From assembly GCA_049294015.1 (NCBI GenBank), contig JBAQCH010000345.1, positions 4,279-68,278 of the forward strand: a stretch of 64,000 nucleotides of DNA, read 5' to 3'. Each line of letters starts with the position of its first letter. Positions within the stretch are counted from its first letter, which is position 1. Shown here one piece after another: positions 1-64,000 of the stretch. The position numbers and the translations under genes are program-made. A model generated the notes under the pieces. The model ran no database searches, was not told the origin of the DNA, and saw nothing but the letters and a program-made list of their open reading frames with translations. The DNA comes from Anaerolineae bacterium. Its GTDB lineage: Bacteria > Chloroflexota > Anaerolineae > JAAEKA01.

Positions 1-2
1 GC

Positions 3-174
3 AACCTGCTGGGCTTTTACGGCGCAACACCCATCACCCGTCCTGCTGCCTACACCTTCAGCAACGGCACGACGGATCGCACCATCAACTGCGACAGCAC
101 CACCGTGGCCGAGCTGGCCGACGTGGTCTACACCCTATGGAGCGACCTCAGGAACCTGGGGCTGCTGCAATAGA
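3..174 (+). CDS. 3' end (C-terminal ~57 aa) of an upstream gene that starts outside the window
   Basis: Frame 3 is open from the window edge to TAG at 172-174 (…TFSNGTTDRTINCDSTTVAELADVVYTLWSDLRNLGLLQ*). No function is recognisable. Confidence 0.3.
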
Positions 175-856
175 ACCTCGAAGGGGGATAGCCTTGCTAC
201 AACGAGTATTGATCATCAGCCCTGACATGGGGCTGGACGTACAGGATGAGATCATCAACGCCGCCTCCGGCTTCGCGCCCAAGATCCTGGCCAACACCGT
301 CACGCGCCAGCGCGCGCTGGAGGAGATCGCCAGCGGCCGGTACGATGTCATCCACTTCATCACCCACGGCAAAGAACACGTCCTCGAGGTCAGCGATGGC
401 ATCGTCGAGGAAGACATGCTGGAACACGCGGTCTGCACCGCCAACAACGTCAAGGTGCTCTTTCTGAACGCCTGCCGGAGCGCCCATGCCGCGACGACCG
501 TGTACAACAACACCAACGTGGCCTACTCCATCGGCTGGCCGGACGACGTCGAGAACAGGGTGGCGTTGACCTGGGCCAGGCTCTTCTTCGAGGCGCTGCG
601 CATGGCGCCTGAGGATATCAAGCGGGCGGTCACGACGGCCAACGAGGCCGTGGTCAAGAGCTACCGTATCGACCCGGATCAACTGCCCCTGGTGCTCAAC
701 GGCCGGGTGAGCCAGATCCTGAAGGAGAACCAGCGTCTCCGCCAGGAGTTGGAGCGCCGGGGCGTCGTCCGGCTGCCCCTCTGGATGGTGGCAGCCAATC
801 TGGCGCTGATCGCGCTATTGCTGGTCAACCTGCTGATCCTGGCCTTGACCCATTAG
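137..856 (+). CDS. Small caspase/CHAT-like (His-Cys dyad) protein with a C-terminal transmembrane anchor. A TTG at 194, preceded by a GGGGGA RBS, is an alternative start.
   Basis: HFITHG…LFLNACRS resembles the caspase-fold His…Cys catalytic dyad. The C-terminal hydrophobic helix is LWMVAANLALIALLLVNLLILAL. Composition is protein-like. Confidence 0.4.
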   Translation: MERPQEPGAAAIEPRRGIALLQRVLIISPDMGLDVQDEIINAASGFAPKILANTVTRQRALEEIASGRYDVIHFITHGKEHVLEVSDGIVEEDMLEHAVCTANNVKVLFLNACRSAHAATTVYNNTNVAYSIGWPDDVENRVALTWARLFFEALRMAPEDIKRAVTTANEAVVKSYRIDPDQLPLVLNGRVSQILKENQRLRQELERRGVVRLPLWMVAANLALIALLLVNLLILALTH

Positions 857-869
857 AGGAGGGAGACCT

Positions 870-3800
870 ATGAGACCTTGCTTCATCCGAGCGCTGGCCG
901 CCGCCGCGCTGGCGCTGCTGGCGCTGGCGGCCTGTGTGCTCAGGCCCGAACAACCCGACACCTTTCCTGTGCGCGCGGTGATCACGCCCGGCGCACCGGC
1001 CACGCCGTACGCGGGCGCCCAGCTCGACTACGGCGGCCTGTACCAGTTCTTCGACGTCGCCGGTAGCGCGCCGTCGCCCTACCAGGACGGCAGCCACCAG
1101 GTCATCCCCTGGTATCTGTTGGAACCCACACGGGGCACCTACGACTGGACTGAGCTGGACGAGTACGTGGCCGACCGCGCGGGGTATGGCCTGCACATCG
1201 GCCTGGGCTTCAACACGGTGGACTACTCGCCCTACCACTGCGCCAGCGTGGGCGGTAGCCAGTGCTGGGCCGGCGACGACCGGGAGGATCGCATCTGGCT
1301 GCCGGCCGACATGCTGCGGCCGCAGGACCAGAACGTGACCTACGTGGTCTGCCCGCTGGACAGCACCTACCCGCGCCACCGCCTGCCCAAGTATTGGAGC
1401 AGTCAGTATCTGTCAGCCTACGAGGATTTTGTTTACGCGCTGGCCGCGCACATCGACAGCACGCCTGCGCTTGCCAACAACATCGACTGGATCGAGCTGC
1501 CCATCGGCGTCTACGGCGAGCTCAACCCAGGCGCGGGCCAGGACAGGGCCTGTCTGCAGGAGCTGGGGCTGACGCAAGACTTGTGGGAGGCGACGGTCGA
1601 GCAGATGATCGATATCTGGGTGGACGCGTTCGCCGGCACCGGGATCGACCTGAGCTTCCAGGGCACCAACTTCTACCTGGACAAGGGCAACCGCCAGCGC
1701 ATGAACGACTACGCGGCCGGCCAGGGGCTGGGCTTGCAGCACGCCAAGTGGCATCCGGACTGGGAGGACATGGCTGTGGCCTGTGCGTCCTGCTGGTCGC
1801 AAGGCAAGGGCATGGTGGACGCGCCGCTGCGCTGGGAGAACCAGACCATGTTCGCCATCGAGTATCCTGATCCACCGCTGTGGGGGGAGGGCAGCCGCAC
1901 GACGCTCAACCACGCCGAGGAGGACTACTGGAACATGGCAGCCTTCCTCGATCTCAAGGGCGACGTCTACAAGGCGCGCCTCTACCCGCGCGGGACGCTC
2001 GCGCGCCTGACGACCGAGAATCCCTACGTGCAGGGTATGATGCAGACGCTGCGCGACCTGGCCGGCAAGGACGAGCAGAGCGCGCCCTACGCGATTACCT
2101 GGATGCGGGAGACGGAGTGGGACTGGTGGCCCAAGTGCAACAACTTCGACTTCTACCTCTACGCCAGCACCGCCCAGGAGCCGCGCGTGGGATCGAGCTG
2201 TCCTGGCCTGAGCGCGCTGACGACCGATGGCCAGGCTGTCGCGGTCTACAACCTGGACGCGACCTATGCCCCCGGCCTCTGCCCCAACGACCGCGTCTAC
2301 AGCGCGACCTGCGATCCACGCTACCGCTATGCCCGCCAGACCGCGGCCGGCCAGCCCTACATCTACCTGGACGTCGATCCCAGGTATCGCTACGGCACAG
2401 GCGTCAACGCCACCGTCTCCATCGACTACCTGGACGTGGGCACGGACGAGATTAGGTTTCAGTGGCACAACGGCAGCGCGGTGCAGACGGAGAGCAGGGC
2501 CAAGACCAACACGCGCCAGTGGCGCACCTGGACGCTTGTTCTGGCCAACATGGACCTGACCGACCGCTTTGTATCCGGCGCCTCCGCCTGGGACTTCCGT
2601 CTCTGGGACGGCGGCGACGGCGTCGAGACCATCCACAGCGTCAAGTTCCAGCCTGCTAACGGCGGGACGCCAGCGGCTCCCACGGCCACGCCGACGGCGA
2701 CGGCCACCCCTGCGCCGGCGGCCACACCCTGGCGCGTGCGCGTCGATCCCGCCAGTCACACTTGGGAGGATGCCCTGATCTGGCTGACCAGACCCGATAC
2801 CATCTATGCCTCCCTGCCCACCTATTCGCTGCGGGCCAACAGCGACCAGGCATACCCCGTACCCGTCTACAACACCACCGTCGCCAGCCTGCTGGTTGAG
2901 GTGCCGTTCAGCCTGCCGCCCAACACGACGCTCAACCGCGCCACGCTGTATCTGACCCCGACCGGCGGCTATCTGCCCGACGCCATGACCCTGGTGTTGC
3001 GGCCGGTGGTCGCGGAGTGGGCGTTGCCGTCGTGGCGCTATCGCATCAATCCCGATCCTGGTGTGGGCGGCGCAGCTGTCCCCTGGGCCACGCCCGGGGC
3101 CTATGGCGTGGACGATGTGGGCGCGTCCTTCGGCTCGGTGCGGATCACGGCTGACGACATCGCCGCTTCTCTCCCTATCGAGCTGGACGTGGGCGGCGCG
3201 GTGCAGGCGGGGGGCGGGCTGGCGCTCAAGATCGAGCCGTGGTGTACGCCCAGCCCATCAACGGGGCGCTGCGAGGGCTTTGCCTACTTCGCCGGGAGCG
3301 CCAACCAGAACCTGGGCATCCGGCCCTACCTGGAGCTGGATGTGATCAGCAACACGCCGCCCACGGCCACACCCACAGCCACGCGCACGCCGACGCCGGT
3401 GAGCGTACCGCCGGGAACGGCTACACCGACGGCCACGCCTGGCGGGCCAACCCGCACACCCACCCCCTACCCGCCCAGCTTGCGGCAGGGACTGGTGATC
3501 AACGAGGTGTGCTCCAATCCGGTGACGACCGACAACGTGCCTGACGGGGAGATATCGGGCGACAGCGCGGTGGAGCTGTTCAACTCCAGCAGCGAGCCGC
3601 TGGACCTGTCACTGTACCGGCTGTGCGTCAACACCACCTGCCTGTGGCTGGAGGGAACCACCCAGCCCTTGGGTTACAAGGTCTGGTATCAGCAGTGGGA
3701 CGGTTTGGGCTTCATCGAGGGCGGCGCCAACACCGTTCGCTTGTATCGGGCGGGGGAGTCTCCGCTGGTGTTGGTGGACACGCTGGCTATTCAGAGCCAA

Positions 3801-3899
3801 ACCCCTGATCACTGTTGGGCCGCGGTGACGGATGCCTCGCCGGTGTATGTGGAGAAGTATCCTCCAACGTTGGGCAGAGGCAATAACTGGTTCGAGTAA
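870..3899 (+). CDS. Secreted lipoprotein: TIM-barrel glycoside-hydrolase-like N-terminal domain (GH42/GH5-like W..LEP..G.YDW..LD motif), Pro/Thr-rich linkers and a C-terminal lamin-tail domain (LTD)
   Basis: Lipoprotein signal MRPCFIRALAAAALALLALAAC. WYLLEPTRGTYDWTELDEYV resembles GH TIM-barrel N-termini. PT linkers occur twice (TPAAPTATPTATATPAPAATP). The C-terminal LVINEV…VELFNSSSEPLDLSLYRL matches the LTD signature. Confidence 0.6.
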   Translation: MRPCFIRALAAAALALLALAACVLRPEQPDTFPVRAVITPGAPATPYAGAQLDYGGLYQFFDVAGSAPSPYQDGSHQVIPWYLLEPTRGTYDWTELDEYVADRAGYGLHIGLGFNTVDYSPYHCASVGGSQCWAGDDREDRIWLPADMLRPQDQNVTYVVCPLDSTYPRHRLPKYWSSQYLSAYEDFVYALAAHIDSTPALANNIDWIELPIGVYGELNPGAGQDRACLQELGLTQDLWEATVEQMIDIWVDAFAGTGIDLSFQGTNFYLDKGNRQRMNDYAAGQGLGLQHAKWHPDWEDMAVACASCWSQGKGMVDAPLRWENQTMFAIEYPDPPLWGEGSRTTLNHAEEDYWNMAAFLDLKGDVYKARLYPRGTLARLTTENPYVQGMMQTLRDLAGKDEQSAPYAITWMRETEWDWWPKCNNFDFYLYASTAQEPRVGSSCPGLSALTTDGQAVAVYNLDATYAPGLCPNDRVYSATCDPRYRYARQTAAGQPYIYLDVDPRYRYGTGVNATVSIDYLDVGTDEIRFQWHNGSAVQTESRAKTNTRQWRTWTLVLANMDLTDRFVSGASAWDFRLWDGGDGVETIHSVKFQPANGGTPAAPTATPTATATPAPAATPWRVRVDPASHTWEDALIWLTRPDTIYASLPTYSLRANSDQAYPVPVYNTTVASLLVEVPFSLPPNTTLNRATLYLTPTGGYLPDAMTLVLRPVVAEWALPSWRYRINPDPGVGGAAVPWATPGAYGVDDVGASFGSVRITADDIAASLPIELDVGGAVQAGGGLALKIEPWCTPSPSTGRCEGFAYFAGSANQNLGIRPYLELDVISNTPPTATPTATRTPTPVSVPPGTATPTATPGGPTRTPTPYPPSLRQGLVINEVCSNPVTTDNVPDGEISGDSAVELFNSSSEPLDLSLYRLCVNTTCLWLEGTTQPLGYKVWYQQWDGLGFIEGGANTVRLYRAGESPLVLVDTLAIQSQTPDHCWAAVTDASPVYVEKYPPTLGRGNNWFE

Positions 3900-3900
3900 A

Positions 3901-3938
3901 CACAGGGCGCTTCGTGCGAAGCGCCCTGTGTCATTCTG
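3901..3938 (+). terminator. Intrinsic terminator after the lipoprotein gene
   Basis: A perfect 13-bp stem, CACAGGGCGCTTC-gtgc-GAAGCGCCCTGTG, lies 2 nt after the stop and is followed by TCATTCTG. Confidence 0.6.
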
Positions 3939-4211
3939 CGCCGATCTCGTAACCACCGCTCAGTGCGGGCGACTGCCTCAGCTTTTTCACCACCTGCTGC
4001 GCCCGAACTGCATCGAGCTGCAAAGCTATCGCTGGATCAGAGTGCCACAGCGGCAACTGAGCAACCAGACGACGCAGGTATAGCTTGCGGCCCTTGCTGA
4101 TGCAGTAGATTACCATTGAGTACCCAGCCTCTCATGTCATCGGGAGCGCCCGCGCTCGCAGCCTGCCCGTGAGGGCATGATACAGCCAACCCTGCGCGAT
4201 GGCAAACCAAC

Positions 4212-4230
4212 CCCGGAACCCGGTTCCGGG
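4212..4230. repeat. Palindromic REP-like element CCCGGAACC-C-GGTTCCGGG, a member of a GGAACC(N1-3)GGTTCC family that recurs across the window
   Basis: Perfect inverted repeat. Related copies lie at 28501-28540, 31193-31209, 35090-35130, 35833-35846, 41533-41594, 42521-42560, 44713-44727 and 47467-47482. Confidence 0.45.
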
Positions 4231-4279
4231 CCTGCTTCCCCTCTTTCCCAACAAAATCCCAAAAACATGAGCTAGATCA

Positions 4280-4308
4280 TTGGCACCTGCGCCAAAATCG
4301 TGTACAAT
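4280..4308 (+). promoter_or_regulatory. Sigma70-like promoter TTGGCA-17 nt-TACAAT (TG immediately upstream of the -10) for the helicase/defence block
   Basis: -35 TTGGCA at 4280-4285, a 17-nt spacer, and -10 TACAAT at 4303-4308 preceded by TG. It lies ~170 nt upstream of the 4481 start. The RBS is AAGGACCGCTAGATG. Confidence 0.45.
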
Positions 4309-4480
4309 GTCACACGTAGTTCCACCATCGGGTCCGGGAGTTGCGGGCGGGACTTGGTCCCCCCTCTATCCCGCTACAGTCGGGCGTTCATACCGCTTGA
4401 CCCGCTCTTGCACCGACAGAATCTTACGCAAGTCGTGCAAGCCCATCACCGACTTGTGACCAACCACCAAGGACCGCTAG

Positions 4481-8113
<3,633 letters not shown>

Positions 8114-8171
8114 CAGGTTGCTCAACAGTCGTTGCATCAAACCCATCGATGGTCAACAAGGAGAACGAAGC

Positions 8172-8813
8172 ATGTCCATTATCTGCAAACTGAGAGGACA
8201 CGACCTTGGCGACTGGCAATATCAGTCCGGGTCTGAGCGCTGTAACGCCAGCAGGTCCTGTCGCCGTTGCGACTTTGTCGAGCGAACCACTCCCCAGCAT
8301 GTCTGGAGTGAGTGGAGTCACACTGAGAGTGATCGATGCAAGCAAAGCAGAACGTGCGAAAAGTGTGCAAATCAGGAAGAACGCACGGTACACGTTTGGG
8401 GTCCACCTGAGTATGTAGAGGAGCGTGCTTGCACGCAGCAACGAGCGTGCCTTTCCTGCTCAGCAACAGAGCGCATGGGAGAACAACACGATTGGGGAGA
8501 GTGGACCTACCAACCCGGAGAGCCTTGTAAGGCAAGCCGAATATGTAGCCGATGTGAGTCGGCAGACGTCACAGAAACCCACTCTTTCAAGTTCCAATAC
8601 GCGTTTAGAGGTGTTGATCCGAGCACTCACCGATTAGCTCACCAGCTATTCTACGTGTGCTCACGGTGCAACGCAAAGAAAACGAACTGGGAGCCGCATG
8701 ACTGGGAGGTGAAAGAGGTGAAAAGAAGAGCCGATGGTAGTGTAATTGACGAGCGTGTTTACTGTGCGGTATGCGGCGCATGGGACTGGGGAAAAGAAGT
8801 GGCTGGGAGCTGA
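8172..8813 (+). CDS. Novel Cys/Trp-rich tandem-repeat zinc-ribbon protein, ~7 copies of a C-x4-C-x2-C…H-x-W-x-E-W module. Function unknown.
   Basis: An AAGGAG RBS lies 9 nt upstream of ATG 8172. Repeats include CNASRSCRRCDFVERTTPQHVWSEWSH, CKQSRTCEKCANQEERTVHVWGPPEY, CTQQRACLSCSATERMGEQHDWGEWTY and CKASRICSRCESADVTETH. G+C is lower than in the flanking genes. Confidence 0.55.
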   Translation: MSIICKLRGHDLGDWQYQSGSERCNASRSCRRCDFVERTTPQHVWSEWSHTESDRCKQSRTCEKCANQEERTVHVWGPPEYVEERACTQQRACLSCSATERMGEQHDWGEWTYQPGEPCKASRICSRCESADVTETHSFKFQYAFRGVDPSTHRLAHQLFYVCSRCNAKKTNWEPHDWEVKEVKRRADGSVIDERVYCAVCGAWDWGKEVAGS

Positions 8814-8908
8814 CGACGAGTTTACTCGCTACGCGCCCAGGGGGTTCCGGCCAAACCCGATCCTAACGAAATAACCAAGCCCGACCCTGTCGACCCTTAG
8901 CGTAGGAC

Positions 8909-11695
<2,787 letters not shown>

Positions 11696-11737
11696 GCACA
11701 ACACTCGATGATCGCCGCAATGATCAGGAGATGAAAC

Positions 11738-14700
11738 ATGGGTGAAGTCGACCTGGCAATAGAAAGTGCCAAAAACCTGCGTCACAGCATAGAGGTCCAT
11801 GGGGGATCGGTCATGCTGGCAGAAGACCGGATGACGTTTTTCGATGACTACGACGCCCTGCGGAACATGCGCCACTACGCTCCTGACGACTACTGGAATC
11901 TGATCAGTCAAAAACCAGGTTTCGAGCGCGAACTCATCGAAGCTCGCAACCTGTTGGCAGCAGCGCAGAGCGATCTACGCAAGACCTTGGATTTCTTGCG
12001 CAAGCAGACTGATCTCTTACCACAACAGGTCAACGACATCGCCCATCTATTGGATGACTATGACCATTCGGGCGCTCAATTCAGGGCACGGGTGGAGGAA
12101 GCTGCTGCTCGTCGGGCTATGGAGGCATCGATCGCAGCAGCACGCGCCAATTGGCAGCGCACGCGCAGTTCGGCGGCGCGCGTGCAGTTGATTGCAGTGC
12201 TGACCCAGTACCAGAGGTGGAACGATCTGCTGCCCCTGGCGTTGGAGGATGTCCAGAACGCGCCCAATGATCGCCGGGCCAGGCAGTTGCTTGCCTCGGT
12301 GTATGAACATCTGGGAAAGCGCGACGATCTTCTGGCATTGCTCAAGCAGGACCTGGCCAGCGCGCCGGGGGACGCCGCGCTCCGGCGCAGGATAGCCGAG
12401 CTCTTGGTGCAGATGGGGCGTTACGATGAGGCAATTGGCCAGTTGCAGCAGGACATGGCTGCGCCCAGACCGGAGCCATGGGCGGCTGACTTGATGCTTC
12501 AAGCGCTGGAACGCGCTAAGAAGACCGATGCCCTGATCCTGTTTCTGCAAGGCCAGATGCAGGCTAATCCTTCGGATCCTCGCCGGCGACAGAAGCTGGA
12601 GACCGTGCTCGAGCAAGAGGCGCGATGGGGCGACTTGATTCCTCTCCTGGAACAAGACCTGCAAACAAGTCCGGGCAATAGCGCGCTGCGCGAGCGGTTG
12701 GCTGTCAGCTATCGCAAGAGTGGGAGGCTCGACGATCTGCTGAACCATCATCTGTTGCCTGCCGCCAAGCAAGCTCCCGCTGAGTTCCCACCCAAACAGG
12801 CCGTGGTAGAGGCGCTTCTGGATGGACAGCGCGATACCGATGTGCTCGGTTACATCAAGCAAGAGCTGGCTGCTTCTCAGACAGGCGCAGGGTTTCTGTC
12901 CAGGTTCGTCGCCGTTCTGGCGAAGCGGAAAAGGTCCGATCTGGTCGAGCCATTGGCGATGTCTTGTCTGCCGTCGAGCCTTGGACGGATGGACGCCTAC
13001 ATGGAGATTGCACGCGGCTATCGTCAGAACGACGAGGTAAAGGCAGCGCTGGCCTTCCTGGACGCCATGGGCCAACGCTTCCCTGACGACAAAACTGTCG
13101 GGGATCTTCCCGCCGCGTTTCTGGTCGAATCGTTGGAGACAGCATCCTCAACGACGCGCTCGTTCGTGTTGAAACAGCTTTACGCTCGACCCGACAAGAC
13201 TCGCGCAGTCGTTGCGCTTAACGAGTTGTTCGCAAAGACGAACGACGTGAACGTGCAGCTTGACGTGTTGGCTGCACTGGTGGAAATCCAGAAGGCTCAG
13301 GCGCTGCCCTTCCTCAAAGCTTCACTTAGCCATAGCTCCAAGGAGGTGCGTCGCGAGGCCGCCAAGGCTCTTGGCCAGCTCGGCGACAAGCGCGCCAAGC
13401 GACCGTTGCGGCGGCAGCTCAAGGTCGAGCAGGATGCCTCGGTCAAGGTTGCACTCAAGGATGCTTTGCATCAGATCGATCCGAAGGCCAAGGAACATCC
13501 ACCGCTGACGGCTAGCTCGGTCGTCAAAGCCATGATTGGAGGGGGCTTGCTGGGAGCTATATGGGGATGGGTGCAGACATTCTTCTGGATCAGTCCGGGA
13601 CTATCGGATGGTTCGATCACCTTGATCTTGGGCGCTATTTCTGGGGCAGTCATCTTTGGCTTTCCGATTAGTGTCGTGCGGCCAAGCAAGAGCCAGGACG
13701 ATGGATGCTTGACTCTTTTCGGTGGCGGAGCTGTGACCGGTGGCGTTGTTGGAATCGCAATGATCTTGCTCATGCCAATTCTGATTGGATCCTCCATGCT
13801 CTCGTTCGGCTATATTAACGATAATGTCACGATCATCATGAGCGCAGCGATGGCCGCAGTGCTTTCAGTGCTTGGCGTCATCGTCTTCAAAACCAAGCGC
13901 TTTTGGATCTTGCCGGTGACTGGTCTGCTTCTGGTGGCAGTGGTCATTCTCCCGGTCATTCTCCCGGTGGCCGGTTGGACCAGCCGCATGGCCGACGTAA
14001 TCGCTCAGGGAAGAGCAGGTCTAGCTGCCATGTTCGATAAGACGTCGAACAGTTCGCAAAACGAGGAGATGGTAGTAGCTACGAACACAGCCACTCCTAT
14101 GGTGGAAGCTACGCGTTCGGACTCACCAACGCCACAGCCAACGCTAACCGTACCCGCTGGCGTCCCGGCGACTGCCCAGAGCGCCAAAGTGATGAGCGTC
14201 ACTGACGGTCGCGCAATCCGGGTGGAGCTTGTCGATGGCACGGCCACCGTTCGCTATGCTGGCCTGCTCATTCCGACAGGTGACACCCCGGGCGCCGCTG
14301 CCGCCGCGCAGGCAAACCGCGATCTCCTTCACAACCAGTCGGTTTGGCTCGAAACGACAAATCCCGTCCCAGCAGGCGCAGACGTCGAAGCCCAAATCTG
14401 GCTGGCCGCTGGAACGTTGGCCAATCTGCAGCTTGTCGAAATGGGCTACGCGCTACCTGATCCTACGCTGGAAGATGAAAGCGCTGCATCGCGACTACAG
14501 CAGGCGGCCCGTGAGGCATGGGAGGCGCAAGCGGGTTTCTGGGCCGGCGGCACGGATGTCGCGCCCTGGGCAGCGGTGGTGGTTGACACCGCTAACATCC
14601 GCCAGGGACCAGGTACTGATCGTCCGGTGGCTGGAAAGGCTACCCGCAGCGACATCTTCGTGATCAATGGGCGCAACGCCAACGGCGATTGGATCCTGGT

Positions 14701-14791
14701 CCAAACCTCTGCGGAGACAACAGCCTGGCTTTTTGCGGAGCTTGTGCAAACAACAGTGCCGGTAGCGACCATTCCGGTCGTCACGAACTAG
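11738..14791 (+). CDS. Multidomain membrane protein: N-terminal TPR-like ~40-aa repeats plus HEAT (PBS-lyase-type) repeats, a central block of ~5 transmembrane helices, then a C-terminal SNase (thermonuclease)-like domain followed by a bacterial SH3 (SH3b) domain
   Basis: Repeats DLLALLKQDLASAPGDAALRRRIAELLVQMGRYDEA and DLIPLLEQDLQTSPGNSALRERLAVSYRKSGRLDDL. HEAT segment EVRREAAKALGQLGDKRAKRPL. Hydrophobic helices span aa ~600-740. VTDGRAIRVELVDGTATVRYAGLLIPTGDTPGAAAAAQANRDLL…QLVEMGYA follows the SNase pattern V.DGDT…VRLIGID.PE, but Gly sits where the catalytic Glu is expected. ANIRQGPGTDRPVAGKA…GDWILV matches SH3b. Confidence 0.55.
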   Translation: MGEVDLAIESAKNLRHSIEVHGGSVMLAEDRMTFFDDYDALRNMRHYAPDDYWNLISQKPGFERELIEARNLLAAAQSDLRKTLDFLRKQTDLLPQQVNDIAHLLDDYDHSGAQFRARVEEAAARRAMEASIAAARANWQRTRSSAARVQLIAVLTQYQRWNDLLPLALEDVQNAPNDRRARQLLASVYEHLGKRDDLLALLKQDLASAPGDAALRRRIAELLVQMGRYDEAIGQLQQDMAAPRPEPWAADLMLQALERAKKTDALILFLQGQMQANPSDPRRRQKLETVLEQEARWGDLIPLLEQDLQTSPGNSALRERLAVSYRKSGRLDDLLNHHLLPAAKQAPAEFPPKQAVVEALLDGQRDTDVLGYIKQELAASQTGAGFLSRFVAVLAKRKRSDLVEPLAMSCLPSSLGRMDAYMEIARGYRQNDEVKAALAFLDAMGQRFPDDKTVGDLPAAFLVESLETASSTTRSFVLKQLYARPDKTRAVVALNELFAKTNDVNVQLDVLAALVEIQKAQALPFLKASLSHSSKEVRREAAKALGQLGDKRAKRPLRRQLKVEQDASVKVALKDALHQIDPKAKEHPPLTASSVVKAMIGGGLLGAIWGWVQTFFWISPGLSDGSITLILGAISGAVIFGFPISVVRPSKSQDDGCLTLFGGGAVTGGVVGIAMILLMPILIGSSMLSFGYINDNVTIIMSAAMAAVLSVLGVIVFKTKRFWILPVTGLLLVAVVILPVILPVAGWTSRMADVIAQGRAGLAAMFDKTSNSSQNEEMVVATNTATPMVEATRSDSPTPQPTLTVPAGVPATAQSAKVMSVTDGRAIRVELVDGTATVRYAGLLIPTGDTPGAAAAAQANRDLLHNQSVWLETTNPVPAGADVEAQIWLAAGTLANLQLVEMGYALPDPTLEDESAASRLQQAAREAWEAQAGFWAGGTDVAPWAAVVVDTANIRQGPGTDRPVAGKATRSDIFVINGRNANGDWILVQTSAETTAWLFAELVQTTVPVATIPVVTN

Positions 14792-14811
14792 ACGCATGAC
14801 GAGAGATCACC

Positions 14812-15852
14812 ATGGCACATCAGTCAACGAGCAAGGAGGAATGGGCAACAGCAGCAGCCGAGAATGCTGCTACCTTGAGACACGAGATCAACCGTCTGAA
14901 GTCGGATTACGGTCCATCCTTGATGTCTGGACGCGATTATGCTGGTTTCTTTGCTCATGCCAAGCAAATCTCTGAGTTGTTCAAGGCGCTTAAGCCTTTG
15001 AAGTGGGAAGTAAGGGAAGAGCTATGGTCAGATTTCAATCAAACCTGCGATGAAGTACGCCGAGCCAGCGATAGTGAGCAGGAGAATCGTCGTTACAGGT
15101 CTGCGGAGGTCAAAGAGGTGGCGCTTCGTCTTATAAGGGTCGCCACTACATCGGCGGAAGTAGCTGCTGATCGTGACGATGTTCAGAGAGCGAGAGATGC
15201 CTTCAACGAGGCTCACGATTGGCTCCGTGAGCACGCGGGCGAGTTGTTGAGAAACGACGCGAAATTGTGCTGGGATCAGTTTCACGACGGAAAACGCACG
15301 CTTGGCTTTCGAATCGAGCAGCTTCAGGACTGGGCCTATAAAGAGGCGCGTCAAGCGATCCAAGAAGCACGCCGTGCTCTGGGTCGTGACGACCCATTCG
15401 CAGCCCTCAAGGAGATCAAAGCTGCGCAACACAGTTGTAAGGGCCTTTATTTGCGCAAGGATCAAAGCGAAGAGATACGCAGCGAATTCACCGAAATCTG
15501 GGAACAAGCTCAAGAGAACATTGATGAGTATCGTCGTGAGCAGGCCAGAAGACATGAAGAGTATCTCGAACGTCAAGCTGAGAGAGAGAGAAAGCATCAG
15601 GAATGGGTCAGGCGGCAACAGGAGCATATTGAACGATGGTCAAGCAAGGTTGATCGGCTCGAGCAAGTTATCCGAAGCCTGGAGGACCAAATCAGCGATT
15701 TGGAGTATAAGCGTTCCACAGCTCGGAACCGCGACTTTGCTGAGAACTGCGCAGATTGGATCCGCGAAAAACATGCGAAGATCGCTGATATCGAGGAGAC
15801 AATTCGCGACTTAAACAATCGCATCCGAGATGTTCAGCATCAAATCCACTAG
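14812..15852 (+). CDS. Coiled-coil protein of unknown function, Glu/Arg/Gln-rich, probably co-transcribed with 11738..14791
   Basis: It starts 21 nt after the preceding stop. Long heptad-like charged segments appear (EYRREQARRHEEYLERQAERERKHQEWVRRQQEHIERW). Confidence 0.5.
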   Translation: MAHQSTSKEEWATAAAENAATLRHEINRLKSDYGPSLMSGRDYAGFFAHAKQISELFKALKPLKWEVREELWSDFNQTCDEVRRASDSEQENRRYRSAEVKEVALRLIRVATTSAEVAADRDDVQRARDAFNEAHDWLREHAGELLRNDAKLCWDQFHDGKRTLGFRIEQLQDWAYKEARQAIQEARRALGRDDPFAALKEIKAAQHSCKGLYLRKDQSEEIRSEFTEIWEQAQENIDEYRREQARRHEEYLERQAERERKHQEWVRRQQEHIERWSSKVDRLEQVIRSLEDQISDLEYKRSTARNRDFAENCADWIREKHAKIADIEETIRDLNNRIRDVQHQIH

Positions 15853-16013
15853 CGGACAGGAGGTAGATATGACATATTGATTCTAAGCATTGAGTTTTCC
15901 GGCTCGTCGACATGTGGATGCCCCACATCATGGTTGACGCAGGAGATAAGGTGCGCTACAAGCGCAGCCGTCCAGTCGCCAACTAACCCATCAGCAAACA
16001 GGAGAGTTGAACC

Positions 16014-17525
16014 GTGAAGATCAAGCTCATTTCCATCGTGCTCGTGTCAGCCTTTCTGGCAGCGCTAGCAGGCTGCGTTGCCCCGCCCGCGTCAGCTCCC
16101 CCTTCTCCACAAGGGGAGACCACAGAATCTGCAGCTGTCGTTTCTACTGAGAGCGCCACGGGCCAGGAACCAGTGAGAATCACTTTTTGGGAGTGGTTTG
16201 GCGGCGCGTGGGGCGATTTCTTTGAGGAGGAAGCCCAGAGATTTCACGCCGCACATCCAGATGTTGTCGTAGAAGTGTCCCATTTTCCTGACCAAAGCGC
16301 CTATCGTGAAGTGCTCGCGCTCGCTTTCGAGTCAGGTAGCGCGCCGGACACATTCCTAAGGCGCCACACATTCAGCCAGGTTTTCGAGAACGGGTGGGCT
16401 CAGTCAATCGATCCTTGGTTAACGCCAGAGTGGCTGGCGAAGTTTCCTGAGGCTTCGTTTGTTGAGACCAAGAACGTCTGGGATGGAAGAACCTACGCGT
16501 TTCCCGTAACGGCGCTCAAGTTAGATCGAGTAATCTACGTGAACGAGGACATGTTCCGGGCCGCTGGCCTGACTGATGCAGAGGGCAACATCACGGTACC
16601 TGAGACCTGGGATGATCTGAGGTCAATGGCAAAGAAGATCACTGAAACGGGCAACGGAGCCTACTATGGCATCGGAATCGGCATCAAAGATCCTCGCCAG
16701 ATGAGTTGGTGGTTCGATCTGGCGGACCTTGCGGGAGCTTCAGGTACTTACGAATTTGACTATCGAACTGGTGCCTACAATTTTGGCACCGACCCTGCTT
16801 TTTCCCGCGTAATCGAGCTCCTGCTTGGCATGAAGGCTGACGGAAGTGTCTATCCCTATGAAAGCACACTGGATGACAGTAATTTATACACTGGGTTTGG
16901 TCAAGGTCAGTACGCGATGTTTTTGAGTGGTTCTTGGACAGCGAGTAATCTGGAACGGGACTTTCCCGAGCTGAAAAACTACCGCATTATTCCGCTTCCG
17001 ATTCCAGACGAAGGACGCCAAGGGGGGTTACCGTACACACCGGGCAGTGGGCAGTACTACATGTCGGCAACGACCCAGTATCCTGATGAAGCCTGGCTGT
17101 GGCTGGATTGGATATCTTCACGTGGATTTCATGAGCGCATGGTCTCCAAGGCATTGGATTACTCTGTATACCCCGACCTAAACACTGCCGACCTAATGAC
17201 TGATCCAATCCAGCGCCAAGCCTACGATGCCTTGTTCCAGTACCTTGTTTCGTTACCATCACCTACAGTTCGCAATCCTGAGACGACCGCAGTGATACCG
17301 GGTCCTGTGATTCCGGATACCGGCGATGTCTTGGTGGGGATTTATACCGGGCAGATCAAGGACTGGGAAAATGCGTTACTAGACCTCGATGCGAGGAAGC
17401 AAGCCGCTTTTGATGCAGCCATCGAGAAAGCTCAAAGCGAAGGCGCTGATGTCAGCATTGAGGACTTCGTCTTTCCGGATTGGAACCCCATGGAAAACTA
17501 CATAACGGTGCCAGAAGGTCCATGA
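16014..17525 (+). CDS. ABC transporter extracellular solute-binding lipoprotein (family-1 sugar SBP)
   Basis: GTG start with an AGGAG RBS. Lipobox LAALAGC. Typical SBP composition. Two permease genes lie downstream. Confidence 0.8.
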   Translation: MKIKLISIVLVSAFLAALAGCVAPPASAPPSPQGETTESAAVVSTESATGQEPVRITFWEWFGGAWGDFFEEEAQRFHAAHPDVVVEVSHFPDQSAYREVLALAFESGSAPDTFLRRHTFSQVFENGWAQSIDPWLTPEWLAKFPEASFVETKNVWDGRTYAFPVTALKLDRVIYVNEDMFRAAGLTDAEGNITVPETWDDLRSMAKKITETGNGAYYGIGIGIKDPRQMSWWFDLADLAGASGTYEFDYRTGAYNFGTDPAFSRVIELLLGMKADGSVYPYESTLDDSNLYTGFGQGQYAMFLSGSWTASNLERDFPELKNYRIIPLPIPDEGRQGGLPYTPGSGQYYMSATTQYPDEAWLWLDWISSRGFHERMVSKALDYSVYPDLNTADLMTDPIQRQAYDALFQYLVSLPSPTVRNPETTAVIPGPVIPDTGDVLVGIYTGQIKDWENALLDLDARKQAAFDAAIEKAQSEGADVSIEDFVFPDWNPMENYITVPEGP

Positions 17526-17670
17526 GGAGACTTCACCCACCGTGCAGGGCCGGAACATCGGCGTGATGATGAAGCCAGATCCTAACTAGACCTGGATCGT
17601 CGAGAGAGTATGGAAAGTGACTAGGCGGCTGGAATGCTTCTGCCGCCTGGTCACTTCCAGTGGAGTCACA

Positions 17671-18582
17671 ATGATATCTGCTGCCACAGCGAGAATCCGA
17701 CGGAATCTCTGGGTGTATGTGTTTATTGCGCCGATGTTGTTGCTCTTTGTTTTGTTTACATTGTATCCGGTCTTTGGATCCTTTCGCTACACGCTGTACG
17801 ACTGGAATGGCATCGGTGAACCAAGGCGTTACGTCGGCATCACCAACTTCTTTGATACATTCAGGGATCCCTGGTTTTGGAATGCATTCAAGAACACTCT
17901 GATCTATACGTTGGTGCTCGTTCCCATTCAACTTGCGATCGCTTTAGTGATGGCCGTTATCCTTGACCGACCTTGGCTCCGAGCCAGATACGTGTACCGT
18001 GCAGCCTTCATTGCTCCCATAGTCACTTCATCAGCAATAGTAGGCATCATCATCACTCTCCTGGTAACGACAGCCAATCGGGGCGTCAACCAGCTCGTAC
18101 TCAATTTCGGTCTCTTGACGAGGCCATTTGATTGGCTGGGTGATGCGAGAACCGCCATGCCTATCCTCATTGGTACAGGGATATGGATCGGACTGGGATA
18201 CCCGATCATCTACTTCCTGGCCGCCCTACAGTCGATTGATAAACAGTTATATGATGCGGCGAAAGTTGATGGTGCAGGCATTTGGGCCAGCTTCCGCCAC
18301 GTCACTGTTCCTCAAATCCTGCCTGTTGGCGTTGTGGTTGCGTTGCTGGTCGCGCTAAGTAGTCTGAGGGTCTTCGACATTGTGCAAGTGATGACCAAAG
18401 GTGGCCCGTATTTTGCCACGGATGTAGTCAGCACATATGTGTATCGATACACTTTTGCAACGGACTTGGCTGATCCAAACGTCGGACGGGCATCAGCAGC
18501 GGCCTTCCTGGTGAGTCTGTTGATTGGTGCAGTGACCGTGCTTGAAGTAGGAATGATCCGCAGAATCCGTGCGCAGAAATGA
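17671..18582 (+). CDS. ABC sugar transporter permease (MalF/UgpA-like)
   Basis: ATG at 17671 with a GGAG RBS. Six or more transmembrane helices. ABC-permease EAA-like loop AAKVDGAGIWASFRHVTVP. The longer ORF start at 17617 is unlikely. Confidence 0.75.
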   Translation: MISAATARIRRNLWVYVFIAPMLLLFVLFTLYPVFGSFRYTLYDWNGIGEPRRYVGITNFFDTFRDPWFWNAFKNTLIYTLVLVPIQLAIALVMAVILDRPWLRARYVYRAAFIAPIVTSSAIVGIIITLLVTTANRGVNQLVLNFGLLTRPFDWLGDARTAMPILIGTGIWIGLGYPIIYFLAALQSIDKQLYDAAKVDGAGIWASFRHVTVPQILPVGVVVALLVALSSLRVFDIVQVMTKGGPYFATDVVSTYVYRYTFATDLADPNVGRASAAAFLVSLLIGAVTVLEVGMIRRIRAQK

Positions 18583-18600
18583 GTGAAGGAGCGTGCTTCA

Positions 18601-19443
18601 ATGCTTCCGTATTCAAAACCAGTCAGGATTTCGAGGTTTGTTCTCTATGCCGTACTATCTATTGTGGCCTTCCTTTACACCTATCCGTTTCTCTGGATGG
18701 TATCCGGATCCTTCAAAAAGCCTGGTGAATTCTACGAGCAAGGCCTTCGGCTAGTCGTCGACAACCCGAACTGGCAGAACTTCCTAAGCGTGTGGAACAC
18801 TGTCGGCTTCGATATCTACTTCCGCAACACCGTAGTTGTTGCCGTTGTGACCACTCTGCTAGTCCTGCTCTTTACGTCCATGGCTGGCTATGTTATTGCT
18901 CGTCACGAGTTTCCTGGTCGCAGACTCGTTGTAGGTTGCCTCCTGGTGACGATCTTCCTTCCCAGGGGATACACAATCGTACCTATTTTTGAACTGATCA
19001 AAGACTTAGGGCTCTTGAATACACTTTGGGCGGTAATCTTGGTCAGCACTGGAACCAGCATGGTTTTCAATACCTTTCTTTTTGCAGGCTACTTCTTGAC
19101 CTTACCCAAGGAACTGGAAGAGGCTGCTCTTCTTGACGGCGCAAACCTTCCACAGATCTATGGGAGAGTCGCCATACCTTTTGCTCGGCCAATGATCGCA
19201 ACTGTCGCTCTATTCGAGTTCATCGAGCACTGGAATAGCTTCTTCATTCCCTTGGTTTTCACCCTTGGCCGGCCAGATCTGCGAACGTTAGCAGTTGGTA
19301 TGTATGCCTTTGTCGGGCAGCACCACACTCAATGGACGCTTATTTGTGCAGCTGCTACTATCTCACTTCTACCTATCGCCATACTGTTTATGATATTGCA
19401 GCGTCAGATCATTGACGGCATTGCGGGTGCAATTCATGGGTGA
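18601..19443 (+). CDS. ABC sugar transporter permease (MalG/UgpE-like)
   Basis: ATG at 18601 with a GAAGGAG RBS 9 nt upstream. EAA motif EEAALLDGANLPQIYGRVAIP. Confidence 0.75.
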   Translation: MLPYSKPVRISRFVLYAVLSIVAFLYTYPFLWMVSGSFKKPGEFYEQGLRLVVDNPNWQNFLSVWNTVGFDIYFRNTVVVAVVTTLLVLLFTSMAGYVIARHEFPGRRLVVGCLLVTIFLPRGYTIVPIFELIKDLGLLNTLWAVILVSTGTSMVFNTFLFAGYFLTLPKELEEAALLDGANLPQIYGRVAIPFARPMIATVALFEFIEHWNSFFIPLVFTLGRPDLRTLAVGMYAFVGQHHTQWTLICAAATISLLPIAILFMILQRQIIDGIAGAIHG

Positions 19444-19503
19444 TCCTACGCAGACTGGAATTCAGTCATTCTCTGACCATAGCCTGATGAATCGGAGTAA
19501 TCA

Positions 19504-22500
19504 ATGGCGCTAACCAATCGTGACCGCGTCGGCAAGGCGCTTGAGCTACTGCAGCAGGGTCTTCGCCCCTACGTCCAGCGCGAGATGGAGGCGGAGTATC
19601 GTTCAGCCTGGCTGAAGCAGGCCGCTTACAGCCTGCACAAGGACGAGGGCTGGGCCGACAGCGACCCGTTTCTGGACGCCCAGGCGCTGCTAGTCATCAT
19701 GTGGGACCAGTGGAATAGCGTCTTCAAGGAGACCTTAGGCTTCGCCGAGCGCGCCATCGTCAGTGAACTACGCGAGGCGCGCAACACTTGGGCGCATCAG
19801 GCTCCGTTCACCACCGACGACGCCTACCGCGCCCTGGACAGCATCGCCCGCCTTTTGACCGCGATCTCAGCGCCCGAAGCCCAAGAGGTCGAGCGCCAAA
19901 AGCAGGAGCTGCTGCGCCTCAAATTCGAGGAGCAGGCCCGCCACGAGCGCCGCAAAGCTGCCATCGCGCCCACCGAGGGCCGGCCCAGCGGCAGCCTCCT
20001 CCCCTGGCGCGAGGTGGTGACGCCCCATCCCGACGTGGCCTCGGGCCGCTACCTGCAGGCCGAGTTTGCGGCCGACCTGTGGCAGGTCTACATGGGCGAA
20101 GGCGCCGGCGAGTACCGCGACCCGCTCCAGTTCTTCGAGCGCACTTTCATCACCGATGGCCTGCGCCGGCTGCTGGTCAACGCGCTGCGCCGCCTGGACG
20201 GCCAGAACGCCGACCCCGTGATCGAGCTACAGACCAACTTCGGCGGCGGCAAGACCCACTCCATGCTGGCCCTGTTCCACCTGTTTTCTGGCGCTCCCGT
20301 AGGCCGTCTCGCCGGCGTCGAGCCGCTGGTGCGCGAGGCCGGCGCCGCGCCGCCGCCGACCGTTCACCGGGCCGTGCTGGTGGGCAACAAGATTTCGCCC
20401 GGCCAGCCCAGCCGCAAGCCGGACGGCACGGTGGTCCACACGCTGTGGGGCGAACTGGCCTGGCAGTTGGGCGGGGCCGAGGCCTATGCCCTGCTGGCCG
20501 ACGACGACCGCAACGCCACCAACCCTGGCGACCCACTGCGTCTGCTGTTCAACCGCTACGCCCCTTGCCTCCTCCTGGTCGACGAGTGGGTGGCCTACGC
20601 CCGCCAGTTGCACGACCGGGCCGATCTGCCGGGCGGCTGCTTCGACACCCACTTCACCTTTGCCCAGACCCTGACCGAGGCCGCCAAAGCTGCCGATCGC
20701 TGCCTGTTGGTGGTCTCCATGCCCGCCAGCGAGATCGAGATGGGCGGCGAGCGCGGCAAGGTCGCGCTGGACCGGCTCAAGAACGCTATCGGCCGGCTGG
20801 AGTCGCCCTGGCGGCCGGCCAGCGCTGAAGAGGGCTTCGAGATCGTGCGCCGCCGCCTGTTCCAGCCGCTGACCGACACCAGCAAGTTCGCCGCGCGCGA
20901 CCTGGTGGTGGGCAGCTTTGCCCGCATGTACCGCGAACAGCCGCAGGACTTCCCGGCCGAGACGCGCGAGGGCGCGTACGAGCGGAGGATGCAGGCGGCC
21001 TATCCCATCCACCCGGAGTTGTTCGACCGGCTGTATAGCGAGTGGTCCAGCCTGGAGAAGTTTCAGCGCACGAGAGGCGTACTGCGCCTGATGGCCGCGG
21101 TGATCCACGCCCTGTGGGAGCGCGGCGACAGCAATCTGCTGATCCTGCCGGCCACCGTGCCCATCGACGACGCCAACGTCCAAGCCGAACTGACCCGCTA
21201 CCTGGACGACAACTGGGTACCCGTGATCGAGCGGGACGTGGACGGCCCGGCCAGCCTGCCCCTCAAGCTGGATCGCGACAACCCGACCCTGGGTCGCTTC
21301 TCGGCCAGCCGCCGCGTGGCGCGCACCATCTACCTGGGATCGGCCCCCACTGCCAAGGCCAGCAACCCCGGCATCGACGACCGGAGCATTCGCCTGGGCT
21401 GTGCGCAGCCGGGCGAGAACGTGGCCGCCTTCGGCGATGCGCTGCGCCGCCTGACCGACAACGCCACCCACCTCTACGTGGATCGCAGCCGCTACTGGTA
21501 CAACACCCAGCCCAGCGTCGGTCGCCTGGCCCAGGACCGCGCCGCGCAGATGGATCGCGAAGATCACATCTGGCCGGAACTCAAGCGTCGGCTGCGCGCA
21601 GACCGCCAGCGTGGAGAGTTCAGCGCCGTCCATGCCGCGCCTGACTCCAGCGGCGACGTCCCTGACGAGATGACGACGCGTCTGGTGATCTTGGGACCGG
21701 GCTACCCGCACACACGGCGCGATCCCGCCAGCAAAGCACTGTCCGAAGCTAGGAGCATCCTGGCCTGGCGCGGCAGTGCGCCGCGGCTGTATCAGAACAT
21801 GGTGGTCTTCTTGGCCCCGGACAGTAACCGGCTGCCGGAGCTAGAAGACGCCATCCGCCATTACCTGGCGTGGAAGTCCATCGACGACGAGAAGGACACC
21901 CTGAACCTGGATACCTTCCAGCGCAACCAGGCCAAGACCAAGCACGAGCAGGCCGACCAGACGGTCAACGCTCGCATCAAGGAGGCCTACGTCTGGTTGC
22001 TCTCGCCGCACCAAGAGGATCCCCAAGACCCGCAAACGCTCAACATCGACGAGGCCAAGCTGGCGGGGCAGGACAGCCTGGCGGTGCAGGCCAGCCGCAA
22101 GCTCAAGAACGAGGACTGGCTGAGCACCGAGTTCGGCGGCGTGCCGCTGCGCATGGCGATGGATCGCTACAACCTGTGGCAGGGCGCCGAGCGCGTCCTC
22201 CTGCGCCAATTGTGGGAGTACTTTGCCCGCTACCCCTACCTGCCCCGCCTGTGCGCCCAAGACGTGCTGCTGGGAGCGGTGCAGAACGGCGTCGGTCAGA
22301 TTACCTGGCACGAGAACTTCGCTTACGCGGCCGGCTGGGACGACAGCCGCCAACGCTACCTGGGGCTGCGGGCGGGAGAGAACACCAGCGTGCTGCTGGA
22401 CGGCCAGAGCCTGCTGGTCAAACCGGCGGCCGCCCAGCGCCAGATCGACGCCGACCGTCAGGAGCAGGAGAAACGCACGCCACCGCCGGGAGGTGAGGGC

Positions 22501-22812
22501 ACAGGTACGACCGTGAGGACGCCGCCGCCTGGTGGAGAAACACCACCGCCGCCCGATCCTCAGCCACCTGTCGTTAGGCATCGCCGTTTCCACGGTTCGG
22601 TCAAGCTGGACACATTACGACTGTCATCCCAGGCCGGCGCTGTCCACGAGGCCGTCGTCCAGCATCTGCAAAGCCTGGTGGGAGCGGAGGTGCAGGTCAC
22701 GCTGGAAATCCAGGCCTACCTGCCTGATGGCGCGCCGGAGAATGTGGTGCGGACGGTGACTGAGAATGCGCGGACGCTGAGGTTCGAGGGCTTTGGGTTT
22801 GAGGACACGTAA
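19504..22812 (+). CDS. DUF499-family protein: N-terminal Swt1-like HEPN domain plus P-loop ATPase, the ATPase component of the helicase-methylase-ATPase defence triad
   Basis: HEPN Rx4H motif REARNTWAHQ. Walker A TNFGGGKTHS. The overall ~1100-aa architecture is typical of DUF499. GGAG RBS before ATG 19504. Confidence 0.8.
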   Translation: MALTNRDRVGKALELLQQGLRPYVQREMEAEYRSAWLKQAAYSLHKDEGWADSDPFLDAQALLVIMWDQWNSVFKETLGFAERAIVSELREARNTWAHQAPFTTDDAYRALDSIARLLTAISAPEAQEVERQKQELLRLKFEEQARHERRKAAIAPTEGRPSGSLLPWREVVTPHPDVASGRYLQAEFAADLWQVYMGEGAGEYRDPLQFFERTFITDGLRRLLVNALRRLDGQNADPVIELQTNFGGGKTHSMLALFHLFSGAPVGRLAGVEPLVREAGAAPPPTVHRAVLVGNKISPGQPSRKPDGTVVHTLWGELAWQLGGAEAYALLADDDRNATNPGDPLRLLFNRYAPCLLLVDEWVAYARQLHDRADLPGGCFDTHFTFAQTLTEAAKAADRCLLVVSMPASEIEMGGERGKVALDRLKNAIGRLESPWRPASAEEGFEIVRRRLFQPLTDTSKFAARDLVVGSFARMYREQPQDFPAETREGAYERRMQAAYPIHPELFDRLYSEWSSLEKFQRTRGVLRLMAAVIHALWERGDSNLLILPATVPIDDANVQAELTRYLDDNWVPVIERDVDGPASLPLKLDRDNPTLGRFSASRRVARTIYLGSAPTAKASNPGIDDRSIRLGCAQPGENVAAFGDALRRLTDNATHLYVDRSRYWYNTQPSVGRLAQDRAAQMDREDHIWPELKRRLRADRQRGEFSAVHAAPDSSGDVPDEMTTRLVILGPGYPHTRRDPASKALSEARSILAWRGSAPRLYQNMVVFLAPDSNRLPELEDAIRHYLAWKSIDDEKDTLNLDTFQRNQAKTKHEQADQTVNARIKEAYVWLLSPHQEDPQDPQTLNIDEAKLAGQDSLAVQASRKLKNEDWLSTEFGGVPLRMAMDRYNLWQGAERVLLRQLWEYFARYPYLPRLCAQDVLLGAVQNGVGQITWHENFAYAAGWDDSRQRYLGLRAGENTSVLLDGQSLLVKPAAAQRQIDADRQEQEKRTPPPGGEGTGTTVRTPPPGGETPPPPDPQPPVVRHRRFHGSVKLDTLRLSSQAGAVHEAVVQHLQSLVGAEVQVTLEIQAYLPDGAPENVVRTVTENARTLRFEGFGFEDT

Positions 22813-23020
22813 GACAGAGCGACAACCTGTTCTGTGGTCAATCAACATGCTTGCAGTTATGATCACAATGGCATGATTGGGAGAACCTCACTTTCTCTCA
22901 CTGTGTCTAGGGCCGTTACCTGTTTCGTAGGCTTAGCCATCGCTGATAGTCTGGTCTACAAGAAGTGCAGTACGCTGACAAGCACTGGCACAACCAGGTG
23001 TCTGGAGTCTGAGGTTCGAG

Positions 23021-23602
23021 ATGAACGATTTTCGCTCATTGCATTTGGATGAAATAAGAAGGGACCTTTTTTTGAGAGGGTATAGTGGCACAGAAGTGAA
23101 CGAACTGTTGGATTTCCCGATTCTGCTAATTCCTGGTCCCGTTACGCCTCTCGATCTGGATGAACCCATCCAACAACTGACAAACCACATTGCCTTCCTC
23201 TCGAAGGATTTGTCAAGTGAGGGAGTCACAAACGTGGTAGCTGTTCGAAGAGATGTCCCCAAGCATTATGTCGAAGAGCGTCACGCTCATGTTGACTTGG
23301 GAACAATTGTGGTTAGTCTCATAAGCTTGCAGCAATTAGATGGCTTTGCAAATATCGCTCAGATTCTCGACTTTTTTCTTAACCTGATGAAGCTGAGGTT
23401 CAGTGAAGGACGAACAACAGACCTCACTCCGAGTGTTACGTTTGACCTGCAAGTTCATAACGGGGATAAGGTAGTCAGCTGGCATGTTGAAGGTCCTGCC
23501 AATGACCTAATCAAAATGACCACCCCCGCGCGTATTGCTGCCATAACCGCCGGCCTGAAGGAAACCTCCAAAGATGACTATACTCGATGCTCAGATACTT
23601 GA
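23021..23602 (+). CDS. Hypothetical protein, first gene of an AT-richer cassette
   Basis: Protein-like composition and no recognisable motifs. The region is visibly lower in G+C than its flanks. Confidence 0.45.
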   Translation: MNDFRSLHLDEIRRDLFLRGYSGTEVNELLDFPILLIPGPVTPLDLDEPIQQLTNHIAFLSKDLSSEGVTNVVAVRRDVPKHYVEERHAHVDLGTIVVSLISLQQLDGFANIAQILDFFLNLMKLRFSEGRTTDLTPSVTFDLQVHNGDKVVSWHVEGPANDLIKMTTPARIAAITAGLKETSKDDYTRCSDT

Positions 23603-24905
23603 TGAACTTCACGAAATCCTGGATGCCTCGAACCGGCACTATATTGAGGGAACTCGCATCTGGAACGGATTTGGGTTGGACAATCCGCAATTCGCTAGCG
23701 ATGCGGCCTACGCTGCTTTGATCCAGTATCAACGGGCAGTTGATCTGATTGATCTTGGCAGGTTTTCCCGTTTGCCACAAGAAGTGATGAATAGGGTTCT
23801 TGCATTTCGCGAACAGGTATTAGCCCAGGTCGCTACCATGAAGTTCTACGCAGCAGGAGATAGGGAGGATTGTGAGGAGAGACTGAAGCACGCTAATGAC
23901 GCGGTTACACATTTGAGAAACGCTATTGGGCGGTTGGAAATGTCAAGGTCAATCGACGAGAGTCACTTGTTCAGTTTGCAGACCGATCTTTTGCATTGCG
24001 AAGGCTGTCAAGCCAATATGCTGGCAAAAAGGGCTTCAAGAAACGGTGAGTATGCGGATGCGATTCGGTTTTACCAATACGGCGAGTCCAAGTACTTGAC
24101 ACTGATGGACCTGTGCGAGTCTCGTGCACCAGAACTGGCCGCCGTCCGATCGAGATTCGACGAACCACCTGACCTAAATTGGAACTCAGAAACCACAGTT
24201 GATAATTCCGGCATCCGTTTTCGAGCGAGGATTCTGCATACACAAGGGCAACCCTCAATCCTGTCCGATCATGACAAGTATCTTCGCGCGGTAGCGAATT
24301 ACTATTCGAATGCGGGCAGTAGAAGCAATCTTGAAGCGTTTGAGATTCTATCGAAGGAAAGATTGCCGCAAGCCGCAGAGGACAAACTGGCCAACGCTGT
24401 TGATTGTATCTATCGCGCTATGGAAGCGTTTCCTGCCAATCTTGAGTTTCACCGTGACCTTGTGGCTGCGTGGAGGGCACGAGGAGAGCTTTTTGGTTGT
24501 CCATTTATCGAGACTGAAGTGGCCGTGCATACCAGGTGCCCAATCGCGATCAAGTATTTAGTCGGTGAATGGTATGTTAGTCCAACGCTCGAATATGACT
24601 CGTTGTTATGCAACGTATGCGGTAAGGATATTCTGGAGTGTTCGCATTTTCCAGGACAGGTAGTGGATGGTACCACGGTCGCATACCAAAGAGCCAATCC
24701 ACGTATCTCCTCGGTTAGCCTTGTAGACATTCCCGAAGACCCCCGATGTGTGATCGAATGGATAAGTCTACCTAAAGACTACTTACCTCCCAGACCCAAG
24801 CCCGATAGTCAGTGGCGCTGCTTCATGTGTCAAGTAGAAACAGCCAACGGCATGCTGGTGGGTCCGCCAACTGAACTCCCGTCAAGAGAATTGTCCGTCT
24901 CTTAA
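23574..24905 (+). CDS. Hypothetical protein with a C-terminal Cys-rich (zinc-ribbon-like) region
   Basis: CNVCGKDILECSH…CFMCQ near the C-terminus. It overlaps the upstream gene by 29 nt. Lower G+C. Confidence 0.5.
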   Translation: MTILDAQILDELHEILDASNRHYIEGTRIWNGFGLDNPQFASDAAYAALIQYQRAVDLIDLGRFSRLPQEVMNRVLAFREQVLAQVATMKFYAAGDREDCEERLKHANDAVTHLRNAIGRLEMSRSIDESHLFSLQTDLLHCEGCQANMLAKRASRNGEYADAIRFYQYGESKYLTLMDLCESRAPELAAVRSRFDEPPDLNWNSETTVDNSGIRFRARILHTQGQPSILSDHDKYLRAVANYYSNAGSRSNLEAFEILSKERLPQAAEDKLANAVDCIYRAMEAFPANLEFHRDLVAAWRARGELFGCPFIETEVAVHTRCPIAIKYLVGEWYVSPTLEYDSLLCNVCGKDILECSHFPGQVVDGTTVAYQRANPRISSVSLVDIPEDPRCVIEWISLPKDYLPPRPKPDSQWRCFMCQVETANGMLVGPPTELPSRELSVS

Positions 24906-25384
24906 GGTTGTGATGCCCTCTTCTGCATCGTGCTGTACACCGTTGGCGTAGCAGAAACAGTCATTTCGGCCACCGGCATACTCGCCATTCCGATCAACCG
25001 CGCCTCACCCACCACTTCCAACCCCAGCACGCCATGCCCCCGATCTACTGACCGGTCAGCCTACCGCCCCGGCGCGCCACTTCCTTGCCAGTCTTGGTGT
25101 TACAATCACAACTCCAAGCCCTCGTATGCAAGCGGGCTGGCACGAGGTGCGGATTCTTGGGGACCGAATGTGATGGGGTATTGCGCGGGCGGTGGAAGAG
25201 TGGTATGATGATCATGAGTGTCTGCAAACCGCGGTGAGCCACGCAGGTTTCGGCACGACGCCCCGCATACGAAAGAAAGCGGAATTGCGAGTTGGCGGGA
25301 AATGACGACCGGCATTACCTCCAATCACGTAGTTAGGCGGTCCTCCTTTCTCCAGATAAGATCTTTGCGCAAGGAGAAGATTCC

Positions 25385-25933
25385 ATGCAGTTTCTGGCAG
25401 ATCCTGATTTTTGGAGCACATTGTCCTCAGCAGCAACAATTCTAGGTTTTGCGGTTGTGATTTACACGGCTGTAGTGGCTTTGGGTCAGCTAAAGGAGAT
25501 GACCAGGGCGAGGCATCTGGAAGCTATGTTGCAGGTGTACGAAATGATTGGCTCAGAAGAGGCCCGAAAACATAGGAGATTCATCTATACTGAACTCGAG
25601 TCGAAACCAGAGGAGTTAACCCCCTCCGAGCGCAAACATGTAGAACAAGTAAGCGTTACTTTTGACCGTATCGGGAAATTGGTTGAGTCAGGCTTAATAC
25701 CAAGAGACGAACTGCTAGAGAGCCACTGTGAGGTCATTATTAGGTCTTGGAAAAAACTAGAACCATACATTCTGTACCATCGACATATAGTGGGCGGACG
25801 CCATGCACAATACTTTGAACATCTAGCCGCAACCGCTCAAGAATATCATTCAAGACATTTCCCCGGCCAAGCTCTCAATATTGTTGATCTATGGCCGGGT
25901 GCAGTTGCATCCGATGAGACCAGCGCCGCCTAA
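25385..25933 (+). CDS. Hypothetical membrane-anchored protein with a single N-terminal transmembrane helix
   Basis: AAGGAGAAG RBS. Transmembrane segment TILGFAVVIYTAVVALG, then a soluble helical domain. Lower G+C. Confidence 0.5.
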   Translation: MQFLADPDFWSTLSSAATILGFAVVIYTAVVALGQLKEMTRARHLEAMLQVYEMIGSEEARKHRRFIYTELESKPEELTPSERKHVEQVSVTFDRIGKLVESGLIPRDELLESHCEVIIRSWKKLEPYILYHRHIVGGRHAQYFEHLAATAQEYHSRHFPGQALNIVDLWPGAVASDETSAA

Positions 25934-26089
25934 CATTGTTTGGAGCCGACGCCCACCCTTGCGCTCATAACCACCCTGTCATGCTCGCAATGGTGCCAGT
26001 GATTCGAGCGTGTCTTGCTAGCGGGGCGGGTGAGCGCGGCTCACACCAACCGTTAGATGCAGGTCACATTGTGTCTCCCCTCCCCAACT

Positions 26090-26260
26090 TCCCCGTGCAT
26101 CCGGCGCGCTGATGTGGAGGTGCACTGCAGCCTTGAGGCGGCTGGCGATGCGGCCGTGGTACTGGCTGAACTCGCGCTCCGTCTAGTTGGACGTGACCAC
26201 CGTGGGCAGGTCGTGGTTGACGCGGTAGTTGATCAGCTGGTAGAGCTTCTCCCGCGCCCA
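26090..26260 (-). pseudogene. Fragment A of a DnaC/helicase-loader-like C-terminus with an internal stop (W to *), just downstream of the DnaB-DnaC gene
   Basis: Minus strand reads …REKLYQLINYRVNHDLPTVVTSN*TEREFSQYHGRIASRLKAAVHLHISAPDARG. It is ~85-90% nucleotide-similar to 50600-50790 and 51481-51660. It is homologous to the C-terminus of the loader domain of 26329..28527 (LYDLLDQRMAL…). Confidence 0.4.
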
Positions 26261-26328
26261 GGCCGGCGAAGCAGGCACTACAACGAGATGCGCTTCGACT
26301 GGCACCGGAACCCGGTGCAGCGATTTCG

Positions 26329-28527
26329 CTAGAACCTCGCCTCTTCCTCCCACACCGGCAGCGCGCTGAAATCCACCAGCACTGGCCGGCCGCGCTTCAG
26401 GCCCCTCTGGGCTGTGGCTACCCCTAGATGTCCATGCTGAGCTAGCTGTTGTGCAAACTCCGCCGGCAACTGGTTCAGCACCAGCAGCACTGGCCCCTGC
26501 CGGCCGCCGGTCAGCGCCATTCGCTGGTCCAGCAGATCATACAGATAGCCCACGCTCCACTCGGTAGTGCCCTTGTCGGGATCGTCCAGGATCAATACCG
26601 GTGCCTGGGTCTGCTGCCACACCTCCGCCTCGCGTCCGTTGCCATTGAAGGTGCCCTTGATCTCGCGCATGTAGCTGCGCCAGTTGAGCCACACGGCTGG
26701 CATGCCGTGCTCCAGGATCAGCGCGCGCTGCACGATGCGCGCGAGCAAGGTCTTGCCGCGGCCACTGGGGCCGAAGAAGATGGCGAAGCGGCCCTCCAGC
26801 AGGGCCGACGCCACCTGCTCCTGCGCCTGCTGCAACACCGCCGCCCGCGCGCCAACGGCCAGGAAGTCGGTGACCACAGGCGGCGTCGCGCCGTTGCGGC
26901 TCTTAGCCAGCGCAGACAGCTCGCGCAGCACCGCTTCATCCAGCCGCTGGCTGCTGGCCAGGGCCTGCCCCACCTGGGTCACCAGGCGTTTGGGATCGCC
27001 CTCCATCTGCTTGACCTGCGCGCGGCCCTGCTGCAAGACCAGCTCCAGTCCCAGCGGGTGTAGCTGCCAGTCGGCCCAGGTGTAGGGAAGCGCCTCACAC
27101 TGGCGCAGCAGCTCCAGCCGGTGTGCGCGGCGGTCGGCCTCGCCGAAGATCAGCGGCTCCGGCGTGAACTGGGAGTAGCGCGGGTTCCAGCCCACCGGGA
27201 AGTCGCCGATCTGGCCGTTGCGCGCCTTGGCCAGGATCAGCGTGGCCCGGTTGACGTCGGCCTCGGGCACGAACTGGCTCTCCCGGTGGATGAAGACGAT
27301 CACCGACGCGTCCTTCTCCCACTGGCTCGATCCTTCCAGGTCGGACATCCTGGGCCGCTTGTCCGCGCGCTTGTCGACCTCGCGGTTGAGCTGCGCCACC
27401 ACGATCACTGCGATGTGTAGCTCCTTGGCCAGCGCCTTGAGTTGGCGCGAGATGTACGCCAGCTCCTGAGTGCGGTTCTCTGTGCGCAGGCCGGCTGTCA
27501 GGAGCTGCACGTAGTCCACGACCACGAACTGGATGGCGTGGCGCAGGTGCAGGCGCTTGACGCGCGCGGCCAGATCGGCCATGGTCAGGCTGGCCGAGTC
27601 GTCGACCAGCAGGTTGTCGGTGCTGGCCCGGGCGCGCGCCGCGTCCAGCGCCTGCCAGTCCTGGATGTCGCCCAGCCTGATCTGGATGGCGGTGTAGCCC
27701 GACTCGGGCGCGAGAATGCGCTCGCCCACCTGGGTGTCCTGCATCTCCAGCGAGAAGACCGCGCCGCGCGCGCCGGTCTTGGCCGCCTGGTGCGCGATGC
27801 CCAGCGCCAGCGCGGTCTTACCGCCGCCCGGGGGCGCGGCCAGCACGATGACGTCCGAAGGCCACATGCCGCCGGTGCGCCGGTCCAGCTCGGGGATGCC
27901 GAAGGGGATGGAGACTTCGTGCCCCTCCGCGCGCAGCCGCGCGTGTTCCCTGGCCTGGGCCACGGTGTCGTTCAACACTGCGGTCAGCGTCTTGGCCCTG
28001 CGCTCTCCCTTGCGCTGGACTGCCGTCTCCACCAACTCCACAGCGCCGGCGCAAAGCCGGTCGATGCTCTTGACTTCGTAGACCGACTGGGCAATCTGGC
28101 CGGCCGCGCGCAGCAGCCGGCGAGCCACCGCGCGCTCCTCCACGATGCGCGCGTAGTGCGTCGCATGGATGGCCGTGGGCACGGCGTTGATCAAGTCCAT
28201 GACGTAGGCCGGCCCGCCCGCTTCGTCCAACTGCCGGCGGCGTTCCAGCTCGTCGGTGACGGTGAGGAAATCGGCCTTCGAGTCCTTGCCGTTCAGGTCC
28301 AGGATGGCCTGGTAGATCCAGCCATGTTTCTGCAGATGGAAGTCGTCAGCGGCCAGCAGCTCGGCGACCTCCACCACGGCGTCGGGATCGATGAGGATGG
28401 ACCCAAGCACAGCCTGCTCTGCCTCGACGTTGGCAGGGATTGGGGGTTCGTTGGGATTCGGTTCGTACACGCAGGGACCTCTTGGCACGCAGGTGAGATT
28501 TCCGGGAACCGGTTCCGACAGGCTCAA
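26329..28527 (-). CDS. Replicative helicase DnaB fused to a DnaC/IstB-like AAA+ helicase-loader domain. Start uncertain: TTG at 28527 or GTG near 28468.
   Basis: DnaB N-terminus PANVEAEQAVLGSILIDPDAV. RecA-like Walker A AAPPGGGKTALALG. DnaB C-terminus ILAKARNGQIG. A second P-loop domain FFGPSGRGKTLLA…VLILDD follows. Confidence 0.75.
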   Translation of the reverse strand: MSLSEPVPGNLTCVPRGPCVYEPNPNEPPIPANVEAEQAVLGSILIDPDAVVEVAELLAADDFHLQKHGWIYQAILDLNGKDSKADFLTVTDELERRRQLDEAGGPAYVMDLINAVPTAIHATHYARIVEERAVARRLLRAAGQIAQSVYEVKSIDRLCAGAVELVETAVQRKGERRAKTLTAVLNDTVAQAREHARLRAEGHEVSIPFGIPELDRRTGGMWPSDVIVLAAPPGGGKTALALGIAHQAAKTGARGAVFSLEMQDTQVGERILAPESGYTAIQIRLGDIQDWQALDAARARASTDNLLVDDSASLTMADLAARVKRLHLRHAIQFVVVDYVQLLTAGLRTENRTQELAYISRQLKALAKELHIAVIVVAQLNREVDKRADKRPRMSDLEGSSQWEKDASVIVFIHRESQFVPEADVNRATLILAKARNGQIGDFPVGWNPRYSQFTPEPLIFGEADRRAHRLELLRQCEALPYTWADWQLHPLGLELVLQQGRAQVKQMEGDPKRLVTQVGQALASSQRLDEAVLRELSALAKSRNGATPPVVTDFLAVGARAAVLQQAQEQVASALLEGRFAIFFGPSGRGKTLLARIVQRALILEHGMPAVWLNWRSYMREIKGTFNGNGREAEVWQQTQAPVLILDDPDKGTTEWSVGYLYDLLDQRMALTGGRQGPVLLVLNQLPAEFAQQLAQHGHLGVATAQRGLKRGRPVLVDFSALPVWEEEARF

Positions 28528-28540
28528 CCCAAGGGTTTCG
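28501..28540. repeat. ~40-nt composite hairpin element GGAACCGGTTCCGACAGGCTCAACCCAAGGGTTTCG, one of four copies
   Basis: Near-identical copies lie at 35090-35130, 42521-42560 and, inverted, 41557-41594. Each contains the palindromes CGGAACCGGTT(T)CG and AACC-N4-GGTT. Confidence 0.5.
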
Positions 28541-28559
28541 CGACCGTGCGCCGCAGGCG

Positions 28560-28985
28560 CTACAGAGCCAGAGCGACCAGGTCAGCCCAGCGCTCGCCAG
28601 TTTCCTCGCCCCAGTGGTGTCGGGACGCCAGCGCAGTCCCGCTGCCGTCGTAGTCGCGTTCGCAGTCATCGCAGGTATTGAGCCAGGAAGATGCCAGTTC
28701 CAGCCGCGCGCCGCACAGGCAGCGCGCGATAGCAGGATAGCGGATGGTGCGCCGCTCGCATATCACGCCGTCGAAGATGATGGCGCGGCCGCTTCTTCCC
28801 TGGCCTGTGCAGCACATGCGCAAGCTTTCCAGTCCATCCGGGTGCAGAGTTGCTTCGTCCACGTTGCCAGACGCGTCGCAAGGAAAGGCCCAGCCGCAGC
28901 CAGGCGCATCGGCCAAGGAAAAGGACAGCCGGTATTCCTCGATGTTTTCCAGGCGCGCGTCTTCAATGATTGACAGTGCCATCAT
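28560..28985 (-). CDS. Hypothetical phage-module protein
   Basis: Start MMALSII is coupled to the upstream stop (ATGATGG overlap). Confidence 0.4.
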   Translation of the reverse strand: MMALSIIEDARLENIEEYRLSFSLADAPGCGWAFPCDASGNVDEATLHPDGLESLRMCCTGQGRSGRAIIFDGVICERRTIRYPAIARCLCGARLELASSWLNTCDDCERDYDGSGTALASRHHWGEETGERWADLVALAL

Positions 28986-29440
28986 GCCTCCTTGTCGTAC
29001 CAGTGGATGACGCCAGGCGTCGCCATCAAGCCTTGCAGCCACGCATCCCTTTGCCGGATCGCCGCAGCGCGCTCAGCCTCGATCCTCTCATCGGTCACGC
29101 CTGCGTAGTAGTCCGGTTTCTTGGCCAGCTCTTCCTCGATGATCTGGTCGGCCAGCAGCGGATACTTCGCTTTGACCCTGCGGGCCAGACGCTTCTGGCG
29201 CACCGCTGCCAGCGCTTTCTGGCTCAGCGGCTTGATAGGCGCTTCGATGGGACACCAGGAGATGACCCAGCCACTGCCAATCACGTGCAACTCAGCCAGC
29301 TCAGCGGGACATCCGCCCCAACCGTAGTTGGGGTGTTCCACAGGGAAGAAGACCTCAGCGCGCACGCGTGGCAGTCCATCGCGGGGTGTGGTGTAGGGAT
29401 TGGACCAGCGCAGCGACCAGACGCTGCCAAGGACAGTCAT
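28982..29440 (-). CDS. Hypothetical phage-module protein
   Basis: Protein-like composition in the leftward operon. No motifs. Confidence 0.4.
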   Translation of the reverse strand: MTVLGSVWSLRWSNPYTTPRDGLPRVRAEVFFPVEHPNYGWGGCPAELAELHVIGSGWVISWCPIEAPIKPLSQKALAAVRQKRLARRVKAKYPLLADQIIEEELAKKPDYYAGVTDERIEAERAAAIRQRDAWLQGLMATPGVIHWYDKEA

Positions 29441-29461
29441 GGGTGGTCTCCTGTGCGGCTT

Positions 29462-31177
29462 TCACTGCACGATGGGCGCCACGCGCGCCAGGAGGGCGTC
29501 CATCAGGACGGGCGGGTTGGCGTTGCCGATCTGCCTCACCTGATCGCGCTGGCTGCCCAGGATCACATAGTCCCGGGGAAACGACTGCGCCAGCTTGCAC
29601 TCGGCCGCGGTCAACATGCGGAACAGGCAGTCCTCCAGCGCCGGCCGCTGGGGAGATACGATCAGGCTGTGCCGGTCCACCGTCGTGACTGTGGGCAGCG
29701 CCTTTTCGACAGGCTGCGGCACAGAATGGCTGTAGTAGGACATCACCAGGGCGTGGTGCAGGCCGCCAGCCGTGACTGTGCCCAGCGGCCCGTCGACTCC
29801 GATGGCTGTCTGGTGGTTGCGCAGCTGCGCCAGGAAGGGCACAGCCAGCAGCCCGTGCTGGATGGCCGTCACCTGGGTGCTGAGCGGCTGGTCTGCGCCG
29901 GTGGTCTTGAAGTGGTCTGCGCCGTCCACGTTGCGCATGGCGACCACAGCCGGCGTGGCCAGCAGCCATTGCTGGATGCCAGCAGCCACCTGGGTGGGCA
30001 GCGGACCCTCGACTGGCTGCACCTGGTAGTGATCGCGGTTGGCGTCGCGCATGGAGACGATGGCCGGCACAACCACGCCCAGGTTCTGGCGGGCAGTCTG
30101 AGCCGGCAGCTCGCGGGTGACCTCGCGCGCCGGATGGCTGTTGTCGCCGTGGTCGGTGTAGACGACGAAGGGGCTGACCACCAGGCCCACAGACTGGGTG
30201 GCCGCCTGGGTCGGCATTACTCCACAAACATGCCGCACACGTTGGGCCGGGCTGTTTGTCTGGCTGATGTTGACGGTGAAGGCATCCCAGAACTTGTCCA
30301 AACCGGCCTGGATGCGTTCCATGGTGCGAGGCTTGAGCGGCCGCTGGCGGTCGCCAATGCGCTGCATGGGCAAACGCCAGTCGATCACGTTGGCCGCAGC
30401 GTAGTAGTATGGCGTCACCACGTTGGCGCACATAGGGCAGCGGTAGACATACTGGCCGCGTTCGCCCCAGCGGCCCCAGCGGCTGCCTGGCTTCTTCCAG
30501 GATTGGACGGCTTCGATCTCGACGCCGCAGTGTTGGCAAGGCGCCAGCGGCCGGAAGTCCAGATCGGGCTTGGGCAGGCCCTTGCGCCAGAGCACCACGA
30601 ACATGCGGTCGCGGGACTGAGGCACGAAGTCGCCCACAGCCAGGCCAGCGTGGGGACGCATGTGGGCAAACATGGCGTTGATGTAGACCACCTGCCACTC
30701 ATAACCCAGCTTGTGCAGCGCGCGCAGCCACTCTGGGAACAGCCGCCACTTGCGGAAGTCCACCACGTTCTCGACGATGATGGCGTTGTAGCGATGCACC
30801 TCGGCGAAGCGCACCACATCCCAGGCAGTGGCGCGCGAGCGTTCGGCGGCCGGGTCGAACTGGACGTTGCCGAACAGATCGGCCTGCGCCTCACGCTTCT
30901 TGCCGCTGGCCAGGCTATGATTAATGCACTCAGGGCTAGTGATCAGCACGTCGGTGCGGCCGTAGCGGGCCGGATCAACCTTGCCCACGTCAGCGCAGTC
31001 GTGGAAGGTATCAGGGAAATTGGCGCTGTGGCTTTCCACGGCCAACTGCCAGTGGTTGACGGCGTACACGACGCGCAGACCGCGCCGGGCCGCGCCAGCA
31101 GACGAGCCGCCTGCGCCGCAGAACTGGTCGAAGACCGTGGGGGTGACGTTGCCGCCGAACTGACGAATGTGTGTCAT
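29462..31177 (-). CDS. DNA (cytosine-5)-methyltransferase with an enlarged variable region built from ~5 degenerate ~40-aa repeats (candidate multi-TRD)
   Basis: Motif I FDQFCGAGGSSAG. Motif IV-like ITSPECINHSLASGKK. Motif ENV IIVENV. C-terminal QIGNANPP. Repeats LPAQTARQNLGVVVPAIVSMRD, LPTQVAAGIQQWLLATPAVVAMRN and LSTQVTAIQHGLLAVPFLAQLRN. Confidence 0.8.
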   Translation of the reverse strand: MTHIRQFGGNVTPTVFDQFCGAGGSSAGAARRGLRVVYAVNHWQLAVESHSANFPDTFHDCADVGKVDPARYGRTDVLITSPECINHSLASGKKREAQADLFGNVQFDPAAERSRATAWDVVRFAEVHRYNAIIVENVVDFRKWRLFPEWLRALHKLGYEWQVVYINAMFAHMRPHAGLAVGDFVPQSRDRMFVVLWRKGLPKPDLDFRPLAPCQHCGVEIEAVQSWKKPGSRWGRWGERGQYVYRCPMCANVVTPYYYAAANVIDWRLPMQRIGDRQRPLKPRTMERIQAGLDKFWDAFTVNISQTNSPAQRVRHVCGVMPTQAATQSVGLVVSPFVVYTDHGDNSHPAREVTRELPAQTARQNLGVVVPAIVSMRDANRDHYQVQPVEGPLPTQVAAGIQQWLLATPAVVAMRNVDGADHFKTTGADQPLSTQVTAIQHGLLAVPFLAQLRNHQTAIGVDGPLGTVTAGGLHHALVMSYYSHSVPQPVEKALPTVTTVDRHSLIVSPQRPALEDCLFRMLTAAECKLAQSFPRDYVILGSQRDQVRQIGNANPPVLMDALLARVAPIVQ

Positions 31178-31503
31178 TGGTCGTTGTGTGTCCCGGAACC
31201 CGGTTCCGGCTGTGCGTCCTGGGCAGCGCGTCCATCACCGCCCATCGCCGCGTCGCGCGCCAGCCGCTCGTTTTCCATGCGCCGCGCGAGAGGCGGCTTG
31301 CCGAACATGAGGCCCAGCGTCCAGCTTGCCGGGTAGCGGTTGGGCGTCATGCCCAGGGCCGTCAGAGCCGCCATCGCGCCGGCAAAGAAATCAGCCTCGT
31401 TCATGCCGGGCTGGGCCTTCATGCGCTGTAAGCCGATCTCTTCCACCTGCTCGACGACCTGGCGGTAGAAGGTCTTGTCGTCCCAGTCGATGGTCATAAT
31501 CAT
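31174..31503 (-). CDS. Hypothetical protein whose C-terminus overlaps a GGAACCCGGTTCC palindrome
   Basis: Protein-like composition. Confidence 0.4.
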   Translation of the reverse strand: MIMTIDWDDKTFYRQVVEQVEEIGLQRMKAQPGMNEADFFAGAMAALTALGMTPNRYPASWTLGLMFGKPPLARRMENERLARDAAMGGDGRAAQDAQPEPGSGTHNDQ

Positions 31504-31548
31504 CTCCTCGCGGTGCTCAGAACAGCGTTGACTGCTGTGGCCTGGTCT

Positions 31549-33159
31549 TCAGTCCCACCGATCCAGCCGATAGTCGAGGCTGCGTCCCGCGCTCCAGACG
31601 CGCAGCGTGGCGTTCCATGCGTTGTCGCCCTTGGTCAGCATCACGCCTGCCGCGTGCGGCTCGTTCATGCCCTGGATGCTGGCGCTGCGCGAGTAGGCCT
31701 CGATCACCGAACGGATGCCGTGAAACTCGGCCTTCAGTATCTCTGGGAAGATGGCAGCGCCGGCCTGCCTGCTCTCGCGCGCGCCGGCGATGACGAACAT
31801 CACACCAGCGCCCTGGTGCTCGAAGCCGCCGTTCCACATGGATGGCTTGAGCGTGATGGCTTCCACGTCATGGAACTGGCCGCCGCGCAGGCCAAACGAA
31901 GCGGCCGTCGAGCCGCCGTGCCAGAAATACCACGACACTGGGTTGCGCGCGTCCGCGCGGTCCCATTGCAGGATCGGCGGCGCGTCAGGATGCACAGCCG
32001 TCACCAGCGCCACGTAGGAACCTCGGTCGGGCGCCAGGATCTGGATGCGCTCAGCAGTCGGCAGCACGGTGCGCTGGAACTTCTCCCAAGTCATGGTCTG
32101 CGCCGGGATGCGGATGTTGGTCGCCGGCTGAGCAGGCTTCGGCTTCAGGTGGCCAAACACGCCATCGGCCGGCGCATCGTTCTTCTTGGGCGCCGGCCGC
32201 CAGAGCGCCTGCAGCTCGTCCACGCGGCAGAAGCGCCGCAAGAGCGAACCCTCTGCATGAAGCTGTTGCACCGTCTTCTCGGCCGCGGCAATCGCGCCGG
32301 CCGTCGGCGCGGCCTGCGGGCGCTGGTAGCGCAGGGGGTGCATCTTGGCAGCGAAGCGACTGGCGACCTCTTCGAACCTCATGCCGGCGGCGATGTCCTC
32401 CAGCAGCGTGCCGATCATGCTGCTGCGCGGGTGGCAGAAACCGGCTGGCGCAGTGGCCACCGCGCGCCACACCACGTTGGCCTTGCGCGGGCCGTGGGCT
32501 ACGGCGCGCGCGCCGTGCAGGGCGTGCAGCCATTCCGCTTGCCCCAGCACCTTCTCGCTGCGGTACAGCGCGTCAGTCTGGAGCAGGGCCAGCGCCATCT
32601 CCAGGTGGATCTGCGTGATCTCGCCCAGCGCGCGCGTCACAGCTTGGAAGTCCTCGCGCTTCTCGGCCATCGCCTGGCCGGCCGTCTGCGTGGCGCGCTG
32701 GAACACCATGCTCGCAGCCGGCTGCACGGCGAAGTGACGCCACACGCCGGTCTCAGGCGTTCCCCACACAGGGTTGGACGCCAGGAACACGCCTGTCACC
32801 CTGGCGCGGCGCACCAGCTTCGCCATGGCGGCCAGGGCCGGTTTGTAGGCGTCCGGCGCATCGTCCTCGTCCCAGATGGCCGATTTGGTTGCGCCTTCCT
32901 CATCGATGGTCACCAGGCTGCCGAAGCGCTCGATGAACTGGCGGCACGCATGGCAATTGTGGTACTGCCGAACGTCAGGGTCGGCGAAGCTGCCCAGGTA
33001 GGCGTCCCACAGCCCTTCAGCGTCGGTCGTGAACAGCGGCTGCGCGCCGCCCGCGCAGTTGGCCAGGAAGCGCGCGTTCACGCGGGCCAGGAAGTCGTTG
33101 TAGCCGTCGTCGTCGTGGTTGCCGTGGGCTACTGCGGTTGCCGATACTTGAGTGCTCAT
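31549..33159 (-). CDS. Large hypothetical phage-associated protein, family not recognised
   Basis: Normal composition (…YHNCHACRQFIERFG…). The overlapping + strand ORF is Arg-rich antisense. Confidence 0.5.
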   Translation of the reverse strand: MSTQVSATAVAHGNHDDDGYNDFLARVNARFLANCAGGAQPLFTTDAEGLWDAYLGSFADPDVRQYHNCHACRQFIERFGSLVTIDEEGATKSAIWDEDDAPDAYKPALAAMAKLVRRARVTGVFLASNPVWGTPETGVWRHFAVQPAASMVFQRATQTAGQAMAEKREDFQAVTRALGEITQIHLEMALALLQTDALYRSEKVLGQAEWLHALHGARAVAHGPRKANVVWRAVATAPAGFCHPRSSMIGTLLEDIAAGMRFEEVASRFAAKMHPLRYQRPQAAPTAGAIAAAEKTVQQLHAEGSLLRRFCRVDELQALWRPAPKKNDAPADGVFGHLKPKPAQPATNIRIPAQTMTWEKFQRTVLPTAERIQILAPDRGSYVALVTAVHPDAPPILQWDRADARNPVSWYFWHGGSTAASFGLRGGQFHDVEAITLKPSMWNGGFEHQGAGVMFVIAGARESRQAGAAIFPEILKAEFHGIRSVIEAYSRSASIQGMNEPHAAGVMLTKGDNAWNATLRVWSAGRSLDYRLDRWD

Positions 33160-33416
33160 GATTGCTCCTTACTGAATGGGTGGTACTGCTCGTCGTAGCA
33201 GTCCTGGCAGATGAAAACCCAGCCGGCCGCGCGGTGCTCGGCGAACCGCATGGTACGTCGGCTGTGCCAGCGGCCGCAGGATGGGCAGCGATGAGGCAGG
33301 AAGCCTCTCAGCCGCCACCACCAGTTGCGGACGCGCCAGGGTTGTAGTGCATAGCCGGCCAGGACGCCCAGCGTGAAGGTCAGAACCGGGGTGTAGGGAT
33401 CGATCATGTGTCGCAT
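33156..33416 (-). CDS. Small membrane protein with a Cys4 zinc-finger
   Basis: A transmembrane helix, then CPSCGRW…CQDCY. Confidence 0.4.
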   Translation of the reverse strand: MRHMIDPYTPVLTFTLGVLAGYALQPWRVRNWWWRLRGFLPHRCPSCGRWHSRRTMRFAEHRAAGWVFICQDCYDEQYHPFSKEQS

Positions 33417-33428
33417 TCCTCGTCTTGA

Positions 33429-33650
33429 TCAGAATGGCGGCTCGCTGTTGCGCGCTGCCAGCACTTGCTTGCGTTCCACCTCTAAGCGCTCGTCCTGCCA
33501 CCGCTCGTACTCGATCATCACGCGTGCCACGTTGGCGCACGCATCGGCGATCTGGGCGAACGCGATGCGATCTGGCATCAAGTAGCGCATTGTGTTGCCG
33601 GCGTTGTCGCAGTAGTCGGCTGCTTGTTTCAACAGCTTCTCGATGTCCAT
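33429..33650 (-). CDS. Hypothetical small protein
   Basis: Protein-like composition. Confidence 0.35.
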   Translation of the reverse strand: MDIEKLLKQAADYCDNAGNTMRYLMPDRIAFAQIADACANVARVMIEYERWQDERLEVERKQVLAARNSEPPF

Positions 33651-33673
33651 CGGTTTCTCCGGTACTACGATGG

Positions 33674-34015
33674 TCAGAACGGCAACCCGCGCGGGCAGAT
33701 AGGGCAGAACACGCCATCAGCGCACTGCACCGCGCACTGGGCGCAGACCGGCCTGCCGCAGTGGTCGCAGGTGGTGTGGACGCCGGCGACAGCCACCTTG
33801 CCGCACAGGGCGCAGGTGCGGTTGGCCGCCAGTTGGCGGTTCAGCTCATCCGCGGCCCAGAGCAGAAGGTGAGTGTCCGTGATTTCCATCATACATCTGT
33901 AGTCTTCCGACAGATTTCGTGGAGGTTTGCAGGCAAAACACCACACGTCACCGTCGTATGGCGACACCTGCCAATGGCGTTCATCATGCCGGCAAACCGT
34001 GTTTCTGCGTTCCAT
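33674..34015 (-). CDS. Cys-rich zinc-binding small protein
   Basis: CFACK…CALCGK…CDHCGRPVCAQCAVQC…CPICP. Confidence 0.4.
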   Translation of the reverse strand: MERRNTVCRHDERHWQVSPYDGDVWCFACKPPRNLSEDYRCMMEITDTHLLLWAADELNRQLAANRTCALCGKVAVAGVHTTCDHCGRPVCAQCAVQCADGVFCPICPRGLPF

Positions 34016-34021
34016 CGTCTC

Positions 34022-34231
34022 TTAGTCGCTGGGCCGCTCGTCCAGGCCCCAATCAGGATCAGCCGGCTGAGGCTCGCTCACCCGCTCGGCCGCATAGCAG
34101 TCGTTGCACAGCGTGGCGCCTTCCCACAGCGGCAGCTCGGGACCGGCATAGTTGGCCTCGGCCATGTTGATCTCGTCGCCGCAGCGGTCGCAGATGGTGG
34201 TGCGATCGGTGTCGTCGAAAGGCGGTCTCAT
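34022..34231 (-). CDS. Zinc-ribbon small protein
   Basis: CDRCGDE…CNDCY. Confidence 0.4.
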   Translation of the reverse strand: MRPPFDDTDRTTICDRCGDEINMAEANYAGPELPLWEGATLCNDCYAAERVSEPQPADPDWGLDERPSD

Positions 34232-34234
34232 GGT

Positions 34235-34612
34235 TCACACTTCCTTGGCTCTACCGCCAGCACGGATGGTCAGGGTACCAGCGATCTCGCGCTCAGTGCG
34301 GTACGACGCCAGCAACAAAGCCAAGCTTGGCATGGCAACTTTCAGCTTGTCCAGGCCCTTGGCGTCATAGCTGGAACGGATGCTGGGTGCGGTCACATAG
34401 GCCACGCCGACAGCGGTCTCCAGGCGATCCGCGCCGATCTCGGCCAGCACGTCGGCGAGGACCTGCTTGGCGCTGGAGCGGATCACGTCCAGCTCGGCGA
34501 TGCGCTCGCCCATCTCCAGGTAGATCGTCATAGCCTCGGCCGCGGCTTCAGCAGGCTGCAGATCGCGGTCGTAGATGGTGGCTAGCTGCTCCAGGGCGGT
34601 CTGTGCGTCCAA
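34235..34612 (-). CDS. Hypothetical protein
   Basis: A GCGCC-N3-GGCGCTAC hairpin motif lies ~30 nt upstream. Confidence 0.45.
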   Translation of the reverse strand: MDAQTALEQLATIYDRDLQPAEAAAEAMTIYLEMGERIAELDVIRSSAKQVLADVLAEIGADRLETAVGVAYVTAPSIRSSYDAKGLDKLKVAMPSLALLLASYRTEREIAGTLTIRAGGRAKEV

Positions 34613-34699
34613 TGGGTACTCCTTATTGTCGTCTTGCCAGTCATGCGCCGTAGGCGCTACGTGGAGGATCAGCCAATCTCGCAGCCGAAGTCAGTGAAG

Positions 34700-35035
34700 C
34701 TACTTGGCGCCGAATGACTCGCCGTCGGTCGGATCGATGTCGCCCATCCAGTCATCGCCCAGATCGTCGAGATAGAGCAGATCACGTTGGGCTGCGACGC
34801 GTGCATCATCGAAGTGCTCGGAAGCCGTTGCCTCCCGCCGCCACGTCCAGGCCAGCGGTGGCTGCGCAGGGGCCACGACACCGATCAGCTCGAAGACCAT
34901 GAACCGATCGTTCTGTTTGCGGGCCAGCCACTCAGCCTCGGCCTTGGCCGCGTCCAAGCTGCCGTGCGTCACCGTCACCTGGGTTGGCAGCTTGTCCCGG
35001 CAGATGATGTACTGAGCTTGAAGTTGAGTAGACAT
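34700..35035 (-). CDS. Hypothetical protein
   Basis: Protein-like composition. Confidence 0.45.
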   Translation of the reverse strand: MSTQLQAQYIICRDKLPTQVTVTHGSLDAAKAEAEWLARKQNDRFMVFELIGVVAPAQPPLAWTWRREATASEHFDDARVAAQRDLLYLDDLGDDWMGDIDPTDGESFGAK

Positions 35036-35116
35036 TTGACGTTCCTTTCCGTTGTCGCTATCATAATGCGCCGCAGGCGCTACTGCTGGTCCGGAACCGG
35101 TTTCGGCAGGCTCAAC

Positions 35117-35818
35117 CTAAAGGTTCCGAGATTGCGCGCCGCAGGCGCTGCTGTGTTGAAACAAGATCACGCTTTCGTAGTCCACCCTGGCGTCGCGGTT
35201 CTGGCCAAAGCGCATGCCGGGACAGTCGATGTGAACATGCTCCAGCACCCGGAAGCCCAGGCCTTCCAGCGCCTCGATGTGCCAGTCTGTCACCGGCTGC
35301 ACGACGCCGCGGCGGATGTGATCCTTGATGTTCAAGACAAACAGCCCGCCTGGCTCCAGCACCCGCCGCGCTTCCGTCCAGGCCGCCAGATGAAACGACC
35401 TGTACTTCGGTCCCCAGGGCAAGGCGCCGCCGTTGTCCGGGTGCAGCTCGCGCGCCAGCTCGCTGGCGTAGGTCTTGCGCTTGTGCCGATCACGCAGCAA
35501 TTTATCACAGAGGCGATTCCCATATGGTGGGCTCGTAACCAGGGCGTCGAAGTAGCCATCGGGCCAGGGTAGATGCAGCGCGTTGCCCAGCGTGGTGCGC
35601 GGGTGCTGCTCTGCCCATTCGCGCTCGATCTCGACTCCGGACACCTCGGCGTCGGGCAGCCAGTGGTTGAGCAGGAACACCTTGCCGGTGCCGGCGAACG
35701 GATCGAGGATGCGCTGCCTGCCCTTGAGCATGCGCGCAAACGTGACCAGCAGGGCGTCGGTGTACTTGGCTGGGTGTTTTCGCTTCTCGGTGGGCAGGGC
35801 AAACAGTGCAGTGTCCAT
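35117..35818 (-). CDS. N6-adenine/N4-cytosine DNA methyltransferase (SPPY motif, motif I before IV)
   Basis: DPFAGTGKV is motif I. LVTSPPYGN is motif IV. Confidence 0.75.
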   Translation of the reverse strand: MDTALFALPTEKRKHPAKYTDALLVTFARMLKGRQRILDPFAGTGKVFLLNHWLPDAEVSGVEIEREWAEQHPRTTLGNALHLPWPDGYFDALVTSPPYGNRLCDKLLRDRHKRKTYASELARELHPDNGGALPWGPKYRSFHLAAWTEARRVLEPGGLFVLNIKDHIRRGVVQPVTDWHIEALEGLGFRVLEHVHIDCPGMRFGQNRDARVDYESVILFQHSSACGAQSRNL

Positions 35819-35822
35819 GGGC

Positions 35823-38120
35823 TCAGTTCCCTCGGAACCGGTTCCGCAGCATGTCGCCCAGGAAGGTGACGCGGCGCACGCGCTCCTCGTTCTGGACGTA
35901 GGTCTGCAAGGCCGACTGAGCCGAGATCAGCACACAGTAGGTCTTGGCCCTGGTCAGCCCGGTGTAGGCCAGCTGGCGCAGCATGAAGTCAGGGCGGGTG
36001 GTGGGAAGGGCCAGCACCACGTGGCCATGCTCGCTGCCTTGGCTTTTGTGGACGGACAGCGCATAAGCCAGCTTGAGATAGCCCAGGTCCTCGCGCGTGT
36101 AGGTGGTGACGTCCGGCTCGCCGTCGAACTGCACGTCGAGTACCGGTGGCAGCTCGTCGTCGCCCTCTTCCCTGCGCCGGATATCCATTCCGCGCTCTTC
36201 CTCGTCGCTGGCCACCCACTGCACCATGCCCACCATGCCGTTGAGCACAGTCTGGCCGCGAAGATCGTAGACGTTTCGGGTGTGGATCACCTTGTCGCCC
36301 GGCTTGAAGGGACAGCCCTTGAGCGGGAACGGCCCAGGGTTGTAGCGCTCCTGCAGGCGCAGGTTGAGCGCGTGCTGGCCCCAGGGATGGTTGTTCAAGG
36401 GTGTCAGCACCTGGATGTCGTGGATGGACAAGCCGCAAGCGATAAGATCGCTTACCCACCGCAAGAGATGTGTGGGCAATGATGCATTGCTGCTTGCATA
36501 CTCGATCTCGATGTCGTCGTAGCCCGACAGATCAGGCACCAGGCCGCGGTTGAAGCTGTGGGCCGCCACGATGATGCCGGAATGCTTGCCCTGGCGGTGG
36601 ATGACTGTGAGGCGCGCGACAGGTACCACACCGCTGTGGATCAGCTGGAAGAAGGGTTCGCCCGCGCCCACCGGCGGCAGCTGATCCACGTCGCCCACGA
36701 AGATCAGCCGCGTTCGGTCGTTGCACGCCTTGACGATCCGGCGCATGAGGGCCGCATCGATCATCGAGGCTTCGTCGATGGTCACTGCATCAGTCTGGAA
36801 GCTGTACCTGGCCTCTTCATCGCCGAAGATGCCCAGGGTGCGGTGGATGGTGGCGGCCGGCAGCCCGGTGGCCTCGGTCATGCGCCGCGCAGCCTTGCCG
36901 GTGGGCGCGCACAACGTCAAGCTCAGGCCATGCGCCTGCATGATGTTGCAGATGGTGCGCAACACTGTCGTCTTGCCCACGCCGGGCGCGCCGGTGATCA
37001 CCACCAGCCGATGGGCCAGCGCCAGCCGCACCGCCTCTACCTGATCGGGCGAGAGGGCGAAGTCGCTGTATTCGTCCAGGCAGCGGCGAATGGTTTCCCA
37101 GTCGCCCACCGCCGCGCCAGGGTTCTGAAGCATCCGCGCGATGCCGGCCGCAGTCTCTTCCTCGATCTCGAAGTAGGGTGCCAGGTACAGCCACTCGCCT
37201 TGTAAGAGCAGGTAGTCGTCCTCGTAGCGCGCCCGCACCTTCTGCTCGAAGCCGTCCAGGCGGGGCCTGGCCAGCTGGCGCGCGCGCTGAAGGGCATCGG
37301 TCTCAGCCAGCGCCATGTGCCCTTGGGTGTAGGCCTCGCGCAGCACCTCCCGCACAGCCGCGCCATAGCGCCGCGCGTCGTCGTGATCGATCTTTGCCTT
37401 GCCCGGCCAGGCCAGCGCCGCGATCTCGTCCGCGCGCTGCCAGGTGACGCCATTGATCACTGTGAGCAGGTAAGGGTTGTCGTTGATGATCTGCACCAGC
37501 CGCTCGCCGAAGCGCTGGTAGGCTTCCCTGGCCTGGCGCGTCGTCAGCCCCGCGCGCACCGAAGCAAGCGCGGCCTGCGCCCAGTGCCGCTGCGCTTTCC
37601 ACGACTCCACGATCCAGTAGCAGTTCTTGGGGCCGATGCCCGACACTACCCGCAGCTTGTTGGGATCGTCCAGCGCCTCGTCCAGCCGCGCGAAGGTTGC
37701 CGCACCGAAGGCCTGGGCGATGCGCTGGGCCATGGCGACCTTGACGCCCTTCAAGAAGCCGCTGGCCAGCAGCACTTGCAGGGCGCTGGCCTGGTCAGTG
37801 AGCATCACGCTGGACGCCTTGAACTGCCGGCCATAGTGCGGGTGATCCACCCACTGGCCGGCCACTGTTACCTGCGCGCCTGGGGCCAGGAACATGGCCG
37901 TACCCACCAGCGGGATCTCGCCCTTGCCGCGGCGCAGCGTGGCCACGAAGAAGCCGGTGGCGGGATCGCGGTAGCCGACCGCCACGATCTCGCCGGTGAT
38001 GACCGGCTCGTCGGGAAGGGCGTCGCTGGGCGCCGGGCCTGGCCCATAGCTCACCGTCCAGGTGGGCGCTGGCTCCAGCAGCTCCAGCAGGTTGTCTGGG
38101 TCGGGTGTGTAGAACATCAT
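35823..38120 (-). CDS. RecD/RecD2-like SF1 DNA helicase
   Basis: Walker A VITGAPGVGKTTV. IDEASMID. FVGDVDQLPPVGAG. LTRAK near the C-terminus. The last codons, RNRFRGN, are encoded by a GGAACCGGTTCC palindrome. Confidence 0.8.
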   Translation of the reverse strand: MMFYTPDPDNLLELLEPAPTWTVSYGPGPAPSDALPDEPVITGEIVAVGYRDPATGFFVATLRRGKGEIPLVGTAMFLAPGAQVTVAGQWVDHPHYGRQFKASSVMLTDQASALQVLLASGFLKGVKVAMAQRIAQAFGAATFARLDEALDDPNKLRVVSGIGPKNCYWIVESWKAQRHWAQAALASVRAGLTTRQAREAYQRFGERLVQIINDNPYLLTVINGVTWQRADEIAALAWPGKAKIDHDDARRYGAAVREVLREAYTQGHMALAETDALQRARQLARPRLDGFEQKVRARYEDDYLLLQGEWLYLAPYFEIEEETAAGIARMLQNPGAAVGDWETIRRCLDEYSDFALSPDQVEAVRLALAHRLVVITGAPGVGKTTVLRTICNIMQAHGLSLTLCAPTGKAARRMTEATGLPAATIHRTLGIFGDEEARYSFQTDAVTIDEASMIDAALMRRIVKACNDRTRLIFVGDVDQLPPVGAGEPFFQLIHSGVVPVARLTVIHRQGKHSGIIVAAHSFNRGLVPDLSGYDDIEIEYASSNASLPTHLLRWVSDLIACGLSIHDIQVLTPLNNHPWGQHALNLRLQERYNPGPFPLKGCPFKPGDKVIHTRNVYDLRGQTVLNGMVGMVQWVASDEEERGMDIRRREEGDDELPPVLDVQFDGEPDVTTYTREDLGYLKLAYALSVHKSQGSEHGHVVLALPTTRPDFMLRQLAYTGLTRAKTYCVLISAQSALQTYVQNEERVRRVTFLGDMLRNRFRGN

Positions 38121-39313
38121 GAGATTACCACGTTCTCCCAGCCGCGCGGCACATATTTGCGCTTCAGGGCCTCGTAGCTGTCTGGGTCTTCCTCTTCCGG
38201 AACGGGCGGAGGTTGCTCGTGGGCGCGTAGCCGCTTGACCAGGTAGCCCACCGGGCGCGCCATGTCCTGGGTGGCCAGGTACGCGATCCAGCCGTCAACC
38301 ATCGCCCGGTCGACGCCGTTGCGGGACAGCTCGGATAGCGCGGGCTCCGCAACGCCGAATTCCCTTAGGGCCTGATAGACATCCGGTTTCACAGTTCCCT
38401 TGGCAGCAGGAGAAGCGCGGGGATCGGGCTGCACGCGCGTGCGCGAAGAAGTGCCCGGCAGCGCCTTGCCCAACCCACTGCTCCTGGGATCGGGCTGCCC
38501 GCGCGCGCGCGAAGAAGTGCTGCTGCTGCTGTTTTTCACAGAAGAATCTTGATTCTTAGATTCTCTGCCATTACTTCTCTGAGCAGCAGAAGCAGCAGAC
38601 GCGCGCGCGACGCGCGCGCGCGTTGGCGGCGCGTTGGCGGCATCACTGTCGCCGTTGCGCTGTTTCGTGACATCCGCGCCGGAGTCGTTGTCAGCGTTGC
38701 GCTGTTTCGTGACATCCGCGCCGGAGTCGTTGTCACCATTTCGTTGTTTCGTGACATCCGCGCCGGAGTCATTGTCAGCGTTGCGCTGTTTCGTGACATC
38801 CTTGCCGGCATCACTGTCAGCGTTTCGCTGTTTTGTGACATCCTTGCCGGCATCGTTGTCGCTTGAATCCGCTATGATGCCGGGATCGGCCGGTGTGACT
38901 GGGGCAGCGGCAGGCGCCAATCCAGTCAGAGCGTCATCGACGCGGATCAGCCCTTTAGCGGTTCGCTCATAACCAGGAGGTGGAGCAAACATGCTGGGCG
39001 TTTCGCGTGCGTAACGACTGATCAGCTCTTGATTCTTGAAGAACAATACCGGCTGATCGCTGTCGGGGTCGTGATAAAGGACAACCAGATCGGCGGCAAC
39101 CCACTCCTGGATCAGGTCGGCCATAATGTTTACCAGATCGGAGGCGCACAAGGGTGCTACCTGTGCCATTAGCAGCAGAGGCTCGCCAAGAATCAGCCTA
39201 TCTCTGTCCAGGTGGGGGATGGTCATCATGTAGACCGCCTTAGCCTGCCAGGAGAGGCGGTTCAGGGCTTTGTCGGTGGTTATGGTCTTGCTCAAGAATC
39301 GTCCAGTGGTCAT
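38117..39313 (-). CDS. Phage-module protein with five 14-aa tandem repeats (ADVTKQRN[AG]DNDSG) and a Ser-rich region, possibly an origin/DNA-binding factor
   Basis: Five 42-bp tandem repeats, a ~60-bp duplicated Ser/Arg segment, and an alternating (CG)n tract. Structured N- and C-terminal domains. Confidence 0.55.
   Translation of the reverse strand: MTTGRFLSKTITTDKALNRLSWQAKAVYMMTIPHLDRDRLILGEPLLLMAQVAPLCASDLVNIMADLIQEWVAADLVVLYHDPDSDQPVLFFKNQELISRYARETPSMFAPPPGYERTAKGLIRVDDALTGLAPAAAPVTPADPGIIADSSDNDAGKDVTKQRNADSDAGKDVTKQRNADNDSGADVTKQRNGDNDSGADVTKQRNADNDSGADVTKQRNGDSDAANAPPTRARVARASAASAAQRSNGRESKNQDSSVKNSSSSTSSRARGQPDPRSSGLGKALPGTSSRTRVQPDPRASPAAKGTVKPDVYQALREFGVAEPALSELSRNGVDRAMVDGWIAYLATQDMARPVGYLVKRLRAHEQPPPVPEEEDPDSYEALKRKYVPRGWENVVIS
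38648..38857. repeat. Five tandem 42-bp repeats inside gene 38117..39313
   Basis: gtc[ga]c[cg][ga]tt[gt]cg[ct]tgttt[ct]gtgacatcc[gt][ct]gccgg[ac][ga]tc[ga][ct]t, five times. Confidence 0.7.
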
Positions 39314-39434
39314 GCAGCACCTCAGAACCAGAGGCCGTCATCACTGGGCGTGACGGGGCCGCAGATATCGGTTGTGATCCAGTCAAGCAAGGCGGTGATC
39401 AGTCGTCGCACGGGTGTTCGCCTCTGGTCGCTTG

Positions 39435-39815
39435 TCATGAGTCGACCTCCAGCAAGCACCCTCCGAGCCAGTTGATGTCGTCAGTGATGGCACTCAGAGT
39501 GCGCATGACCTGATCAACCCACAAGTAGGCGGATGACTTCAGGGTGTTGCGGATGTACTCTCGTTCATCGCGGCGCCCGAGTTGCCGTGCCGATTCAAGT
39601 TGCTCGTGAAATCTCCCGGCCAGATAGGTCAGGTCGCACGAATGGCCATTGACTGTAATCGCGACAGCATCAATCTCACAGATGTCTTCATCGATGCTTG
39701 GCGCGTCTTTGGCCAACATGACAACCACCAGCCACTGTTCCAGCTTGCTCAAGTCGTCGAAGGGGCGTCCATTGATGGTTGTCATGGTGTTCTCCTCGTA
39801 CGCCGATTCGCCCAC
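39435..39815 (-). CDS. Hypothetical protein
   Basis: Protein-like composition. Confidence 0.4.
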   Translation of the reverse strand: MGESAYEENTMTTINGRPFDDLSKLEQWLVVVMLAKDAPSIDEDICEIDAVAITVNGHSCDLTYLAGRFHEQLESARQLGRRDEREYIRNTLKSSAYLWVDQVMRTLSAITDDINWLGGCLLEVDS

Positions 39816-39952
39816 AGCATCTGCCGAAACATCCCGTAGGTCATGGGACTGCTGTTGCGGCCGGCGCGCAGCCGATACCAGCGGTAGCGCAGACGGGTGA
39901 GCAGGGTGTCAGGGACTTTGGACGTCATAGGAAGCTCCTTCGGTGGCGGCTC

Positions 39953-40180
39953 TCAGCGCTCCGCAAAGGAGAAGGTGTCGCGCGCGCGGAAGGCACACAG
40001 ACAGGTGGTGCAGGTCACGCTGGCGACAAAGGCGTTCAGCCCGGCCCGAATAGCCGTGGGCCGCAGCGCTGCGCCGCAGAAGGGACAGGAGGGCAGTTCC
40101 ATGGCCATCAGCTCCTCCGAGCTGACGTTGTCCAGGATGAACAGCCGCTCCTTACCTGTAGGCGTGATCGCGTCGCTCAT
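39953..40180 (-). CDS. Zinc-ribbon small protein
   Basis: CPFCGA…CTTCLC. Confidence 0.35.
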   Translation of the reverse strand: MSDAITPTGKERLFILDNVSSEELMAMELPSCPFCGAALRPTAIRAGLNAFVASVTCTTCLCAFRARDTFSFAER

Positions 40181-40523
40181 GGAGCAGCTCCCGGGCCAGC
40201 CCTACCTGCCGGTCCATGTCCGCCGCGGCCTGGCTGCGGGCGATGTCCATGTCAGGGCGTAGGGCCTCCCAGGCCGCGACCAGGGCGCGCAGCCGCCCTG
40301 CCGTCTGGTTCGCAGCCTCCGGCAGGCGGATGCCGCGCGCCACGCCGGGATCGCGCTGGATGGCGCCCGCTTCAGCCAGGCGGACGAGATCCCTGGTCAG
40401 CGTATGCAAGGCGCACAGGCCCAGGGCATGGATGTCTCGCACGCTGGGCGCATAGCCTTTGCTGGCGATGTGCTGTTCGATAAAGGCCAGGATGGCCTGC
40501 TGTCGGTCGTTCAGGTCTAGCAT
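40152..40523 (-). CDS. LexA-like winged-HTH DNA-binding domain protein lacking the S24 peptidase domain, i.e. a non-cleavable LexA paralogue
   Basis: MLDLNDRQQAILAFIEQHIASKGYAPSVRDIHALGLCALHTLTRDLVRLAEAGAIQRDPGVARGIRL aligns to the LexA N-terminal domain. The real start is ATG 40523, overlapping the upstream stop. No Ser-Lys dyad region. Confidence 0.6.
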   Translation of the reverse strand: MLDLNDRQQAILAFIEQHIASKGYAPSVRDIHALGLCALHTLTRDLVRLAEAGAIQRDPGVARGIRLPEAANQTAGRLRALVAAWEALRPDMDIARSQAAADMDRQVGLARELLHERRDHAYR

Positions 40524-41506
40524 CAAATGGTCTCCTCGACGATCTGCGCCAGGTAGGTTGAGATGATCTCCTGCATGCCTTTGCCTTCTTTGAGCAAGGT
40601 GCGGATGCGCTGGATGATCTCGCGGAAGTAGGCGAAGTCCACGCCGGTGAGCTGTTCTTCCCAGACGCGCGGGTCGTCCCAGTCCAGTCTGGCCAGCTGC
40701 AAGCTCAGCACCAGCAGGTGGCCCGCGTGAGGCCGGGTGAAGCCGCGCTGCACGAACTTGAAGGCGCGCAACAGCGCGGCCAGCGGATACTGCGAACCCA
40801 CGTAGCGCAGCTCGCGCGCCAGCAGGCATTCCAGGGCCTCGGTGTTGGTCACCAGCCCATCCTGGAAAGTCCAGTAGTTGGTGACGTGCGCCCAGTCGAA
40901 GCTCTTGTGGATCTCGGCCGGGTCGCCACTGAAGCGCAGGATCACCTGCACCGGTGGCAGCTTGCGGTTCTCGCGCGCCAGGGTGATGGCGTTGCCGGAC
41001 AGGGCCACCGGCCAGTAGTCCTTGTCCTTGCCGTAGTCCGAGCGCCGGTCGACGCCGAAGATCACCTGGGCATACTCGGCGGCCCGCTCGGGATCGCTGT
41101 CGGTGAAGGCTTCGAAGTAGTGATACTGCGCGTCGCCTGAGTGCTCGGTGAGGACGCCGGCGCTCTTCACCATCACCGCCACGTGGTCGCCGCGCGCTAC
41201 CACCTGCACCTGGCTCAGGATCGGATTGCCTTCCAGGGTGGCAGGCGGCGCGGCGATGAACTGGCGCACGTAGTGCTCGGCGATCCGCCTGGCTGTGGCG
41301 CTGTCGCGGAAGTAGACGTCCCAGTCGTTGACCGCCTCGCCCAGGAACAGGTTGGCGATCGCACCGCCGGTCAGGATCAGGTCGTCGGTGACGGACTGTT
41401 GCAGATCCTGAGGCAGGGATGCTACCCAGCCTTCCATGGCCTTGCGGCAGACGCGTTCGATGGTCTTGGTCTTCATGTTTGGTTCTCCTTGGCTGAAGTT
41501 TGCCAA
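40523..41506 (-). CDS. Polymerase-beta-fold nucleotidyltransferase-like protein
   Basis: LTGGAIANLFLGEAVNDWDVYF follows the NTase signature G[GS]x9-13DxD. It is translationally coupled to the LexA-like gene. Confidence 0.45.
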   Translation of the reverse strand: MANFSQGEPNMKTKTIERVCRKAMEGWVASLPQDLQQSVTDDLILTGGAIANLFLGEAVNDWDVYFRDSATARRIAEHYVRQFIAAPPATLEGNPILSQVQVVARGDHVAVMVKSAGVLTEHSGDAQYHYFEAFTDSDPERAAEYAQVIFGVDRRSDYGKDKDYWPVALSGNAITLARENRKLPPVQVILRFSGDPAEIHKSFDWAHVTNYWTFQDGLVTNTEALECLLARELRYVGSQYPLAALLRAFKFVQRGFTRPHAGHLLVLSLQLARLDWDDPRVWEEQLTGVDFAYFREIIQRIRTLLKEGKGMQEIISTYLAQIVEETI

Positions 41507-41532
41507 GGATGCGCCCGCCAGGGCGCTACACT

Positions 41533-41594
41533 GGGAACCGGTTCCGGTGTGGCGCGCGGAACCCTTGGGTTGAGCCTGTCGAAACCGGTTCCGG
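41533..41594. repeat. GGGAACCGGTTCCG palindrome plus an inverted copy of the ~40-nt composite hairpin element
   Basis: ctgGGAACCGGTTCCGgtgtggcgcgCGGAACCCTTGGGTTGAGCCTGTCGAAACCGGTTCCGG. Confidence 0.5.
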
Positions 41595-41596
41595 CG

Positions 41597-41788
41597 CTAG
41601 CCCTCGTCGCCTTCGAAGGGCGACTCATCGGTAATGCCCAGCAGCCACTCGATGCCGATGCGCACGCCCTGCTCGTAGGTCATGCCGGGGTACTGGGATC
41701 GGCCCTCGTCCTCGGCGTCGGCGCACCGGTTGAGCACGTCGTCGATCTCCGCTTCATCGCGGGCCATCTGATAGGTGTTACGGTACAT
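41597..41788 (-). CDS. Hypothetical small protein
   Basis: Protein-like composition. Confidence 0.35.
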   Translation of the reverse strand: MYRNTYQMARDEAEIDDVLNRCADAEDEGRSQYPGMTYEQGVRIGIEWLLGITDESPFEGDEG

Positions 41789-41849
41789 GGGAGTTCTCCT
41801 TTCAGGGATCAGACTGGATCGAAGCCTTCGATGGTGATCAGAGGCGCGC

Positions 41850-42503
41850 TCATGCGTGCCCTTCCGCAGCAGGCTGCACCAGCGAGGCCAGCTCAGGCGG
41901 GATTTCGAGCGCGTGCCGGCTGCCGGTCAGCATGCCTACGATCACGGCCAGCTCGATGGCGCCGAGCAGCGGGTCCGGGTCTTCCAGCAGCAGGCTGGGA
42001 TACATGGCTACCAGACTGAGCGCGATCGCAGCCTGCACACTTCTCAGCTGCTCTTCCCGGATGATGGGCGCGAACAGGCTCTTGTGGTAGGCCGAGGCGA
42101 CCGATCCGAGCACAATCACTCGCACCTGGCCTTCCCCCAGCCTGGCTGCTCCTTCCTTGAGCACGTCGGCGATGGGTTTGTCGGGCATGGGAGACTTCCT
42201 TTCGGGTGGGATTAGGATGGACTTGTCATCCGTGGATCGCAGGCGCCGATTTGGCGCATCGAGAACAACTGGCAGCGTTGCTTGCAGGTCAGGGTTGCAT
42301 TCGTAGCAGCAGCCTGAATGGCACGCTGGATGGCACAGGTTGTGCGTCCGAGGGTATCGATCTGCGCGGCCGAGACCCAGACGGATGAGCTCTGCCAGAC
42401 AGTCGGGTGTGAGACAGCGATGGTAGTCGAAGCCCCACATGGGCTCGCCACAGACGAAGCAGGGCGTCCCTTCGAGTTCCTTGAGTGTCAGTTCCTCAAA
42501 CAC
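41850..42503 (-). CDS. Hypothetical protein with an N-terminal Cys-rich zinc-finger. Start is ambiguous: GTG 42503 with an AAGGTAAGGA RBS, or internal ATG 42188 with a GGAAG RBS.
   Basis: One open frame. CFVCGEPMWGFDYHRCLTPDC…CHPACHSGCCYEC. Confidence 0.4.
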   Translation of the reverse strand: MFEELTLKELEGTPCFVCGEPMWGFDYHRCLTPDCLAELIRLGLGRADRYPRTHNLCHPACHSGCCYECNPDLQATLPVVLDAPNRRLRSTDDKSILIPPERKSPMPDKPIADVLKEGAARLGEGQVRVIVLGSVASAYHKSLFAPIIREEQLRSVQAAIALSLVAMYPSLLLEDPDPLLGAIELAVIVGMLTGSRHALEIPPELASLVQPAAEGHA

Positions 42504-42541
42504 TTGGGCATCCTTACCTTTCGGAACCGGTTTCGACAGGC

Positions 42542-42811
42542 TCAACCTGAAGGTTCCGAAAACAACAGAGGCTGCACCCAGCCAGCCGGGTTTTTGTTGG
42601 GTGCTGCGGCTGCGGCCGAGCAGCGCCCGTAGCCGGGCACGACCTCCATCGCCAGCCGGTCCCGATCTGGGTGCGGCTGGCCGCCGTACGTGTCGTGGCC
42701 GCTGGGTCGCTTGCACGGCGTGCCAACGGCCGCGCGGCACACCGGGCACTCGACTTCCAGAGCAGGATCGCGCGGCCACTGCCGGCCGCAGAGAGAGCAC
42801 TTGATGGCCAT
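42542..42811 (-). CDS. Zinc-finger small protein whose C-terminus overlaps a composite hairpin element
   Basis: CSLCGRQW…CPVCRAAVGTPCK. Confidence 0.35.
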   Translation of the reverse strand: MAIKCSLCGRQWPRDPALEVECPVCRAAVGTPCKRPSGHDTYGGQPHPDRDRLAMEVVPGYGRCSAAAAAPNKNPAGWVQPLLFSEPSG

Positions 42812-42814
42812 GGC

Positions 42815-43050
42815 CTACGGCCGATACACCAGCCCGGCTTGGGCAAAGCTGGGAAAGAGCGCCACGGCCGCCTCCTCGGGCAGCTTGTCGCCGCTGGCGA
42901 GGACCTCGTCGTCAGTCCAGTAGCTGAAGCCCTTGTAGGCTGCCCAGTCGTTGTCGAAGCCGCGCGTGGCGCAGACCTTGATCAGTACCGCATCGCCCGG
43001 CCCTAACAGGCCCGGTCCCTCGCGGTAGTAGGCAGAGTAGGGAATGATCA
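42815..43050 (-). CDS. Hypothetical small protein (GTG start)
   Basis: GTGA overlap with the upstream stop. Confidence 0.35.
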
Positions 43051-43221
43051 CGCCGCGTCCTCCTTGATCTTCAGGCAGACGGTGCAGCGCCAGCCCGGCT
43101 TGGGCTTGCGCATCGCGTTGTGGACCCGCATGTTCTGGCCATAGCGCTCGTCCTGGAAGGCGTGCTGGCAGGTGCAGCGCATGACGCGCGTGTTGGGAGT
43201 GGATGTCTTCTCTTTGGGCAT
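43047..43221 (-). CDS. 57-aa zinc-ribbon protein, below the ORF-track cutoff
   Basis: Hand translation gives MPKEKTSTPNTRVMRCTCQHAFQDERYGQNMRVHNAMRKPKPGWRCTVCLKIKEDAA. Confidence 0.4.
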
Positions 43222-43236
43222 GGGTCGCCTTCCTTC

Positions 43237-44262
43237 CTACACGCTGAACCTGCTGGCAAGCTCGCCGGGGTCGTCCAGAGGGATGCCCTTTTCCACCAGC
43301 ATCCTGTCCTCGGCCGGGTCCAACCAGATCACCAGCCAGGGATCGCCGAACTTCGAGTAGGCGCGCCTGGCTCGCTCGTATACCAGCTCCGGCGGATGGA
43401 TCACCACCTTGCCTGGCTCAATGCGCCGCTCGCGCGCCACGCCGATGGGCGCCAGGGCCAGGATCGCTTGTTCCTTGTTGATGCCGGTTGTACGGAGGAT
43501 TGCATCCACCGCGGCCGCATAGTCGGCCGGGTCTGCGCCGGCGTCAGCCCAGCGCTGGCTGCTGACGGCCACCGCGCGCACCAGCTTGGTGCTCCAGCCG
43601 TCGATCTCGTCCAAGGTGAACCTGTCCCTCAGCATCGGCCAGGACACCAGCCAGAAGACTGCGCAGGTGCGGATGAAGCGAAACTCCCAAGTGTCCCGGC
43701 TGGGCCTCACGCCTTCGGGCCAGGCGTCCAGCACCATCTCCCGGATCTCTCGCGCCCGCATTTCCCAGCTGTCCTGATCGGACTGGTTGGCCAGGTTGCG
43801 CAGCACCAAGAGACGCACGCTGCGGAAGATGGTGACCATCAAGAGCTCGTCCACCACCAGGCGGCTGGCGATGGCGACCTCCAGCCCGCGGGTGGTCAGC
43901 CGTCGCTCCCATTCATGTCTTGCCAGCAGTCCCAGCGGTTCTTCGAGGGCAAGGCCGCACTGGGAACACATCGTCTGTCCCGGCTCGATCAGCTCGCCGC
44001 AGGCAGCACAGACCGCGGCCGCGCCCTGGCAGTAGAAGGCGTAGAAGAAGGCCGGCTGCGCCTGGATGGCTCGCTCGATGGCCGCGTCGTCAGCTGTCTC
44101 GTGCAGTCCCAGCAAGGCCAGCGCGCGCCGCCGGCAGTGGCCGTGCCGGCCGCGCTCAGGGCTGAGGAAGCAGTTCTCTGTGATCAGGCCCAGGGTGGCG
44201 ATGGTCGCCGTCTGCTGGCGCATGTCTTGCACCGAGCCGGACAGGATGATGTCACGCGTCAC
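43237..44262 (-). CDS. Hypothetical phage-module protein
   Basis: Normal composition. The + strand ORF 43120..44541 is antisense. Confidence 0.5.
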   Translation of the reverse strand: MTRDIILSGSVQDMRQQTATIATLGLITENCFLSPERGRHGHCRRRALALLGLHETADDAAIERAIQAQPAFFYAFYCQGAAAVCAACGELIEPGQTMCSQCGLALEEPLGLLARHEWERRLTTRGLEVAIASRLVVDELLMVTIFRSVRLLVLRNLANQSDQDSWEMRAREIREMVLDAWPEGVRPSRDTWEFRFIRTCAVFWLVSWPMLRDRFTLDEIDGWSTKLVRAVAVSSQRWADAGADPADYAAAVDAILRTTGINKEQAILALAPIGVARERRIEPGKVVIHPPELVYERARRAYSKFGDPWLVIWLDPAEDRMLVEKGIPLDDPGELASRFSV

Positions 44263-44674
44263 GAGGCATGTACCTTTCCAGCAGTTTGTCTCTGGTGCGC
44301 AAGGGAATGTCAGGGTCTTCTTTCAACAGCCGGGCGATGCGCTCAGGCGTCGGTTGTGGCAGCCAGCCCAGCCGGGCCAGTTCCTCGCTCAGGTCCGCCT
44401 GCAGCAGCCAAGACTCGACGAAGGCCAGTTCGGCGCGCGGCAGCTCGTCGAAGGAACGCACTCGCCGTCGATAGCCCTCGCCGTCGGAAAGGGCATAGCC
44501 GGCCAGGTCCAGCCGCGCGGCCCGGACGAGCCGGCCCTTGAAACCGGCCAGGTCGCTGGTTGGCATAAGGCGCTTGATGCGCTCGTCGATGCGATCTATG
44601 GCCACGCTCAGTTCCTCAGCTTCCGGGAAGGTGAACCATCCGTGCTGCGCACGCAGGTCGTTCAGGCTCTTCAT
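44252..44674 (-). CDS. Hypothetical protein
   Basis: Overlaps the next gene by 11 nt. Confidence 0.45.
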   Translation of the reverse strand: MKSLNDLRAQHGWFTFPEAEELSVAIDRIDERIKRLMPTSDLAGFKGRLVRAARLDLAGYALSDGEGYRRRVRSFDELPRAELAFVESWLLQADLSEELARLGWLPQPTPERIARLLKEDPDIPLRTRDKLLERYMPRDA

Positions 44675-44731
44675 GGCAATGGGTGCGAGTCGAATTCTGA
44701 CAGAAGCTCATCCGGAACCCGGTTCCGCGAT

Positions 44732-45994
44732 CTAGCGCGCGGCGTAGCTGACGATCACCCTCGCAGCCACCTGGGCCACTGCGTCCACGTGCGCGGCCGT
44801 GGCGTCGTCCGTGCCATACTCGACGTGCGCCGCCTCGTGCAGCCAGGTGGCGACAGCATCCTTGAGGTCGTCCAGCACCGAGATGTCCAGCGCAATGCGG
44901 CCTTCCAGCGCCTGGCCCAGGATGCTGGGCGGCAGCATGTAGGGCTGCACCTCATGCTGGATGCCGGCCCGCTGCGACAGCCGCCGCACCAGGTCCAGCA
45001 CCCGGCGCTGCGCCGCGCTCAGCCGGCTCTTGGGATAGAGGGTGGACGCCCGGCCGGACAGCGCAGCCAGCTCCTCGCGGTCGGTGCCGATGATCTCCTT
45101 GGCTGTCTCTTCCAGGCCCCATTGCAGATGCACAGGCTTCAGGCCGCGGTACTCGGCCTCGCGCTGCGTCACCGCGTCGGTAGCCACCACCGCGCGGCTG
45201 CCAAAGGCCTGGCGCAGGGCCGCGGCCTGGGCCTTGGGCGCCTGCACGTCACGGAAGGCCATGTGGGTGTCCGCCTCAGCCTGCCGGTCGGCCACGGCCT
45301 GCCAGAAGCGGGCGAGCAGCTCTTGGTTCGCGACGTTGGCCCACAGCCGGCCGATCTCGCGGCTGGCCTGCCAGGCGTCGGCCAGCTGGCGGTCCTCGGC
45401 CAGCTTGAGGTTGAGGTTGTAGCCGAAGGCGCAGGACGTTCCGTAGGGCCGCGCGGGGCCGATCCAGAGGCCCTTGACGTAGAACTGCGGCTCAGCCTCC
45501 TCCAGGATCATGCGGCCGGCCTCGTCGGTGAACAGCACGCGCTCATCTCCCGGCCGGATCACGCGCTCCTGCCACAGCTCGCCCGCGTAGGCCAGCTCGT
45601 AGCGAGAGCCGTCGAAGAACGCGCCCTCGTCCCAACACACCTCCATCACCTGCTGGCCGTACAGGTCAGCCCAGCGCGCGTGCAGGCCGTGGAACTCGCC
45701 CGAGGTGAGGCTGAAAGGCACACCCTCGCGCAAGAGCACCAGCCAGCCCAGCTTGGTGCCCTCGCCGAACTGGCCGCGCTGCTGTTCGGTCTTGTCTGAG
45801 CCGCCCAAGAGCAGGTGGCGCAGGGCCATGTGCGCGCCGCGGCCTTCGATGACCGTCTTGCCATCGGCCTGTTCGACGGTCCAGGTTTGGAACAAGTCGA
45901 GGAACTCCTGCCAGATGCATTCCCGGAAGGCGTCCCACAACTGCCACTGGGCGCGGTAGTCGCGCGTGATTGGGTAGATGATGCTCGGCATAGT
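44732..45994 (-). CDS. Hypothetical protein carrying a HEAAH (HExxH-like) motif near the C-terminus
   Basis: Start MPSIIYP with a GAGGAGG RBS. WLHEAAHVEYGTDDATAAH. Confidence 0.5.
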   Translation of the reverse strand, partial: TMPSIIYPITRDYRAQWQLWDAFRECIWQEFLDLFQTWTVEQADGKTVIEGRGAHMALRHLLLGGSDKTEQQRGQFGEGTKLGWLVLLREGVPFSLTSGEFHGLHARWADLYGQQVMEVCWDEGAFFDGSRYELAYAGELWQERVIRPGDERVLFTDEAGRMILEEAEPQFYVKGLWIGPARPYGTSCAFGYNLNLKLAEDRQLADAWQASREIGRLWANVANQELLARFWQAVADRQAEADTHMAFRDVQAPKAQAAALRQAFGSRAVVATDAVTQREAEYRGLKPVHLQWGLEETAKEIIGTDREELAALSGRASTLYPKSRLSAAQRRVLDLVRRLSQRAGIQHEVQPYMLPPSILGQALEGRIALDISVLDDLKDAVATWLHEAAHVEYGTDDATAAHVDAVAQVAARVIVSYAAR

Positions 45995-46150
45995 GCAAAC
46001 CTCCTCAGTCAGATTTGGCTCGCACTGCGCCTTCGGCGCTACGTGGCAGGTCATGGCTAGGTGTGCAGGCAACATCAGAGCGTAGGGCAGGTGTTGGACA
46101 GGCGCGGCTGCGCCGATTTGCAGAAATAGAACGTTTGGGCTATAACAGGT

Positions 46151-46381
46151 TCATCTGCTTTTCGCCTTGCCAGCGGGCGGCGGCTGGTCTTGCTGATCAG
46201 ACAGCAGCTCAACCGCCGCCTCCGGAAAGGCCTCTGAAAACTTGGCCCAAAAAGTGCCGGACACATGCTCGCGGGCCAGCGCTCGGCTCACCGAGGTGCG
46301 CAGGTAGCCGATCCGATTTGCCACCACTTGCTGCGTCAGATGGTGGGTGACGATCCACTGTTTGATCCGGGCGCTTCGCAT
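46151..46381 (-). CDS. Cro-like XRE-family HTH regulator, first gene of the leftward operon
   Basis: HLTQQVVANRIGYLRTSVSRAL is the HTH. AAGGAG RBS. It is divergent from the cI-like gene. Confidence 0.6.
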   Translation of the reverse strand: MRSARIKQWIVTHHLTQQVVANRIGYLRTSVSRALAREHVSGTFWAKFSEAFPEAAVELLSDQQDQPPPAGKAKSR

Positions 46382-46411
46382 ATAGGCTCCTTAGCAGAGG
46401 TCAGATTTCTT

Positions 46412-46425
46412 AGAACGCATGTTCT
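46412..46425. promoter_or_regulatory. Candidate LexA (Cheo-type GAAC-N4-GTTC) SOS box AGAACGCATGTTCT within the leftward early promoter
   Basis: Inverted repeat AGAAC-GCAT-GTTCT. It sits between the -10 and the RBS of the cro-like gene. Confidence 0.45.
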
Positions 46426-46432
46426 GTTGAAA

Positions 46433-46461
46433 ACTATATCATGGCTGAATCTGTCCGTCAA
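46433..46461 (-). promoter_or_regulatory. Leftward sigma70-like promoter TTGACG-17 nt-TATAGT for the cro-like/early operon
   Basis: On the minus strand, TTGACGgacagattcagccatgaTATAGT is followed 7 nt later by the SOS-like box. Confidence 0.45.
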
Positions 46462-46561
46462 TACCCCCTGTCGCGCAACTGAAACATATTGGTCAACCAA
46501 TTTTTCGGCGTAGAACTGAAATAGATTTGAAGACGAGATTCGGGCTGATCGCCTGCGCCTG

Positions 46562-47056
46562 TTGATGAAGGAAAAGCGCCTTTTCACCGCTGGACTGTTG
46601 GCCCTGCTGCGCTGCACGGATGGCAATGAACGCGTTAACCGGCCTACCCTATCCAAGTTGGTCAACGGCAGCTACGGCGCTACGCCCTCGGTTAACGTGG
46701 TGCGCGGCCTGGCGCAGGCCCTGAACGCCACGGCAGACTACCTGCTAGGGCTATCCGACGAGCCACAGCCTGGCGCGATGGCCTTCCTCCGTCGCTATGG
46801 GCTGGCCGACGAGGAACAACTGCTGAGCTTGCTGGCGGAGCGCAACGCGGAGATGGCTAAGATCATGCGCGCCGTCCGTGACATCCCCGATGAGGAACAG
46901 GAAGTGATCTTGCAGCATCTTATGAACGATCTTCTCTTCATTCGGCACATGGCGGCCGAGCGCGCGGCGGCACAAGCCAACAGTGGCGCCAACCGCCGAG
47001 ACCCGCCTGCCAACAGCCCACTATACCTATCTTGGGATACCGACGATGACCACTGA
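46562..47056 (+). CDS. cI-like XRE-family HTH regulator without an S24 peptidase domain
   Basis: LSKLVNGSYGATPSVNVVRGLAQALNATADYLLGLSD is the HTH. No Ser/Lys peptidase region. Confidence 0.55.
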   Translation: MMKEKRLFTAGLLALLRCTDGNERVNRPTLSKLVNGSYGATPSVNVVRGLAQALNATADYLLGLSDEPQPGAMAFLRRYGLADEEQLLSLLAERNAEMAKIMRAVRDIPDEEQEVILQHLMNDLLFIRHMAAERAAAQANSGANRRDPPANSPLYLSWDTDDDH

Positions 47057-47447
47057 AACACCTGATACTCCTGGCAGCCGGCTGCGCAAGGCGCGCGAGC
47101 GCCTGGGATTGCAGCAGATCGAACTGGGCAGGAAGCTGGGCGTGTCCGGCTCCTACATCTCCCGCATCGAACGCGACGTGGTGAAGATCCAGCCTATGGT
47201 GCTGCGCCTGGCCGAGGCGCTGGACGTGAGCGTGGACTACCTGTTGGTCTTACGCGACACACCGCAGCGCGACGCCACAGGGACTGCGCTCTACGAGTCC
47301 ACCCAGGACGAGCTGGTGGCCATACGCCTTCTGCGCATGGTCATCGACGGGCTGCCGCCGGAAGATCGCGTGCGGCTGATCCACTACCTGATCAAGCAGG
47401 CTGGCATCTACAAAGAAACCTTCCAAGCGACGCGCGACAGAGACTGA
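47046..47447 (+). CDS. XRE-family HTH regulator
   Basis: LRKARERLGLQQIELGRKLGVSGSYISRIERDVVKIQPMVLRLAEALDVSVDYLL. Start taken at MTTETP. Confidence 0.55.
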   Translation: MTTETPDTPGSRLRKARERLGLQQIELGRKLGVSGSYISRIERDVVKIQPMVLRLAEALDVSVDYLLVLRDTPQRDATGTALYESTQDELVAIRLLRMVIDGLPPEDRVRLIHYLIKQAGIYKETFQATRDRD

Positions 47448-47629
47448 CGCTTCACTTGGCTGGGCCCAGAACCCGGTTCCGGCCTGCCGCCGGCTGCATC
47501 CAGCCCGCCTGCGCACGCCGTAGAGCCTGTTCCGATGACGATGGGAGGGCGCCCTAGTGACCTTCCACGCTGTCTTTGTTTCACGACGTAACTTGATCGA
47601 TTATCAAAGTAGTTATATAATCCTATCTG

Positions 47630-47944
47630 ATGAAACCGTTGCGATTTATTGGCTCAAGTCTGGATGATTTGCGTGACTTCCCTGCCGAGGCGCGTAGGCA
47701 GGTAGGTTTCGAGCTCTATGCCGTGCAGCGCGGGTTGGAGCCAACGGACTGGAGGTCAATGCACGAGGTTGGGCCAGGTGTCCGCGAGATCCGCATTCAC
47801 GTTCTTGGTGAATGGCGTGTGCTCTACGTGGCCAGGTTTGCCGGGGCCATCTACGTGCTACATGCCTTTCGCAAGAAGACGCAGAAAACACGGCGTGAGG
47901 ACATCGAACTTGCGCGCCAGCGCTGTCGTCAGATCGAGGAGTGA
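47630..47944 (+). CDS. RelE-superfamily Gp49/HigB-like toxin, copy 1
   Basis: MKPLRFIGSSLDDLRDFPAEARRQVGFELYAVQRGLEP…YVLHAFRKKTQKT. Paired with the HTH gene 4 nt downstream. Confidence 0.6.
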   Translation: MKPLRFIGSSLDDLRDFPAEARRQVGFELYAVQRGLEPTDWRSMHEVGPGVREIRIHVLGEWRVLYVARFAGAIYVLHAFRKKTQKTRREDIELARQRCRQIEE

Positions 47945-47947
47945 ACC

Positions 47948-48244
47948 ATGAGTGAGATGATCATCGAGTCCAGCGGCAATGTCTTTTCGGATCTTGGATT
48001 TGAACCTGGGGAAGCAGCGATTCTGCAGATGCGGGCCAAACTGATGAGCGACCTCCGCATGCGTATCGAGGCCAGCGGCATGACGCAGACGGAGGCGGCG
48101 CACAAGCTGGGCATTGCCCAATCGCGTGTGTCTGACCTGATGCGCGGCAAGTGGGAGAAGTTTAGCCTGGAAATGCTGATCACTCTGGAGGCGCGGTTGG
48201 GGCGCCAGGTGCATCTCGAATTCGCCGCCGCTGCAGCTAACTGA
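47948..48244 (+). CDS. HTH (XRE) antitoxin partner of the Gp49-like toxin, copy 1
   Basis: TQTEAAHKLGIAQSRVSDLMRGKWEKFSLEMLITLEARLG. Confidence 0.6.
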   Translation: MSEMIIESSGNVFSDLGFEPGEAAILQMRAKLMSDLRMRIEASGMTQTEAAHKLGIAQSRVSDLMRGKWEKFSLEMLITLEARLGRQVHLEFAAAAAN

Positions 48245-48258
48245 GACGCGCAGCAGCT

Positions 48259-48582
48259 TTGACCGAGGTTAAAACAGTGGCTGCCGAGCAAGATGTTCAG
48301 CGAATTGTCCCCATCGTCCGAATACCCGGCGTGCATGGCGGCCGTCCCGTGTTGCGCGACACCGGGGTGAGCGTGCAGACCATCGTGGAGCAGTCGCAGC
48401 TAGGTCGCTCCCCGCAGCAGATCGTCGAAGACTTCGAGGATGTACTGACCCTGGCGCAGGTCCACGACGCGCTCAGCTACTATCACGAGCACCCGACCGA
48501 GGTCGATCAATTCATCGCCCAGAACCGCGAGGCGCTGTGGCAGGGATCCCCGGTAACGGCACCTGCCTGCCCTCAGAGTTGA
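48259..48582 (+). CDS. DUF433-like antitoxin-type protein
   Basis: IVRIPGVHGGRPVLRDTGVSVQTIVEQSQLGRSPQQIVEDF follows the DUF433 pattern. Confidence 0.5.
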   Translation: MTEVKTVAAEQDVQRIVPIVRIPGVHGGRPVLRDTGVSVQTIVEQSQLGRSPQQIVEDFEDVLTLAQVHDALSYYHEHPTEVDQFIAQNREALWQGSPVTAPACPQS

Positions 48583-48699
48583 CGCGCCCGATGAAAACAT
48601 GATTGTGGTGGATTAGCAACGGGAGTTCACGGAGTGTGGCAGTTTCTTCCCATTTGACACACACCGCGAGCACGACGACGGCATCGGCGCAGGGACGAT

Positions 48700-49137
48700 A
48701 TGAGGCTTGCCATGACGCTAAAACCGATCAAGAGTGAAGAGGATTACGCAGCAGCGTTGCAGGAGATCGAGCAGCTCTGGGATGCCGAGCCAGGCACGCC
48801 GGAGAGCGACACGCTGGAGATTTTGATCACGTTGGTCGAAGCTTATGAGCGGGGGCGCTACGACCTTCCCTCTCCTGATCCGATTGCTGCGTTGGAGTAC
48901 TTCATGGAGAGCCGCGCTTGGACGCGCAAGCAATTGGAGCCCTACATCGGCAGTCGCGGCCGCGTTTCGGAGATTCTCAGCCGCAAGCGGCCACTGACGT
49001 TGGCGATGATCCGTCGTCTAGAACAGGCCACTGGGATCCCGGGTTCGGTGCTCATCCAGCCCTATGAGACCGAACACGGCCATTCCGGCGTGACATCGCG
49101 CAATCTCTCACGCGTCAGCCAACTTGCTACCAGGTAA
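48700..49137 (+). CDS. HigA-like HTH antitoxin, E. coli HigA type, apparently orphan
   Basis: SRGRVSEILSRKRPLTLAMIRRLEQATGIPGSVLI matches the C-terminal HTH of E. coli HigA. Confidence 0.55.
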   Translation: MRLAMTLKPIKSEEDYAAALQEIEQLWDAEPGTPESDTLEILITLVEAYERGRYDLPSPDPIAALEYFMESRAWTRKQLEPYIGSRGRVSEILSRKRPLTLAMIRRLEQATGIPGSVLIQPYETEHGHSGVTSRNLSRVSQLATR

Positions 49138-49199
49138 GCTGTTTTCGACCGCCCTGAGACCGCCGCCGTTGTCGGTCTAGCCGCTGCAATGAAGATGAT

Positions 49200-49469
49200 A
49201 TGGCCCTGAACGATCTGCCCAGCGATATGGAACGGCTAGAGGAAGAACTTCGCCACTTCGAGGCTAGGTTCGGTATGAAGTCCCAAGATTTCCACGACGC
49301 CATGCGGCGCGGCGACCTGGGGGAATTCGACGCGCTGGACGACTACCGCATGGAGTTTGTCGAGTGGCTTGCACTCTACAAGACGCGGGCCAGCCTGGAT
49401 GAGAGGTATCGCCGCTTGGCCGGCCCAATGACGCCATCAGACGCTCCCTCGTGGGATGCTGCTGGCTAG
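49200..49469 (+). CDS. Hypothetical small acidic protein
   Basis: Protein-like composition. It overlaps the higA stop region. Confidence 0.35.
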   Translation: MALNDLPSDMERLEEELRHFEARFGMKSQDFHDAMRRGDLGEFDALDDYRMEFVEWLALYKTRASLDERYRRLAGPMTPSDAPSWDAAG

Positions 49470-49783
49470 GCAGGAACAGCCAGCGGTTGTATGCGCATCA
49501 GGTCCGCCTGGCTGCGTCGCTCCGACTCCCAGAGGTCCCTGGCCTGCTGAGCGTTGAGCCAGAACGCAGCCGAGTTGCCGAACAGGCGGGACAGGCGCAG
49601 CGCCATCAGCGGCGTGACCGCCCGCTCCTCGCGCAACAGCTCGTGAACGGTCTGGCGCGACACACCCAACGCCGTAGCCAGCGCACTGGTCGTCAATCCG
49701 TAATCCGGCATGAAGTCCTCGCGCAACATCTCGCCCGGATGCGTCGGTGGGATCTGTCGTGGTTCTGTGTTCGCGATGGCCAT
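49466..49783 (-). CDS. higA: HigA-family HTH antitoxin
   Basis: EMLREDFMPDYGLTTSALATALGVSRQTVHELLREERAVTPLMALRLSRLFGNSAAFWLNAQ. Confidence 0.65.
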   Translation of the reverse strand: MAIANTEPRQIPPTHPGEMLREDFMPDYGLTTSALATALGVSRQTVHELLREERAVTPLMALRLSRLFGNSAAFWLNAQQARDLWESERRSQADLMRIQPLAVPA

Positions 49784-49795
49784 CGTTCTTACACC

Positions 49796-50077
49796 TCAGT
49801 GATAGTCCGCAATCTCAACATCGTAGGCATCACCAGCCACGAAACGAAAGCAGATGCGCCATTGGTCGTTGATCGAGATGGCGTATTGCCCTTCCCGATC
49901 ATCCTTCAGGGCATGAAGGCGGTTGCTCGGCGGTACTTTGAGATCGCTCAATTCGCTTGCCAGGTCGATGTACTCCAATCTTCGCACGGCTCGCTTCACC
50001 AGGTCAGGCGGCAGTCGCCTTGACTTGCCGGTGACGTAGAGTTGTTGCGTTTCTCGATCGGCAAACGTTTTGATCAT
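49796..50077 (-). CDS. higB: HigB-family (RelE/ParE-fold) toxin
   Basis: MIKTFADRETQQLYVTGKSRRLPPDLVKRAVRRLEYIDLA… is the classic HigB N-terminus. It lies upstream of higA. Confidence 0.65.
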   Translation of the reverse strand: MIKTFADRETQQLYVTGKSRRLPPDLVKRAVRRLEYIDLASELSDLKVPPSNRLHALKDDREGQYAISINDQWRICFRFVAGDAYDVEIADYH

Positions 50078-50313
50078 GGAATGATTGTAACGCGTCACGT
50101 GACAGTTGTCAAGCTGCAAAGCTGTCCAATGTCGGGCGCAGCGGAAAGAAGATGCCCACCAATCTGCGGCCTATCCGACCACGTTGACCACATGTTTGAC
50201 AGGAAGAAAGCAGGCGAGTACAATCTGCGTCAGGCCCAGTTAATGGTGCCAGAAGGCGGCCAACACCCACCAAGGGACTATCGTGCTTGAGAGGTGCCCG
50301 CCCAACCAGTGAA

Positions 50314-50329
50314 CCACTATATATAGTGG
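50314..50329. repeat. Perfect 16-bp palindrome CCACTATATATAGTGG beside a tRNA fragment
   Basis: ACTACAT(A/C)T arm-like repeats lie nearby at 50348-50356 (+), 50440-50448 (inverted) and 50470-50476 (+). Confidence 0.5.
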
Positions 50330-50383
50330 TTGTCTAACCAAATAGACACTACATATGGGCATATTGCTTGGACAACTGAACTT

Positions 50384-50433
50384 AGGGCTTCATAATCCCT
50401 AGGTCGGTGGTTCGAGCCCACCCGTCGCCACCA
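50384..50433 (+). tRNA. tRNA-Met(CAU) 3' portion only (anticodon arm, variable loop, T-arm, acceptor 3' strand, CCA). There is no matching 5' half, consistent with an att-site scar.
   Basis: AGGGC-TTCATAA-TCCCT, AGGTC, GGTGG-TTCGAGC-CCACC, CGTCGCC-A-CCA. The upstream sequence cannot pair with CGTCGCC. Confidence 0.5.
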
Positions 50434-50483
50434 AGCACAATATGTAGTAGTCCGAAAATCCAGGCGCATACTACATCTAGTGG

Positions 50484-50513
50484 CTCCCGCTGCAAAGCGG
50501 GAGTTCGTTTTTT
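50484..50513 (+). terminator. Intrinsic terminator, an 8-bp stem CTCCCGCT-GCAA-AGCGGGAG followed by TTCGTTTTTT
   Basis: Classic GC stem plus T-tract, 50 nt after the tRNA 3' end. Confidence 0.65.
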
Positions 50514-50599
50514 CGCCTGCCAACAGAAAGAAGTGCGCGCCTGGGAGAGCAACGCCTACATCCCGACGCAGGAGCGGGGCCTCTCCTCGTCCTGCGTCA

Positions 50600-50790
50600 G
50601 TAGCTCGGTGCTGGTTTTGTGCGCCTGGCCGAACACTACCTGCCCACGATGGTCGCATCCAACTGGACGGAGCGCGAGTTCAGCCAGTATCACAGCCGCA
50701 TCGCCAGCCGCCTCAAGGCCGCGGTGCATGTCCACATTAGCGCGCCGGATGCGCGGGGAAAGATTGGGAGAGGAGGATCGCCATGACCAA
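50600..50790 (+). pseudogene. Fragment B of the DnaC/loader-like C-terminus
   Basis: EHYLPTMVASNWTEREFSQYHSRIASRLKAAVHVHISAPDARGKIGRG. No upstream part and no start. Confidence 0.4.
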
Positions 50791-50825
50791 TGCCCGGCTC
50801 GCCTTGTCGATCGAGCGGCGCGGTC

Positions 50826-51119
50826 CTATGCGACTGCTCCGGCAAACTCCAAGATCACCTGGCGTCCCATGCGAGCTTCCAGGGTGACCAGCATCTCAAG
50901 ACTGAACTTCTCCCACTTGCCGCGCATCAAGTCAGACACGCGCGACTGGCCGACGCCCAGCCGTTGCGCAGCTTCAGTCTGCGTCATGCCGCTGGCCGTG
51001 ATGCGTTCCCGCAGATCGTTCATCAGCTTGGCCCGCATCTGCAAGATCGCTGCCTCGCCAGGCTCAAACCCCAGATCAGTGAAGACATTGCCGCTGGACT
51101 CGATGATCACCTCATTCAT
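50826..51119 (-). CDS. HTH antitoxin, inverted copy 2
   Basis: ~90% identical to 47948..48244. Confidence 0.6.
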   Translation of the reverse strand: MNEVIIESSGNVFTDLGFEPGEAAILQMRAKLMNDLRERITASGMTQTEAAQRLGVGQSRVSDLMRGKWEKFSLEMLVTLEARMGRQVILEFAGAVA

Positions 51120-51122
51120 GAC

Positions 51123-51437
51123 TCACTCCTCAATCTGCCGAAAGCGCTGGCGCGCCAACTCAATATCCTCACGCCGCGTCTTCTGTGTCTTCTTGCGAAA
51201 TGCGTGCAACACGTAGATGGCGTCGGCAAACCGGGCGACGTACAGCACGCGCCATTCGCCCAACACGTGGACACGAATCTCCCGAACACCGGATCCGACC
51301 TCGTGCATCGGCCGCCAGTCCGAAGGCTCTAGCCCGCGTTGGACAGCATAGAGTTCGAAGCCGACCTGCCGCCGCGCCTCGGCAGGAAAGTCGCGCAGGT
51401 CATCCAGGCTAGAGCCGACAAAGCGCAGCGGTTTCAT
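51123..51437 (-). CDS. Gp49/HigB-like toxin, inverted copy 2
   Basis: ~95% identical to 47630..47944. The same promoter stretch, TATCAAAGTAGTTATATAAT, sits upstream. Confidence 0.6.
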   Translation of the reverse strand: MKPLRFVGSSLDDLRDFPAEARRQVGFELYAVQRGLEPSDWRPMHEVGSGVREIRVHVLGEWRVLYVARFADAIYVLHAFRKKTQKTRREDIELARQRFRQIEE

Positions 51438-51480
51438 TACGTCTGATTATATAACTACTTTGATAAGGGGCCAAGTTACA

Positions 51481-51660
51481 CGATTACCGCGTGCAGCAAT
51501 GCACCACGACCTGCCCACGGTGGTTACATCCAACTGGACGGAGCGCGAGTTCAGCGAGTATCACAGCCGCATCGCCAGCCGCCTCAGGGCCGCGGTGCAT
51601 GTCCACATTAGCGTGCCGGATGCGCGGGGGAAGATTGGGAGAGGAGCCGTGTTGTGAGCT
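51481..51660 (+). pseudogene. Fragment C of the DnaC/loader-like C-terminus
   Basis: …NHDLPTVVTSNWTEREFSEYHSRIASRLRAAVHVHISVPDARGKIGRGAVL*. Confidence 0.4.
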
Positions 51661-51811
51661 ACCCCTGCATCTGCCTTATCTGTCTTGCCCGCCAAGGCGC
51701 GCCTGCAGGCGGCAAACTGGTCAACCAGGAGATCGGAGTCCTGTCAGGATGCAAAAAAGTGAATAATCCAAATACCGAAGGAAACCCACCACCCACCAAG
51801 GAGCAACCACC

Positions 51812-52051
51812 ATGCCACGCGAAAAACAGGGCGCCCAGACGGCCACCATCGCCGAGACCATAGCCGCCGCGCTGATGGACCCCACCGCCGTCCAGATACA
51901 GCCGCAGAGGGAGTTGCGCCCAAAAAGCCAGACGATCCGCAGCCGGGAGGAGCAACTGCGGATCGTCGCCACAAAAGTGGCCTGCTGCCGGCAGTCAGGA
52001 CCGCGACCGGATCCCGAACCTGCCAGTGTGGGTGTGCCTACGGATGATTGA
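51812..52051 (+). CDS. Hypothetical small protein
   Basis: AAGGAG RBS 7 nt upstream. No motifs. Confidence 0.3.
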   Translation: MPREKQGAQTATIAETIAAALMDPTAVQIQPQRELRPKSQTIRSREEQLRIVATKVACCRQSGPRPDPEPASVGVPTDD

Positions 52052-52066
52052 TCACCACATCCGCCC

Positions 52067-53293
52067 TTAAGGCTGGCTGCTGGCCTGCGCCGTCGGCAGC
52101 AATGTGGTGGTCGTCACGATGTAGCCCGCGCTGGTGCTGCTGATGACCAACTCGAAGCCGGCCACGTTGCGCTGACCGGCGGCCGGGTCGGGCAAGTACA
52201 GCACGCGCGCCTCCTCGAAGCTGGCGCCTGCCGTGGGATCGAGCGATATGCCGCTGATCTGAGCCTGGAGGCCCAACGACGCAGCGGTCATCTGCACAGT
52301 GTCCACCGTGACACCAGCCTGGCCAGCGTTGATGCCATTGGCGGCCAGATTCCAGCCGGCCGCGCCTAAGGTGGCGCTGCCATCGACCAGAGCGAAAGAG
52401 GGCTGGCCGGTCGCCCGATCGTAGGTAACGACTAGCTGACCGCCAGCCTGCGCCAGGTCGCCAGCGTTGAGCTCGATGGTCGTCGTGCCGCCGACCGGGG
52501 CCGTGCTGGCCGCGCTGGGGCCAGGAACGGCGATAACGTTGTTGGACAGCTTGACCGCATTGCCCAGTTGGAACTGCTGGCCAACCCACGTCAGCGACTG
52601 CCACTGCGGTTGGCCGCTGGCGTTGCTGAACCCGTCGAGGCGGAGGCCGATGCCTGCTTCCGGCAGCACCACCTGCGCCGTGTCGACGGCGATCACGCCG
52701 TCCGTCGTGCTCAGACCGCCAACAGCGACCTTGGCCGGCCCCACCGCCACCTGCGCGTTGCCGTCGGCCACGGCCAGCCCAGCCTGGCCTGCCAGGCCGT
52801 CATAGCGGAACAACACATCGGCGCCGGCCTGCACCTCCGGACTGGGATGCACATCGATACGCGTCGACAGGTCGGTGCTGAAGTTGGTTGCTGGGCCCTG
52901 CACCACGACCTGGGTATCGGCAATCGTCAGCGCGTCGCTCTCGCGCGGTCCCACCTGGTTCACGGTGATGGCGTCCCAGCCGTAGGAGCTGTCGCGCAGG
53001 TTGAAGGTGAAGCCGTCGACGGTGGCAGTGGCGTTGAGCGCCGGCAGGTCGACTTGGGCGCCATCTACCACCAACATGTTGTTACGAGTGCTCAGCCCCT
53101 GCCCCAACCATAACGAGAAGACGCCGGGAACAGAGATGACGTTTCTGTCCGAGCCAGCAGGCGCGTTCGGATCCTGCTGGGTTGTGTTGGTCTGAGCGTG
53201 ATCCGCCGCCGCTACCACCAACGGCGACCCCATCGCCAGCAACCCCGCCAGCAGCAGCGCCAGGCAGAGCGTCGTCCATCGTGAGCGTTCCAT
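52067..53293 (-). CDS. Secreted Gly/Val/Ala-rich beta-repeat protein (adhesin/beta-helix-like), unknown function
   Basis: Signal peptide MERSRWTTLCLALLLAGLLAMGSPLVVAAA. Repetitive beta-strand-like composition. Confidence 0.5.
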   Translation of the reverse strand: MERSRWTTLCLALLLAGLLAMGSPLVVAAADHAQTNTTQQDPNAPAGSDRNVISVPGVFSLWLGQGLSTRNNMLVVDGAQVDLPALNATATVDGFTFNLRDSSYGWDAITVNQVGPRESDALTIADTQVVVQGPATNFSTDLSTRIDVHPSPEVQAGADVLFRYDGLAGQAGLAVADGNAQVAVGPAKVAVGGLSTTDGVIAVDTAQVVLPEAGIGLRLDGFSNASGQPQWQSLTWVGQQFQLGNAVKLSNNVIAVPGPSAASTAPVGGTTTIELNAGDLAQAGGQLVVTYDRATGQPSFALVDGSATLGAAGWNLAANGINAGQAGVTVDTVQMTAASLGLQAQISGISLDPTAGASFEEARVLYLPDPAAGQRNVAGFELVISSTSAGYIVTTTTLLPTAQASSQP

Positions 53294-53457
53294 ATGAGAC
53301 CTTCCTTTCGCCTGTGTCTTAGCCCTGACGTGGGGGGCCGATACCCATTACCCCTGTGTGTCGTATGCGTTGAAGAGAACGATTGTCACGCACCTATCAT
53401 ACCACGACATGATCGGCCTGTAAAGCATGATTCCGCCATCTTAGCCGCTCCCAAGGA

Positions 53458-55833
53458 TCATGCCACTCGCACGGCGCTGGCAAAAACACGCTGCTGGCCA
53501 ACCTCGGCCACAGCGCCGATGACCTCAAACGCAGCGCTGAGCGGCAAATCCACCGACGAGGTTCCAACCATCACATGAACCTGGCCGGGCTCGACGATCC
53601 AGCGCATGTCGCGATCGAGAAACGCTAGCTGGTTGACGGCCAGATCAAAGGTGACGGTGCGTCTTTCGCCCGGCGCCAGGTGAACACGACAGAAGCCCAT
53701 CAGTTCCTTGAGCGGTCGCGTCATACTGGCGGCCGCGTTGCGAACGTAGAGCTGCACCACCTCGTCGCCAGCGATGCTGCCGCTGTTGGTCACATCCACT
53801 TGGACAGCTACAGTCTGGCCGGCCTCGGCTGCCGACCGATCGAGCCGCAAGTCGGATAGCTCGAAGGTCGTATAGCTCAGCCCGAAGCCAAAGGGATAAA
53901 GCGGCTCGTTGCTCAGGTCGACATAGGTCGTCTTCCAGTGCGAGCGCCCGCCCGACGGCTTGTGCCCGTAGTAGATCGGCACCTGCCCGACGGAGCGCGG
54001 GAAGGTCATAGGCAGCTTGCCGCCCGGATTGACTACGCCAAAAAGCACGTCTGCCAGCGCGCCGCCGCCTTCTTCGCCCGGCAGCCAGGCCTCCACGATG
54101 GCCGGGACGTGTTCAGCGATCCAGGTAATCGACAGCGGCCGGCCGTTGACCAGCACGACGACGGTCGGCGTCCCGGTGGCGGCCACCGCCTCCACCAGCT
54201 CCTGCTGGACGCCAGGCAGGCCCAAATCAGCGCGGTCGCGCGCCTCGCCGCTGGTGCAGTCGTCGGTCAGGCCCGACTTGTCGCCCACGACGACGATGGC
54301 CACGTCCGCTTGCCGAGCAGCCTCGACGGCCGGGGCAAAGCCAGCGCGGCGGTCGCTGTTGACGTCGCATCCCTGCGCAAAATGCACGATGGTCCCGGAA
54401 GACACGGCTGCCTGGATCGCCTCCAGCACCGAGGCGATCGGGACGAAGTCCTCCACGATTTCGATATCATTTGCAATGGCTGCGCCGAAGGCGTTGTCCT
54501 TCTCGCGCGCCTCGATCAGCGTTTCGACGTGGCAGATATAGGTGTAGTCGCCGACCAGGTTGCGGGACACGCCGGCATTGGGTCCGATGACCGCCAGCGA
54601 GCCGACCTCTTTGGCCAGCGGCAGCAGGTTGTCTTGGTTCTTGAGCAATACGATTGACTGCTGGCCGATGCGGCGCGCCAGGCCGCGCTGCGCTACAGTG
54701 TCGAATTGCGCCGCCGCCCCGTCTTGATCAACATAGGGGTTCTCGAACAGCCCCAACTGGAACTTAGTGCGCAACACCCGGGCGACACTCTGATCGATCA
54801 GCGCCACGTCCAGCTTGCCCTGCTCGACCTGGTGGCGCAGCGGCTCGCCGTAGCAGTTGGTGCTGGGCAATTCTACGTCGATGCCGGCCTGCAAGGCCAT
54901 CCGAGCCGAAGCGCCTTTGTCCGTGGTAATCAGATGGGCCAATTGAAGCTGGTCGACCGCGAAGTAGTCGGATACGACAAGCCCGTCGAAGCCCCACTGC
55001 TCGCGCAGGATCTCCGTCAGCAGCTCGTAAGAGGCAGCGCACGGCACGCCGTCCAGCTCATTGTAGCCGTTCATGACGCTGTAGAGGTCCGCCTCGCGCA
55101 CCGCAGCCTCGAAGGGGCGCAGGAACACCTCGCGCAGCTCGCGCGGCGGGATGTGCGCCGGGTTCCAGTTGAGCCCACCGTCGGTCAGGCCATAGCCCAC
55201 AAAGTGCTTGCCGGTGGCGATGACACCCTGGCGCCAATCCTCCGTCTGCAAGCCACGCACATAGGCGACGCCCATGCTGGCAACCAGGTAGGCATCTTCG
55301 CCGAAGGTCTCCTCGACGCGGCCCCAGCGCGGGTCACGCACCACATCCAACACCGGGGAAAGGCCTTGGTGCGCGCCGACGGCCCGCATCTGCGTGCGCA
55401 CCACCTCGGCCATGGCAGCCGCCAGCTCCGGCTGCCAGGTGCTGGCCAGGCCGATGATCTGCGGAAACACGGTCGCGCCGCGCGCCATGTAGCCGGCGCA
55501 GCACTCCTCATGTACCATCGCCGGAATGCCCAGCCGGGTCTGCTCGACCAGGAAACGCTGGATGGCGTTGGCGGCGGCCGCGCTTTCGGCCGGCCGCAGG
55601 TTGCTGGCCCCGCCGATGCGGGTAATCTGGCCGATGCCATGATGCATCAGGTGGCTGGCGCGCTCCGGGTCCGCCAGCTCGTAGATCCAGGCGCTGCCGA
55701 GCTGGGCGATCTTCTCGTCAAGCGTCATGCGCGCCAGCAAGTCTGCCACGCGGACGTCAACGGGTTGCGAAGGGTCTCGATAGATACCGGAGGTGAATTG
55801 GTGTTCAGCTTTGGATTGGAAATGGGTACTCAA
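53458..55833 (-). CDS. Glycoside hydrolase family 3 beta-glucosidase (BglX-like)
   Basis: GFDGLVVSDYFAVDQL is the GH3 SDW/Y nucleophile motif. The N-terminal (beta/alpha)8, alpha/beta sandwich and C-terminal FnIII-like region are typical at 791 aa. Confidence 0.85.
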   Translation of the reverse strand: MSTHFQSKAEHQFTSGIYRDPSQPVDVRVADLLARMTLDEKIAQLGSAWIYELADPERASHLMHHGIGQITRIGGASNLRPAESAAAANAIQRFLVEQTRLGIPAMVHEECCAGYMARGATVFPQIIGLASTWQPELAAAMAEVVRTQMRAVGAHQGLSPVLDVVRDPRWGRVEETFGEDAYLVASMGVAYVRGLQTEDWRQGVIATGKHFVGYGLTDGGLNWNPAHIPPRELREVFLRPFEAAVREADLYSVMNGYNELDGVPCAASYELLTEILREQWGFDGLVVSDYFAVDQLQLAHLITTDKGASARMALQAGIDVELPSTNCYGEPLRHQVEQGKLDVALIDQSVARVLRTKFQLGLFENPYVDQDGAAAQFDTVAQRGLARRIGQQSIVLLKNQDNLLPLAKEVGSLAVIGPNAGVSRNLVGDYTYICHVETLIEAREKDNAFGAAIANDIEIVEDFVPIASVLEAIQAAVSSGTIVHFAQGCDVNSDRRAGFAPAVEAARQADVAIVVVGDKSGLTDDCTSGEARDRADLGLPGVQQELVEAVAATGTPTVVVLVNGRPLSITWIAEHVPAIVEAWLPGEEGGGALADVLFGVVNPGGKLPMTFPRSVGQVPIYYGHKPSGGRSHWKTTYVDLSNEPLYPFGFGLSYTTFELSDLRLDRSAAEAGQTVAVQVDVTNSGSIAGDEVVQLYVRNAAASMTRPLKELMGFCRVHLAPGERRTVTFDLAVNQLAFLDRDMRWIVEPGQVHVMVGTSSVDLPLSAAFEVIGAVAEVGQQRVFASAVRVA

Positions 55834-55838
55834 GGTCT

Positions 55839-56684
55839 CTATTCCTTCACTGCGCCCATCGCGATACCGTTGACGATGAATCTTGAAAAGATGAGGTAGA
55901 TGACGATGATTGGCACAATCGTCACAGCCAGCCCCAGGTAGATCGCGCCGTATTCGGTGCGATAGACGTCGCCGCGCATCAACTGCACCAACATGGGGAG
56001 CGTGTACTTCTTGATGGAAGAGATCAAGATGAACGCGTTGAAGAAGTTGTTCCAGGCGGCCACAAAAGCGAAGATTCCCAGCGTAACGGCGCCTGGAACC
56101 GCGATGGGCATCATGATGCGATGGAAGATGCCAAACTCACCGGCCCCGTCGACGCGGCCAGCATCGATCAGATCGCGCACAACCACCGATTCAAAATACT
56201 GTTTGCCGAAAAACACGGCGCCGGCCGAAGCAATCACCGGCAGAATGAGCGACGCGTAGTTGTCCGTCAGCCCTAATCTCGACATGTACTGATAGAAGCC
56301 AATAATCGAGAGCTGCATCGGTATCAGCACCAGCAGGATGATGAAGCTGGTGAAGACCTGTTTTCCCCTGAAGTCATACACGACGATGCCGTAGGCCGTC
56401 AGCAAAGAGAAGTACACGGCCAGCACAGTCGAACACACGGCCACGAAGAGACTATTAGTGAAGCCACGCCCGAGGTTCAAGCCTCTTCCCTCCAAAATGC
56501 CGTAATTATTGAGCAAGTTCGTGCTGGGCAGCGCGCTGAGTCCTTGCTGAATCTCCACGGTCGAGCGGGTGGCATTCACCAGTACCAGCCAAATGGGAAT
56601 GACGGTGACAATCGCCAGAACGACGAGGAAGATATAGATCAATGCACGTGAGATCGTGAGGGTTGCTCCATGGTTGGCTTTCAT
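55839..56684 (-). CDS. ABC sugar transporter permease (MalG-like)
   Basis: Six transmembrane helices. EAA-like loop DAGRVDGAGEFGIFHRIMMP. Confidence 0.8.
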   Translation of the reverse strand: MKANHGATLTISRALIYIFLVVLAIVTVIPIWLVLVNATRSTVEIQQGLSALPSTNLLNNYGILEGRGLNLGRGFTNSLFVAVCSTVLAVYFSLLTAYGIVVYDFRGKQVFTSFIILLVLIPMQLSIIGFYQYMSRLGLTDNYASLILPVIASAGAVFFGKQYFESVVVRDLIDAGRVDGAGEFGIFHRIMMPIAVPGAVTLGIFAFVAAWNNFFNAFILISSIKKYTLPMLVQLMRGDVYRTEYGAIYLGLAVTIVPIIVIYLIFSRFIVNGIAMGAVKE

Positions 56685-56726
56685 CTTGACGTCTCCTTAA
56701 GTCAGAGCAGTTTGGCGGCTCGTGCC

Positions 56727-57680
56727 CTAATTCTTCTCTCGCAGAAAGTAGAAAATGCCCAAAGCAATCACCGATGTCATGATAAAGACCAGAACTCCGA
56801 CAGACGAAGCGGCCCCGATGTGGCCCTGAGCGCTGCTAAATTTCAGGTACATCAGCATGTTGTTCGTCAGGATCGAACTACTTGGCGAGCCCCTGCCGTC
56901 GGTGAGCAGAAAAGGAATGTCAAACATCTGCATACCGCCGACCAGCGATGTCACGAAGACGTAGATCAGAATGGGCTTCAGCAAGGGCACCGTGATCCAG
57001 CGGAACATCTTCCCCTCATCGGCGCCATCGATCATAGCTGATTCGTAGAGGGAGACGGAGATCGAAGTCATGCCGGCCATGATGAGAATGATGGTCGCGC
57101 CAAACCACATCCACCATTGAATGAAGATCACCAGACCGCGGGCAACGGTCTGATTCTGCAGCCACTGCACCGGTTCCGCCATTATTCCGGAGCGAACCAG
57201 GGCTTGATTGACGGGGCCAAAGAAGGAGAACAAGCTAAAGAACAGCGCGGCGATCGCCGCCGGCATCAGCAGATTCGGCAGATAGAAGATAGCTCGCCAG
57301 ACGCCCACCGATCTGATTTTCAACCGAATGCTCGTGAACCAGACTGACAGCAACAAAGCAATGCCAATCTGTGGAAGGAAATTCAAAATCCACAGCAGCC
57401 AGGTATTGCCAATGGCCTTCATGAACTGGGGCGTGGCAAACAAGCGCGTGTAGTTCTGCAGGCCGACAAAATCACCTGCGCCGCCCATCAAGGTTGTATC
57501 GGTGAAACTGAGGCGAAAGGTGTTGTAAACCGGATAAAGGCCAAACACCAAGAAGGCAATGATGAAGGGGGCGATGAAAAGATATCCGTAATAGTCCTTC
57601 TTGAACCTGAAACCTGTCTTGTGGCTATTGGTTGCGGCCATGTTCGCCTCCTTAATAGCCTGAGCCAGCATAGTTCTCAC
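56727..57680 (-). CDS. ABC sugar transporter permease (MalF-like)
   Basis: Transmembrane helices. SAMIDGADEGKMFRWITVP. Confidence 0.8.
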   Translation of the reverse strand: MRTMLAQAIKEANMAATNSHKTGFRFKKDYYGYLFIAPFIIAFLVFGLYPVYNTFRLSFTDTTLMGGAGDFVGLQNYTRLFATPQFMKAIGNTWLLWILNFLPQIGIALLLSVWFTSIRLKIRSVGVWRAIFYLPNLLMPAAIAALFFSLFSFFGPVNQALVRSGIMAEPVQWLQNQTVARGLVIFIQWWMWFGATIILIMAGMTSISVSLYESAMIDGADEGKMFRWITVPLLKPILIYVFVTSLVGGMQMFDIPFLLTDGRGSPSSSILTNNMLMYLKFSSAQGHIGAASSVGVLVFIMTSVIALGIFYFLREKN

Positions 57681-57707
57681 TATGCTGGCTCAGGGTGTTC
57701 CAACGGG

Positions 57708-59162
57708 TTAGTTGACGATCAGGTCAGGGAAGTCGATGGCCAGGTTCTCTTTCCACGTGGCCCACATCTGCTCCTCGGTGATAGCGCCGTTGAGGTATTG
57801 GTTGAGCGGGTCGTTCATCGCACGCTGAATGGCATCGTCCGAACCCTGCATCAGTTTGGCATTGACGGAAGGCGCCGCCTCGGCAAAGCCGGCGTAGGAA
57901 TTCTGCCCGGCCAGGAAGGCGCTGAGTTCGGAATTGTCAAAGGAGGGGATGATCTTCTCCACAACCACCTGGCTGGAGACGAAGTCGCCGGGGGCCTGCA
58001 TTTGGTCAGCAGGAACCGCCGGGTCGATGGCTTTCAGAAATTCGTTGGTGTAGACACCGGTTGCCCAGTTGGTCAGGTTTTCCTGGTCCAACGTCGCAAA
58101 CTCGATGAATTTCTTGGCCAGATCCATCTTGGCGCTGCCTTTCAGCACACCCAGCCAGGTGCCGCCCCACTGATAGGGCAGCGGCCCGGTGATGACGCCC
58201 CAGTCGCCGCTGGTATCGCTGCTGCCATCGGCCGACTTCGCATTGGGGGCCAACACGTAGGGCAGGCCCCAGGTGGGCAGGAAGTAGGAGAAGACCTTCT
58301 TGGGATTGCCTTCGGCGTCGACCAGGCTATCGTTCATGCCGGCGAACCAGCCCTCTTGCCATTGCGTCGCCTGGGCCTCATAGCCCTCGTCGCGGAAGAG
58401 CTTGGCGATCTCGACGTACTTGTTGACCATGGGGTCGACAGTCAGCGTATTGTCGACAACCCAAGGCTGCTCGCGATTGGCAAAGAAGGGGTTCTGGAAG
58501 TCACCGCTGGATGCGACCATGTAGGTATCGCCGCCCGACTTCTCTTTGACCACCGCCGCGGCTGCCGTGTATTTGTCGAAATCAGAAAGCAGCGCCTGGA
58601 TCTCGGCCGGATCGTCGGTGCCGAAGTATTCCTTGGCCAGGCTGCGGCGATAGAACAGGGCGCCTGGAGTTGCCTGGTAGGCAAAGGCCTTGGTCACGCC
58701 CTCATTGCTGCCGACGTCGAGGACAAAGGGGTAGGTCTGGGCCGCTTCCGCAACGGGTAGCAGCTCGCCCAGGTCGGCCAGCATGTCGGATTCGACGAAT
58801 TGCTTGACGAAGGCCGCTTCGAGAGCGATGATGTCGGGGGCATCCGCCGTGCCGAGCGCAGCCTTAAGCTTCGTCTGGTACTCGCCGTTGGTCATCGGGA
58901 TCATGGTGTACTTGATGTCGACGCCGGGATTCTTCCCTTCGTAGGCAATGGCCATGGTCATGATTTCGTTGGTGAAGGACCAGACGTTCAGTACCTCTGT
59001 ACCAGCCGGCGCGGGCGCGGCAGGCGCTTCGGCAGCAGGCGCTGCGGTTGCATCGGCGGCGGGCGCCGCGGCCGGCTCAGTCGGCTGCGCAGGCGCAGGA
59101 CAGGCAGCCAAGACCATGGCTACCAGCATCAACAGTACCAATAAGCGAGAATGGGTCTTCAT
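57708..59162 (-). CDS. ABC transporter solute-binding lipoprotein (oligosaccharide)
   Basis: Lipobox VLAAC. Pro/Ala-rich linker, then an SBP fold. Confidence 0.8.
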   Translation of the reverse strand: MKTHSRLLVLLMLVAMVLAACPAPAQPTEPAAAPAADATAAPAAEAPAAPAPAGTEVLNVWSFTNEIMTMAIAYEGKNPGVDIKYTMIPMTNGEYQTKLKAALGTADAPDIIALEAAFVKQFVESDMLADLGELLPVAEAAQTYPFVLDVGSNEGVTKAFAYQATPGALFYRRSLAKEYFGTDDPAEIQALLSDFDKYTAAAAVVKEKSGGDTYMVASSGDFQNPFFANREQPWVVDNTLTVDPMVNKYVEIAKLFRDEGYEAQATQWQEGWFAGMNDSLVDAEGNPKKVFSYFLPTWGLPYVLAPNAKSADGSSDTSGDWGVITGPLPYQWGGTWLGVLKGSAKMDLAKKFIEFATLDQENLTNWATGVYTNEFLKAIDPAVPADQMQAPGDFVSSQVVVEKIIPSFDNSELSAFLAGQNSYAGFAEAAPSVNAKLMQGSDDAIQRAMNDPLNQYLNGAITEEQMWATWKENLAIDFPDLIVN

Positions 59163-59302
59163 CGGGTTACTCCTCCTAAAGAGTGTGAAATGTGGAACAT
59201 CGCAAGAGAACCAACAGTGTGAGCAAGTGAAGCTATTTGGATTGGGAATGCCTCCTTGTGTGAGATCGCCGGTACAACATGGTGAACCGGGCTGCCACCT
59301 GG

Positions 59303-60331
59303 CTAACCGGCCGGCGCAATCGGCTGGCAGGAGTTGCGTAGCACCAATTTCGTCGCCAGTTCGCGGTATTCAAATGGCCGTCCCGGATCATCGATGCAGG
59401 CCAGCAGCATCTGCACGGCCTGCCGGCCCATCTCGTGCAGAGGCTGATGCACCGTTGTCAACGCTGGCGAGACACCGGCTGCCTGCGGTACGTCATCGAA
59501 GCCCAGGACGGAAACATCCTGCGGAATGCGCAGACCGACATTGCGAATGGCGTCCATGGCGCCAAAAGCCATCACGTCGTTGGATGCAAATATCGCGCTG
59601 GGCGGATTGGGCAATGCCAGCAGCGCCAGCGCGCCGGCGTGGCCGGCTGGCTGCTGATAGTTCCCCTCGACCACCAGCGCCGGATCCTCGGCCAAGCCGT
59701 GATCCGAAAGCGCCTGGCGATAGCCGAGGAGGCGCGAGCGAGCGGAACCCATCGCCATGTTGCCGGTGATGAAGCCAATGCGCCGATGCCCCAAGCTGAA
59801 GAGATAGCTGGTGCCTTCATAGACGCCCTGGCGGTTGGTGCAACTGACGGCTGGACCCACAGCCGAACCTTCGTAATCGATCAATACATAGGGAAAGCGG
59901 CGCTGAGCCAGAAGCTCGCCATAGGGCTCCACATCGAACGGCAGCACCAGCAGCAGTCCATCGGCCATACCGCCCACGATGGTGGCCACGTACTCTGGCT
60001 CGCGCGCTTGTTGATGGGTCGTGAACAACAGCATTTCGCGATCGGTGCCGGCAATCTCAGCGTCGATGCCGGCCACGATCTCGCCCACATAGCCGGTGCC
60101 CAAATCGCGTACCAGCAGGCCGATCATTTGCGAGCGGCCGGTTCGCAGGCTGCGCGCCTGGCGATTGGCGACGTAGCCCATGCGGTCCAGCGCGGCTGAA
60201 ACCCGCTCCCGCGTTTCCAATTTGACATAGGGATCGTCATTCAGCACGCGCGACACGGTCGCGTAAGACACGCCTGCTGCACGGGCTACGTCGATAATTG
60301 TGACTCGGCTGGAGGTGGCGGTGTGGCTCAT
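59303..60331 (-). CDS. LacI-family transcriptional regulator
   Basis: N-terminal HTH VTIIDVARAAGVSYATVSRVLN plus a periplasmic-binding-protein-like domain. Confidence 0.85.
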   Translation of the reverse strand: MSHTATSSRVTIIDVARAAGVSYATVSRVLNDDPYVKLETRERVSAALDRMGYVANRQARSLRTGRSQMIGLLVRDLGTGYVGEIVAGIDAEIAGTDREMLLFTTHQQAREPEYVATIVGGMADGLLLVLPFDVEPYGELLAQRRFPYVLIDYEGSAVGPAVSCTNRQGVYEGTSYLFSLGHRRIGFITGNMAMGSARSRLLGYRQALSDHGLAEDPALVVEGNYQQPAGHAGALALLALPNPPSAIFASNDVMAFGAMDAIRNVGLRIPQDVSVLGFDDVPQAAGVSPALTTVHQPLHEMGRQAVQMLLACIDDPGRPFEYRELATKLVLRNSCQPIAPAG

Positions 60332-60361
60332 AGGTGAAGAGGGCAGAGATCAATTCCTTCT

Positions 60362-60373
60362 GAAAACGTTTTC
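60362..60373. promoter_or_regulatory. Candidate LacI-type operator, palindrome GAAAACGTTTTC within a tandem 14-bp repeat TTCTGAAAACGTT(T/C)
   Basis: Perfect 12-bp palindrome with a central CG, 31 nt upstream of the LacI start. Direct repeats at 60357-60370 and 60371-60384. Confidence 0.45.
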
Positions 60374-60651
60374 TGAAAACGTTCACAGAAAGAATATCAC
60401 AAGTCTTTGCCTTTGTCAATACCCCCTGCTGGGCCAAATCCATGGAAACCCGAAGGGTCTCAACCCACTTTGAAACACACCCCTCTCAACGGAGTACAGC
60501 GTCAACAAAGTAACTGCGCATCGGCGCCCGGCGCTTTTACGACGATTCGCACATGATGACAAGCGCGGTTCAAGCGCCGGGCGCCTCAATTGCTTCGTTT
60601 ACAGCGTGCTGAGGGCCATCGAATGCTCGACTAGCTGGCTTCCAGGCTGCC

Positions 60652-63600
60652 CTAAACATCGACCGTGACCTGTATCCTCTGCACCCACCCATCACGATCG
60701 AGAATGCGCCGCGAAGTTGCCACATCCAGGCAGCGCCCTGGCACGGTCAGCATTTGTCCGTCAGCACAAGTCACTTCCACTTTCGCTGCGTCACCGTAAA
60801 CATAGATCACTGGTGTTTGGCAAACAGTGAAAGCCAGGGAAGCCGGCGGGAGTGACATGGTTCTTGGGGTGTGGGCTACGTCGACGTAGCTGAACTCGCC
60901 CGCTGAGGACAGGAATTCAGCGCGTTGCAGCAGCGAAGGCGCAAAACACAACGCCCCAGCTTGTATCGACACACCCAGTTCCCCGAAACGCGTCAAGATT
61001 TCCTCTTTGACCTGGCCGGTCATACCTGGCTGGCGAGCGCCATTGCCCCAGGGTGTGTGCGAATAGGGATCGGTAGGGAATGCGCCATACGCGTCAGGCG
61101 ATTTGTTGAAGCTCAGACCTTGCCGGATGTCGTAGTAGGCCGCGGCCAGCGCGGCTGTGGTAGACGCGTCTGCGTTGGCCGCCAGCGCGTGCTGGTAGTA
61201 TTCCTGCGCGGCCAGCAACAGCTTCGACACCATGTGCCAGTAGATGCTGCCCAGCCCCTCGTAGGCGAAGAACGTGCCCGATCGGCCGGTGAACGCGCGA
61301 TGATCGAAGGTAGTCTCGAACAGGTCAAGCATGAAAGCGCGTTCAGCCGTCACCAGCGGCGCGAAGGCTGGTTCCTGGGCCAGCTCGTCCAACGTGCGCG
61401 CCACGTCGTCGGCGTTGCGGAAGTTGCCGTTGAAGTGATAGACGCCGCCGTCATCGCAGAGCAGCAGGCGCCGGTCGTTGGCGGCCGTCAGCGCCGCGAC
61501 CAGCGAAGAAGCGGCAACCGCTGCGGCCGGCGTCTGGTTCTTCTGCAAGAAGCCGGGCAGTTGGCGATTGGGGTAAAGCATGTAGGAATGCTGGTCTGGG
61601 CGATAGAGCTCACTCTGGCGCATGCTGCGCAACACTGCCAGCGCTTCCTCCGGCGTCAACATGCCCGACGACAGCGCAGCAACCTGCCCCTCCAGCATCA
61701 GATAGAGGTGATCGACCGCGGCGCCCTGGTCGTGCAGACGCAGAATGTTGTAGCTGTGGAACATGTCGTCCGGTCGCTGGTTGGCGCGCAGCGTCTGCTC
61801 CACGTAGCGCTGCGCCAAGGCCAGAAAAGCGCGCAGCGTCTGGCAGTCGATCCCGACCTGCACGGCAGGCACGCCGTCCCGATACACGGTGGTTCGATAG
61901 GCTGTAGCCACTGCTCCCAGTTGATCCATGATCGCCCGGCGCGCTTGATCGGTGAAGCCGCCTGCCAAGTGAGACTGGTGGGCGTGCAAGATATCATGCA
62001 CGGCGCCAAACAGATCGGCCACGGCCGGGTTGACGGCCACTGTCTCCGTCTCCTCCTGCGCCAACTGCGCCTGCCAGAAGGCAATGAAGCGACGCAGGTA
62101 GCAGACAGTGACCACCGATAGTCCCTTGCCCACCAGCGCGTTGTTGGCGTCGTTCCATTCGGGGCGCTGCGTGTTCATCCAGATGCCGCCCTCAGGCGCC
62201 AGATTGGTGAGCTTGGCCAGCAGCAGCACCAGCAGCTTCTCGGCCAAGGTCACATGAACAACCGCGCCGTTGGCCGCGCGCAGCAGCCGCCCGTCCGTGC
62301 CCAGAGAGGCCACGGCCGCAGCGATCGCCTCCTCCTGCTGGTAGTCGAACTCGATGGTGTTGTTCCAGTCGGCCAACATCTGCGGGTAGGAGCGCAGCCG
62401 ATAGGGCACGTTGGCGTAGGAGAAAATCGGCCGGTTCCACAAGGCCGGCAGGGCTGCGGGATCGACGTGCGCCGTGATCTCCAGCAGCTTGAGCAGATAG
62501 ATGATCTGGTGGTCGCTCCAGTAGCCGATGTTGGACCAGGGATTATGCGGCTCCGGCGTCTCCCATTCGATGCCGTCGCGCGTGATCCGGTAGGGATTGT
62601 AGCCGTCCACGGTGGTGGCGTTGAGGAACTTGACCACCATACCCTCGACAAAGCGCGGAAAGCTGAGCGCCAGCGGCTCCCAATTCTGGAAGATGTCGCG
62701 CCAGTTGCCCTGATAGTCCAGGCGGGCCGAGCCGTCGGGCTTGGTCACGTTGATGGAGAAGCGGTTCCAGGGGCGGCTGGGGTCGCCGTGACGCCGGCTG
62801 AACGTCAGGGGCAAATACTCGTAGCACAGCCGGATCAGATCGGGCGCGCCGCTGTCGGCAGCGCGGGCATAGAGGTCCTGGATCGAAAGCTTCGACGGCA
62901 AGTTTGCAAACCAATCGGCATGATCTGCCAGCACAGCGCGGTTGCGAACGCGCACGAAGTCGCACAAATCCTCGCGCTCGACCTGGTAGTTGTCGACGAA
63001 AATGCCGCCGCGCATGATGTTGAAGAGGACGTTGGCGAAATGATGAGCGGTGGTTGTCTCCTGAGCGGTAACCTGCAGGCCATCGGCCGAGCCCACGAAG
63101 CGCATCAGATCCTCTGTGCCGCGGGCGATATCTGCGTCGATCTGCGCCTCAAGGGTGGCTCTTTCCCGGCAGAGAGTCTGCATCTGCCGGGAAATGGCAG
63201 CGTGATCTTGATTAACGTCGGCCACAATGTGCCAACGGCGGGCCTGACCGGGTGTCAAGTCGATCGCAGCGACAGCAAAATAGGCGGCCGGCTTGCCGCA
63301 GACGTCCCGTTCGGTCGTGATGGCGCCGCCGCGACGAAAGGCATCGATCTGATCGGAGCAAAGTAAATGACGGACGTCGTCCAGCCCCACCTGCCAGGCC
63401 ACGGTTGCCTTGAGCGACTCGCTGGGCTCGGCGCGGTCGCTCAACGTGGCGCTGAGGGCGAAGATGCCCAGCCCGCTGGCCGGCTCCAGCTCGTTGCGCT
63501 TGTAGGCGTCCAACAGGTTGCTCATGCCGTTCTGCAACTGGCTGGTGGCGCCAAAGGGCAGGATGTTCTGCAGGCCATCGAGCAGCTCGACGCGACACGC

Positions 63601-63993
63601 GTTATCGCCCCGGTTTTCCAGCCAACAGCTTCTGATGAACCCAAAGCGGTCGCCGGTGCGCCACGCCACGCGCATTGCCAACTGCAAGTCGTGGTTGATC
63701 TCCTCGAAGATCAGCTTGTTGCCGTAGACGTTCTTGTACAGGTGGCGTTCGCAGCGATAGACGCCGGCGTAGCGCTCCGAAAAGGGCTCCCACAGGTGGG
63801 TGCGTCCGCTGAGCGTGACCCGCAGGATGGTCTTACTGCCGGTCTGCTCGCCGTGCGCTTGAATTTTATCCACCGTTTCATAAGGAAAAAGCGCCGAGTC
63901 GGCGTTGGTGCGTCCGGCCGTCAATCCACCGTTGCTGGCAATGAACAGCCAGTGGTTCGCGCTGCTGACCAGGCTCATGAAGAAGATAGGCAT
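60652..63993 (-). CDS. Large cytoplasmic glycoside hydrolase/phosphorylase-like protein, family uncertain (possibly an (alpha/alpha)6-barrel type)
   Basis: 1113 aa with no signal peptide. Motifs QRPEWNDANNALVGKG and NATTVDGYNPYRI. Operon context is LacI plus ABC plus GH3. Confidence 0.55.
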   Translation of the reverse strand: MPIFFMSLVSSANHWLFIASNGGLTAGRTNADSALFPYETVDKIQAHGEQTGSKTILRVTLSGRTHLWEPFSERYAGVYRCERHLYKNVYGNKLIFEEINHDLQLAMRVAWRTGDRFGFIRSCWLENRGDNACRVELLDGLQNILPFGATSQLQNGMSNLLDAYKRNELEPASGLGIFALSATLSDRAEPSESLKATVAWQVGLDDVRHLLCSDQIDAFRRGGAITTERDVCGKPAAYFAVAAIDLTPGQARRWHIVADVNQDHAAISRQMQTLCRERATLEAQIDADIARGTEDLMRFVGSADGLQVTAQETTTAHHFANVLFNIMRGGIFVDNYQVEREDLCDFVRVRNRAVLADHADWFANLPSKLSIQDLYARAADSGAPDLIRLCYEYLPLTFSRRHGDPSRPWNRFSINVTKPDGSARLDYQGNWRDIFQNWEPLALSFPRFVEGMVVKFLNATTVDGYNPYRITRDGIEWETPEPHNPWSNIGYWSDHQIIYLLKLLEITAHVDPAALPALWNRPIFSYANVPYRLRSYPQMLADWNNTIEFDYQQEEAIAAAVASLGTDGRLLRAANGAVVHVTLAEKLLVLLLAKLTNLAPEGGIWMNTQRPEWNDANNALVGKGLSVVTVCYLRRFIAFWQAQLAQEETETVAVNPAVADLFGAVHDILHAHQSHLAGGFTDQARRAIMDQLGAVATAYRTTVYRDGVPAVQVGIDCQTLRAFLALAQRYVEQTLRANQRPDDMFHSYNILRLHDQGAAVDHLYLMLEGQVAALSSGMLTPEEALAVLRSMRQSELYRPDQHSYMLYPNRQLPGFLQKNQTPAAAVAASSLVAALTAANDRRLLLCDDGGVYHFNGNFRNADDVARTLDELAQEPAFAPLVTAERAFMLDLFETTFDHRAFTGRSGTFFAYEGLGSIYWHMVSKLLLAAQEYYQHALAANADASTTAALAAAYYDIRQGLSFNKSPDAYGAFPTDPYSHTPWGNGARQPGMTGQVKEEILTRFGELGVSIQAGALCFAPSLLQRAEFLSSAGEFSYVDVAHTPRTMSLPPASLAFTVCQTPVIYVYGDAAKVEVTCADGQMLTVPGRCLDVATSRRILDRDGWVQRIQVTVDV

Positions 63994-64000
63994 CTGGTCG

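Follow-up and report, generated by a model that had tools for sequence, protein, structure and literature searches.

We consider it likely that the window (the whole 64,000-nucleotide stretch of DNA analysed here) contains an intact and probably functional Hma operon with both of its internal insertion hotspots occupied, the cargo between hmaB and hmaC (the B/C slot) lying in two layers and including a metabolic importer. The Hma system itself and its two hotspots are already known; the one unusual feature here is that the cargo includes, in place of another defence gene, a sugar importer of ordinary type. All nine genes of the block are co-oriented on the + strand, one of them between hmaA and hmaB (the A/B slot) and five between hmaB and hmaC, as listed below together with two segments defined by comparison with relatives.

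4481-8113, + strand: hmaA, Swi2/Snf2 helicase with a C-terminal NOV_C (former DUF3883) PD-(D/E)xK nuclease domain
8172-8813, + strand: gene for a 213-aa Cys-rich protein in the A/B slot, with its ATG at 8172 after an AAGGAG ribosome-binding site
8909-11695, + strand: hmaB, DUF1156 N6-adenine DNA methyltransferase
11454-11695, + strand: hmaB 3' piece (last ~240 bp), kept beside the 1017-aa gene in relatives without the rest of hmaB
11738-14791, + strand: gene for a 1017-aa protein (the giant), old cargo directly after hmaB
14795-19488, + strand: putative genome-specific replacement segment, with no homology to L007, L008, or L010 between these points
14812-15852, + strand: gene for a 346-aa all-helical protein
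16014-17525, + strand: gene for the solute-binding lipoprotein of a CUT1-like ABC importer (SBP_bac_1, 3.4e-32)
17617-18582, + strand: ABC permease 1 (BPD_transp_1; six predicted TM segments)
18583-19443, + strand: ABC permease 2 (BPD_transp_1)
19504-22812, + strand: hmaC, N-terminal Swt1-like HEPN domain fused to a DUF499 AAA+ ATPase

A first-pass annotation of this DNA had read a helicase, DUF1156 methylase and DUF499 ATPase triad on one strand and had given it the PADLOC catalogue name Hma, and both points were borne out by profile searches. The three products match the PADLOC models end to end, HmaA with 1620 bits (profile positions 1-1166/1176), HmaB with 1218 bits (3-961/967), and HmaC with 1082 bits (2-940/941). 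The three domain families that it had named are likewise all matched in Pfam, which gave SNF2-rel_dom, Helicase_C, and NOV_C (DUF3883; 1.4e-18) for HmaA, DUF1156 (2e-32) and also MethyltransfD12 for HmaB, and HEPN_Swt1 (1.9e-37) and DUF499 (4e-24) for HmaC. Here, motifs I, II, and VI of HmaA are found as GAGKT at 132, DEAH at 230, and QRFGRIHR at 608, and its NOV_C domain retains D...EVK, while HmaB carries FAGGG (motif I) at 130 and DPPY (motif IV) at 524, and HmaC has an RNTWAH (Rx4H) motif in the HEPN domain, GGGKT at 247-251 as Walker A, and LLLVDE as Walker B. All three ORFs are full length, with intact Walker, DEAH, DPPY, PD-ExK, and HEPN Rx4H motifs, and the locus is a complete Hma system in an Anaerolineae genome, probably a functional one. 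Hma is also named a type-1 DUF499-centred BREX-related (BR), restriction-modification-like system, and the Pfam matches of 19 proteins in the block and on either side of it include neither the type-2 markers (DUF3780, N-terminal HKD) nor the type-3 marker (PglZ).

The Hma system as catalogued (PADLOC; Payne et al., 2021) and tested in Halomonas meridiana (PMC11232893) comprises the same three proteins in the order A-B-C on one strand, and has the same two insertion points. It differs in that the host here is represented by a metagenome-assembled genome (MAG) of Anaerolineae (Chloroflexota), that HmaC here has an N-terminal HEPN domain, and that the cargo known there (Septu, PARIS, Ppl, and an AAA_21 pair) is not found, its place being taken by the Cys-rich repeat protein, the giant with its TPR/HEAT, TM, SNase-like, and SH3 parts, the 346-aa helical protein, and the sugar ABC importer. 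A likeness in domain make-up is also offered by the HEPN-fused variant of the type-1 BR model, found in 1370/2446 taxa (PMC12839542), which combines a HEPN-DUF499 ATPase, a DUF1156 N6-methyltransferase, and a Swi2/Snf2-PD-(D/E)xK protein with an active C-terminal nuclease, and from which the core here, also lacking DUF3780, HKD, and PglZ, is no different. What is described there inside core loci are embedded backup nucleases, not metabolic cassettes.

Going by the family literature, HmaB would methylate adenines of the host DNA as a self mark, and HmaC, an ORC/STAND-like AAA+ ATPase, would build a scanning complex that senses invaders, its fused HEPN RNase being a possible last-resort suicide effector, whereas HmaA would translocate along unmodified DNA, to be nicked or cut by its C-terminal PD-(D/E)xK domain. 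Of the two slots, A/B holds the Cys-rich repeat protein, and B/C an old layer with the 1017-aa protein followed by an apparently swapped-in helical protein and importer. The need for the triad to work stoichiometrically, presumed in the first-pass annotation, is uncertain because HmaA alone, from Halomonas and the only component tested, protected E. coli against T4 in the one experimental study (PMC11232893).

Lower G+C of the intervening DNA, earlier estimated by eye, is now apparent from computed values. Windowed G+C is 0.65-0.71 in hmaA, hmaC, and the flanks, but 0.56-0.60 at 11.5-15 kb and 0.49-0.54 at 15-19.5 kb. The GC content of third codon positions (GC3) is 0.85 in hmaA, 0.86 in hmaC, and 0.88 in dnaB (host-like genes, 0.85-0.88), against 0.66 in the 1017-aa gene and 0.54-0.57 in the remaining cargo genes (0.54 for the helical protein); in hmaB, it is 0.76, falling to 0.53-0.64 at codons 401-600. 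The cargo is atypical even when compared like for like, since a resident sugar ABC locus at 53.4-60.3 kb of the same window has a GC3 of 0.72-0.82. The DNA between the hma genes is therefore compositionally foreign.

The same holds for the A/B slot, where a low-G+C gene had been noted between the helicase and the methylase (GC3 of 0.55; windowed G+C of 0.55 at 8001-9000). Its 213-aa product consists of ~32-aa repeats of the form H-x-W...C-x5-C-x2-C, with a Cys spacing suggestive of zinc ribbons, and has no match in Pfam, NCBIfam, or PADLOC. The family comprises 641 representative clusters at E<=1e-3 and includes fusions with DarT and with EAD7, a link with defence that is circumstantial. Homologs lie 3' of a NACHT gene in two relatives (L007 and L010).

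For the synteny of the triad, we compared 17 more distant hma loci together with loci of the close lineage, including L007-L011. Among the 17, both arrangements were seen, as one locus (L025) is fully contiguous from A to C and B-C is contiguous in 11 loci, while others have the same two slots filled. In the B/C slot, we found Ppl, Schlafen, and HEPN genes (L021), TIR-APAZ, short pAgo, and AbiE (L023), or PDC-S31 and AbiE (L030), and in the A/B slot, DarT and Macro (L019), AAA_15 and OLD-TOPRIM (L027), or a 1450-aa HATPase protein (L020); almost all of these inserted genes are co-oriented. Insertions within hma operons are in fact typical, being present in 66.5% of loci and described as a 'defence gene insertion hotspot' (PMC11232893). 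The general idea of a nested insertion was right, though the interrupted triad is not the oddity for which it had been taken, and both known hotspots are occupied here, by contents that vary among relatives.

Other restriction-modification-like operons also have defence genes nested in them, such as the accessory genes of type I restriction-modification and BREX loci, as variable cargo between conserved multi-subunit genes. The likeness is that the cargo is exchanged between relatives as the flanks stay put, and the difference is that part of it here is a housekeeping-type nutrient importer and that it is strictly co-oriented.

The 1017-aa protein encoded directly after hmaB is composed of a TPR/HEAT part (~1-590), predicted to be cytoplasmic, four predicted TM segments (~622-751), a linker, an SNase-like OB domain (~815-935), and an SH3b domain (950-1003). 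Of the HEAT/TM/SNase/SH3b architecture previously proposed, the TPR/HEAT and SH3_3 domains stand on Pfam matches and the four TM segments on hydropathy, whereas the SNase domain, with no match to Pfam SNase and no sequence match in the PDB, is suggested by the PADLOC candidate model 'SNc+LTD' (4.7e-9) and by a Foldseek search in which the top 50 hits were all staphylococcal nuclease (E ~2e-3, TM 0.4-0.5), made with an AF2 model of pLDDT only 53.8. We looked for the catalytic and Ca2+-binding residues of SNase (DGDT, D40/T41/E43, R35, and R87). By eye, in a weak alignment of which hhalign covers just 21 columns, DGDT is replaced by DGRA and DTPE by IPTGD, with no Arg at the R87 position, and the domain is probably non-catalytic.

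The 1017-aa family has only three other protein clusters among 5.8 billion, each adjoining an hmaB 3' end, and does not occur in any of the 17 more distant loci. Because the gene adjoins hmaB in three related lineages, with genes for a NACHT-HEAT NTPase and a Cys-rich protein after it, it is a long-standing companion of this Hma lineage, and the interruption after hmaB is ancestral for the lineage. In part, this is the outcome that the first-pass annotation had named as refuting its reading. The 7.8 kb between hmaB and hmaC is not one unrelated block, since this genome is alone only in its 14795-19488 segment. The sole close relative showing both hma ends (L007, a 10-kb fragment) has, in order, the hmaB 3' end (88% aa identity), the giant (66%), the NACHT-HEAT and Cys-rich genes, and the hmaC 5' end (95% aa identity), and against it, our hmaC is undisrupted at 92% nucleotide identity. 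In L008-L011, only the last 85-107 codons of hmaB are retained, and L010 has no hmaC; L008 and L009 match the window over 11454-14794 at 85% nucleotide identity, and L010 and L011 match from 11430. The hmaB 3' piece is 83% identical between L008 and L010, compared with ~68% for most neighboring genes. These sister loci have lost the triad and keep only an hmaB 3' scar. In L007, L008, and L010, the gene directly after the giant encodes a ~1620-aa NACHT and HEAT protein with a glycine-zipper N-terminus and no PADLOC match. It is comparable to the bacterial NACHT/NLR-like antiphage proteins, with a putative defence role; from this window, the gene is gone, with no NACHT remnant found.

Homology to L007, L008, and L010 runs out at most a few bases from where the 1017-aa gene ends, breaking at 14794 and returning at 19489, roughly 15-35 bp before the hmaC ATG. 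Where L007 encodes a 1619-aa NACHT-HEAT NTPase between a small ORF and a Cys-rich protein, the window has the helical protein and the sugar importer, in what reads as a recent and clean replacement from a donor of lower GC. At the junctions, no meaningful direct or inverted repeats were found (a shared 9-mer is at chance level), nor a donor, att site, IS end, or flanking repeat to explain the replacement. An integron-like or other site-specific cassette array, considered in view of the co-oriented cargo, was rejected, there being no integrase or transposase among the Pfam matches, no tRNA genes, and no repeated attC/att-like border sites.

The 346-aa protein, earlier described as a coiled-coil protein, is modeled with an AF2 pLDDT of 92 and helices of up to 87 residues, with no meaningful match among PDB folds. 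It shows a marginal match to the coiled-coil-type LmuB in PADLOC (1.2e-4) and has only three homologs, none in a defence or ABC context. As for the importer, which had also been correctly recognized, a family-1 solute-binding protein with a signal peptide and lipobox (LAGC), both read directly, and two MalF/MalG-type permeases make up a CUT1-like cassette that is complete but for the ATPase. The best NCBIfam matches are UgpA, GlcT, and MalF for permease 1 (true start probably the ATG at 17668) and GlcU, MalG, and UgpE for permease 2, all below the equivalog cut-offs. Homologs of the binding protein, at <=67% identity, occur in ordinary metabolic loci as SBP-permease-permease cassettes. A cognate ATPase gene was found neither in the block nor elsewhere in the window; since one is likewise missing from the cassettes of its homologs (L012-L015) and from the resident sugar locus (53-60 kb), the importer plausibly shares a host ATPase and acts as a metabolic passenger. 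The cassette does not consist of defence genes, unlike the cargo in relatives, and that it is a pure passenger is our assumption.

Three signals bear on how the block may be transcribed.

3900-3931, + strand: GC-rich hairpin that directly follows the stop codon ending the 1009-aa gene upstream
4280-4308, + strand: sigma-70-like promoter match (TTGGCA-17-TACAAT) in the 580-bp spacer before hmaA
17611-17658, + strand: long hairpin between the binding-protein and permease 1 genes, arrived with the cargo

The first hairpin (-28.9 kcal/mol, z -4.9 versus shuffles), after which no U tract was read, likely marks the end of the preceding transcription unit. The promoter previously called strong does match 10/12 consensus positions, but matches of such quality are not enriched in the region, with 4 found against 5.0 expected from shuffles. 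For spacer 17526-17670, the folding energy is -64.3 kcal/mol (z -4.6); its hairpin, also with no U tract after it, may act as an mRNA stabiliser or attenuator and could attenuate transcription ahead of hmaC. Since the cargo genes are co-oriented and tightly packed (intergenic gaps in the block of 0-161 bp) and none of the intergenic spacers of the block has a + strand terminator-like site, read-through could keep hmaC expressed.

That this hairpin could be polar on hmaC is one argument for a triad in decay, in which hmaC, through the insertions, is no longer coupled to its two partner genes and loss of the system lies ahead, as the first-pass annotation had also proposed. Real decay does occur in L008-L011 and in L003, where hmaA is internally deleted and hmaB truncated. 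Nonetheless, we find such a fate improbable here, given three ORFs that match the PADLOC profiles over their full length and retain all catalytic motifs, the host-like GC3 of hmaA and hmaC, an hmaC undisrupted relative to L007, and insertions in most published hma loci (PMC11232893). That assembly or binning has joined DNA of different organisms into a chimera, as the abrupt changes of G+C from gene to gene and the MAG source might suggest, is essentially refuted, as contigs assembled from two different sequencing runs (SRR28060529 and SRR28060807) are 100% identical to 10719-20009 and 11320-20259 of the window, spanning hmaB, all B/C cargo, hmaC, and both junctions; moreover, each junction coincides exactly with a gene boundary that has a ribosome-binding site, and L007 shares the slot boundaries.

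Besides the intact operon with separate cargo that we favor, some or all of the cargo may belong functionally to a larger system, in which the giant and the Cys-rich protein, for example, would be lineage-specific accessory sensors or effectors. In 4/4 known protein clusters, the giant, which matches a PADLOC candidate model, immediately follows hmaB or what is left of it, and these loci repeatedly have a Cys-rich homolog as well, from a family with DarT and EAD7 fusions elsewhere. This is unlikely in our judgment, because the giant persists with the NACHT-HEAT gene where hmaA, most of hmaB, and hmaC are lost, and therefore does not depend on Hma; the giant is also missing from the 17 more distant loci, and the ABC cassette and helical protein have ordinary non-defence contexts elsewhere. 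Somewhat less doubtful, if still speculative, is that the giant, the ~1620-aa NACHT-HEAT NTPase, and the Cys-rich protein form an undescribed membrane-anchored NLR-type defence module in the B/C slot. Such a module would always be tied to the hmaB 3' end (~250 bp), where its promoter may lie, and would outlive Hma when Hma is deleted, and here its NTPase partner would have been swapped for a sugar importer riding on the transcription of a defence operon.

The Hma locus of the window is a three-gene defence system with cargo, its nine genes (4481-22812) all co-oriented on the + strand. The history of this cargo is documented as having two layers, and one part of it is an unusual metabolic passenger. 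In the first-pass annotation, its helicase, DUF1156 methylase, and DUF499 ATPase had been read as the PADLOC Hma triad, and this is confirmed by both Pfam and PADLOC HMM matches.

Hma genes of the window and their profile matches
4481-8113, + strand: HmaA; PADLOC 1620 bits, near-whole profile; Pfam SNF2/Helicase_C/NOV_C
8909-11695, + strand: HmaB; PADLOC 1218 bits, near-whole profile; Pfam DUF1156/MethyltransfD12
19504-22812, + strand: HmaC; PADLOC 1082 bits, near-whole profile; Pfam HEPN_Swt1/DUF499

The suggestion that the triad is degenerating is not supported, as the PADLOC profiles are matched over essentially their whole length and all of the motifs are present, these being GAGKT, DEAH, QRFGRIHR, and the D...EVK nuclease motif in HmaA, FAGGG and DPPY in HmaB, and the HEPN RNTWAH, Walker A GGGKT, and Walker B LLLVDE in HmaC. 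The triad in the window is thus intact.

Nor is the split operon the anomaly it had been taken for, since genes inserted between hmaA, hmaB, and hmaC are found in 66.5% of hma loci, and such internal insertions were named a defence-gene insertion hotspot by the authors (PMC11232893). In the same work, HmaA from Halomonas meridiana alone shielded Escherichia coli from T4 via its NOV_C nickase (PMC11232893). A 2026 survey renamed the family as type-1 DUF499-centred BREX-related systems, proposed for them a restriction-modification-like mechanism, and found 1370 of 2446 taxa to have the HEPN-fused ATPase (PMC12839542). With the present locus, this recently validated, poorly understood defence family now extends to Anaerolineae.

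Our scan of genome contigs with HmaB gave six loci only, mostly fragmentary or distant, and the more distant relatives (L016-L032) are metagenome loci with HmaC at 55-69% identity. Here, both interrupted and contiguous states occur. All three genes are fully contiguous in L025, and hmaB adjoins hmaC in L017, L019, L020, L022, L024, L025, L027, L028, L029, L031, and L032. Gaps between hmaB and hmaC are found in L016 (0.7 kb), L018 (0.4 kb), L021 (4.5 kb), L023 (4.9 kb), and L030 (2.6 kb), and between hmaA and hmaB in L019, L020, L027, and L029. The gap ORFs that were kept are all co-oriented with hma, except for two short and probably spurious antisense ORFs (in L029 and L006), and those with an annotation are mostly known defence genes.

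Annotated genes in the gaps of distant relatives
L021: Ppl, Schlafen/AlbA, HEPN
L023: TIR-APAZ, short pAgo, AbiEi/AbiEii
L030: PDC-S31, AbiE
L019: DarT and Macro
L027: AAA_15 and OLD-TOPRIM

The cargo in the window consists of a Cys-rich gene between hmaA and hmaB and, between hmaB and hmaC, a giant 1017-aa gene (11738-14791, + strand), a 346-aa helical protein, and an ABC cassette. The G+C dip that had been eyeballed here was reproduced by windowed computation, with values of 0.65-0.71 for the flanks, hmaA, and hmaC that fall to 0.55 at 8-9 kb, to 0.56-0.60 across 11.5-15 kb, and to 0.49-0.54 across 15-19.5 kb. Moreover, third-codon-position GC (GC3) sorts the genes into a host-like class (0.85-0.88; hmaA, hmaC, dnaB, recD2, and the upstream 1009-aa gene), an intermediate class (hmaB, 0.76; giant, 0.66), and a low class (0.54-0.57; Cys-rich gene, 346-aa gene, binding protein, and both permeases).

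Of 5.8 billion protein clusters, just three besides its own contain relatives of the giant, and all of these lie directly after hmaB sequence. The close relative L007 carries, in order, the hmaB 3' end, giant, a 61-aa ORF, a 1619-aa NACHT-HEAT NTPase, a Cys-rich gene, and the hmaC 5' end, with identities to the window of 88% (aa) for the hmaB 3' end, 66% for the giant, and 95% (aa) or 92% (nt) for the hmaC 5' end. The Cys-rich protein of L007 is homologous to that encoded at 8172-8813 in the window. Between the window and the giant-bearing loci, nucleotide homology stops within a few bases of the giant stop codon (14794) and picks up again ~15-35 bp upstream of the hmaC start codon (blastn from 19489). 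From this break and resumption, 14795-19488, holding the helical protein and the ABC cassette, is a clean, genome-specific replacement of the NACHT-HEAT and Cys-rich genes, and our search for NACHT remnants within the window found none. The position of the giant after hmaB is, on this comparison, ancestral for the lineage. The first-pass annotation was right in what it observed, including the foreign composition, and its interpretation is partly supported: nested insertion is correct in outline, but the cargo is not one block and only 14795-19488 is genome-specific. In one slot, a long-resident gene is followed by a replacement with precise borders, which makes the locus a clean natural example of turnover in the family's internal hotspots.

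An assembly chimera could mimic such sharp borders, though contigs assembled separately from two runs (SRR28060529 and SRR28060807) are 100% identical to 10719-20009 and 11320-20259, and extend from hmaB over all five cargo genes into the hmaC start, so that a chimera is excluded for practical purposes. That the cargo ABC cassette is a local duplicate of the resident sugar ABC locus (53458-60331, - strand), or is low in GC merely from encoding membrane proteins, can likewise be ruled out, because the permeases of the resident locus have only 25-29% identity to those of the cargo and its GC3 is 0.72-0.82. As for how the exchange came about, a search of the cargo borders for flanking repeats, att sites, or IS ends gave nothing above chance, the GATCCTAAC motif common to two spacers is at chance level, no recombinases mark the cargo borders, and neither tRNA genes nor Rfam families were found in the whole 64-kb window. 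Recombination in the conserved flanks, namely the giant 3' end and hmaC 5' end, is the most economical explanation, and our search for a donor of the replacement segment found none.

The sister genomes present the opposite outcome, with the host system deleted and the cargo surviving beside a conserved hmaB scar. In L008/L009 and L010/L011, the giant and NACHT-HEAT genes are kept, hmaA is gone, and hmaB is reduced to its last 85-107 codons. L010 also keeps the Cys-rich gene and runs from there through to the dnaB 3' end without hmaC, the chromosomal site being the same as in the window.

hmaB 3' scars, each adjoining the giant (82-87% nt identity)
L008: 8418-8672
L009: 6406-6660
L010: 4908-5228
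L011: 4868-5188

Between L008 and L010, the scar is 83% identical as against ~68% for most of the giant and NACHT gene, and in L008 its hmaB frame is free of ORFs of ≥30 aa. Being better conserved than most of the genes around it, the scar may thus be maintained as DNA, for example as a promoter region for the giant. Immediately to its left lies a ~100-aa ORF (L008 8098-8439; L010 4553-4837), which has 43% identity to the N-terminal, glycine-zipper part of the NACHT-HEAT protein and looks like a truncated paralogue from the deletion that removed hmaA and hmaB.

Among the cargo proteins, the giant begins with TPR/HEAT repeats on the cytoplasmic side, continues through four predicted TM segments, and ends outside with an SNase-like domain and SH3b. 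It matches the PADLOC SNc+LTD model (4.7e-9), and the top 50 Foldseek matches of its low-confidence model are all staphylococcal nuclease, which lends modest support to a predicted SNase fold. Its C-terminus had no real match in a sequence search of the PDB, and hhalign with the S. aureus nuclease aligned 21 columns only. Conservation does not seem to include the catalytic residues, and a binding domain is more likely than a nuclease. For the 346-aa protein, the model is confident and all-helical (pLDDT 92), a fold search gave generic helical matches only (E>0.04), and the three homologues are in non-defence contexts; its PADLOC match to LmuB (1.2e-4) is best explained by coiled-coil composition. 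The Cys-rich protein is a member of an unnamed family (641 representative clusters), with no Pfam model and a repeat of ~32-aa units (H-x-W...C-x5-C-x2-C). Other members are fused to DarT or effector-associated domain 7 (EAD7), which points to a putative link with conflict systems.

Cys-rich family members at the compared loci
Window: 8172-8813
L007: 8939-9469
L010: 13584-14261

The metabolic passenger is the ABC cassette, which combines a lipoprotein binding protein with two permeases of the MalF/MalG type. Its homologues (L012-L015; ≤67% identity) lie in ordinary metabolic surroundings as the same three-gene unit, again lacking an ATPase, and the cassette is therefore complete by family standards and could use a shared ATPase. 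The resident sugar-utilisation locus encodes a GH3 glycosidase and a LacI regulator along with a binding protein and two permeases. An ATPase gene is lacking there as well, so the genome probably uses a shared ABC ATPase. The hotspot can take up ordinary metabolic cassettes besides defence genes, which calls for caution in predicting defence genes by position inside known systems ('guilt by embedding'), though none of these findings overturns current understanding.

With regard to expression, the strong promoter proposed at 4280-4308 does exist as a site with 10/12 matching positions, but the region shows no enrichment of sites this good. A strong hairpin (3900-3931; z -4.9) directly after the upstream gene stop codon suggests that hmaA begins a new transcription unit. 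Given that spacers within the block are 0-161 bp and hold no + strand terminator-like sites, read-through from the putative hmaA promoter is plausible. The imported binding-protein/permease spacer (17526-17670) folds to about -64 kcal/mol (z -4.6) and contains a ~20-bp hairpin (~17611-17658) with no U tract. This fold could protect the binding-protein mRNA or, by attenuation, reduce transcription ahead of hmaC, and is the main uncertainty over the system still working as a unit.

Between hmaC and dnaB, a second foreign block (23021-25933) adjoins the Hma block, with three low-GC3 genes (0.44-0.50; 193, 443, and 182 aa) and DUF4760 as the sole family match. Upstream (137-3899), two proteins may be further island content: one of 239 aa, which has a C-terminal TM segment and matches CHAT weakly, and one of 1009 aa, which has a hydrophobic (signal-like) segment at its N-terminus and matches a lamin-tail domain weakly. 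The DnaB-family helicase gene (26329-28527, - strand; 732 aa), whose 3' end borders the island in the window and L010, encodes an extra P-loop-like region near residues 565-655. In the long + strand ORFs at 28970-34585, GC1 (0.74-0.84) exceeds GC3 (0.58-0.68), opposite to the genome's real genes, and the true genes thus probably use other frames or the minus strand.

Within the triad, hmaB codons 401-600 (10109-10708) have a GC3 of 0.53-0.64 versus 0.78-0.88 elsewhere in the gene, and conservation across HmaB relatives is lowest in about this stretch, which suggests a recombinational swap on the target-recognition side. GC3 also drops (0.64-0.71) over the last ~200 codons of hmaA (7500-8113) and hmaC (22200-22812), where identity to relatives is lowest, and these divergent C-termini fit the hypervariable C-terminal sensor domains described for the family.

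What the first reader, a model, noticed from the sequence alone, without database searches (positions are those of the whole stretch)
8172..8813. Novel Cys/Trp tandem-repeat zinc-ribbon protein wedged between the defence helicase and methylase
This 213-aa protein is built almost entirely from ~7 repeats of a ~28-30 aa module, C-x4-C-x2-C …(E/T)…H-x-W-(S/G)-E-W. It has its own strong RBS and a clearly lower G+C than its neighbours. I do not recognise the repeat as a described domain. Its position inside a defence operon makes it a candidate accessory such as a sensor or nucleic-acid binder, or an anti-defence passenger.
Basis: seen in the sequence. Interest (0 to 1): 0.6.

Follow-up and report, generated by a model that had tools for sequence, protein, structure and literature searches.

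The report
Zinc-stapled repeat protein, defence-operon cargo
This is a real gene for a small protein made of repeated zinc-binding beta-hairpins, from a large family that no domain database describes. It was picked up from another organism and sits in a known cargo slot of an anti-phage (Hma) operon, with no sign that it is a regular part of that system.

Summary
The ORF at 8172-8813 is real: 213 aa, AAGGAG ribosome-binding site, GC3 0.55 against 0.85 for its neighbours. There are four canonical units, C-x5-C-x2-C-x8/9-H-x-W (not C-x4-C), with a 31-32 aa period, plus an N-terminal C..H half-site and two degenerate C-terminal units.

It is not an orphan. Exhaustive phmmer finds 641 representative clusters. 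Pfam, NCBIfam, PADLOC and PDB have no significant match; there is only a weak DUF1660/phrog_2670 match to residues 1-53. AlphaFold2 with a 73-sequence alignment gives pLDDT 92, an all-beta hairpin array with no PDB fold match.

From strand register and family statistics I infer six interleaved zinc sites that use all 17 Cys and 7 His.

The flanking genes are HmaA, HmaB and HmaC (a DUF499-centred BREX-related system), whose intergenic gaps are a published insertion hotspot. None of 74 family loci carries Hma genes. None of six other Hma loci carries this gene. No phage or plasmid homologues were found.

Verdict: horizontally acquired cargo from an undescribed zinc-ribbon-like repeat family, probably a non-catalytic binding scaffold. 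A dedicated Hma accessory or anti-defence role is unsupported but not excluded.

The parts
8158..8163 (+). Ribosome-binding site AAGGAG, 8 nt upstream of the ATG
   Evidence: Read directly from the sequence.
8172..8813 (+). Complete CDS (213 aa plus stop) of the Cys/His/Trp repeat protein
   Evidence: The identical protein occurs on two independent metagenome contigs with the same neighbours. The AF2 model has pLDDT 92.1.
8172..8240 (+). N-terminal cap (residues 1-23). It carries the half-site C5..H10 and W15 and has no CxxC of its own.
   Evidence: C5, H10 and W15 are at least 90% conserved. In the family, 91% of first knuckles have a His 16-27 residues upstream. Weak matches to DUF1660 and phrog_2670.
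8241..8336 (+). Unit 1 (residues 24-55): C24-x5-C30-x2-C33-x9-H43-x-W45..W48
8337..8429 (+). Unit 2 (residues 56-86): C56-x5-C62-x2-C65-x8-H74-x-W76
8430..8525 (+). Unit 3 (residues 87-118): C87-x5-C93-x2-C96-x9-H106-x-W108..W111
8526..8639 (+). Unit 4 (residues 119-156): C119-x5-C125-x2-C128-x8-H137, followed by an elongated hairpin (strands 139-148 and 155-163)
8640..8741 (+). Variant unit 5 (residues 157-190): H157-x5-C163-x2-C166-x9-H176-x-W178. A His replaces the first Cys.
   Evidence: Homologues have Cys or His at the position of H157.
8742..8810 (+). C-terminal cap (residues 191-213): lone knuckle C198-x2-C201 with W204 and W206
   Evidence: In the family, 79% of last knuckles lack their own first Cys and 82% lack a following His.
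4481..8113 (+). hmaA: SNF2 helicase with a NOV_C nuclease-like C-terminus (upstream neighbour, context only)
   Evidence: PADLOC HmaA 1620.7 bits. Pfam SNF2-rel_dom, Helicase_C and NOV_C.
8909..11695 (+). hmaB: DUF1156 N6-adenine methyltransferase (downstream neighbour, context only)
   Evidence: PADLOC HmaB 1217.7 bits. Pfam DUF1156.
19504..22812 (+). hmaC: HEPN_Swt1 + DUF499 ATPase, the third core gene. It is separated from hmaB by 7.8 kb of low-GC cargo.
   Evidence: PADLOC HmaC 1082 bits. Pfam HEPN_Swt1 and DUF499.

Best explanation
The ORF is a genuine, horizontally acquired gene. It encodes a stand-alone member of a large family of cytoplasmic zinc-ribbon-like tandem repeats that no curated database describes.

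Proposed structure. Each 31-32-aa unit forms a beta-hairpin with a C-x2-C knuckle at its tip. The first Cys of the unit and the His that follows the hairpin face each other at its base. Each zinc ion is held by the base pair of unit i (Cys, His) plus the tip knuckle of unit i+1. The sites are therefore chained and interleaved. The chain starts with a C..H half-site and ends with a lone CxxC.

For this protein the predicted sites are:
- {C5, H10, C30, C33}
- {C24, H43, C62, C65}
- {C56, H74, C93, C96}
- {C87, H106, C125, C128}
- {C119, H137, C163, C166}
- {H157, H176, C198, C201}

That is five Cys3His sites and one Cys2His2 site. They use all 17 Cys and 7 of 9 His.

Proposed function. The result should be a rigid, non-catalytic beta-ribbon rod that acts as a binding or adaptor surface. 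The ligand is unknown.

Locus. The gene landed in the hmaA-hmaB insertion hotspot of an Hma (DUF499-centred BREX-related) system and is probably co-transcribed with it. It is cargo, not a core or conserved Hma component.

Shown: the gene, the repeat, family membership, compositional foreignness, the Hma context, the absence of co-occurrence, and the confident beta-hairpin model.
Inferred: zinc binding, the interleaved ligand sets, co-transcription, and the scaffold or binding role.
For: Gene and repeat.

Family:
- 641 representative clusters at E<=1e-3, 257 at E<=1e-10.
- Among 646 units in the top 150 hits, the first spacing is x5 in 616 and the period is mostly 31-33.
- Unit consensus: HxWGxWxYxxxxSCxQxRxCxRC.
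- The ligand residues are at least 90% conserved.

Structure:
- pLDDT 92.1 and pTM 0.65 with the alignment, against 37.7 without it.
- The DSSP register puts C119 opposite H137 and H106 opposite C125 (my reading).

Interleaving, from knuckle statistics over 152 arrays:
- Last knuckle: own first Cys in 21%, following His in 18%, preceding His in 86%.
- First knuckle: preceding His in 91%.
- Token strings such as chcKhcKhcKhcKhK recur.
- 140 of 162 arrays end in an extra CxxC.

Foreign origin:
- GC3 is 0.547, against 0.85 (hmaA), 0.86 (hmaC) and 0.86-0.88 (recD2, dnaB).
- The closest full-length homologue, P0006, lies on a 52% GC contig.

Hotspot:
- PMC11232893.
- Different or no cargo in the same gap in L008, L006, L005 and L007.

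Operon:
- Same strand, with gaps of 58 and 95 nt.
- No sigma-70-like promoter and no plus-strand terminator in 7900-9100.

Non-catalytic: there is no enzyme-family hit, and conservation is confined to ligand, aromatic and Arg/Gln/Glu positions.
Against: - No coordinates were available, so the ligand sets rest on strand register and statistics, not on measured distances.
- Zinc binding has not been measured.
- Lack of co-occurrence rests on short metagenome contigs (median 3.8 kb) and only six other Hma loci. A lineage-specific functional recruitment cannot be excluded.
- Some family members are fused to DarT, an HNH nuclease, a UvrD-like helicase, NDT-like domains or EAD7. That hints at a conflict-system or nucleic-acid role, which would make the operon position less accidental.
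Confidence: 0.55

Rival explanations
1. Dedicated Hma accessory. The zinc-repeat rod binds DNA or a phage component and tunes or triggers the HmaA helicase-nuclease or the HmaB methylase. It would act as a sensor or specificity factor recruited in this lineage.
For: - It is wedged co-directionally between hmaA and hmaB with short gaps, its own RBS and no intervening terminator.
- The same arrangement is seen in two independent samples.
- Relatives are fused to DNA- or nucleotide-directed enzymes: DarT, HNHc_6, UvrD/AAA_30 and Nuc_deoxyrib_tr.
- The R-x-C-x-R-C-G knuckle resembles those of RNA- and DNA-binding zinc ribbons, at sub-threshold level only.
Against: - 0 of 74 family loci contain HmaA, HmaB or HmaC.
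- 0 of 6 other Hma loci contain the gene.
- The gap is a general cargo hotspot.
- GC3 is 0.30 lower than the Hma genes, which indicates recent arrival.
- The net charge is about -2 (30 Lys+Arg against 32 Asp+Glu), which is not typical of a DNA binder.
- The closest orthologue-like genes sit in a non-defence neighbourhood.
Confidence: 0.15
2. Independent conflict-system cargo. It would be a self-standing defence-related module (decoy, sensor or adaptor) that uses the Hma hotspot only as a landing pad, like the Septu, PARIS or GmrSD insertions reported in other hma loci.
For: - Hotspot cargo is often defence genes.
- L006 carries a GmrSD-like gene in the same gap.
- 9 of 150 family members carry EAD7.
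- In L016 an array-EAD7 protein sits next to an EAD7-CHAT protease.
- Tandem array genes carry NDT-like C-terminal effector-type domains.
Against: - This protein has no EAD or effector domain.
- Neighbours of family members are heterogeneous: 65 Pfam families among 108 neighbours, none seen more than 3 times.
- The PADLOC library has no match.
- A 213-aa non-enzymatic protein acting alone is an unlikely complete defence system.
Confidence: 0.15
3. Anti-defence passenger of phage origin. It would be a phage-derived inhibitor, for example a DNA mimic or binder, left behind in the defence operon.
For: - Low G+C.
- Residues 1-53 match a phage protein family of unknown function, phrog_2670 (E 9.6e-5), and weakly match Pfam 'Prophage protein' DUF1660.
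Against: - No tblastn match in 50,697 phage genomes, with this protein or with a short family member.
- A family pattern that recovers 77 of 150 representatives gives zero hits in 2.9 million IMG/VR contigs but at least 120 in metagenomes.
- No integrase or other phage genes flank it.
- An inhibitor kept inside the operon it inhibits would be counter-selected.
Confidence: 0.04
4. Iron-sulfur or redox protein. The C-x5-C-x2-C triads would bind Fe-S clusters, as in some ferredoxins and radical-SAM variants.
For: CX5CX2C is a known Fe-S motif in the literature. The protein is cytoplasmic and Cys-rich.
Against: - In the confident model the first and second Cys of a triad lie six residues apart on one beta-strand, too far apart to share one cluster.
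- A conserved His completes each set of four ligands.
- The same repeat occurs in secreted Firmicutes wall proteins with signal peptides, SLH and Big_2 domains.
- The half-site and lone-knuckle cap logic fits mononuclear tetrahedral sites.
Confidence: 0.04

Closest known systems
Classical zinc ribbon (rubredoxin-like knuckles on a three-stranded antiparallel sheet, e.g. ribosomal uS14, eL40, eS27a, RNA polymerase Rpo1N/RPA12)
   Same: There is a C-x2-C knuckle at a beta-hairpin tip with the flanking signature R-x-C-x-R-C-G. The topology is short three-stranded sheets. The last two knuckles (C163xxC166 ... C198xxC201) resemble a four-Cys ribbon. In homologue P0006 that region weakly hits Lar_restr_allev.
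   Different: - Each unit has only one knuckle. The other two ligands are a lone Cys and a lone His from the previous unit.
- The sites are chained along 4-9 units instead of forming one autonomous domain.
- Profile matches to solved zinc ribbons stay sub-threshold (best E 0.4).
- Foldseek finds no whole-chain PDB match.
Pfam DUF1660 (PF07874, 'Prophage protein') / PHROG phrog_2670
   Same: The N-terminal cap plus first unit (residues 1-53) aligns to the first ~47 positions of both profiles. Two of the 150 relatives pass at E<=1e-3 (best 1.3e-6).
   Different: - The score here is 13.6 bits, against a Pfam cut-off of 21.4.
- Those families are ~65-aa single modules from phages. This protein is a 213-aa multi-unit array.
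- The array itself is not found in phage collections.
Unnamed H-x-W ... C ... C-x2-C repeats of secreted Firmicutes wall and S-layer proteins (with Big_2, SLH, Flg_new, CW_binding_2 or S8 peptidase domains)
   Same: They have the same motif and period, e.g. GHSWGSWAVTTPATCTAAGTETRICSRCGETETRPIAALGH. The family profile detects them at E 1e-13 to 1e-55. The best BFVD structural hit is an SLH-domain protein (E 1.7e-8).
   Different: - They are extracellular, with signal peptides.
- They are interspersed with a second repeat variant.
- They form part of proteins above 1000 aa.
- Pfam does not model them either.
Cross-braced or interleaved zinc modules (RING/PHD, plant SBP domain, DnaJ Cys-rich domain)
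   Same: In my model the ligands of one site are interrupted in sequence by ligands of the neighbouring site. This is established knowledge for the named domains and an inference for this protein.
   Different: Those are closed two-zinc domains. Here the interleaving propagates as an open chain of six or more sites, capped by half-sites. There is no sequence or fold match.
Cargo genes of the hmaABC insertion hotspot (Septu, PARIS, Ppl, AAA_21 pairs, GmrSD-like; PMC11232893)
   Same: It sits in the same position, between hmaA and hmaB, and is compositionally foreign. Other Hma loci fetched here carry GmrSD-like or ParA-like/AlbA_2-like genes there.
   Different: The known cargo is recognisable defence systems. 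This gene matches no PADLOC model and has no enzymatic domain.

Membership tests
Undescribed C-x5-C-x2-C...H-x-W repeat family (defined here by the phmmer hits) | Tandem units of 31-33 aa with C-x5-C-x2-C-x8-10-H-x-[WFY] | tested here: met
   Four canonical units with periods of 32, 31 and 32. Best non-self hits have E 7e-36 to 1e-30.
Undescribed C-x5-C-x2-C...H-x-W repeat family (defined here by the phmmer hits) | An N-terminal C..H half-site directly after the start codon (no signal peptide) and a terminal lone CxxC knuckle | tested here: met
   C5..H10 and C198-x2-C201. The same caps appear in relatives.
Hma / DUF499-centred BREX-related system (as a component) | Conserved co-occurrence with the HmaA helicase, HmaB DUF1156 methylase and HmaC DUF499 ATPase | tested here: not met
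   0 of 6 other Hma loci encode it. 0 of 74 family loci encode HmaA, HmaB or HmaC. There is no PADLOC model.
Classical zinc ribbon | Two CxxC/CxxH knuckles from one autonomous ~30-50 aa domain that bind one zinc | tested here: inconclusive
   There is one knuckle per unit. Profile matches to solved zinc ribbons cover only the knuckle, at E 0.4-4.5. No coordinates were available to measure geometry.
Pfam DUF1660 / phrog_2670 | Score above the family threshold over the whole ~65-aa module | tested here: not met
   Pfam gives 13.6 bits against a 21.4 cut-off, E 0.1. PHROG gives E 9.6e-5 but covers profile positions 1-47 of 66 only.
Phage-encoded anti-defence protein | Homologues encoded in phage genomes | tested here: not met
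   No INPHARED match. Zero IMG/VR pattern matches, against at least 120 in metagenomes.
EAD-coupled conflict-system component (Kaur et al. 2020, PMC7159879) | Presence of an effector-associated domain that pairs with the same EAD in a core component | tested here: not met
   This protein has no EAD. EAD7 is present in 9 of 150 relatives and in the L016 gene pair.
Zinc metalloprotein | Stoichiometric Zn2+ bound by Cys/His | not testable with these tools
   This is inferred only, from invariant Cys and His residues and the cap logic.

The most novel reading that the evidence does not exclude
The family would be a new structural class: an open, serially cross-braced chain of Cys3His zinc sites that builds a rigid beta-ribbon rod. 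Prokaryotic conflict systems would use it as a recognition module. In this lineage it would have been recruited as an Hma (BREX-related) accessory that senses a phage molecule or DNA state and gates the HmaA helicase-nuclease.
Probability: 0.1. Interest if true: 0.75.

Novelty: new variant of a known kind. Interest (0 to 1): 0.45.

Why it matters
If the interleaved model holds, this is a previously unmodelled way to build a long rigid protein from zinc sites: each metal staples two successive repeats.

The family is large, with at least 641 clusters at 50% identity. It includes cytoplasmic arrays fused to conflict-system adaptors and DNA-directed enzymes, and also secreted wall proteins of gut Firmicutes. 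No Pfam, NCBIfam or PDB entry covers it. A Pfam-style family definition and one solved structure would annotate thousands of hypothetical proteins.

For defence biology the result is mainly cautionary. Lying inside an Hma operon is weak evidence of function, because the gaps of that operon are cargo hotspots.

Tried and rejected
Searches that found nothing:
- The word-indexed homology search found only the protein itself.
- A profile version returned mostly secreted Firmicutes proteins and few family members.
- Single-sequence AF2 was useless, with pLDDT 37.7.
- Foldseek against PDB gave only noise hits to beta-propellers, with TM about 0.12.
- The search for related loci with the family alignment failed, because no stretch was conserved enough. 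I replaced it with a degenerate DNA pattern.
- PDB sequence searches of three large tandem-array proteins found nothing.
- Literature searches for the motif and for zinc-ribbon arrays found no description of this repeat.

Host taxonomy could not be resolved. The closest RecD2 relatives (81-92% identity) are all unnamed metagenome proteins.

Ideas rejected:
- A link between this gene and the downstream TPR/HEAT/SNase gene, suggested by the HEAT-repeat neighbours of orthologue-like genes. There is no homology between them.
- A spurious ORF.
- An Fe-S protein.
- A phage anti-defence gene.

The imperfect 15-nt direct repeat flanking the gene (8040-8054 / 8854-8868, 80%) may be chance. I did not treat it as an insertion scar.
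Full report
**1. Observation**

The window has an ATG-initiated ORF at 8172-8813 on the + strand. It encodes 213 aa and is preceded by AAGGAG at 8158-8163. The protein is 8.0% Cys (17 residues), 4.7% Trp (10) and 4.2% His (9).

- There are four canonical units, C-x5-C-x2-C-x8/9-H-x-W. Their first Cys residues are at 24, 56, 87 and 119, giving periods of 32, 31 and 32.
- Before them lies a half-unit, C5..H10..W15.
- After them come a variant unit, H157-x5-C163-x2-C166-x9-H176-x-W178, and a lone knuckle, C198-x2-C201.
- No shuffle out of 100,000 reproduced four such motifs.

G+C is 0.54 and GC3 is 0.547. The comparison GC3 values are 0.85 for hmaA, 0.86 for hmaC, and 0.86-0.88 for recD2 and dnaB elsewhere in the window. 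The gene is therefore compositionally foreign.

**2. Context**

The flanking genes are an Hma system as PADLOC defines it:
- HmaA (4481-8113): 1620.7 bits, with SNF2, Helicase_C and NOV_C domains.
- HmaB (8909-11695): 1217.7 bits, a DUF1156 methylase.
- HmaC (19504-22812): 1082 bits, HEPN_Swt1 + DUF499.

A 2026 study reclassifies Hma as DUF499-centred BREX-related systems (PMC12839542).

Between hmaB and hmaC lie 7.8 kb of further low-GC3 genes. So the operon is split by cargo at both junctions. This matches the one experimental Hma paper, which reports that 66.5% of hma systems carry inserted genes and calls the region a defence-gene insertion hotspot (PMC11232893).

I fetched six other loci that encode HmaB relatives. 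Their hmaA-hmaB gaps differ:
- L008 holds a 425-aa gene (not scanned; AlbA_2-like by eye) and a ParA-like gene.
- L006 holds a frameshifted GmrSD-like (DUF262/DUF1524-type) gene.
- L005 holds about 3.7 kb of other genes.
- L007 holds nothing.
- None encodes a relative of the repeat protein.

The gene is co-directional with hmaA and hmaB, separated by gaps of 58 and 95 nt. No sigma-70-like promoter and no plus-strand terminator is predicted nearby. Co-transcription is plausible but untested. The identical protein with the same neighbours occurs on two Logan contigs from different runs.

**3. Is it a known domain?**

Pfam, NCBIfam, PADLOC and PDB sequences give no significant match. Two weak signals exist:
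- Residues 1-52 match Pfam DUF1660 ('Prophage protein') at E 0.1 and 13.6 bits, below the cut-off of 21.4.
- Residues 1-53 match phrog_2670, of unknown function, at E 9.6e-5.

Profile searches of PDB, with both the 32-column unit and the whole array, return only sub-threshold matches. These align the R-x-C-x-R-C-G knuckle to zinc ribbons of uS14, eL40, eS27a and archaeal RNA polymerase. Literature searches found no description of the repeat.

**4. It belongs to a large family**

The word-indexed search saw only the protein itself. Exhaustive phmmer against 1.84 billion representatives found 641 proteins at E<=1e-3, 257 at E<=1e-10 and 5 at E<=1e-30.

In the best 150 hits:
- The unit is very regular. 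Of 646 units, 616 have C-x5-C, the third Cys to His spacing is 8-10 residues, and the period is mostly 31-33.
- The consensus is HxWGxWxYxxxxSCxQxRxCxRC.
- Proteins carry 2-9 units, most often 4.
- Most start directly with M-x(3-15)-C-x3-G-x-H-x-x-W, with no signal peptide.
- The Cys and His positions of the query are at least 90% conserved.
- A subgroup (P0006, P0135/P0170, P0017, P0083, P0098, P0125) shares the query's whole architecture, including the C-terminal cap.

The family profile also detects long secreted Firmicutes proteins that carry the same repeat. These have signal peptides and Big_2, SLH, Flg_new, CW_binding_2 or S8 peptidase domains, and Pfam leaves the repeat unmodelled in them too. 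The best hit in the viral structure library is one such SLH protein (E 1.7e-8).

**5. Structure**

- In each unit the long strand runs from the first Cys to the second Cys.
- The C-x2-C knuckle forms the hairpin tip.
- The return strand ends two residues before the His.
- This places the first Cys opposite the unit's own His at the hairpin base (for example C119 opposite H137).
- The H-x-W-x-x-W-x-Y segment that follows pairs with the next unit's long strand. That brings the His next to the next unit's knuckle (H106 opposite C125).

Two Cys residues six apart on one strand cannot share a metal. So the self-contained reading (C-x5-C-x2-C..H binding one ion) is geometrically unlikely. The alternative is that each site comprises {first Cys of unit i, His of unit i, knuckle of unit i+1}.

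This model predicts that a chain must begin with a lone Cys/His pair and end with a lone knuckle. The protein shows exactly that pattern. The six sites are:
- {C5, H10, C30, C33}
- {C24, H43, C62, C65}
- {C56, H74, C93, C96}
- {C87, H106, C125, C128}
- {C119, H137, C163, C166}
- {H157, H176, C198, C201}

Together they consume all 17 Cys and 7 of 9 His.

The family agrees with the model. Over 152 arrays:

| Knuckle position | Own first Cys | His following | His preceding |
|---|---|---|---|
| First | 96% | 97% | 91% |
| Internal | 93% | 87% | 98% |
| Last | 21% | 18% | 86% |

The first knuckle has a preceding His in 91% of arrays even though no knuckle comes before it. Ligand token strings such as chcKhcKhcKhcKhK recur. 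An extra terminal CxxC follows 140 of 162 arrays.

Zinc itself is inferred, not shown.

**6. What do relatives tell about function?**

Domain fusions. Most of the 150 relatives have no other Pfam domain. The exceptions are:

| Fused domain | Number of proteins |
|---|---|
| EAD7 | 9 |
| DarT | 1 |
| Nuc_deoxyrib_tr | 1 |
| UvrD/AAA_30 | 1 |
| HNHc_6 | 1 |
| DnaJ | 1 |

EAD7 is one of the effector-associated adaptor domains described for NTP-dependent conflict systems (PMC7159879).

DNA pattern scan. A degenerate pattern for the unit recovered 77 of 150 representatives in silico. It gave at least 120 metagenome stretches, of which 80 were fetched as loci, but none in 2.9 million IMG/VR viral contigs.

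The 80 fetched loci:
- 74 have a tblastn hit to the protein, and none has HmaA, HmaB or HmaC. The contigs are short, however (median 3.8 kb).
- The 108 flanking ORFs hit 65 different Pfam families, none in more than three loci. The recurrent ones include CHAT (3), EAD7 (2) and small GTPases (3).
- In L016 a protein with a TM helix, 2 units, EAD7 and 4 more units sits next to an EAD7-CHAT protease.
- A recurrent pair of adjacent array genes exists, about 400 aa plus 700-1000 aa. The larger gene carries a helical region and, judged by eye from motifs shared with P0130 and P0133, two NDT-like domains.

Orthologue-like genes. P0006 and P0170 share a different neighbourhood: a GerE-type response regulator, a HisKA_3 kinase, small membrane proteins, and HEAT_2 and NosD/beta-helix proteins. 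P0010 lies in a cyanobacterium-like island of toxin-antitoxin genes near cas1/cas2.

Mobile elements. Phage genomes and plasmids give no tblastn match.

**7. Interpretation**

The evidence best fits a horizontally acquired cargo gene from an undescribed zinc-ribbon-like repeat family. It most likely encodes a non-catalytic, metal-stapled rod that serves as a binding or adaptor surface.

A dedicated Hma role is possible. It rests only on position and on a handful of DNA-enzyme fusions in distant relatives, and the co-occurrence tests were negative.

A phage anti-defence origin has almost no support. An Fe-S role conflicts with the predicted geometry, the conserved His residues and the secreted homologues.

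**8. Novelty and score**

Zinc-binding beta-hairpin modules are a known kind. The chained, interleaved arrangement and the family itself appear to be undescribed in the libraries and literature I could search. I rate it a new variant of a known kind.

Interest is moderate (0.45). It is a sizeable unannotated family with an unusual, testable architecture. There is no demonstrated function, and nothing supports the defence-accessory reading that made it stand out.

Noticed in passing
window 11738-19443: A 7.8-kb block of lower GC3 (0.54-0.66) splits hmaB from hmaC. It holds a 1017-aa TPR/HEAT/SNase/SH3 protein (weak PADLOC 'SNc+LTD' hit), a 346-aa coiled-coil protein (weak LmuB hit), and an ABC transporter solute-binding protein with two permeases. 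This looks like a second cargo insertion in the same operon.
   Followed up: partly
window 19504-22812: HmaC carries an N-terminal Swt1-like HEPN RNase domain fused to the DUF499 ATPase. This is the architecture first noted for these systems according to PMC12839542.
   Followed up: partly
window 23021-25933: Three genes with very low GC3 (0.44-0.50) lie directly after hmaC: 193 aa, 443 aa, and 182 aa with DUF4760. They have no other annotation and are probably further island cargo.
   Followed up: no
window 137-3899: A small (239 aa) CHAT-like caspase-fold protein with an HG...C dyad and a C-terminal transmembrane helix is followed by a 1009-aa protein with no family match. Both have host-like GC3 and lie just upstream of hmaA. 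This may be another conflict module.
   Followed up: partly
window 10000-10600: G+C dips to 0.50-0.55 inside hmaB, which lowers its GC3 to 0.76. This could be a swapped variable (target-recognition-like) segment.
   Followed up: no
window 8040-8054 and 8854-8868: An imperfect 15-nt direct repeat (AACCCGATTTTGACG / AACCCGATCCTAACG, 80%) brackets the repeat-protein gene. It could be an insertion scar or chance.
   Followed up: no
L016 1920-3945 (-): A family member with an N-terminal TM helix, two units, an EAD7 domain and four more units lies next to an EAD7-CHAT protease. This is an EAD-coupled gene pair of the kind described by Kaur et al. 2020.
   Followed up: partly
L041, L046, L050, L066, L081, L088 and others: Tandem pairs of array genes recur. 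A ~380-450-aa protein (4 units plus a variable, often lipocalin-like C-terminus) is followed by a 700-1000-aa protein (array, helical region and, by eye, two NDT-like domains). No PDB sequence match was found for the large ones.
   Followed up: partly
P0151, P0152, P0160, P0162 (proteins): Long secreted Firmicutes proteins (S8 peptidase, Big_2, SLH, Glug) contain dozens of copies of the same H-x-W...C...C-x2-C repeat, alternating with an H-x-Y...T-C-T variant. Pfam does not model the repeat there either.
   Followed up: partly
window 26329-28527 (-): The DnaB-like replicative helicase is 732 aa, with an extra C-terminal AAA/STAND-like P-loop region after DnaB_C.
   Followed up: no

What the first reader, a model, noticed from the sequence alone, without database searches (positions are those of the whole stretch)
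11738..15852. Giant HEAT/TPR, transmembrane, SNase-like, SH3b protein plus coiled-coil partner, carried as cargo inside the defence locus
The architecture is unusual. Cytoplasmic TPR-like and PBS-lyase HEAT repeats come first, then a cluster of ~5 transmembrane helices, then an extracytoplasmic staphylococcal-nuclease-fold domain. That domain appears to have lost the catalytic Glu of the (I/L)D.PE motif (IPTGDTPG), so it may be a binding module rather than a nuclease. A C-terminal SH3b domain follows. A 346-aa coiled-coil protein comes 21 nt later. This could be a membrane-spanning sensor/scaffold, and I cannot place it in a known system.
Basis: partly seen in the sequence, partly recalled or inferred. 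Interest (0 to 1): 0.55.

Follow-up and report, generated by a model that had tools for sequence, protein, structure and literature searches.

The report
Membrane dead-nuclease protein orphaned inside Hma
A rare, intact membrane protein with a cytoplasmic repeat scaffold and a catalytically dead nuclease plus wall-binding domain outside the cell sits inside a phage-defence operon. Its conserved neighbour in relatives, an NLR-like NACHT ATPase, has been swapped here for an unrelated helical protein and sugar-transporter genes.

Summary
Both ORFs exist exactly as reported: 11738-14791 (1017 aa) and 14812-15852 (346 aa).

**Architecture.** It is confirmed:
- a TPR/HEAT solenoid (confident AF2 model for aa 1-520)
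- five TM helices, N-in/C-out
- an S/T/P-rich linker
- an SNase-fold domain (AF2 pLDDT 94; TM-score 0.76-0.79 to S. aureus nuclease) that lacks D21, D40 and R87
- an SH3b domain

**Context.** The gene lies between hmaB and hmaC of an intact Hma (Type-1 BREX-related) system in an Anaerolineae MAG. Its composition is foreign (GC3 0.66 versus about 0.85 for host-like genes).

**Partner.** The "coiled-coil partner" reading fails. Only four other lineages carry the big protein. In all of them it follows an hmaB 3' end or remnant and precedes a ~1620-aa glycine-zipper/NACHT/HEAT STAND NTPase, never the 346-aa protein. In this window, homology stops 3 nt after the stop codon and resumes ~15 nt before hmaC. 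The NACHT block has therefore been replaced by the 346-aa gene plus three sugar ABC-transporter genes (GC3 ~0.55).

**Reading.** It is most likely an envelope-anchored binding or sensor scaffold, once paired with a NACHT protein and now orphaned. The function remains inferred. It is a new variant of known parts, of moderate interest.

The parts
11738..14791 (+). 1017-aa polytopic membrane protein (the 'giant'): TPR/HEAT solenoid, 5 TM helices, dead SNase domain, SH3b
   Evidence: ORF. Pfam hits. Only 3 other full-length homologue clusters among 5.8e9. dN/dS is 0.24-0.38 against orthologues. GC3 is 0.66 against about 0.85 for host-like genes.
11738..12127 (+). aa 1-130: N-terminal long-helix region, present as two divergent allelic types among lineages
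   Evidence: AF2 helices H3-42, H59-88 and H112-142 at pLDDT about 85-90. dN is 0.5-0.7 between window/L004 and L001/L002, but 0.06 within L001/L002.
12128..13177 (+). aa 131-480: TPR-like alpha-solenoid (cytoplasmic)
   Evidence: TPR_7 37.2 bits and TPR_14 26.2 bits. AF2 pLDDT 80-92 with paired helices. Foldseek matches to OGT, Naa15 and consensus TPR superhelices at E about 1e-7.
13178..13507 (+). aa 481-590: HEAT / PBS-lyase HEAT-like repeats (cytoplasmic)
   Evidence: HEAT_2 E=8.3e-11 (42.5 bits) and HEAT_PBS 23.1 bits, above GA 20.9. Lowest dN/dS of the protein, 0.12-0.22.
13508..13987 (+). aa 591-750: block of five glycine-rich transmembrane helices
   Evidence: Hydropathy segments and loop charges, with K/R in the loops before TM1, between TM2 and TM3, and between TM4 and TM5. 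AF2 helices 592-616, 625-640, 658-684, 691-717 and 724-741. This block is found only in the family in a search of 1.84e9 representatives.
13988..14167 (+). aa 751-810: amphipathic helix followed by an S/T/P-rich extracytoplasmic linker
   Evidence: Sequence. Poorly conserved among the homologues.
14168..14557 (+). aa 811-940: staphylococcal-nuclease-fold domain with a degenerate active site (pseudo-nuclease)
   Evidence: AF2 pLDDT 94. Foldseek to S. aureus nuclease: TM-score 0.76-0.79, rmsd 3.0-3.3 A. Profile against PDB sequences E=2.3e-16. D21, D40 and R87 are replaced in all four family members.
14558..14788 (+). aa 941-1017: bacterial SH3 (SH3b) domain
   Evidence: SH3_3 E=1.2e-5, 25.8 bits against GA 27. 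Aligned relatives score up to E=5e-13 for the equivalent single domain. All-beta in the confident AF2 model.
14812..15852 (+). 346-aa helical protein. It is not a conserved partner. Its C-terminal ~80 aa are homologous to the tail of a DUF349-repeat protein.
   Evidence: Only 3 other homologues, each in an unrelated context. hhalign probability 96%, E=4.2e-9, to the C-terminus of a Streptococcus salivarius DUF349 protein. GC3 0.54.
14795..19488 (+). Segment unique to this lineage (346-aa gene plus ABC importer genes). It occupies the place of the Zn-ribbon / NACHT / Cys-repeat genes of relatives.
   Evidence: blastn and alignment breakpoints. No NACHT remnant in the window. GC3 0.54-0.57. No flanking repeats.
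16014..19443 (+). Sugar-type ABC importer genes: lipoprotein solute-binding protein (16014-17525) and two permeases (17617-18582, 18583-19443). No ATPase gene.
   Evidence: SBP_bac_1 E=3e-32 and BPD_transp_1 twice.
4481..8113 (+). HmaA: Swi2/Snf2 helicase with a C-terminal NOV_C/REase domain
   Evidence: PADLOC HmaA E=0, 1620 bits. Pfam SNF2-rel_dom, Helicase_C and NOV_C.
8172..8813 (+). Cys-rich repeat (zinc-ribbon-like) protein lodged between hmaA and hmaB. The likely true start is the Met at 8172.
   Evidence: Translation shows repeated C..R.C.RC...H.WG.W units. Paralogues follow the NACHT gene in L001, L002 and L012. GC3 0.565.
8909..11695 (+). HmaB: DUF1156 N6-adenine DNA methyltransferase. 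Its 3' end travels with the giant gene in every relative.
   Evidence: PADLOC HmaB E=0. DUF1156 E=2e-32. HmaB 3' remnants of 85-149 aa lie directly upstream of the giant in L001-L005, L012 and L013.
19504..22812 (+). HmaC: HEPN(Swt1)-DUF499 ATPase
   Evidence: PADLOC HmaC E=0. HEPN_Swt1 E=2e-37 and DUF499 E=4e-24.

Best explanation
**What is shown.**
- The 1017-aa ORF is a real, intact gene under purifying selection. It encodes a polytopic membrane protein found only in a few Anaerolineae lineages.
- About 590 residues of TPR/HEAT alpha-solenoid face the cytoplasm.
- Five glycine-rich helices cross the membrane.
- An S/T/P-rich linker carries an SNase-fold domain that has lost its Ca2+ ligands and a catalytic arginine, followed by an SH3b domain. 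Both lie outside the cell.
- This ectodomain derives from a widespread module of secreted or membrane-anchored thermonuclease-SH3b proteins.
- The gene belongs to a block of foreign composition lodged between hmaB and hmaC of an otherwise intact Hma (Type-1 BREX-related) restriction-modification-like defence system.
- In the relatives the block is: giant, 61-aa zinc ribbon, ~1620-aa glycine-zipper/NACHT/HEAT STAND NTPase, Cys-repeat protein.
- In this window everything after the giant's stop codon has been replaced cleanly by an unrelated 346-aa helical protein and a sugar ABC importer. The giant here is an orphan.

**What is inferred.**
- The dead-nuclease plus SH3b ectodomain acts as a binding module for cell wall and/or nucleic acid, tethered at the outer face of the membrane.
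- The cytoplasmic solenoid acts as a docking platform. Its original client was probably the neighbouring NACHT NTPase, whose N-terminal glycine-zipper segment is itself membrane-seeking. The pair would have coupled an envelope event to an NLR-like switch.
- Without the NACHT gene, the protein in this genome either works alone as an envelope scaffold or is a still-intact relic.
- The 346-aa protein is a separately acquired neighbour, not its partner.
For: **Gene reality and constraint.**
- ORF.
- dN/dS is 0.24-0.38 overall and 0.12-0.22 in the HEAT segment.

**Architecture.**

**Origin and location of the ectodomain.**
- More than 180 hits at E<1e-10 to SNase+SH3b(+LTD) proteins.
- 13 of 16 such relatives have an N-terminal signal, lipoprotein signal or TM anchor.
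- The closest relative, P0012, is a short cytoplasmic tail, one TM helix, a degenerate SNase and an SH3b.
- D21, D40 and R87 are lost in all four family members, while most canonical relatives keep them.

**Hma context.** PADLOC matches. Hma is described as the Type-1 BR system in PMC12839542.

**Conserved NACHT neighbour and hmaB/hmaC flanks in relatives.**
- L001: hmaB end, giant, Zn61, NACHT, Cys-repeat, hmaC start.
- L002/L003/L013, L004/L005 and L012 show the same core.
- The neighbour is a NACHT by Pfam (E=4.7e-9), by Walker A GEPGSGKS and by the DAFDE signature.
- NACHT dN/dS is 0.20-0.29.

**Clean replacement in the window.**
- Breakpoints at 14794 and about 19489.
- No NACHT remnant.
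- GC3 steps from 0.66 to about 0.55 to 0.86.
- The gene order is confirmed by two independent assemblies.
Against: **No functional data exist for any member.**

**The giant-NACHT coupling rests on adjacency in only four lineages of one bacterial class. The pair is broken in three of the five lineages, this window included:**
- This window has the giant without the NACHT gene.
- L004/L005 have an in-frame TAG at codon 283 of the giant next to an open NACHT reading frame, which is cut by the contig end.
- L012 has a giant with a 5' deletion and a 3' frameshift beside an intact NACHT gene.
- So neither gene strictly needs the other.

**The adjacency may be vertical.** One relative (L002) ends in the same dnaB gene that lies downstream in the window. 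The locus may therefore be inherited vertically, and the adjacency could reflect shared history rather than function.

**Binding to DNA or peptidoglycan is assumed from the domain families and was not tested.**

**Selection looks more relaxed in the TM and SNase segments between the closest lineages** (dN/dS 0.5-0.7).

**The search with the NACHT protein returned only itself**, so the breadth of that family is unknown.
Confidence: 0.5

Rival explanations
1. One reading: the giant and the 346-aa protein form a two-gene membrane sensor/scaffold module carried as a unit inside the defence locus.
For: The genes are co-directional and only 20 nt apart. Both have non-host composition. Both are rare families.
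Against: - The 346-aa gene is absent beside the giant in all four other lineages.
- Its homologues follow unrelated genes in a Bacteroidota-like contig and after a DNA methylase.
- Homology with the relatives ends 3 nt after the giant's stop codon.
- GC3 is 0.54 against 0.66, which groups it with the ABC genes and not with the giant.
Confidence: 0.08
2. The giant is a stand-alone envelope protein unrelated to immunity, for example a wall-anchored matrix or eDNA-binding scaffold, or a regulator of wall metabolism. It lies in a variable chromosomal island next to dnaB, and its neighbours are incidental.
For: - It stays intact here without the NACHT gene.
- The NACHT gene stays open beside disrupted giants.
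- Its ectodomain relatives are ordinary secreted proteins.
- In L004 the neighbourhood also holds a PASTA-domain protein and a two-component system.
- L002 shares the downstream dnaB with the window, which suggests vertical inheritance of the locus.
Against: - In every lineage it is flanked by Hma sequence and a NACHT gene, not by wall-synthesis genes.
- Its composition is foreign.
- The family is extremely sparse, which is unusual for a housekeeping envelope function.
Confidence: 0.27
3. In this genome the gene is a functionless relic of a decaying cassette, intact only because too little time has passed.
For: - Two of the four other lineages already carry disrupted copies.
- The presumed partner gene has been lost here.
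- dN/dS is raised to 0.5-0.7 in the TM and SNase segments between close lineages.
Against: - The ORF is a full 1017 aa with a plausible RBS.
- Overall dN/dS is 0.27-0.38.
- The sequence is identical in two independent runs.
Confidence: 0.13
4. It is an active membrane-tethered extracellular nuclease.
For: SNase fold. Arg35 and an acidic residue at the Glu43 position are kept in three of four members.
Against: Asp21, Asp40 and Arg87 are replaced in all members, while most close free-standing relatives keep them. These residues are the Ca2+ ligands and a catalytic arginine of staphylococcal nuclease (established enzymology, from my own knowledge).
Confidence: 0.02

Closest known systems
Secreted or membrane-anchored thermonuclease-SH3b(-LTD) proteins (Pfam SNase PF00565 plus SH3_3 PF08239, often with Lamin Tail Domain PF00932)
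   Same: The C-terminal 230 aa are homologous along the whole tandem (E down to 2.3e-41, 30-41% identity). The domain order is the same and the location is extracytoplasmic. A few relatives (P0012, P0029, P0031) also have degenerate active sites, and P0012 is also N-in membrane-anchored.
   Different: Those proteins are mostly 250-650 aa with a signal peptide or a single anchor, and most keep the DGDT / DTPE / GR catalytic motifs. None has the 5-TM block or the 590-aa TPR/HEAT cytoplasmic domain.
SN-like domains of SND1/Tudor-SN (catalytically inactive SNase folds used as binding scaffolds)
   Same: Same fold; SND1 structures are among the top Foldseek matches. The idea of an SNase fold kept for binding and not for cleavage is shared (my knowledge of SND1).
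   Different: SND1 is a eukaryotic, cytoplasmic or nuclear protein with tandem SN domains and a Tudor domain. There is no membrane anchor, and the similarity is at fold level only (14-18% identity).
Bacterial NACHT (NLR-related, bNACHT) antiphage proteins with repeat sensors
   Same: The neighbour gene in relatives has the tripartite layout described for bacterial NACHT proteins: an N-terminal module, a NACHT domain with the D[GAS]hDE signature, and C-terminal HEAT repeats (Kibby et al., bioRxiv 10.1101/2022.07.19.500537).
   Different: Described bNACHT proteins act as single genes. No membrane-spanning accessory protein with an ectodomain has been described with them in the papers I could read. 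The NACHT gene is absent from this window, and no PADLOC model matches it.
Hma / Type-1 BREX-related (BR) system (helicase-nuclease HmaA, DUF1156 methylase HmaB, HEPN-DUF499 ATPase HmaC)
   Same: The window carries all three core genes in the usual order and orientation. Extra genes inside BR loci have been reported, namely nucleases (PMC12839542).
   Different: Hma is described as a three-gene operon (PMC8565338). Here 7.8 kb and five genes separate hmaB from hmaC, and a sixth gene separates hmaA from hmaB. The inserted genes are not nucleases of the reported superfamilies.
DUF349 (PF03993) repeat proteins (relevant to the 346-aa protein only)
   Same: The C-terminal ~80 residues (ERKHQEW...QISDLEYK...WIxEK) align with the C-terminal tail of a Streptococcus salivarius megaplasmid DUF349 protein (43% identity, hhalign probability 96%).
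   Different: No DUF349 repeat is detected in the 346-aa protein or in its three homologues, even at E<=5. The function of DUF349 proteins is itself unknown.

Membership tests
Staphylococcal nuclease (SNase, PF00565) superfamily | OB-fold barrel plus three helices of S. aureus nuclease | tested here: met
   AF2 pLDDT 94.1. Foldseek TM-score 0.76-0.79 and rmsd 3.0-3.3 A over 132 columns. Family profile against PDB sequences E=2.3e-16.
Staphylococcal nuclease (SNase, PF00565) superfamily | Pfam gathering score for the domain | tested here: not met
   17.9 bits against a cut-off of 21, E=0.0044. Homology is recovered only through intermediates.
Active thermonucleases | Ca2+ ligands Asp21, Asp40 and Thr41, and catalytic Arg35, Glu43 and Arg87 | tested here: not met
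   Family alignment: Asp21 becomes R/H/K/N, Asp40 becomes Pro, Arg87 becomes D/G, and Glu43 becomes Asp (Ser in P0004). Arg35 is kept in 3 of 4 members. Residue roles are from my own knowledge of the enzyme.
Bacterial SH3 (SH3_3, PF08239) | Profile match above gathering score, and a small beta-barrel fold | tested here: inconclusive
   25.8 bits against a cut-off of 27. The source database lists PF08239 for all four members. Aligned relatives score up to E=5e-13 for the equivalent single domain. The AF2 model is all-beta in this segment, but no SH3b structure appeared among the listed Foldseek matches, which were dominated by SNase.
TPR / HEAT repeat proteins | Above-threshold repeat matches and an alpha-solenoid structure | tested here: met
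   TPR_7, TPR_14, HEAT_2 and HEAT_PBS are all above their gathering scores. AF2 pLDDT 80-92 for aa 1-520. TPR superhelix matches.
Hma / Type-1 BR defence system component | Being one of the conserved core proteins (helicase-nuclease, DUF1156 methylase, DUF499 ATPase) or a recurrent accessory | tested here: not met
   The giant matches no Hma model, only a domain-level SNc+LTD model. It lies inside the locus in two lineages with hmaC present or begun (window, L001). It persists in three lineages where Hma is reduced to remnants.
Two-gene module with a NACHT STAND NTPase | Adjacent NACHT gene | tested here: not met
   The NACHT gene is present next to every other family member. It is absent from the whole 64-kb window.
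N-in/C-out polytopic membrane protein | Odd number of TM helices, positive-inside loop charges, ectodomain of secreted type | tested here: met
   Five hydrophobic helices, with K/R confined to alternate loops (AF2 helices). 13 of 16 relatives of the ectodomain have signal peptides or anchors. No dedicated topology predictor or experiment was available.
DUF349 (PF03993), for the 346-aa protein | At least one DUF349 repeat | tested here: not met
   No DUF349 hit in any of the four homologues at E<=5. Only the C-terminal tail is shared.
Coiled-coil protein, for the 346-aa protein | Heptad periodicity scored by a coiled-coil predictor | not tested
   There are only sub-threshold matches to coiled-coil families (DUF1664, TMF, LmuB) over aa 227-341.

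The most novel reading that the evidence does not exclude
The giant and the NACHT-HEAT protein of the relatives form an envelope-coupled NLR-like immune sensor.
- A wall-tethered dead nuclease outside the cell would detect phage DNA or adsorption-linked wall damage.
- It would signal through the five-helix bundle and the cytoplasmic solenoid to a NACHT switch.
- The glycine-zipper N-terminus of that switch would then damage the membrane.
- The whole unit is nested as a second layer inside a BREX-related system.

This window would then show the receptor half surviving alone after a cassette swap.
Probability: 0.12. Interest if true: 0.8.

Novelty: new variant of a known kind. Interest (0 to 1): 0.36.

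Why it matters
Bacterial STAND/NLR-like immune proteins are thought to sense phage components inside the cell as single polypeptides. A transmembrane accessory with a ligand-binding ectodomain would be a way to sense events at the cell surface. This family, together with its NACHT neighbour in relatives, is a concrete candidate to test.

The locus is also a clear example of a BREX-related (Hma) operon used as a landing pad. Different lineages hold different cargo at exactly the same intergenic borders, including a metabolic transporter. That is a caution against assuming that everything inside a defence operon is a defence gene.

On its own, the window's copy is an uncharacterised, lineage-restricted membrane protein built from familiar domains.

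Tried and rejected
1. **Direct search of the C-terminal 218 aa against PDB sequences.** Only noise, E>0.5. It was superseded by the profile search and the AF2/Foldseek result.
2. **Full-length AF2 with a 4-sequence alignment.** Confident only for aa 1-520; the TM and C-terminal parts were below pLDDT 50. The C-terminus was remodelled with a 19-sequence alignment.
3. **Homologue search with the L001 NACHT protein.** It returned only the query, not even its 77%-identical orthologue, so it says nothing about that family's breadth.
4. **Scans of one genome per GTDB species and of JGI metagenome contigs.** Each added a single locus, L012 and L013. The family really is sparse, or the peptide patterns used were too narrow.
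5. **Repeats, promoter/terminator, Rfam and tRNA scans**. No terminal repeats, att-like sites, tRNA or RNA element mark the cassette borders, and promoter and terminator counts were at or below shuffle expectation. The mechanism of the swap is therefore unknown.
6. **Phage and plasmid collections.**
   - No plasmid hit for the giant.
   - No phage hit for the 346-aa protein.
   - The only plasmid hit for the 346-aa protein was the DUF349 tail.
7. **Weak family matches.** The MotA_ExbB match to the TM block (E=0.016) and the MamA and NblB NCBIfam hits lie far below their cut-offs. I treated them as repeat-level or chance matches.
8. **Assembly chimera.** Considered because of the GC drop at 14-20 kb, and rejected because two independent Logan assemblies give the same order.
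9. **Literature searches** for glycine-zipper NACHT proteins and for SNase-SH3-LTD nucleases found nothing relevant.

Full report
**1.

The window carries ORFs at 11738-14791 (+, 1017 aa) and 14812-15852 (+, 346 aa), separated by 20 nt. NCBI names the first one [quoted passage not shown]. Two Logan assemblies from different sequencing runs reproduce the order hmaB end / 1017 aa / 346 aa / solute-binding protein / two permeases / hmaC start. So the GC drop across 14-20 kb is not a mis-assembly.

**2. Anatomy of the 1017-aa protein**

*Pfam hits*

| Family | Bits | Gathering score | Region |
|---|---|---|---|
| TPR_7 | 37.2 | 27.9 | aa 183-213 |
| TPR_14 | 26.2 | 23.5 | aa 419-452 |
| HEAT_2 | 42.5 | 27.7 | aa 498-576 |
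| HEAT_PBS | 23.1 | 20.9 | aa 537-559 |
| SH3_3 | 25.8 | 27 | aa 950-1003 |
| SNase | 17.9 | 21 | aa 855-936 |

*Cytoplasmic solenoid.* An AF2 model built on the four family members is confident for aa 1-520 (pLDDT 80-92). It is an unbroken run of paired helices. Foldseek matches it to TPR superhelices such as OGT, Naa15 and a consensus TPR protein.

*Membrane block.*
- Hydropathy gives five hydrophobic helices between about aa 595 and 746.
- Lys/Arg residues are confined to the segment before helix 1 and to the loops between helices 2-3 and 4-5.
- AF2 draws helices at the same places, at low confidence.
- This pattern fits N-in/C-out.

*Ectodomain.*
- A search of 1.84 billion representative proteins with aa 590-1017 found the TM block only in the family itself.
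- aa 784-1015 hit more than 180 proteins at E<1e-10, the best at 2.3e-41.
- All ten that I checked carry above-threshold Pfam SNase domains. Most also have above-threshold SH3b hits, often followed by a lamin-tail domain.
- 13 of 16 have an N-terminal signal peptide, lipoprotein signal or anchor. The module is therefore normally extracytoplasmic, which agrees with an odd number of TM helices.
- A profile of this module hits S. aureus nuclease structures at E=2.3e-16.
- AF2 on aa 811-1017 with 19 sequences gives pLDDT 94.1 and pTM 0.89.
- That model superposes on staphylococcal nuclease with TM-score 0.76-0.79 and rmsd 3.0-3.3 A. The inactive SN domains of SND1 are also among the top matches.

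*Active site.*
- Most free-standing relatives keep DGDT, R, DTPE and GR.
- All four family members have R/H/K/N at Asp21, Pro at Asp40 and D/G at Arg87.
- The Glu43 position is Asp in three members and Ser in one.
- The closest relative outside the family, P0012, is a 93-aa cytoplasmic tail, one TM helix, a similarly degenerate SNase and an SH3b. Membrane-tethered dead versions of this module are thus not unique to the giant.

**3. The locus**

*Core defence genes.*
- PADLOC models identify HmaA (4481-8113), HmaB (8909-11695) and HmaC (19504-22812), all at E=0.
- Pfam adds SNF2/Helicase_C/NOV_C for HmaA, DUF1156 for HmaB, and HEPN_Swt1 plus DUF499 for HmaC.
- Hma was defined as a three-gene operon (PMC8565338). 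It has been reclassified as the Type-1 BREX-related system, an RM-like module in which extra nucleases sometimes sit within the locus (PMC12839542).
- Here hmaB and hmaC are separated by 7.8 kb holding five co-directional genes: the giant, the 346-aa gene, an SBP_bac_1 lipoprotein and two BPD_transp_1 permeases.

*Composition (GC3).*

| Gene(s) | GC3 |
|---|---|
| hmaA, hmaC, dnaB, recD2 and a GH3 gene | 0.82-0.88 |
| hmaB | 0.76 |
| giant | 0.66 |
| 346-aa gene | 0.54 |
| transporter genes | 0.54-0.57 |

A Cys-repeat gene between hmaA and hmaB (8172-8813) has GC3 0.565.

**4. Relatives**

Only three other full-length clusters exist among 5.8 billion. Scans of GTDB species genomes and JGI metagenomes added one locus each. 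I compared their contexts by gene calls, tblastn and blastn.

- **L001:** hmaB 3' end (88% aa identity), giant, 61-aa zinc ribbon, 1619-aa NACHT/HEAT protein, Cys-repeat protein, hmaC start (95% identity).
- **L002/L003/L013:** HEAT/beta-helix protein, 94-aa glycine-zipper protein, a 107-aa hmaB remnant, giant, Zn ribbon, 1624-aa NACHT protein, Cys-repeat protein. The contig then reaches the 3' end of the same dnaB gene that lies at 26329 in the window.
- **L004/L005:** the same upstream genes as L002, an 85-aa hmaB remnant, a giant interrupted by an in-frame TAG at codon 283 (identical in two samples), then the NACHT gene.
- **L012** (Anaerolineae MAG):
  - a different, complete Hma-like system lies upstream;
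  - then an hmaB remnant fused to giant aa 366-1002, with a frameshift near its 3' end;
  - then the Zn ribbon, an intact 1622-aa NACHT gene and the Cys-repeat gene;
  - then a 106-aa hmaC remnant.

The NACHT protein has a Pfam NACHT domain (E=4.7e-9) and HEAT_2. It has Walker A GEPGSGKS and the NACHT-type DAFDE Walker B. It also has a moderately hydrophobic glycine-zipper N-terminus, which occurs as stand-alone 94/106-aa proteins in L002 and L004. This fits the effector-NACHT-repeat layout described for bacterial NLR-related proteins. No PADLOC model matches it.

**5. What happened in this window**

- DNA homology to all the relatives runs through the giant's stop codon and ends 3 nt later, at 14794.
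- It resumes about 15 nt before the hmaC start, at 19489.
- No trace of the Zn-ribbon or NACHT genes is left anywhere in the 64 kb, and no Cys-repeat gene lies at the corresponding position before hmaC.
- The segment 14795-19488 (346-aa gene plus ABC genes) therefore occupies the place of a 5.9-kb block in L001.
- The borders are clean and intergenic, with no flanking repeats, tRNA or RNA element.

**6. The 346-aa protein is not a partner**

- It has three homologues.
  - One follows a 1091-aa PQQ beta-propeller protein with a T9SS sorting tail, on an AT-rich contig.
  - One starts 3 nt after a DNA methylase fused to an inactive restriction endonuclease domain.
  - The third lies on a contig too short (1.2 kb) to show its neighbours.
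- None lies near a giant homologue.
- Its conserved C-terminal ~80 aa align with the tail of a Streptococcus salivarius megaplasmid DUF349 protein (43% identity, hhalign probability 96%). No DUF349 repeat is detectable in it.
- The coiled-coil character is suggested only by sub-threshold matches over aa 227-341.

**7. Selection**

- Pairwise Nei-Gojobori dN/dS for the giant is 0.24-0.38 overall.
- It is lowest in the HEAT segment (0.12-0.22) and highest in the TM and SNase segments between the closest lineages (0.5-0.7).
- The NACHT gene shows 0.20-0.29.
- The first 130 aa and the SH3b segment are mosaic. L001 groups with L002, and the window groups with L004. This points to recombination among lineages.

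**8. Interpretation**

*Shown:*
- The gene is real and constrained.
- The domain order and probable topology are as described above.
- The ectodomain is a dead SNase derived from secreted nuclease-SH3b proteins.
- The gene lies within an intact Hma locus.
- It has an ancestral neighbourhood with a NACHT STAND NTPase, and a lineage-specific cassette swap left it alone here.

*Inferred:*
- The ectodomain binds wall and/or nucleic acid.
- The solenoid is a docking platform.
- The original client was the NACHT protein.

The inference is weakened because the pair is broken in three of five lineages, in both directions, and because the locus may simply be inherited vertically next to dnaB. The main rival is an envelope scaffold with no role in immunity, and I cannot exclude it.

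**9. Novelty and score**

All the domains and the host system are known, and pipelines already annotate the parts. JGI, for example, names a homologue "TPR repeat protein/endonuclease YncB".

What is new:
- the combination of a solenoid, a 5-TM block and a dead SNase-SH3b ectodomain;
- the association of that protein with a NACHT protein;
- the nesting of both inside a BREX-related operon, with different cargo in different lineages.

I rate it a new variant of a known kind, with interest about 0.36. The more exciting reading, an envelope-coupled NLR-like sensor, has a probability of about 0.12.

Noticed in passing
window 8172-8813 (+); also L001 8945-9470, L002 13704-14270, L012 17227-17856: A Cys-rich protein built of repeated ~35-aa units (C..R.C.RC...H.WG.W, zinc-ribbon-like) with low GC3 (0.565) lies between hmaA and hmaB in the window. 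Paralogues (25-34% identity) lie after the NACHT gene, before hmaC or its remnant, in the relatives. It has no Pfam, NCBIfam or PADLOC match. The listed ORF start at 8070 overlaps hmaA; the Met at 8172 aligns with the relatives' start.
   Followed up: partly
L001 4048-8907; L002 8828-13702; L012 12321-17189; L002 4553-4837; L004 8119-8439: The ~1620-aa NACHT/HEAT protein next to every other family member starts with a glycine-zipper-like hydrophobic segment (GVVIGTAVFGPGGALIGGIAGAAV). Stand-alone 94/106-aa copies of that N-terminal ~95 aa are encoded a few genes upstream in L002 and L004, next to an 830-850-aa HEAT plus beta-helix (NosD-like) protein.
   Followed up: partly
L012 1-9430 and 9719-18270: In one Anaerolineae MAG a complete but distant Hma-like system (HmaB 32% and HmaC 28% identical to the window's) lies immediately upstream of the decayed window-type Hma. 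The decayed copy is an hmaB remnant, a truncated giant, the NACHT gene and a 106-aa hmaC remnant. This looks like tandem defence loci with one copy eroding.
   Followed up: partly
window 16014-19443 (+): A sugar-type ABC importer (lipoprotein SBP plus two permeases, no ATPase gene) lies inside the Hma operon directly upstream of hmaC. This is a metabolic cassette in a defence operon, with foreign GC3 (0.54-0.57).
   Followed up: partly
window 137-856 (+) and 870-3899 (+): Upstream of hmaA there is a 239-aa ORF with a weak CHAT-protease match (E=3e-4, below threshold), followed 14 nt later by a 1009-aa ORF with no Pfam, NCBIfam or PADLOC match. Both have host-like GC3. They may be another conflict-type gene pair.
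   Followed up: no
window 26329-28527 (-): The DnaB-like helicase is 732 aa and shows an extra weak P-loop/AAA match at aa 566-653, after the DnaB_C domain. This is an unusual C-terminal extension. The same gene end is seen at the end of L002, which ties the loci to one chromosomal site.
   Followed up: no
window 23574-24905 (+): A 443-aa ORF just downstream of hmaC has the lowest GC3 in the region (0.50) and no match in Pfam, NCBIfam or PADLOC. It is another foreign gene in the island.
   Followed up: no
L011 2-2646: The most distant homologue of the 346-aa protein (27% identity) starts 3 nt after an N6_N4 DNA methylase fused to a 'NACHT-associated inactive restriction endonuclease' / Mrr-like domain. 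This is the only hint of a link between that family and DNA-modification genes.
   Followed up: partly
window 28970-33198: The listed + strand ORFs (788 and 561 aa) have GC1 above 0.8 with GC3 0.68 and no Pfam match. Long overlapping ORFs lie on the - strand (29462-31177, 31549-33159). The real genes here may be on the other strand.
   Followed up: no
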